IMG/VR virus record: IMGVR_UViG_3300037067_000914
Reading direction: 5' to 3' (one strand)
DNA length: 20,000 nucleotides
Source of the DNA: an uncultured virus (IMG/VR IMGVR_UViG_3300037067_000914)
Taxonomy: Duplodnaviria > Heunggongvirae > Uroviricota > Caudoviricetes
The notes under the pieces: model-generated
What the model was told of the DNA's origin: nothing
Databases searched by the model: none
What the model saw: the letters and a program-made list of their open reading frames with translations, nothing else
In this document: positions 1 to 20,000 of the stretch, piece after piece
How positions within the stretch are numbered: position 1 is the first letter of the stretch
Layout: each line of letters opens with the position of its first letter
Position numbers and translations under genes: made by a program

Positions 1-72
1 TGTGGGGACTTCGTACAAAAGGACACTATCACGTGGAACCCAGAGACACACGAATGGGATTTAAACCAATAA
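1..72 (+). CDS. 3' end of hypothetical protein (partial)
   Basis: Open frame CGDFVQKDTITWNPETHEWDLNQ ending TAA at 70-72, followed by GGAG and the next start. Confidence 0.5.
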   Translation, partial: CGDFVQKDTITWNPETHEWDLNQ

Positions 73-82
73 TACTGGAGTA

Positions 83-322
83 ATGCTAATGTCTGTCACG
101 GACATGGTATTCTGTAAATACTGTAAGTACCTGGGAGAAGATGACCACAGGGATATAAAGTGTCACTACGTTAATAATAGGCAAAGCAACCCAAGAGCGT
201 GGTACAGCATTGAGGATTATAATAAATTAGTACCTGGTGATCCTGCGGTATTAAATAGGAACAATAACTGCTTTTTCTTCAAGGAACGTGAAAGTGTAAT
301 TTTCTTTAGGAACCTTAAGTAA
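83..322 (+). CDS. small Cys-rich hypothetical phage protein
   Basis: 79-aa ORF; CKYC...C...C pattern; GGAG upstream; fits gene packing. Confidence 0.65.
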   Translation: MLMSVTDMVFCKYCKYLGEDDHRDIKCHYVNNRQSNPRAWYSIEDYNKLVPGDPAVLNRNNNCFFFKERESVIFFRNLK

Positions 323-333
323 CGGAGTATCAA

Positions 334-591
334 ATGTCACTAATGGATCAGTACAATGACCAGATGATAGAGGAATTAGAGGATGAGCTTATTTCTCTGT
401 CTGGTTTTGGGTCATTCAGGATAGAAGCGCAAAAGGCGAAGAGTCCCCGTGACTTCATGAATCTGGTACGGGTTGCTTCAAAAGCTGAGGGGTTGTGTAA
501 GGACGTCATGTTCAAGATACTCCAGTCAGCACACAGTAAGTTGGAAGATGGAGAGGAACCTACTGTACTGGAACCTGTTACCAGAGGATAA
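334..591 (+). CDS. hypothetical protein
   Basis: 85-aa ORF; GGAG SD; stop overlaps next ATG. Confidence 0.7.
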   Translation: MSLMDQYNDQMIEELEDELISLSGFGSFRIEAQKAKSPRDFMNLVRVASKAEGLCKDVMFKILQSAHSKLEDGEEPTVLEPVTRG

Positions 592-890
592 TGCACATGA
601 AGTTTCAGATAGCAACAAAACTTGATGAGCGTGAGGATATTGGCATTACTCCAGAAATGGAGGACATGACAGGTGCTATATTTGACTTCACTGATACCAG
701 CGGGAGTCAAAGGCCACACATTCAGAAAAGCGAACCGAGTTTCATATACATGAATCACTGGTTCTGGCATCCTGATTGGCTTATACCACTGGACGAAGAG
801 GCAATTGAGTTACATAATACAAGCTGTAACATATTGGGCATTAAGAGTAAATACTTCAACAGACAACTGGACTTGTTTAATGGCGACTGA
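591..890 (+). CDS. hypothetical protein with C-terminal QLDLF (beta-clamp-binding-like) motif
   Basis: 99 aa ending RQLDLFNGD; GAGG SD. Confidence 0.75.
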   Translation: MHMKFQIATKLDEREDIGITPEMEDMTGAIFDFTDTSGSQRPHIQKSEPSFIYMNHWFWHPDWLIPLDEEAIELHNTSCNILGIKSKYFNRQLDLFNGD

Positions 891-1089
891 CTATAGAATA
901 CCTGATGGTTATACAACGGCAGGTATTGGTGATATAATCACCAGAGACTTCTTAGTAAAGGTAAGAATTGGCCCTGATACTTGGAGGAAGAGTAGTAAAC
1001 CAGGAAGTCCAGTAACGGAATACGCTTATGGTAGGCTAATTTACATAAAGCCTGTAACAGCTGGTCAATTAGACCTGTTTCATAAGTAA
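880..1089 (+). CDS. hypothetical protein with C-terminal QLDLF motif
   Basis: Likely start ATG 880 (MATDYRIPDG...), overlapping previous gene end; ends GQLDLFHK. Confidence 0.7.
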   Translation: MATDYRIPDGYTTAGIGDIITRDFLVKVRIGPDTWRKSSKPGSPVTEYAYGRLIYIKPVTAGQLDLFHK

Positions 1090-1151
1090 GCGTACTAAGG
1101 GGGAGCAGGGAATTGGTGGGTGGAAACCGCTAAGGCCAAGGAGATAGGCAA

Positions 1152-1271
1152 ATGAGACAAGTGCCGATACCGCAGACAAAGCGACCAAAGGTATGGGGAA
1201 TGCTCATAGCACTCGCCGTACTGCTCACCCTGATCAAGTACATTCAGTCACTGGATAAACTCGTGAGGTAA
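1152..1271 (+). CDS. small single-TM membrane peptide (39 aa)
   Basis: MRQVPIPQTKRPKVWGMLIALAVLLTLIKYIQSLDKLVR; AAGGAG SD at 1138-1143; below ORF-track cutoff. Confidence 0.55.
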   Translation: MRQVPIPQTKRPKVWGMLIALAVLLTLIKYIQSLDKLVR

Positions 1272-1274
1272 TGT

Positions 1275-1415
1275 ATGAGTGATACTTATCACTACGACAA
1301 GAAGGAACAGCACGAGAACCCCAAGAAGGTTAACAAGGGGTTCCGTCACGAATGCAAGTGCAAAAGAGAAGTCAAGTGTGTGAATTGTGTAAGTGAAAAA
1401 CCCATAGGTAAGTAA
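1275..1415 (+). CDS. small Cys-rich hypothetical protein (46 aa)
   Basis: MSDTYHYDKKEQHENPKKVNKGFRHECKCKREVKCVNCVSEKPIGK; GAGGT SD; abuts next ATG. Confidence 0.5.
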   Translation: MSDTYHYDKKEQHENPKKVNKGFRHECKCKREVKCVNCVSEKPIGK

Positions 1416-1697
1416 ATGATACCTGTTGATTCAAGGGTACGATTAATACGCAGGTCTGAACGTGGACCAGAAATACCGGAGGGAAGTACAGGTACGTTAC
1501 TAGTGCACTATAACGCACAAGTAGCAGGAGTGGAGTGGGACCTTCCCGTACCTAACCACGCAGGACATCGACTCTTAATGAATGGCCATATACAAACACG
1601 GCCGGAAAGACCGTGTAAACCTGGACACGGGTATTGGGTCTTCACAAAAGACATTGAGTCAATTAACCAACAGTTAGACCTATTTAACAAGGAGTAA
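1416..1697 (+). CDS. small beta-barrel (SH3/CAP-Gly-like) protein with C-terminal QLDLF motif
   Basis: RVRL...GSTGT...GVEWD...GH...GYWV pattern; similar to 5039-5281; ends QQLDLFNKE. Confidence 0.7.
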   Translation: MIPVDSRVRLIRRSERGPEIPEGSTGTLLVHYNAQVAGVEWDLPVPNHAGHRLLMNGHIQTRPERPCKPGHGYWVFTKDIESINQQLDLFNKE

Positions 1698-1699
1698 TA

Positions 1700-1994
1700 G
1701 CCCACTTCTTCCCTCGTTGTGGAAGGACACATAGCCAAAGGCTCACACTGCCAACCGCCTAGTACCTAATGTCCGAGGTACCTCGGTTGTAGGAAAGAGT
1801 GCTATTCCTATTACCCGAAACTGACGACAGCAGTGAACGGCCAAGCGACAGTAAGTAGCACGTGAGGCTAGTGGTAAGGCGATTCAACGAAGTGCCAATA
1901 ACGTGGATTCCTTCGGGACCTGAAGCGGTACGGCATGGAGTATTCCTTACCGAGGTCATATCCGAGCTTTAAGATGGCCGGGGAAGAGGTGGGT
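1700..1994 (+). ncRNA. candidate ~295-nt structured non-coding RNA
   Basis: No credible + ORF; 13-bp closing stem 1701-1713/1981-1993; nested stems; UUCG tetraloop hairpin; 14-bp palindrome 1773-1786. Confidence 0.6.
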
Positions 1995-2020
1995 ATAGTT
2001 TTAACAATAAAGGATTAAAC

Positions 2021-2212
2021 ATGGGCAGTAAAACTGTAATATGTGATGTGGCTGAGAAATGCAACAATACAGGCTGTGGTCACAGAATCCCACATGAACA
2101 TTGGGGGCCGTGTAACAGTCATTGTAGAACAAGTACAAATGTGGAAAGTTCACGCTGTATACCTTATACAGAACCTAATAGTCAAATGGAGTTGTTCGAT
2201 GAAACCAAATAG
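2021..2212 (+). CDS. small Cys/His-rich protein with C-terminal QMELF motif
   Basis: 63 aa; AAGGA SD; ends SQMELFDETK. Confidence 0.7.
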   Translation: MGSKTVICDVAEKCNNTGCGHRIPHEHWGPCNSHCRTSTNVESSRCIPYTEPNSQMELFDETK

Positions 2213-2516
2213 ATTTAGGTTTAGAGTATGGGGCAAAAGAACCAAAGAACTTGAACTATTGGACGTTGCGTGTTTGTGCTCGTACTTAGACCAGGACGAA
2301 GATTATATTATCATGCAATCCACCGGACTTACCGATAAGAATGGCAAGGAGATATTTGAAGGCGACTTGATAGAAGTCGGATACAGAATGGACTATCTAA
2401 TTACCGTAGAGTGGGAACAAGAGACTGCGAGTTTTAGCGAGTCTGTGTGGCAGTATCCTGATGGAGTTGAAGTAGTTGGTAACATATACGAAAACCCGGA
2501 GTTACTAACCAAATGA
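2199..2516 (+). CDS. YopX-family phage protein
   Basis: FRFRVW, MQSTGLTDKNGKEIFEGDLI and EVVGNIYENPELL signatures; likely start ATG 2199 with GGAG upstream. Confidence 0.9.
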   Translation: MKPNRFRFRVWGKRTKELELLDVACLCSYLDQDEDYIIMQSTGLTDKNGKEIFEGDLIEVGYRMDYLITVEWEQETASFSESVWQYPDGVEVVGNIYENPELLTK

Positions 2517-2740
2517 AACCACGTGTAGGACAACGAGGTGTACTTAGAGGGTACACCACTACGCCAGGTAGCACTCCCATTAACGGCACACCATTCGAAG
2601 TGATTGAAAGTCACGAAAGTACCGTAGGTGCATTCTTTAGAATACGCATAAGTCCCCCGACAATATACGCAGGGGATTACAACGTAACACTGGCTAATGT
2701 TACACTTGAACCAACAGGTCAATTGGACTTGTTTGAATAA
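2513..2740 (+). CDS. hypothetical protein with C-terminal QLDLF motif
   Basis: ATGA-coupled; ends TGQLDLFE. Confidence 0.75.
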   Translation: MKPRVGQRGVLRGYTTTPGSTPINGTPFEVIESHESTVGAFFRIRISPPTIYAGDYNVTLANVTLEPTGQLDLFE

Positions 2741-2757
2741 CCATAAGGTAACATACA

Positions 2758-3009
2758 ATGCGTATTGAAGATGTCAGAGTAGGTCAGATATTGGAGTGGA
2801 CAAAAGGAAGACACACCTCTGATGAGTTTGTTGGGAAAAGGTTTAGAGTGACCAGAATAGAACCACGCACAGCCTCGTTTGGTGACTACAATGTTTACGG
2901 AGTCTTGCTGCAAAATATAGGATATTACAGGGAGGGAGAAGAATACAACTGCGGGTACAAAGATTGCATACCAGTCCCTGAAGTTGGGCAGTTAGACTTA
3001 TTTGAGTAA
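2758..3009 (+). CDS. hypothetical protein (SH3/KOW-like start) with C-terminal QLDLF motif
   Basis: EDVRVGQILEW... ; ends VGQLDLFE; TAAGG SD. Confidence 0.75.
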   Translation: MRIEDVRVGQILEWTKGRHTSDEFVGKRFRVTRIEPRTASFGDYNVYGVLLQNIGYYREGEEYNCGYKDCIPVPEVGQLDLFE

Positions 3010-3031
3010 CAAATTATATACAGGAGTACCC

Positions 3032-3241
3032 ATGCCTCACGTCAGATGTGGACGATGCGATAGACCATGCGACTTGTACTGTATACAAGCAGCACTAGCA
3101 CGATTTATGGAAGAAAACCAGGAAGTATTAGACAAGGCACTACCTGATATGGACAAACCCATAAAGCTTAGTTTTTGTGGGTTTGAGATAATTCTTGACA
3201 CAGACAGTACTTATTGGATAAACGACACGACAGGTGGATGA
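3032..3241 (+). CDS. hypothetical protein
   Basis: ATG 3032 with AGGAG SD (TTG 3002 is an alternative start); CxxCxxxCxxxC cluster. Confidence 0.6.
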   Translation: MPHVRCGRCDRPCDLYCIQAALARFMEENQEVLDKALPDMDKPIKLSFCGFEIILDTDSTYWINDTTGG

Positions 3242-3249
3242 GTAACTAC

Positions 3250-3324
3250 TGCCCCTTAGTTCAATTGGCTGAGAACGTCGGCCCTACATGCCGGATGTTA
3301 TAGGTTCGAGTCCTATAGGGGCAA
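3250..3324 (+). tRNA. tRNA-Val(TAC)-like, atypical (C33, U1-A72, no encoded CCA)
   Basis: Acceptor TGCCCCT/AGGGGCA; D-stem GTTC/GAAC; anticodon stem TCGGC/GCCGG with loop CCTACAT; T-arm ATAGG-TTCGAGT-CCTAT. Confidence 0.75.
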
Positions 3325-3389
3325 CTCAAGGACGTGTACTCTAGTCTTTATTCGTTCATTGAAATCATCACTAATCTAGGAGGCGTCTC

Positions 3390-3788
3390 ATGGAACCTAT
3401 TGTATCCCCGTGGTTTATCTACTGGTTGGGTGTACTGGGAGGATTAGAGGTCTTCCTGCTCGTCCTCTCCGTCGTCACTGCCATCCTTGCGGTAATCTAC
3501 CTTTTATGCAGTGTGGATGACGACACGGACAAGAACAACAGGCACGCGTACGCTAAAAAGAGTAGGGGGTTTCTGATCCTTCTAGCCTTCATAGCCCTTC
3601 TTATGGTGTTAACCCCGTCGAAAGAGACGGTAATCGCCATGTACGCCAGCAGGCACGTCACCAAGAACAGCCTTTCCACAGCGGCGGGAGTTGTATCGAA
3701 GACGGCAGAGGACATCAAGATGGACATAATTGACATTATCAGAGCGTTCACCGAAAAGCCCGACAGTACGAACAACAAGCGTCGTTAA
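3390..3788 (+). CDS. hypothetical membrane protein (2 TM segments)
   Basis: 132 aa; two hydrophobic stretches; AGGAGG SD. Confidence 0.8.
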   Translation: MEPIVSPWFIYWLGVLGGLEVFLLVLSVVTAILAVIYLLCSVDDDTDKNNRHAYAKKSRGFLILLAFIALLMVLTPSKETVIAMYASRHVTKNSLSTAAGVVSKTAEDIKMDIIDIIRAFTEKPDSTNNKRR

Positions 3789-3830
3789 CCAGCGGATGGT
3801 CTCCGTTCAGGTTCGACTCCTGGACGCTGG
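3789..3830 (+). ncRNA. minimal tRNA-like element (acceptor-like stem plus T-arm only)
   Basis: CCAGCG/CGCTGG outer stem enclosing TCAGG-TTCGACT-CCTGG; only ~12 nt replace the D and anticodon arms. Confidence 0.5.
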
Positions 3831-3854
3831 CAACTAATTTGTTAGGAGGTATTT

Positions 3855-4043
3855 GTGAAAGTATTCGAGGTCTCAATAAAGGCAGGCATCGTAGGAATGT
3901 TTCACGAACCACAGAGTAAGTTTCGTGCTAAGTCGGAACAAGAAGCTGTTGATAAGCAGTGGAACAAGTCAGAGGCATTCTACAAAAAGCATGGAATTGA
4001 GAAACATATGCTATTCGCAGAAGAGGTTAAAATAGAAGATTAA
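3855..4043 (+). CDS. hypothetical protein
   Basis: 62 aa; strong AGGAGGT SD before GTG. Confidence 0.7.
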   Translation: MKVFEVSIKAGIVGMFHEPQSKFRAKSEQEAVDKQWNKSEAFYKKHGIEKHMLFAEEVKIED

Positions 4044-4061
4044 CTACTGGTCGAGAGGATT

Positions 4062-4286
4062 ATGGCTACAAAAATGTACCCTATTGGCAGTAAAGGTACA
4101 GTGAATCCAACCACTGTGCCAAATGGCTTATCTGGTAAGCGGTTTGAACTGATAGGCATTGGCGGAGTGCCGCCATTTGTGTACCAAGTCATCATAAAAG
4201 GTTTTCCACATCGTATCAGCGCATGTGCTGAACATCTGATATTTGACAATATCCAAGAGAACACACAACTGGACTTATTCCAATGA
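4062..4286 (+). CDS. hypothetical protein with C-terminal QLDLF motif
   Basis: GAGG SD; ends NTQLDLFQ. Confidence 0.75.
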   Translation: MATKMYPIGSKGTVNPTTVPNGLSGKRFELIGIGGVPPFVYQVIIKGFPHRISACAEHLIFDNIQENTQLDLFQ

Positions 4287-4537
4287 AAGATAAAAGACAC
4301 AGCAAAGCCTATTGGAATGGCCAGTCTGGTAAGAGAGTACTAACCTACCTGTTAGGTGTGGAGTTAAACCGTATAGATGATGTAAAAAGAATCTTCACTT
4401 TTGACAGAGTGTGTAACTGTGAGAGAACCCCAGTACATGGACTAGGATACTTAGACGGAGAAGGAGTAGCAGAATTCATAGACCTGATACACGCTGAACT
4501 GGTGGATGAAGATAGACAATTGGAGTTATTTGAATGA
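4283..4537 (+). CDS. hypothetical protein with C-terminal QLELF motif
   Basis: ATGA-coupled; ends DRQLELFE. Confidence 0.75.
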   Translation: MKDKRHSKAYWNGQSGKRVLTYLLGVELNRIDDVKRIFTFDRVCNCERTPVHGLGYLDGEGVAEFIDLIHAELVDEDRQLELFE

Positions 4538-4761
4538 AAACAGTGGTAGCAGGTAAGACATACAGATGGAGGTATACCCCTTCCCTGGTCAAAGACTTTA
4601 TTGGGCACAAGTGTGTCTCGTTGAGAGGGGGAGACATTTCAGTAGTAGAAGTGCGTCTCTTAGAAAATGTTTTACACTTCCGGGTAGGAGATACTGTATA
4701 CACCAGTACCGATGCCTTAGAAGAATGCGACAATAGCCAACAGCTTGATTTATTTGAATAG
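4534..4761 (+). CDS. hypothetical protein with C-terminal QLDLF motif
   Basis: ATGA-coupled; ends SQQLDLFE. Confidence 0.75.
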   Translation: MKTVVAGKTYRWRYTPSLVKDFIGHKCVSLRGGDISVVEVRLLENVLHFRVGDTVYTSTDALEECDNSQQLDLFE

Positions 4762-4790
4762 GCACAATAATTGCTACAAATCCTGTAACA

Positions 4791-5020
4791 ATGACACCGG
4801 CCCACTACGCTAACACCAGCACATCCTGGTGTGCCTGACACGATCAGGTTAAACGCTTAGAAATGGGGGTGTCGTAATAGGCCAAAGAGCAACCAGCTTT
4901 GGCCGTGCTGGACGTACTACGGAGTCGGCGCATTTAAACGGTGGTGGGCGGTTATGGTGGCGCGCCTGGTGTACTCCAACAGAGGCCCTTGGCACTGTGC
5001 TAATAGGCTCCGTACCGTCC
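4791..5020 (+). ncRNA. candidate structured non-coding RNA or leader
   Basis: Non-coding gap with stems 4791-4798/4868-4875, 4813-4819/4826-4832, 4834-4838/4844-4848, 4880-4887/4897-4904, 4918-4926/5006-5014. Confidence 0.5.
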
Positions 5021-5038
5021 TCACTTTAAGGAGGAAAT

Positions 5039-5281
5039 GTGAAGTATAAAAAGGGGGATAGAGTACAGCTGTATAATACGGAACCAGATGGAGGGCCTGC
5101 GCCAAACAGTAGAGGTACAGTAATAGACGACGATGGTGTCTGTGGTGTATATACAGTAGCCTGGGATGGCTTTACACAAGGACATTCTAATGGTCAACAT
5201 AGTGGGTGGAATGTTCATCACAAATACTTTTACCTGATAAAGGGTAACGCACAACAGTTGGAGTTATTTGAGCAACCTTAG
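5039..5281 (+). CDS. small beta-barrel (SH3/CAP-Gly-like) protein with C-terminal QLELF motif
   Basis: KYKKGDRVQL...RGTVI...VAWDG...GH...GWNV; AAGGAGG SD; ends QQLELFEQP. Confidence 0.75.
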   Translation: MKYKKGDRVQLYNTEPDGGPAPNSRGTVIDDDGVCGVYTVAWDGFTQGHSNGQHSGWNVHHKYFYLIKGNAQQLELFEQP

Positions 5282-5334
5282 ACTTCAATACTTGCATATC
5301 ACATAACCATTCACCAAACACAAGGAGGTCAGAA

Positions 5335-5787
5335 ATGACCAAAGAAGCAATGCGTGAACTCGTCCACAAGCAGATCGTGGCGAGAACCCTGACGGCTCGC
5401 ACCGTCTCCCCGAAGGTCCTGTCCATCGAGAAGGCACTGGCTCCGCTGGGCGACGGGTCCTGTCGGAGTGCCGTGGCCGAGGCCATCGGAGCGTCCATTG
5501 GGGAGAAGATCGAGCCCTCCTCCACCGGCTACCGGATGGGCGTGGCCTTCAAGATCAACCCGGAGTGCAAGGATCAGTACCCCGGAGGGACGATGAAGGG
5601 CCAGGTGTACGTGGCCATCGGGGACAACGTGGCGAAGTCCCGGCGTGAAGGGGGCCGTGAGTGGGTCGGCCTTCCGAAGATGGGCGGAACTCAGCACATG
5701 GTTCCGACCGAAGATGAGATCAAGGGCTACACGGACAATATGTCCGATGATGTCCTTTCCTTCTTCCTGCTCGCCCTGGCGGACTGA
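5335..5787 (+). CDS. hypothetical protein (GC3-rich outlier)
   Basis: 150 aa; AAGGAGGT SD; third codon positions mostly G/C, unlike neighbours. Confidence 0.85.
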   Translation: MTKEAMRELVHKQIVARTLTARTVSPKVLSIEKALAPLGDGSCRSAVAEAIGASIGEKIEPSSTGYRMGVAFKINPECKDQYPGGTMKGQVYVAIGDNVAKSRREGGREWVGLPKMGGTQHMVPTEDEIKGYTDNMSDDVLSFFLLALAD

Positions 5788-5797
5788 GCGTGGCAAA

Positions 5798-5873
5798 CAG
5801 GACTTGATTTAGGCCAGTAGTTGAGTCAGGTAACTGACTTAATTACTCCGGGGTTCGACTCCCCGGAGTCTTG
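5798..5873 (+). ncRNA. tRNA-like element resembling a tmRNA tRNA-like domain
   Basis: Acceptor-like AGGACTT/GAGTCTT; stemless loop GATTTAGGCC; 14-bp hairpin with GTAA tetraloop; T-arm CGGGG-TTCGACT-CCCCG. Confidence 0.55.
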
Positions 5874-5885
5874 CTAAGGTACAAA

Positions 5886-7523
5886 ATGGCAACAACAACG
5901 GAGGTTAGTGTGCCCCCCACCAAACCTATACCCCCTGTGAGACCGGCCCACTTACGTCGATACGTAGTGGAATTCCGGGACGAATGGGGGGCTAAACAAC
6001 AGACCAAGACTGATAATCAGCTTGGTGAACAGATGATTTTGTTCGGAAGCAGGACTCCTTTGTATAGGTGCTTGGAGTGTGGTAAGAAAGTGGTAATGGT
6101 ATGGTCTGCGTGTTCCTCTTGTCCTGAGAAGGATAAGCATAAGCATTGTGACCATTGCACAGTGCACCTTTGTCAGGATTGTAGACGTAATTACATACAG
6201 CCGTGTAAGAGTTGTGGTGGAATGTCTCCCAGACATCTATTCACGAGATTATCGTCAGGAATATTGGTATGTGATTCCTGTTATAAGAATCTGTGTAGCC
6301 CCTGTGAAAGTTGTGGTTCCAAGGAGCTAAGTCAGGAGCTGGTAAACGTCAGAACAAGTACAACTAAGGTCAAGAAGTATTGTAAGAAGTGCGCGTCTCA
6401 ATACAGAACGTGCACTGAATGTAACAACAAAGCTGTTGACGATCAAATTAGTAAATTAGATAATCTGTACGTCTGTTCGAAGTGTTTACCACAGGTATCA
6501 GCTACTTGTGATTGTTGTAAGAAACTGTTCCATAAGAGAAACGCCAAACAAGTAGCAAGAAGTGGCGAGCTGGTACTACTGTGCAATGAGTGCTTTTCCA
6601 CAAAGTATTTTAAATGTGGGCAGTGTGGAAGTATACATCCACTGAGTAAGGAACACTATACAGATCGAATAACAAAGACTCATTACTGCATTCCCTGTTA
6701 TAAACGAGAGTACAACACTTCGATACAAAACTACTCACTTAAACCCATACCTAAGTGGTTTGGTGGTGGAACATCTCTCTTTATGGGGTTTGAGCTTGAG
6801 GTTGAGATGCCACAGAACCCAAGAGGAGACGAGGCAGATCGAGTCATACAGTACCTACACAAGAATGAAATTTGTAAAGAGATGTTGTACTACAAGAGTG
6901 ATGGATCGTTAAGTCATGGTATTGAGGTAATCACACACCCGTTCGTGTTTGAGTGGATGAAGGAACACAAGGAAGTTATAAAGCACATCAATGGTCTAGC
7001 CAATCTAGGATGTGCTTCGTACCATACCCGAACTTGTGGGTTCCACGTTCATATGTCTAAGGAGGCATTTACTAACGCGCAGTTATTTAAGTTTATGAAA
7101 CTCATATACGAGAACCAAGAATTTACAAAGAAGATTTCACAAAGAACTTCGATTGAACGCATGAGTAGTTACGCGTCACTAACGGCTGGAAATCTAATCA
7201 ATAGGGCAAAGCATAAGAACAACCCACGAGAAGAGCGTAGAGGTGCTGTAAATCTGGCCCCTGCTCACACGGTGGAAGTACGAATATTCCAAGGCAACCT
7301 GAATCAGTCACGTATCTGGAAGAACCTGGAGTTCTGCCATGCTTTGTGGGCGTTTTGTAATGAGGTGACGTTCAAGGAAGTTACTGTACCTGTGTTCACT
7401 AAATTCATACAGGCACATAAGATCAAGTACAAAAACCTTGTACGGTTTCTGACCGGAGAGGTGGTTAAAGAGGACGACGAAGAAGAAGAGCCGACACCAG
7501 TAGTCAAAGGAAGGAGACCGTAG
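5886..7523 (+). CDS. putative amidoligase (COOH-NH2 ligase, Amidoligase_2-like) with N-terminal CxxC zinc-ribbon repeats
   Basis: Motifs GFELEVE, KSDGSL, GIEVITHP, CGFHVHMS, TVEVRIFQG; 14 CxxC motifs in the N-terminal half; ATG 5886 with TAAGGT SD. Confidence 0.85.
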   Translation: MATTTEVSVPPTKPIPPVRPAHLRRYVVEFRDEWGAKQQTKTDNQLGEQMILFGSRTPLYRCLECGKKVVMVWSACSSCPEKDKHKHCDHCTVHLCQDCRRNYIQPCKSCGGMSPRHLFTRLSSGILVCDSCYKNLCSPCESCGSKELSQELVNVRTSTTKVKKYCKKCASQYRTCTECNNKAVDDQISKLDNLYVCSKCLPQVSATCDCCKKLFHKRNAKQVARSGELVLLCNECFSTKYFKCGQCGSIHPLSKEHYTDRITKTHYCIPCYKREYNTSIQNYSLKPIPKWFGGGTSLFMGFELEVEMPQNPRGDEADRVIQYLHKNEICKEMLYYKSDGSLSHGIEVITHPFVFEWMKEHKEVIKHINGLANLGCASYHTRTCGFHVHMSKEAFTNAQLFKFMKLIYENQEFTKKISQRTSIERMSSYASLTAGNLINRAKHKNNPREERRGAVNLAPAHTVEVRIFQGNLNQSRIWKNLEFCHALWAFCNEVTFKEVTVPVFTKFIQAHKIKYKNLVRFLTGEVVKEDDEEEEPTPVVKGRRP

Positions 7524-8309
7524 ATGTGTGTAGCTATTGCCATACCCCCTGGCAAGGAGTTCTCGTACAACACGGCAAAGAACTGCTTCGACCGGAACAG
7601 AGATGGAGCCGGGTTTGCGTTCAACAACTTAGAGACTGGTAAAGTAGAGATACATAAGGGATACTTTACCCTTAAGGACTTCTGGAAGTCGTTTATACAA
7701 TACCGTATGCGATACCACCAGTCATCCTTCATGGCACACTTCCGTATCTCAACGCATGGTAAGGTGGATGAACCTAACTGCCACCCATTCCATGTGTATG
7801 AGGACGAGACATTGGCATTCTGCCACAATGGAATCATATCTGCTATGCCAAAAGACGAGGAGAAGAACGACTCCAGAGTATTCATGGAAATAGTATTACA
7901 ACAGTTACCCAGAGGATTCCAAGACAACTTTGCAATGCAGGTACTGTTACACATGGCAGTAACGTCGTCAAAGCTCCTGTTCCTTGACAATACTGGCAGA
8001 TTTTCCTTTGTAAATAAGAAGGATGGGGAGACAAGTAAAGGGGTGTGGTACTCTAACACTTCCTACAAGTCTTACACAGTCACCACAACAACGTCACATA
8101 GTCTCGCAAAAACAAGAAAGTGCCCCAAGTGTAACCAAGGAACAATATGGACAACAAGTGACGATAAAGCAAATATGTGTTACCACTGCCAAAAGAAATA
8201 CCCGACACATTGTAAGACTTGTTCGATTGAGTTGGCACCTGACGAAAGATACGATGGAGAGTGTAGGATTTGTAGACCCAGGTGGGGGAGAGGAACATAT
8301 GGGTATTAA
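7524..8309 (+). CDS. class II (Ntn) glutamine amidotransferase with C-terminal zinc ribbons
   Basis: N-terminal M-C, NRDGAG, HFRISTHG, NCHPF, HNG, DS motifs; four CxxC at C-terminus; AAGGAG SD. Confidence 0.9.
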   Translation: MCVAIAIPPGKEFSYNTAKNCFDRNRDGAGFAFNNLETGKVEIHKGYFTLKDFWKSFIQYRMRYHQSSFMAHFRISTHGKVDEPNCHPFHVYEDETLAFCHNGIISAMPKDEEKNDSRVFMEIVLQQLPRGFQDNFAMQVLLHMAVTSSKLLFLDNTGRFSFVNKKDGETSKGVWYSNTSYKSYTVTTTTSHSLAKTRKCPKCNQGTIWTTSDDKANMCYHCQKKYPTHCKTCSIELAPDERYDGECRICRPRWGRGTYGY

Positions 8310-8496
8310 GATGACATATGAAGGCTTTGGTTATATGGACCAAAGAGTAATACTGGGGCCGTTAGAATATGCACAAGTAAAAGACTATCTCAGCATCTTT
8401 GTACTCTGTGTACCGGTACTCATGGTACGGTTAGTGATCGCTGAACACAACAGAGGTTGGCATCTTGCAATCTTTGGGTTTAACTTCTCAGCGTGA
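8299..8496 (+). CDS. hypothetical protein
   Basis: Likely start ATG 8299 or 8311 inside the longer track ORF; fills the gap after the GATase. Confidence 0.5.
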   Translation: MGIKMTYEGFGYMDQRVILGPLEYAQVKDYLSIFVLCVPVLMVRLVIAEHNRGWHLAIFGFNFSA

Positions 8497-8507
8497 AGGG
8501 GGGAGCA

Positions 8508-8657
8508 GTGGAATTATACGACGAACCCGCCCAGGAAGATGACACAAGGCGAATGGAAATGTTACTAGCAGAACGTGACTTGGAAGAGGAGCTTTGGCAT
8601 ACTTATTGCTGTAATAAGGCTGTAAATAAAGGCGAAGAAAGGGCAAAACAACCTTGA
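8508..8657 (+). CDS. small acidic hypothetical protein (49 aa)
   Basis: GTG after GGGGGAG; MELYDEPAQEDDTRRMEMLLAERDLEEELWHTYCC... Confidence 0.45.
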   Translation: MELYDEPAQEDDTRRMEMLLAERDLEEELWHTYCCNKAVNKGEERAKQP

Positions 8658-8682
8658 CAACAGGCCCTAATTTTCGTAAGTT
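8654..8682 (+). promoter_or_regulatory. sigma70-type promoter upstream of the replication module
   Basis: TTGACA (8654-8659), 17-nt spacer, TAAGTT (8677-8682). Confidence 0.6.
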
Positions 8683-8717
8683 ATACCCGCACCGCACCAC
8701 AAAATCATAGGTGGCAA

Positions 8718-9182
8718 TTGTCCTACACAGTAAAGTTCCGTTGTAAATCATGTGGTAAAGAATTCGAATCCGAGAGGGTGGAAAGCCCCAATGAGCTTGT
8801 AGCTATTATGGCTGGCCGACACCCGCAAATCCAACCCATTATTGGTCATCCTTGTAACGAGAACGACATAGGTATAGGCGAATGTTGTGGCCTTAACCTC
8901 ATACAGGAGAAGGAATTACGCGTGCTAGAGTCTCCCATAGCGGAGACGGGGGAGCACACGCTAACTGGCAAAAGAGGACGGGGGAGGCCAAAAGCTTCTC
9001 CCTCCTCTGCGCCAGCGATTGATCCCACCAGTAATGTACGTGTATTCCTGGAGAACAGGAACATAGATATCCCTAGTAAAACCAAGAAGTTAACTGAGGA
9101 GAGTGTTGCTAACTCCTTAGATATCAACAACTTGGTAGAGAATACCCCTACTGGCCTACCCACTCAAGTAGACTTGTCCTAA
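8718..9182 (+). CDS. putative DNA-binding protein (zinc ribbon plus AT-hook)
   Basis: FRCKSCGKEF...HPC zinc-ribbon-like N-terminus; KRGRGRPK AT-hook; TTG start. Confidence 0.65.
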   Translation: MSYTVKFRCKSCGKEFESERVESPNELVAIMAGRHPQIQPIIGHPCNENDIGIGECCGLNLIQEKELRVLESPIAETGEHTLTGKRGRGRPKASPSSAPAIDPTSNVRVFLENRNIDIPSKTKKLTEESVANSLDINNLVENTPTGLPTQVDLS

Positions 9183-9191
9183 AACACATTT

Positions 9192-9458
9192 ATGACTGAT
9201 AAAAACGCCACTGGCGTAACAGATATCTTTTCTCTGGACGATATCTCACGTATGTTATTGGTTAGTAAACCTAGCCTACAACACCGAGAGGATATTGGCA
9301 TACTGCCTCAGCCAAAGAAACACGAAGACAACTCACCGTATTACACCCACCACGACGCAGTAGTAATCTGTGACATTTTCTTAGATAACGCCTTCTATGA
9401 CAGAGATTTAGATGAGGTTATCTATAGACCCGTACAACAAGGAGTTAAATGCAATTAG
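9192..9458 (+). CDS. MerR-like helix-turn-helix protein
   Basis: FSLDDISRMLLVSKPSLQHREDIGILPQP...PYYTHHD matches the MerR HTH/wing pattern by eye. Confidence 0.6.
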   Translation: MTDKNATGVTDIFSLDDISRMLLVSKPSLQHREDIGILPQPKKHEDNSPYYTHHDAVVICDIFLDNAFYDRDLDEVIYRPVQQGVKCN

Positions 9459-9604
9459 ACTTGTTCTCAAAAGAAGACTCAAAGGTTCTAGCAAAGCGTC
9501 GCAGAGAACTATGGAATGAGATACTAGCCCTATGGAGAAAAGAGCAGGACGAGTTTTTTCTGTATGGAAAGACCCCAGAACGATATCATATAAATCCTAA
9601 ATAG
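9449..9604 (+). CDS. small protein (51 aa) with N-terminal QLDLF motif
   Basis: MQLDLFSKEDSKVLAKRRRELWNEILALWRKEQDEFFLYGKTPERYHINPK; AAGGAG SD at 9439-9444. Confidence 0.65.
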   Translation: MQLDLFSKEDSKVLAKRRRELWNEILALWRKEQDEFFLYGKTPERYHINPK

Positions 9605-9615
9605 TTAGGACATTA

Positions 9616-11001
9616 ATGCCAGACCAGAACCTGACAGACCTGGGCAATTCGGAGAGACTGGTTGCGAATACTAAGGACGATATGCGGTATTGCCCCGCGT
9701 GGCGTTCATGGCTACACTGGGATGGAAGACATTGGGCTACAGACGACAGCACTGCCATCATGGAGAGGGCTAAGTCAGTCATAGCTTATATGCAAGTGGA
9801 AGCCCAGGGTGCTAATAACGAAGAGTACATGAAGTGGGCACAGAGGTCTGAGGATTATCACCATATCACAGCTATGATCAAGCTGTGTTCCCAGACCACG
9901 GGTGTAACTGTATCACCTGAAGATTTTGATACTAACCCCATGCTTCTTAACTGCATTAACGGGGTCGTAGACCTGGAGTCAGGACAGCTGCTCCCCCATG
10001 ACCGCGCGTACATGATGACCCGATTAGTACCGGTCGTGTACAGACGTACTGCAGAAGCACCACGATGGCGTCAATTCATGCACGAAATCATGTCAGGTAA
10101 TGGTGACTTGGTATACTTCTTGCAGAAGGCTCTAGGGTACTCACTAACAGGTAGTACAAGAGAACAGTGTATGTTCATCTTGTATGGGAAAGGGGCTAAT
10201 GGAAAATCTACTTTCATTGAAGCGATACGGAGTGTGCTTGGGGATTATAGTCGTGCTGCTGACCCCATGGTGTTCACCACTCGTAGGCAGGATTCTATCC
10301 GCACTGACCTTATTCGTTTACGTGGCAGTCGCTTTGTATCTGCTGTTGAACTCAACCAAGACGCGAGGGTAGTCCTAGATGCCGCACTCGTTAAACAAAT
10401 GTCAGGAAACGATACACTGTCAGCGAGAATGCTGTTCTCCAACACCTTCTACGAATTCGTGCCCTCTTGGAAAGTATGGTTGTCTACGAATCCACTGCCT
10501 CATATCCCAGGAACAGACCAAGGAATCTGGAGACGAATCAGACTAATTCGATTTGCGGCTAGTTTCGAAGGAGATGATGCTGATAAGAAGATCGACGAGA
10601 AGTTAGCACAGGAGAAGGAAGGTATACTGGCATGGTTAGTGGAAGGATGTATGAGATGGCAAAGGGAAGGACTGGAACCACCGGCATCAGTACAACGGGA
10701 GGTAAACGCATACCGTGAAGAACTTGATCCTTTGGCGGGATTTATACGAGACAAGTGTCTTGTTCATGATGAGGCGATTATACCGAGCACTGAACTTTAT
10801 GAAGCGTATACTGGCTGGTGTCAAGAAGCAAGGGAGAGACCCATGGGAAAACATCTATTCGGGCAGTCTCTTAAACTACGTCCGGGAATTGAGCAGGAGC
10901 GGACAAATACCCAGCGTTTCTGGACTGGCATCTGCCTTGGACGACAGGCAATTAAGAGGGTACATGTACTCTCAGTATCAACCGGGGAGGACGATGCCTA
11001 G
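9616..11001 (+). CDS. P4/D5-family SF3 helicase (phage/plasmid primase C-terminal part; no primase domain)
   Basis: D5_N-like TDLGNSERL, LLNCINGVVDL, Walker A GKGANGKST, STN...GIWRR, C-terminal winged-helix-like region. Confidence 0.9.
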   Translation: MPDQNLTDLGNSERLVANTKDDMRYCPAWRSWLHWDGRHWATDDSTAIMERAKSVIAYMQVEAQGANNEEYMKWAQRSEDYHHITAMIKLCSQTTGVTVSPEDFDTNPMLLNCINGVVDLESGQLLPHDRAYMMTRLVPVVYRRTAEAPRWRQFMHEIMSGNGDLVYFLQKALGYSLTGSTREQCMFILYGKGANGKSTFIEAIRSVLGDYSRAADPMVFTTRRQDSIRTDLIRLRGSRFVSAVELNQDARVVLDAALVKQMSGNDTLSARMLFSNTFYEFVPSWKVWLSTNPLPHIPGTDQGIWRRIRLIRFAASFEGDDADKKIDEKLAQEKEGILAWLVEGCMRWQREGLEPPASVQREVNAYREELDPLAGFIRDKCLVHDEAIIPSTELYEAYTGWCQEARERPMGKHLFGQSLKLRPGIEQERTNTQRFWTGICLGRQAIKRVHVLSVSTGEDDA

Positions 11002-11214
11002 CTCATATACTACATATTCCACTTCGTGGAGTACTACCTCTAACTCTACTGCCACTACATACGAAGGTTATATCAGCCAACTGCAAGATGTTTATACGCG
11101 GCATCGAAGAATGGCACTAGAATCTATAATACTTGATGACCTACAAGAAATGGCCAAACCAGAACCTAAGGGCCCAAGGTAGGGGACCAACTAGACCTAT
11201 TTGAGGGTAAGTGA
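10994..11214 (+). CDS. Ser/Thr-rich small protein; QLDLFEGK tail lies in the -1 frame (frameshift or sequence error)
   Basis: ATG 10994 with GGAGG SD; frame stops at TAG 11180-11182; shifted frame reads KVGDQLDLFEGK to TGA 11212-11214, overlapping the next start. Confidence 0.55.
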
Positions 11215-11477
11215 TGGCAGAGAACTCACTTTATCAAGTAGTATACGGTACCTACAATGGTATAATACTCTATGATAACGATCGTGACATTCTTAAGGTG
11301 ATGACCCCATTTGGGGGTATGGTCATAATGAATGGTATGTCAGTATGGAGAGAGCATCACTACCATTTAGAACAGTGGGCTAACCAAGTACTGGCCTCGA
11401 TGAATCACCCGCCGCATAAATCGTACCAAACCGCGGATCAGGTAGGAAAACAACTGGAATTGGACCTAAATGTTTGA
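11211..11477 (+). CDS. hypothetical protein with C-terminal QLELDL (hexameric clamp-binding-like motif)
   Basis: 88 aa ending GKQLELDLNV. Confidence 0.7.
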   Translation: MMAENSLYQVVYGTYNGIILYDNDRDILKVMTPFGGMVIMNGMSVWREHHYHLEQWANQVLASMNHPPHKSYQTADQVGKQLELDLNV

Positions 11478-11532
11478 TTTTTATGAAATTGACAAACCCT
11501 CAAAATGCCCCTTGTTTTTATTGAAGTTACGA

Positions 11533-11896
11533 GTGACAAGCTGTGACAAAGTTTTTTTGACTTTGTCACTCGATAAGTGCTTGTTTTTACAAGGGCCAGT
11601 GACGCGGTGACGCATTTTCATGTTATTAATTAAATGTGTGTGATGTTTATATATATACCTATACGCGCTCTTATGCAACCAACGTTGCAAAAACTTTGTC
11701 ACTGTCACAAAAGATCACCGGAAACCATAAAAATCAACAACTTACAACGAAGAAAACTTTGTCACTACTTTGTCACTGATGGCCGAAAACCACTTGAAAA
11801 AGACCCAAAATCAGGCAAAAATTGCCTAGTGACGCGAGTGACGGGGGTTTTGAAAAGTTAAAAAATAGGTTTGAAAAAGGCGTGTCACTTTGTCAC
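11533..11896. repeat. GTGAC/GTCAC iteron-like repeat cluster; candidate replication origin
   Basis: 13 GTGAC/GTCAC pentamers, including five ACTTTGTCAC and one inverted GTGACAAAGT; AT-rich core ~11615-11662; downstream of the SF3 helicase. Confidence 0.75.
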
Positions 11897-11931
11897 ACCG
11901 GCAAAATTTGCCTACTTAGAAAGGAGGTGCT

Positions 11932-11982
11932 GTGAAAAAGGGCAGTAAGAAGCCGAAAGGTAAGAAAAGAACTGGTTGTTAA
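11932..11982 (+). CDS. Lys-rich micropeptide (16 aa)
   Basis: MKKGSKKPKGKKRTGC after an AAAGGAGGTG SD. Confidence 0.45.
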   Translation: MKKGSKKPKGKKRTGC

Positions 11983-12006
11983 CTAATCACAAACGGAGGT
12001 AAAAGT

Positions 12007-12717
12007 ATGGGTGTAGGACTACTTAAGACGTTCTCAGGTGGTATGCTGGACAATGTTGTGGCGGAGATTAAGACGGCGAAGTACGCCGAATGGGAGTACC
12101 CCAACTCTACCCAGGGTCCGGTTCCGTGCGCTCTCATCGGGTTTCTCCCCGAGGACTCTGAGGACGTGAAAGAAGAAGCGTATACTCTTGGTGGTACGGT
12201 GGATAACTGGCGAATCTCCGCCGATGGGAAGACAGTGGATAGTCTCCGTACCAAGGAAGGTAAGGAAGCTGCGTTCAGTGAGAAGTCTAAATGGGGCAGG
12301 TTCGTAAAGGCTCTATCCAAGTGTCTTGTCGAACAGAAGCTTCCCACTGACTGGGCTACGGACGATATCACCAGCCTTATCGGACTTAAGGTTAACCTTG
12401 TACAGGTCGAGTCAGGGGGTAAGGGTACAGGTAAGGGAGAAGTGCGTACCATGGCTGTGCCTGACGAGGTGATTTCCCTCCCCGGTAAGGGAGCAACGGC
12501 TACATCCAGCGCCAATTCTGGTCTGGAAGCAAAGGCCGTGGCTATTATTACCGACATCATCGGGGATAGTGGTGCGCCTAGGTCGTCCCTGGCTACCAAA
12601 ATCTTTACCATGATGAAGTCTGACCCTGACAAAAATGGAGTTGCAGGTCTCATTACTAAAGATGCCTTCATGAATAAGAACTTCAATATTCTTGGCGGCA
12701 TTGTGTACAAGAAGTAG
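12007..12717 (+). CDS. hypothetical protein (236 aa; possible DNA replication/recombination accessory)
   Basis: GGAGGT SD; function suggested only by position next to the candidate origin. Confidence 0.8.
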   Translation: MGVGLLKTFSGGMLDNVVAEIKTAKYAEWEYPNSTQGPVPCALIGFLPEDSEDVKEEAYTLGGTVDNWRISADGKTVDSLRTKEGKEAAFSEKSKWGRFVKALSKCLVEQKLPTDWATDDITSLIGLKVNLVQVESGGKGTGKGEVRTMAVPDEVISLPGKGATATSSANSGLEAKAVAIITDIIGDSGAPRSSLATKIFTMMKSDPDKNGVAGLITKDAFMNKNFNILGGIVYKK

Positions 12718-12779
12718 TGTAGATAGTCGCCCCTAAACCGTGGGGAAATCCCGGATCGAGGACTCTACGGGTGGGGCGG

Positions 12780-12851
12780 TGCGTGGTGGTGCAAGCAGAC
12801 ACAGGCCCACAAAGCTGAAGAGTGCAGGTTCAAGCCCTGCCCACGCACCCA
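12780..12851 (+). tRNA. degenerate tRNA-like gene (pseudo; identity undetermined)
   Basis: Acceptor TGCGTGG/CCACGCA followed by C-CCA; D-like GTG-CAAGCAGA-CAC; T-arm GCAGG-TTCAAGC-CCTGC; imperfect anticodon arm around CCACAAA. Confidence 0.55.
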
Positions 12852-12890
12852 CTTTCATGCTCCCCAGTACGCTTAATAAAGGATAATAGT

Positions 12891-13037
12891 ATGGACGATA
12901 AGTGCGTATGGAGACCATTTATTAAGTTTGGAATACCTTGTTGGCTAACATATTGTGGGCATAAGTACGCAGTTCATCCAAAAGACTTAAACCAGTGTAT
13001 GGGATGTGGCAAGCCGATAGAGGTGGTAAATAAATGA
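12891..13037 (+). CDS. small zinc-ribbon protein (48 aa)
   Basis: MDDKCVW...YCGH...CMGCGKPIEVVNK; AAGGA SD. Confidence 0.6.
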   Translation: MDDKCVWRPFIKFGIPCWLTYCGHKYAVHPKDLNQCMGCGKPIEVVNK

Positions 13038-13159
13038 GCCTGTGCGCGGCGGGGCTTGGCATCGGCTGACTCTATGGAGATATATGTCCATAGTAGGACT
13101 GAAAATCCTATCAAGGGTTGCACCCGCGAAAGCGTATCAGCGACCCCGCGCACGGCTCA
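13035..13159 (+). repeat. structured intergenic element E1
   Basis: TGAGCC(T)GTGCGCGG ... CCGCGCACGGCTCA outer stem; inner hairpins include TAGGA-CTGAAAA-TCCTA. Confidence 0.7.
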
Positions 13160-13181
13160 GTTTAACGAAAGGAGAGGCGGG

Positions 13182-13343
13182 ATGAAGAAGCGTATAGTAC
13201 CCATCAAATACAAATTTGAATGGGAAAGAGCATTTGATGCGTGGTGGGAAAAAGAGCAGGGAAAAACGATGTTGCACTCAAAATATCTGGCAAGAAAGGC
13301 ATGGGAAGCGGCATTGGCGTATAAATTCAAGATGGACAATTAA
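13182..13343 (+). CDS. hypothetical protein (53 aa)
   Basis: MKKRIVPIK...FDAWW...AWEAAL; AAGGAG upstream. Confidence 0.6.
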   Translation: MKKRIVPIKYKFEWERAFDAWWEKEQGKTMLHSKYLARKAWEAALAYKFKMDN

Positions 13344-13364
13344 CCCCCGAAAGGACGGTGGAGA

Positions 13365-14174
13365 ATGAGCAAGAAGGAACGAGAAATTTATTCTTGGTTG
13401 ATATTTATCGCTGTGTTAGTGTTTCTGGCGTGGCCCTTTGTTGTTCACGGCCAGACCTTCACCAAGCCGGACAACGTGCCGAGCGTCACGGTCTACTGGT
13501 CGCACGATAACCAGTCCGGCGAACCAATCACGTTCAGACTGTACGCCAACGGGACTGTTATCTGGAGCGGAGGACAGAAGGAAACGACCCTTGCCCGTTC
13601 CGTATTCGCCGTGGACAATCTCTTATACGTCACGGCCCTTGACAGCGTCCCAAATGAGTCCGAACCGTCACCGACAATAGCCCTGACGTTCACGCCTGTC
13701 GAGGAACCGCCGGACATTCCCGCTGAATACGACACTTTCCCGCTGACTTTCAGCCGGACAAACCTGGAAGGATGGACACGGTACGGAAACGTGATTGTCG
13801 TAACCGGTACGGACGGAGGCGTACAGTTGTTCGGGAAATATTCCAGTAACACAAACAACGTTGCAATGATTTCTGGGAGCGTGGTTTCGGAGAAAGCACA
13901 GGACGTCAAGGTGATCGTTTCTGCAAAAACCAGATACAACGACCCGCTCGAAACCATGCACTTCAGCGTCCAGAATCCAGAGAAATCCGTTCAGCTTAAC
14001 AGTAGGTCGGCGTGGACGGACTATTCTGTCGGCATATTCCATCTTGAACAAGGATTGAATATCCTTCAGGTGCGGTCATATAACACGGAATTTCTTGTCC
14101 GTTCGGTGTCATTGGTTCCGGTGGATGCAGATGTGACGGCTCCGCTTGCTCCGGGTGGATTGGGCGTAAGGTAA
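13365..14174 (+). CDS. secreted/membrane-anchored protein, FN3-like plus beta-sandwich (CBM-like) domain; copy 1
   Basis: Hydrophobic N-terminal signal; FN3-like VYW...FRLY...YVTALDSVPNESEPS; Pro linker; HLEQGLNILQV; DVTAPLAPGGL tail. Confidence 0.75.
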   Translation: MSKKEREIYSWLIFIAVLVFLAWPFVVHGQTFTKPDNVPSVTVYWSHDNQSGEPITFRLYANGTVIWSGGQKETTLARSVFAVDNLLYVTALDSVPNESEPSPTIALTFTPVEEPPDIPAEYDTFPLTFSRTNLEGWTRYGNVIVVTGTDGGVQLFGKYSSNTNNVAMISGSVVSEKAQDVKVIVSAKTRYNDPLETMHFSVQNPEKSVQLNSRSAWTDYSVGIFHLEQGLNILQVRSYNTEFLVRSVSLVPVDADVTAPLAPGGLGVR

Positions 14175-14180
14175 AATAAC

Positions 14181-14250
14181 GAGCGGCGCGGCCTCTTGCG
14201 GAGGATTGACTGCGTACAATGCCGGTTCCGAATCCGGCCCGCGCCCGCTC
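14181..14250 (+). repeat. structured intergenic element E2 (compact cloverleaf)
   Basis: GAGCGGCGCGG ... CCGCGCCCGCTC; arms CCTC/GAGG, ATTG/CAAT, GCCGG-TTCCGAAT-CCGGC. Confidence 0.7.
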
Positions 14251-14271
14251 ATTTAACTGATCGAAAGGAGA

Positions 14272-14454
14272 ATGGAGATGCACCCACAGGTTGAAAATGA
14301 ATTGCGTGAACTCGAAGAACTTTCAAGGCCAATAATGAAGTGGCTCAATGAAAATTTTCATCCTCATGTCACGGTAATTATCGACCCCACAAGAGCGCAG
14401 TTGGTAGAGGGCCGATGTTCAACCGGAGAAATCACGGATTACGTCAAGGATTAA
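14272..14454 (+). CDS. hypothetical phage protein
   Basis: 60 aa; AAGGAG SD. Confidence 0.7.
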   Translation: MEMHPQVENELRELEELSRPIMKWLNENFHPHVTVIIDPTRAQLVEGRCSTGEITDYVKD

Positions 14455-14463
14455 CCGACTACG

Positions 14464-14573
14464 GAGCGGCGGCGGGAAGGTAAAGACTGCAACGGCGGCA
14501 CTCGGCAACCATTACGTTCTCACCCGAGTAAATGCGTCGGTATAGAGATAACCCGACACATCCCGCCCCGCTC
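14464..14573 (+). repeat. structured intergenic element E3
   Basis: GAGCGGCGGCGGGA ... TCCCGCCCCGCTC then ATTTAA; inner ACTCGG/CCGAGT and GTCGG/CCGAC stems. Confidence 0.7.
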
Positions 14574-14591
14574 ATTTAAAGGAGGACAGTC

Positions 14592-14786
14592 ATGGAAGAC
14601 GACGAGGATATTTGCGGATTCTGCGGATTACCGGGAGCCGACAAGATTCCGGCTCCAATGAGATGGCCCGGCGAAGATTCAGCAGGAACGCCTTACGTCC
14701 ATGCGGCTTGCGAAGACGCAGAATGTAGACGCGCCCATTCATTGCTTTCCGACAAACAGAGAAGCGACTTTCTGCGGAATATTTAA
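14592..14786 (+). CDS. small zinc-finger-like protein
   Basis: CGFC...HAAC; AAGGAGG SD. Confidence 0.7.
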   Translation: MEDDEDICGFCGLPGADKIPAPMRWPGEDSAGTPYVHAACEDAECRRAHSLLSDKQRSDFLRNI

Positions 14787-14797
14787 CCGGAGGACTT

Positions 14798-14965
14798 ATG
14801 AACACGAAGGAAACTCCCGGCTTGATAACGCTGACGGAGGAGAGGCTGAGGGGTGTTATCGTGCAAGCATATCATGATGGGTTTGATGTCGGTAGGTGGA
14901 GCGATGACATGGAAAGTTACCCATACGCCTCCCGCATCATCGAGGCGTTGAAGAAGGAGGGATGA
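14798..14965 (+). CDS. hypothetical protein (55 aa), paralog of 18705-18998
   Basis: MNTKETPGLITLTEERL...YASRIIEALKKEG; GGAGG SD. Confidence 0.7.
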   Translation: MNTKETPGLITLTEERLRGVIVQAYHDGFDVGRWSDDMESYPYASRIIEALKKEG

Positions 14966-14966
14966 T

Positions 14967-15191
14967 ATGTATACAGTAGTTGGCCATTGTCCTAAATGCG
15001 GATCACCGATTCATGCCCCAACTATTTGGCATGGTACGACTCCACCGCCAAGTACATACTCGTGCCTTTGCTTTGCATCTCAAGGAGTCGTAATAACTAA
15101 CGCTACGCATATCACGACAAATTCCCCCGCCTCGTCAGAGGGAGAGGGGGAGACGAAGCAGACCAACCCTCCATTTGAGGCAGGCGTATGA
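14967..15191 (+). CDS. small zinc-ribbon protein
   Basis: CPKCG...CLC; C-terminus SPASSEGEGETKQTNPPFEAGV shared with 19175-19411 and 19561-19839. Confidence 0.7.
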   Translation: MYTVVGHCPKCGSPIHAPTIWHGTTPPPSTYSCLCFASQGVVITNATHITTNSPASSEGEGETKQTNPPFEAGV

Positions 15192-15373
15192 GGGACATCG
15201 AAGAAATAAACATTGAGATTATTAAAATTCGTGGCAGGATTGATGTTGATAAGATAAAACTCGACGGGACTGAAGTGATCAACGACAAGAGGGTTTTATT
15301 GGAGCGCATTAATGATCAGTTATGCAAAATGGAGGCCCTCTATTGGGTGCTTGGTTCGGAGTGGCTTCCATGA
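15188..15373 (+). CDS. hypothetical protein
   Basis: 61 aa; ATGA-coupled at both ends. Confidence 0.65.
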   Translation: MRDIEEINIEIIKIRGRIDVDKIKLDGTEVINDKRVLLERINDQLCKMEALYWVLGSEWLP

Positions 15374-15522
15374 CCCCGCCGAAATGCAAATGCGGACATG
15401 CAGAAAAGTTCCATACGGAACGGTTTGGGTGTTGGGTTGGTTTTCACGAAGAAATACCGGGCGAACCGTGTATTTGTAGAGAATACCGCCCCGTAAAACC
15501 GAAGCGAAAGGCCGGTAAATGA
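15370..15522 (+). CDS. small Cys/His-rich protein (50 aa)
   Basis: MTPPKCKCGHAEKFH...C...CIC; ATGA-coupled. Confidence 0.6.
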   Translation: MTPPKCKCGHAEKFHTERFGCWVGFHEEIPGEPCICREYRPVKPKRKAGK

Positions 15523-15758
15523 AAACACCGTTCATAGGATTTTCAAACAAAACGCTTTCGGCACAGGATACGGCAAGGAAAGGCGATTTAATAACTTGTC
15601 CACAATGCGGACAGAAACATCCGCTTGAATGCGGAACATCTAACGGGAAAGAATCGGACTTGATAATGTTTTACAAATGCGGGACAGGATTATACATGGG
15701 TGCGCTTGCCGGTCGCTTAACTATTGGCGTTAAATCAGACGTTCAGGGGGAAATGTGA
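15519..15758 (+). CDS. small zinc-ribbon protein
   Basis: CPQCGQKH...YKC; ATGA-coupled. Confidence 0.65.
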   Translation: MKTPFIGFSNKTLSAQDTARKGDLITCPQCGQKHPLECGTSNGKESDLIMFYKCGTGLYMGALAGRLTIGVKSDVQGEM

Positions 15759-15782
15759 AAATCATCCGCAAGCACTACGTCC

Positions 15783-16415
15783 GCAACGGCAAGAGGGTTT
15801 GATTTCAGCAAAAGCATTTCCCGTAATGATTTCAGAAACGCGGACGATATAATCAGGATGTTACTGAAACATAAATTAAAATGGTTTAGGATAGGCACGA
15901 TGGGTGATCCGTGCCACGATTGGGATTTAACTCTGAGAATATGCAGAGAACTTCACGAAATAAGAATCCCCGTTATTGTCACTAAGCATTGGGCGCAGAT
16001 ACCAAGCGATAAAATAAAAGAGTTAATAAAATATAACGTTATAGTAAACACTTCAATAAGTCCGTTAGATGATAAATTCGAACTAAAATACAGGCTAAAC
16101 GAATTTTTAAAGCTAAAAATATTAGGCGTAAAAAGCGTATTGAGAATTGTGTCTTGTAAGTTTGGCGAAACATATAACGGATTAAAACTTAAAGAAATTC
16201 AAGAAGATTTATTTAGAAACTATCCAACAATAGATAACCCACTTAGAATATCAAAAAATAATCATCTTGTTTTAGACGGTGACGTATTGGTGGAAAAAAG
16301 AAAAGATTTAAATAGTTTCGTTAATGTGTCTATGTATAACGACAAAACGTATATTGGGCATTGCGATAAATGCCCCGATCAATGTGGGGTTAATTTTTAT
16401 AAGGAGGCCGTATGA
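15783..16415 (+). pseudogene. probably 5'-truncated radical-SAM/spore-photoproduct-lyase-like protein (AT-rich)
   Basis: RIGTMGDP, VIVTK, VNTSISPLD, SVLRI resemble a radical-SAM barrel; frame open upstream of ATG 15858 (ATARGFDFSKSISR) but no CxxxCxxC and no convincing SD. Confidence 0.45.
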
Positions 16416-16738
16416 ACTGGTACATTAAGGGATTAAGAAGTCAACTGGATGTTTGGTCTTACGTCCATTTCTTTGGCACGTACACGCTGGCAGACGTTAC
16501 CGGAAGGTGGTGGCTTGCCGTGGGTGCGGCCCTGCTGTGGGAGGGTCTGGACGTTGCTTGGGCTTGGTACGTACACGGAAGCGGAGAGTTCAAGGCCGTG
16601 CGGTCGAACGTTACCGGAGAGTTTTACCTTGAGCCGCATTTTCTGGACAAGGTTTTCGACAGGCGCGGGTTTTCATGGGTTGACCTTGCTCTTGGCTGTC
16701 TGGCGGTTGGATTTTGGGTACTCGTAAATACTGCTTGA
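16412..16738 (+). CDS. small membrane protein, YfiM/VanZ-like
   Basis: WSYVHF...LLWEGLD...GFSWVDL pattern; hydrophobic segments; AAGGAGG SD. Confidence 0.6.
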   Translation: MNWYIKGLRSQLDVWSYVHFFGTYTLADVTGRWWLAVGAALLWEGLDVAWAWYVHGSGEFKAVRSNVTGEFYLEPHFLDKVFDRRGFSWVDLALGCLAVGFWVLVNTA

Positions 16739-16763
16739 CTTTACCGGTATTAATTTGTATATT
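16735..16763 (+). promoter_or_regulatory. sigma70-type promoter
   Basis: TTGACT, 17-nt spacer, TATATT, followed by AAGGAGG SD and ATG 16786. Confidence 0.55.
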
Positions 16764-16785
16764 ACGGATAAGAAAAGGAGGGCTT

Positions 16786-16911
16786 ATGGCTTGGGTTAAT
16801 TGTTTCTTCGTCACGGTTGGGGTTGCGGTTGTCTGCTTGGTCATGCTGATTGTCCCGATGGCTATTCTGGCCGGTGCTTTGTCTAAGTGGACACCGAGGA
16901 AGGGCGCATGA
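16786..16911 (+). CDS. small single-TM peptide (41 aa)
   Basis: MAWVNCFFVTVGVAVVCLVMLIVPMAILAGALSKWTPRKGA. Confidence 0.6.
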   Translation: MAWVNCFFVTVGVAVVCLVMLIVPMAILAGALSKWTPRKGA

Positions 16912-16966
16912 AGCAGACGTTTGAGATTGAGCATAATTGCAAAACCAAGTTTGGCATTAGCACGGA

Positions 16967-16976
16967 NNNNNNNNNN
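16967..16976. other. assembly/scaffold gap (10 N)
   Basis: Run of ten n; interrupts an ORF starting at 16908 (MKQTFEIEHNCKTKFGIST...). Confidence 0.99.
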
Positions 16977-16977
16977 A

Positions 16978-17151
16978 GCCACCGCCACCGAAATAACCGA
17001 GACCGAGCCGGACAAAAAGGACTGCGATAATTGCGTGTTCTGTTATCCGTTAAAAAGTTATAAATGCAAAAAGTGCGTCAGCAGTTACTCCGCTAATGGT
17101 AAGTTTTCCGAATGGTGCGGCAAGCCGATAGAGGTGAGCGATGGAAAGTAA
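16978..17151 (+). CDS. Cys-rich protein, 5'-partial (after gap)
   Basis: ...CDNCVFC...CKKC...WCGKPIEVSDGK; shares CGKPIEV with 12891-13037. Confidence 0.55.
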   Translation, partial: ATATEITETEPDKKDCDNCVFCYPLKSYKCKKCVSSYSANGKFSEWCGKPIEVSDGK

Positions 17152-17299
17152 AGGGTATCTCTGCCTTGATTGCAAGCGAGGTTTGTCGGTTTTCCAGGTA
17201 TTCTTTACGTGCTATGTCAGGTGTAATAAGTTTTCTATACCGCCAACCGAAAAGCCTTCCCATTTTAAGCCAATCGAAACCGAGGAGGAAAAGAAATGA
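17141..17299 (+). CDS. small Cys-rich protein (52 aa)
   Basis: MESKGYLCLDCKRG...CYVRC...; GAGGTG SD; ATGA-coupled to next gene. Confidence 0.55.
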   Translation: MESKGYLCLDCKRGLSVFQVFFTCYVRCNKFSIPPTEKPSHFKPIETEEEKK

Positions 17300-17508
17300 G
17301 CGTTACTATTTTGGAAGCCTTGCAAAACGCAGACAGAAACATTAACAATCCGAAGCTTGCTTCGTTGGGTCTAATTTTAGGGAAAGACCAACTCCATAAT
17401 GCCGTCACGCTTCTCGACAAAGGGTATGACCTTTACGATGACGTTGATCCGCTACTCGATGAATACGGTACAGTCGAGAATGTTCCAGAAAATAGTAATT
17501 CTAAATAA
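17296..17508 (+). CDS. hypothetical protein
   Basis: 70 aa; GGAGG SD. Confidence 0.7.
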   Translation: MSVTILEALQNADRNINNPKLASLGLILGKDQLHNAVTLLDKGYDLYDDVDPLLDEYGTVENVPENSNSK

Positions 17509-17509
17509 A

Positions 17510-17631
17510 TGAGTCCGTGCGCGGCGGCGTGGAAGGGGACACGCAACCGTCCTCCGGGTTAGCAGGGAAACAGGAATAACGGAGACCTGTCCTGCCCAAG
17601 TCGGTATCAAGCCTGACCCGCGCACGGCTCA
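17510..17631 (+). repeat. structured intergenic element E4 (tRNA-like shell; counterpart of E1)
   Basis: TGAGTCCGTGCGCGG ... CCGCGCACGGCTCA; GCGTG-GAAGGGGA-CACGC and GTCGG-TATCAAGC-CTGAC arms. Confidence 0.7.
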
Positions 17632-17655
17632 TATTAAACGAAAGGACGGGAGAGC

Positions 17656-17804
17656 ATGAAGAGATTGAAAGACAGATTGAACTTGTCGCAAGACTAAACG
17701 TAGAGGCAGAAGACCCGTCCGATCAATATAGGATCAACTGCGAAATGATAAACTTGATAGAATTAGTTTGCGATAAGATTAACCCCAGAAAGGAAACCAA
17801 ATGA
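17656..17804 (+). pseudogene. small gene with an apparent 1-nt frameshift just after the start
   Basis: ATG 17656 frame stops after 13 codons; shifted frame EIERQIELVARL...INPRKETK runs to TGA 17802-17804, overlapping the next ATG. Confidence 0.45.
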
Positions 17805-18601
17805 AACTCAAACACGCCATTATCATTTCTCTGTCCGTGTGGGCCTTGTCTTTCGTGGCCTATACCGCAGTCAACGCCCAGACCGTCACCTTCCCCGACA
17901 ACACACCGTCCGTGACGGTCTACTGGACACACGACAACCCAAGCGGTGAGCCGATCACGTTCAGGCTGTACGCCAATGGATCGGTGATCTGGAGCGGCCC
18001 ACAGAAAGAGGTTGACATCGCCCGTTCCGTGTTCGCCGTTGACAATCTCCTATACGTCACGGCACTTGACAGCGTTCCGAACGAGTCCGAACCGTCTCCG
18101 ACTCTTGCCGTTAACTTCGTCCCGGTCGAGGAACCGCCAGACATTCCTGCGGAATACGACACTTTCCCACTGATTTTCAGCCGGACTAATCTTGAGGGAT
18201 GGCAGAGGTACGGGAATGTTTTCGTCGTAACCGGCGCGGACGGAGGGGTTCAGCTTTATGGGAAATATTCAAGTAATACGAACAACGTGGCAATGATTTC
18301 CGGAAGCGTAGTTTCAGAGAAAGCACAGGACGTCAAGGTGATCGTTTCTGCAAAAACCCGCTACAACGACCCGCTCGAAACCATGCACTTTTCCGTAAAC
18401 AACCCCGAGAAATCCATTCAGCTTTCAGGCCGGTCGGTGTGGCGGGACTATGATGTCGGGACGTTCCAGATCGAGCAGGGCCAGAATATCGTACAAGTGC
18501 GGTCATATAACACGGAATTTCTTGTCCGCTCGGTGTCGCTGATTCCCGCCGATGCGGACGTTACGGCTCCGCTTGCGCCGGGCGGATTGGGAGTCAGGTA
18601 A
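17801..18601 (+). CDS. secreted FN3-like plus beta-sandwich protein; copy 2
   Basis: Signal peptide ending AVNA|Q; mature 240 aa differ from copy 1 at about 33 positions by manual count. Confidence 0.8.
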   Translation: MKLKHAIIISLSVWALSFVAYTAVNAQTVTFPDNTPSVTVYWTHDNPSGEPITFRLYANGSVIWSGPQKEVDIARSVFAVDNLLYVTALDSVPNESEPSPTLAVNFVPVEEPPDIPAEYDTFPLIFSRTNLEGWQRYGNVFVVTGADGGVQLYGKYSSNTNNVAMISGSVVSEKAQDVKVIVSAKTRYNDPLETMHFSVNNPEKSIQLSGRSVWRDYDVGTFQIEQGQNIVQVRSYNTEFLVRSVSLIPADADVTAPLAPGGLGVR

Positions 18602-18607
18602 AATAAC

Positions 18608-18685
18608 GAGCGGCGCGGCGGTGGAGGGTACGGTGCGAACCGTAACTGGAAGCGCACACGATTCGAAGCCGACCCGCGCCCGCTC
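18608..18685 (+). repeat. structured intergenic element E5 (counterpart of E2)
   Basis: GAGCGGCGCGG ... CCGCGCCCGCTC then ATTTAA; inner TACGGT-GCGA-ACCGTA hairpin. Confidence 0.7.
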
Positions 18686-18704
18686 ATTTAACCGGAGGAC
18701 AGTC

Positions 18705-18998
18705 ATGGACACGAAACAATTTGCCGTAAAGTGCATCCGTGAGGGGATAAAACTCAGAGGCGAAACGTTGACAAGACCTAAGCGCAGGTCTGTCTATGTC
18801 GTTAACCAAAGAGCCTCCACCCTGTCGGCCGGATTGATTACACTGACGGAGGAGAGGTTGAGTAATGCACTTCGACACGCATTTATTATAGGATCAGAAT
18901 GGCGCACAGAGCCAGACAACCAATATTCTGACGCGGTTATGGAACCTTCTAACGCCCACGCCTCCCGCATCATCGAGGCGTTGAAGAAGGAGGGATAG
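18705..18998 (+). CDS. hypothetical protein, paralog of 14798-14965
   Basis: ATG 18705 with GGAGG SD; GLITLTEERL...ASRIIEALKKEG. Confidence 0.7.
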   Translation: MDTKQFAVKCIREGIKLRGETLTRPKRRSVYVVNQRASTLSAGLITLTEERLSNALRHAFIIGSEWRTEPDNQYSDAVMEPSNAHASRIIEALKKEG

Positions 18999-18999
18999 C

Positions 19000-19194
19000 A
19001 TGAAAATGAATATACGCAAAAAGAATCTGATGGATTATTTTATCGGAGCAAATGGAGGATGGAGAGAAATATTTAGTGTTGACATTCCTGCCGCAAAAAG
19101 CCTGATGGAAGATGGGCTTATAGAAACCGATGGATTAAGGTACAGAGTGCGGCAACCCGCCGAGAAGGAGGGGATTGATGGCAAAAACCTTTAA
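19000..19194 (+). CDS. hypothetical protein
   Basis: 64 aa; AAGGAGG SD. Confidence 0.65.
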   Translation: MKMNIRKKNLMDYFIGANGGWREIFSVDIPAAKSLMEDGLIETDGLRYRVRQPAEKEGIDGKNL

Positions 19195-19411
19195 ATTCGA
19201 AGTTTATTTTCCGGGCGAACTGGCCGCAGGATTAAACTCATATAGCGATACGGTTGAAATGACTGTCCACAGTTTTGCGCCTGATGAAGATACATCTGAT
19301 TTTGAGGATTGGATATTGACGTTTCTGAAAGAATGGTATGATGGCGCGGGTGTTGAGATCGTCAACGAAGAATCGAAGCCATCCCCCGCCTCGTCAGAGG
19401 GAGAGGGATGA
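19175..19411 (+). CDS. acidic hypothetical protein
   Basis: 78 aa; AAGGAGG SD; ends SPASSEGEG. Confidence 0.7.
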   Translation: MMAKTFKFEVYFPGELAAGLNSYSDTVEMTVHSFAPDEDTSDFEDWILTFLKEWYDGAGVEIVNEESKPSPASSEGEG

Positions 19412-19414
19412 CTA

Positions 19415-19564
19415 ATGGCTAATTGTTATCGGTGCGACAGGAGCGACAAATGCTCAGACGAATATCAACAGTTTGTCATGTACGGGCATTATGTGTGCAG
19501 TTATTCAGAGAAATTAGATGAGCCAAAAGAAAAGCCAAAGGCAGAGGGAGAGGGAGCCAAATGA
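19415..19564 (+). CDS. small Cys-rich protein (49 aa)
   Basis: MANCYRCDRSDKC...VCSY...KAEGEGAK; ATGA-coupled to next gene. Confidence 0.55.
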   Translation: MANCYRCDRSDKCSDEYQQFVMYGHYVCSYSEKLDEPKEKPKAEGEGAK

Positions 19565-19839
19565 AACCCGTTGAATTTATCGGCCAGAACGTGGTGTATG
19601 CAAAGGATCAACCCGAATACCTCCCGCTTCCAGCGCACAAAGCGAAAGACGGAACCGTGACAAGCTGTTGGGCTTTCACGATCAAGGAGCGGTTTCGTAT
19701 TCTATTCGGTGCAAATATTTACTGGAGCCAGATGACATTTAATTCACCGCTTCAACCTATTTATCCAAGCCTTGATTTTAAGGCAGAGGGAGAGGGGGAG
19801 ACGCACCAGATCAACCCTCCATTTGAGGCAGGCGTATGA
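19561..19839 (+). CDS. hypothetical phage protein
   Basis: 92 aa; ends KAEGEGETHQINPPFEAGV. Confidence 0.75.
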   Translation: MKPVEFIGQNVVYAKDQPEYLPLPAHKAKDGTVTSCWAFTIKERFRILFGANIYWSQMTFNSPLQPIYPSLDFKAEGEGETHQINPPFEAGV

Positions 19840-20000
19840 TTCTGAAAACCCCATTCGGCTACATCGACCTACTGCACACATGGGAGGGCTGGACGCTGAT
19901 CGGCGCGGTCCTCATGGCCCTCGCCGTCCTCGCCTGGTGGATGGAGTGGGGGAAGGTGAAGTGCGACCGCTGTTACGGTGATGGGTCGTTTCCGAATTAT
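19836..20000 (+). CDS. membrane-anchored protein with CxxCxGxG motif (3'-partial)
   Basis: MILKTPFG...LIGAVLMALAVLAWW...CDRCYGDG; ATGA-coupled; runs off the window. Confidence 0.6.
   Translation, partial: MILKTPFGYIDLLHTWEGWTLIGAVLMALAVLAWWMEWGKVKCDRCYGDGSFPNY

Follow-up and report, generated by a model that had tools for sequence, protein, structure and literature searches.

At least eleven small proteins of an uncultured virus carry a terminal clamp-type tag and are probably sent to replicating DNA

Why should a viral locus end one small protein after another, most of them dissimilar, with the same five residues? We have analyzed a window of 20,000 nt (the whole stretch of DNA under study, from an uncultured member of the Caudoviricetes) in which the first-pass annotation had counted ten such proteins. 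A six-frame scan for Q[LM][DES]LF gave 12 matches, all on the + strand (QLDLF nine times, QLELF twice and QMELF once). The ten tails first described are all real: each closes a + strand ORF of 63-99 aa in frame, with 1-4 residues between it and the stop (Table 1). Three more copies had been overlooked. One of the remaining two matches is N-terminal, at residues 2-6 of protein n (9452), the other lies a base out of frame (11188), and beyond the 12 there is a hexamer-type tail, QLELDL, at 11451. Over 300 mononucleotide shuffles the motif matched 0.09 times on average and never at a C-terminus. No strict match appeared in five control stretches: two records of phages that encode an amidoligase homolog (one complete at 45.4 kb, the other covered over 45.1 of its 65.1 kb), the phage that has the nearest helicase (39.7 kb, complete) and two unrelated loci of 20 kb each.

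Table 1. Tagged genes and neighbouring features of the window, with the position of the motif.
Feature	Coordinates	Strand	Terminus	Motif	Remarks
t1, 97 aa (99 aa from ATG 591)	597..890	+	ends NRQLDLFNGD	864-878	97-aa form chosen by gene callers
t2, 69 aa	880..1089	+	ends AGQLDLFHK	1066-1080	called as 69 aa; start within t1 tail codons
t3, 93 aa	1416..1697	+	ends NQQLDLFNKE	1671-1685	
t4, 63-aa Cys/His-rich ORF	2021..2212	+	ends NSQMELFDETK	2183-2197	least certain gene; overlaps 5' extension of YopX frame, and YopX gene start by 14 nt
t5, 75 aa	2513..2740	+	ends TGQLDLFE	2720-2734	
t6, 83 aa	2758..3009	+	ends VGQLDLFE	2989-3003	
t7, 74 aa	4062..4286	+	ends NTQLDLFQ	4266-4280	stop overlaps t8 start (ATGA)
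t8, 84 aa	4283..4537	+	ends DRQLELFE	4517-4531	stop overlaps t9 start; single-sequence AF2 model unusable (pLDDT 43)
t9, 75 aa	4534..4761	+	ends SQQLDLFE	4741-4755	
t10, 80 aa, SH3-like (DUF4314-like)	5039..5281	+	ends AQQLELFEQP	5255-5269	
Cys-rich amidoligase and Ntn-amidotransferase pair	5871-8309				Amidoligase_2 E 3.8e-9; GATase_4 E 1.5e-6
n, 51-aa basic protein	9449..9604	+	begins MQLDLF	9452-9466	AAGGAG 5 nt before ATG; called as gene; on 6 contigs; immediately upstream of primase-helicase gene
D5_N / P4-type helicase, 461 aa	9616..11001	+			Pfam D5_N E 2.4e-35; PHROG DNA primase E 3e-129
x, 62-aa ORF (10994-11182) and out-of-frame tail	10994..11214	+	ORF, then one base out of frame GPKVGDQLDLFEGK-stop	11188-11202	stop 11212-11214
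y, 87 aa	11214..11477	+	ends GKQLELDLNV	11451-11468	candidate hexamer motif (QLxLxL)

The tail had been taken for the consensus DnaN-binding motif, and the literature agrees: according to a review, QLDLF is the strongest clamp-binding pentapeptide, the consensus is QL[S/D]LF, the residues behind such motifs are mostly acidic or a free carboxylate stands there, and the hexamer peptide LQLELDF binds the clamp at low micromolar affinity (PMC11139829). Our copies fit this consensus or the looser form Q-aliphatic-x-L/M-F, with one tail of the hexamer type QLxLxL, and E, D, N, Q, H or S comes directly behind the motif. Clamp clients have their motif at a terminus or within a flexible stretch, and in the ten ORFs and protein n the position is terminal.

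At the DNA level all 12 copies of the motif are distinct, with 1-7 differences per 15 nt (mean 3.6). The variation is confined to 7 of the 15 columns, each of which is either the third position of a codon or the first of a Leu codon, and at the protein level it amounts to no more than L to M and D to E. No direct DNA repeat was found over the tails. As all the versions differ, and nearly always synonymously, it is the peptide that is under selection, in line with the first-pass annotation, which had the peptide conserved and not a DNA repeat. It is therefore very improbable that the tail has no binding role and acts instead as a degradation signal, or as a DNA or RNA element for translational coupling or cassette recombination at the junctions. 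Such a role would fit several tails that abut or overlap the next start codon, the TTGGAG of the QLELF tails that places GGAG about 8 nt before the next ATG, and a pair of haplotypes whose differences end at 11181, the following 66 nt, tail included, being identical. However, most tails use GAC and have no GGAG, no gene starts at the tails of t3, t4, t6, t9 and t10, 15 nt at about 76% identity are too short for homologous recombination, and no known degron of such a form was met in an unsystematic search.

We have co-folded one of the ten proteins, t3, with DnaN of E. coli as a stand-in for the clamp of the host. The score was 0.73 (0.71, 0.76 and 0.73 in three runs) against 0.01 for the best of three controls; this mark is attained by 116 of 157 complexes of solved structure and by 2 of 215 mismatched pairs. 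The runs agreed in at least 97% of the contacts, with a pLDDT of the partner of at least 83. Residues 7 and 82-90 of t3 (QLDLF being 86-90) touched clamp residues 172, 174-177, 242, 247, 275, 277-278, 280, 320, 344, 346, 360 and 362-366, which we take to be the known client cleft. The tail of t3 is predicted in silico to dock there, although a model that has memorised solved structures of clamp-peptide complexes may give such a pass as well. Docking of the tails on some bacterial-type clamp, be it for tethering the proteins or purely for blocking the cleft, we consider likely.

The neighbourhood offers other candidates. The Amidoligase_2 and GATase_4 genes come directly after the array, and two tagged genes flank the helicase gene. 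Besides, the element exceeds the window (it runs on for 19.7 kb or more upstream, and a contig that carries these genes has 66,288 nt) and may encode its own partner for the tails, a phage clamp or another, in that part. Other than on a clamp, the tag might dock on the amidoligase/Ntn-amidotransferase pair, on the P4-type helicase, on the capsid interior for cargo loading, or on a dedicated reader beyond the window. The last residue is Glu in five of the ten tails and Gln in one, and such ends beside an amidoligase are reminiscent of Pup and its ligase. A partner of this kind is nevertheless improbable. The last residue is not conserved (E 5, K 2, Q 1, D 1, P 1), the motif stands 1-4 residues from the end and once at the N-terminus, and such tails are missing from two phages that have amidoligase homologs (0 in 45.4 kb and 0 in 45.1 kb, a small sample). 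Moreover, the peptide equals the clamp consensus at five of five positions and the genes sit among replication genes, not virion genes. Separately, a Pup-like modifier, joined by a glutamine-synthetase-like amidoligase through an invariant C-terminal Glu or Gln, was considered and rejected, the ends from t1 to t10 being D, K, E, K, E, E, Q, E, E and P. No clamp or polymerase family was detected in the 30 larger ORFs of the window that we scanned, and the helicase (best GenBank phage match 37%) is the sole replication enzyme recognised. Because the window has a helicase but neither a polymerase nor a clamp, the likeliest partner would be the DnaN of the host.

Comparison with relatives and other strains indicates that the tail is a movable module and that cassettes turn over between strains. 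The sole homolog found for t3, P0122 (96 aa, 47% identity by BLASTP), keeps the tail as QLDLFQ; body and flanks differ, many body positions being invariant. An exhaustive search with t10 gave six relatives. The four large ones are repeat proteins of the multi-SH3/DUF4314 type, of which P0124 and P0128 pass for DUF4314; the two small ones, P0126 and P0127, on which the comparison of ends rests, have no tail. Relatives without the tail had been named beforehand as a sign against the tag, and the homologs point both ways: it is kept in the one t3 homolog but missing from both small t10 homologs examined, the mixture from which we conclude that it moves as a module. In a lagoon strain a different sequence precedes t3, and its last 17 letters encode QLDLF. 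A variant of y, P0140 (90% level), keeps the tail, within which the strain differences at 11453 and 11466 both read as synonymous. In the case of x, a 292-nt contig of run X1 (depth 9.09) has one base inserted after 11170, alongside a window-like contig (depth 9.8); in our reading of the sequence this insertion would bring the x tail into frame.

When the bodies without their tails are compared in pairs, blastp and hhalign detect no similarity apart from a weak match between t5 and t6. Profile searches of Pfam, PHROGs and NCBIfam gave no family match for most of them. The Pfam hit of t10 to DUF4314 (15.2 bits, E 0.021) lies below the gathering cutoff of 27, and the nine other tagged bodies have no Pfam match. 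Homologs of t1, t8 and t9 were searched among GenBank phages, where tblastn found no match (t1 has no family match either); t2, t4, t5 and t7 were compared with family libraries only, which gave none for t2. The exact product of t4 is absent from the protein collection searched, and t6 found only itself in a word-indexed search of 5.8 billion proteins. The proteins are then mostly unrelated at the sequence level, as described at first, but t10, the t3 homolog (SH3_12, E 0.0048) and t1 (sub-threshold Atlas leads) give weak hints of a small SH3-like beta-barrel fold that several bodies may have in common.

Such bodies could be just stable carriers in redundant plugs, whose only common task would be to occupy the cleft and stop host replication, repair or RIDA. 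The motif is the optimal binder (PMC11139829), and the MuC protein of phage Mu, with the N-terminal clamp motif QHDLF, is toxic through that motif when overproduced (bioRxiv 2025.01.04.631326). Body sequences that are unconstrained and turn over between strains would also agree with pure blocking. There is a precedent too, as the Staphylococcus phage proteins Twort ORF168 and G1 ORF240 reportedly bind DnaN and stop DNA synthesis. Still, we find this explanation unlikely. A single plug would suffice, yet at least ten distinct folded bodies are maintained; the Atlas model of t1 has a pTM of 0.71 and t3 folds with a pLDDT of at least 83. The t3 body is itself conserved, and the element probably needs the clamp.

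Tethering would make use of the bodies. At least eleven small proteins with a clamp-type tag are probably sent to replicating DNA. The tightly packed same-strand block, of early type and with many stop/start overlaps, would produce these different folded proteins, whose QL[D/E]LF at the free end, in most cases with an acidic or polar residue behind it, would insert into the hydrophobic cleft of the beta-clamp. Clamps are loaded only at primed DNA and left behind on newly made DNA, so the tag would concentrate its carriers on DNA that is being replicated. Each body would act there on its own, binding DNA or a host or phage protein, and jointly the tagged proteins would also compete with host clamp clients; strains would swap cassettes while the tag persists. 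We infer the host clamp as partner, tethering as purpose and the early expression. That each body has its own job is an assumption, most of them having no known function or relatives. The idea of a shared docking tag put forward in the first-pass annotation gains from the consensus match, the selection on the peptide, the modularity and the predicted docking of t3, and loses from the small t10 homologs without a tail, which suggest that t10 bodies can work without one. In addition, ten or more strong competitors for the cleft could hinder the replication of the element itself if it uses the host polymerase. Taken as a whole, a changeable set of early proteins tethered to replicating DNA through a bacterial-type clamp has in our estimation an even chance of being right. 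A bolder version, which we hold only tentatively, is a swappable library of a dozen or more unrelated mini-effectors that use the host clamp as an address on fresh DNA. They might, for example, protect newly made phage DNA against restriction, mismatch repair or other defences, or drive the clamp clients of the host off one at a time, and new cassettes would become functional just by gaining the five-residue tag.

If the tethering reading is true, the sliding clamp is a general address for phage early proteins, beyond its role as processivity factor; a swappable library would amount to a modular replisome targeting signal, with a logic like that of secretion or capsid-targeting signals. Orphan proteins of this kind usually have no testable function, and here there is a simple first hypothesis, tail-dependent binding to the clamp. 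If the tag is common in phages, scans for terminal clamp motifs could give many orphan phage genes a cellular location. The tagged proteins are also natural strong candidate ligands of the clamp on folded carriers, of interest for clamp-directed inhibitors.

The literature gave no printed description of a clamp-tag array like this one. Already known was the clamp pentapeptide on replication and repair enzymes and on a few single phage proteins. Among the latter, MuC of phage Mu (N-terminal QHDLF) and gp33/gp55 of T4, with the gp45 clamp, have a terminal clamp-binding peptide that links a phage function to DNA-loaded clamps, and protein n resembles MuC in its N-terminal motif. These phages each use one or two defined transcription factors in this way. 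For the array no transcription role is indicated, and no similarity to Mor/MuC or another family was found for the tagged proteins in Pfam, PHROGs and NCBIfam. Twort ORF168 and G1 ORF240 are likewise small phage early proteins of unknown fold that reportedly target host DnaN; they are single proteins and are not known to have a consensus QLDLF tail. The bacterial clients include Pol II (QLGLF), Pol IV (QLVLGL), UmuC (QLNLF) and Hda (N-terminal QLSLPL). The tails share with them the pentapeptide, in its optimal form, the free terminus, the acidic or polar next residue and, by prediction, the cleft. Those clients, however, are replication or repair enzymes or regulators with one motif per family, whereas here one mobile element puts the optimal pentapeptide on at least eleven small family-less proteins within about 5 kb, in cassettes that turn over between strains.

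A comparison with a shuffled null, proposed in the first-pass annotation, bears out the enrichment of the terminal motif. In a six-frame scan of the 20-kb window we found 12 matches to Q[LM][DES]LF, on the + strand every time, against a mean of 0.09 in mononucleotide shuffles of the window DNA (n=300), none of which had a match closing an open frame. The ten tagged ORFs already described (t1 to t10) are all present on the + strand, code for 63-99 aa and have 1-4 residues after the motif. They represent 10 of the ~15 plausible genes in the block 591-5281. The two matches beyond the ten, one in the small protein n and one behind the ORF x, at either side of the helicase gene, are likewise at protein ends. 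The carriers are at least 11, or thirteen counting n and y, the protein encoded behind x.

Features of the window involved in the analysis, with their coordinates
Feature	Position	Strand	Description
t1	597-890	+	small ORF, terminal tag
t2	880-1089	+	small ORF, terminal tag
t3	1416-1697	+	small ORF, terminal tag
t4	2021-2212	+	small ORF, terminal tag
YopX gene	2199-2516
t5	2513-2740	+	small ORF, terminal tag
t6	2758-3009	+	small ORF, terminal tag
t7	4062-4286	+	small ORF, terminal tag
t8	4283-4537	+	small ORF, terminal tag
t9	4534-4761	+	small ORF, terminal tag
t10	5039-5281	+	small ORF, terminal tag
Amidoligase_2 protein	5871-7523		550 aa; C-terminal Amidoligase_2 domain (E 3.8e-9) behind a long N-terminal part with many CxxC pairs
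GATase_4 protein	7524-8309		261 aa; directly after the Amidoligase_2 gene; starts MC; E 1.5e-6; Cys-rich C-terminal part
n	9449-9604	+	51-aa basic protein directly upstream of the helicase gene; motif at 9452, after ATG; AAGGAG 5 nt upstream of ATG
Helicase	9616-11001		D5_N/P4-type, no primase domain; best GenBank phage match 37%
x	10994-11182, tail to 11214	+	62-aa ORF; motif at 11188, one base out of frame behind it; GGG and CCC runs at the junction
y	11214-11477	+	87 aa; ends QLELDLNV, hexamer-type candidate motif

It is the peptide that is conserved, as had been proposed, and not a DNA repeat. The 12 fifteen-base versions of the motif are all different (1-7 differences, mean 3.6). Variation is confined to 7 columns of their alignment, each at the third base of a codon or the first base of a Leu codon, and the residues change solely from L to M and from D to E. 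Four families of direct repeats turned up in a search of the window, and the tail region held none of them. A DNA repeat was rejected as the explanation of the tails, and a role of the motif as nucleic acid is contradicted by the synonymous variation. True DNA repeats with shared protein ends do exist in the window, in contrast to the QLDLF tails: through two pairs of short repeats (14817-14963 / 18829-18996 and 15136-15191 / 19784-19839), unlike ORFs downstream come to share C-terminal peptides that end in RIIEALKKEG and NPPFEAGV. These repeats are part of a duplicated block, which also codes for two paralogous proteins (13365-14174 and 17801-18601) of 266-269 aa with signal-peptide-like N-termini and 79% nucleotide identity over 300 nt.

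The carriers near the helicase deserve separate mention. The gene for n was called by gene callers and found on 6 contigs. In the case of x, a 292-nt contig from one sequencing run (X1, depth 9.09, 40 letters other than those of the window) has one base inserted behind 11170, alongside a window-like contig of depth 9.8. In our reading the extra base would put the ORF in frame into VGDQLDLFEGK-stop, and on the basis of this haplotype an eleventh C-terminal tag exists, its version in the window being either lost or mis-assembled. The stretch 11018-11181 is hypervariable: two haplotypes of one run show 37 differences across its 164 nt and then agree over the next 66 nt. It resembles an allelic cassette of ORF x, the tail marking a putative recombination boundary. 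The tail of y showed two strain differences, both synonymous by our own reading of the contig rows. The nearest GenBank relative of the window helicase, the primase gene (31119-33539) of Bacillus phage rho14, encodes QLNLF at 33450-33464, in a C-terminal extension ~24 residues before the stop, and at the place aligned to it the window helicase has no such motif. This QLNLF may be a clamp contact of the replication module that the window element would carry on the separate small proteins n and x.

Other strains were compared through Logan contigs aligned to 400-11600; these came from four sequencing runs in three studies, of groundwater, landfill and lagoon. In X3, a lagoon run, what precedes the start codon of t3 was unlike the window and encodes QLDLF in its last 17 letters; read in phase with the window's start codon, this motif would have a single residue after it and then a stop that overlaps the start codon. 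In the same run and another of the same lagoon sample (X4), 3802-4062, a region holding an untagged ORF of 62 aa (3855-4043), was replaced by 57 other letters. Together with x and the tail of y, these differences indicate that, as judged from the contigs, cassettes turn over in the tagged block while the tag is retained.

Relatives were few. Among the candidates of a search of 5.8 billion proteins t3 had a single homolog (96 aa, 47% identity), with a different body including an 11-residue insertion and the end QLDLFQ, and t6 had none in that search. An exhaustive profile-free search gave 6 relatives of t10; the two small ones, whose ends were read, have the barrel in common and the tail absent, one ending basic and the other with a short neutral end. 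No relatives of t1, t8 and t9 were found in GenBank phages, nor any match of the whole window to them by megablast. An exact 50-nt pattern of the window had no hit in the JGI metagenome contigs, and viral_contigs did not contain the window either. L001, a JGI contig of 3,024 nt, comes from the same phage, and its six tags are those of the window. Two other loci retrieved with the t3 alignment (L002 and L003) were spurious short matches lacking tags.

The bodies had been described as largely dissimilar and, once the tails were removed, blastp and single-sequence hhalign detected no pairwise similarity among the ten, except a weak match between t5 and t6. Neither Pfam, PHROGs nor NCBIfam gave a family match for them at the thresholds used, and NCBIfam gave no family for 20 window ORFs. 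There are hints that several bodies may be small beta-barrels: t10 touched DUF4314 (E 0.021) and the larger of its relatives are repeat proteins of the multi-SH3/DUF4314 kind, the t3 homolog touched SH3_12 (E 0.0048), and the Atlas structure model of t1 (pTM 0.71) had SH3-like families among its neighbours, all of them sub-threshold. The single-sequence AF2 model of t8 (pLDDT 43) was unusable. The block also contains a 132-aa protein (3390-3788) with hydrophobic N-terminal segments; its match is to the functionally uncharacterised family phrog_3878 (E 1.8e-13).

A 2024 review (PMC11139829) gives QLDLF as the strongest pentapeptide for binding the bacterial beta sliding clamp (DnaN) in several studies, describes the residues after clamp motifs as mostly negatively charged or a free carboxylate, and mentions a phage-display hexamer peptide, LQLELDF, with low micromolar affinity for the clamp. 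In the window the next residue after the motif is E, D, N, Q, H or S, and QLELDL lies at the end of y. Co-folding of the tail with DnaN, suggested in the first-pass annotation, was carried out for t3 with an alignment of two rows and the E. coli clamp as a stand-in for that of the host. The score was 0.73 (runs 0.71, 0.76 and 0.73) against 0.01 for the best of three controls, with at least 97% contact agreement among runs and a partner pLDDT of at least 83. Of 157 solved complexes 116 reached the mark that this pair passed, as did 2 of 215 mismatched pairs; these counts are only rough here because our own alignment was used. Residues 7 and 82-90 of t3 (QLDLF being 86-90) contacted clamp residues 172, 174-177, 242, 247, 275, 277-278, 280, 320, 344, 346, 360 and 362-366, which we take to be the known client cleft, so that the tail is predicted to lie there. 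Since clamp-peptide complexes have already been solved, the result shows likeness to known clients and not that t3 binds. That the tails dock on a bacterial-type clamp at all is probable.

The Amidoligase_2 and GATase_4 genes that adjoin the array suggest another explanation, a Pup-like system acting on the tails. Against such a reading stand the last residue, which varies (D, K, E, K, E, E, Q, E, E and P from t1 to t10), the one tag that is N-terminal, and the lack of such tails in 45.4 kb and 45.1 kb of two phages that have amidoligase homologs, a small sample. Distant homologs occur in Marvin-type Mycobacterium phages and an uncultured podovirus. Returning to the clamp, the odds that the tagged proteins are effectors tethered on it are about even, and it is rather unlikely that they are plain clamp plugs. 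The interpretation in the first-pass annotation is partly supported; as to the role, the evidence bears alike on effectors and plugs.

The window has the look of an early and replication region from a phage or phage-like element, as fits the PHROG matches and the viral Atlas neighbours, and its genes all share a single strand. The scan of its 30 larger ORFs gave no polymerase or clamp family, which fits dependence on the host replisome; the element extends at least 19.7 kb further upstream and beyond 20000, and a contig carrying these genes measures 66,288 nt. The ORF 12007-12717 was considered as a phage clamp; it had only viral hypothetical clusters as Atlas neighbours and DUF669 as nearest Pfam lead (score 0.75), which speaks neither for nor against a clamp, and its single-sequence AF2 model (pLDDT 31) was unusable. 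Promoters and terminators scanned over 1-12000 were not above shuffles. Just upstream of the array, an 85-aa protein (334-591) matches the HU/IHF family Bac_DNA_binding below threshold (E 0.002; 18.8 bits, cutoff 22.4). Ten N at 16967-16976, inside ORFs of both strands, mark an assembly gap.

There are precedents for phage proteins working through a clamp. A preprint (bioRxiv 2025.01.04.631326) describes an N-terminal QHDLF in MuC of phage Mu as needed for clamp interaction and late transcription, and gp33 and gp55 of T4 use the T4 clamp (PMC9690074). In the literature searched, with most subscription journals outside its coverage, we found no description of an array of small phage proteins tagged with clamp motifs. 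The window tails resemble classical clamp clients in motif, position and predicted docking site, whereas at least 11 carriers, tiny proteins of no known family and cassette turnover set the window apart from the known cases.
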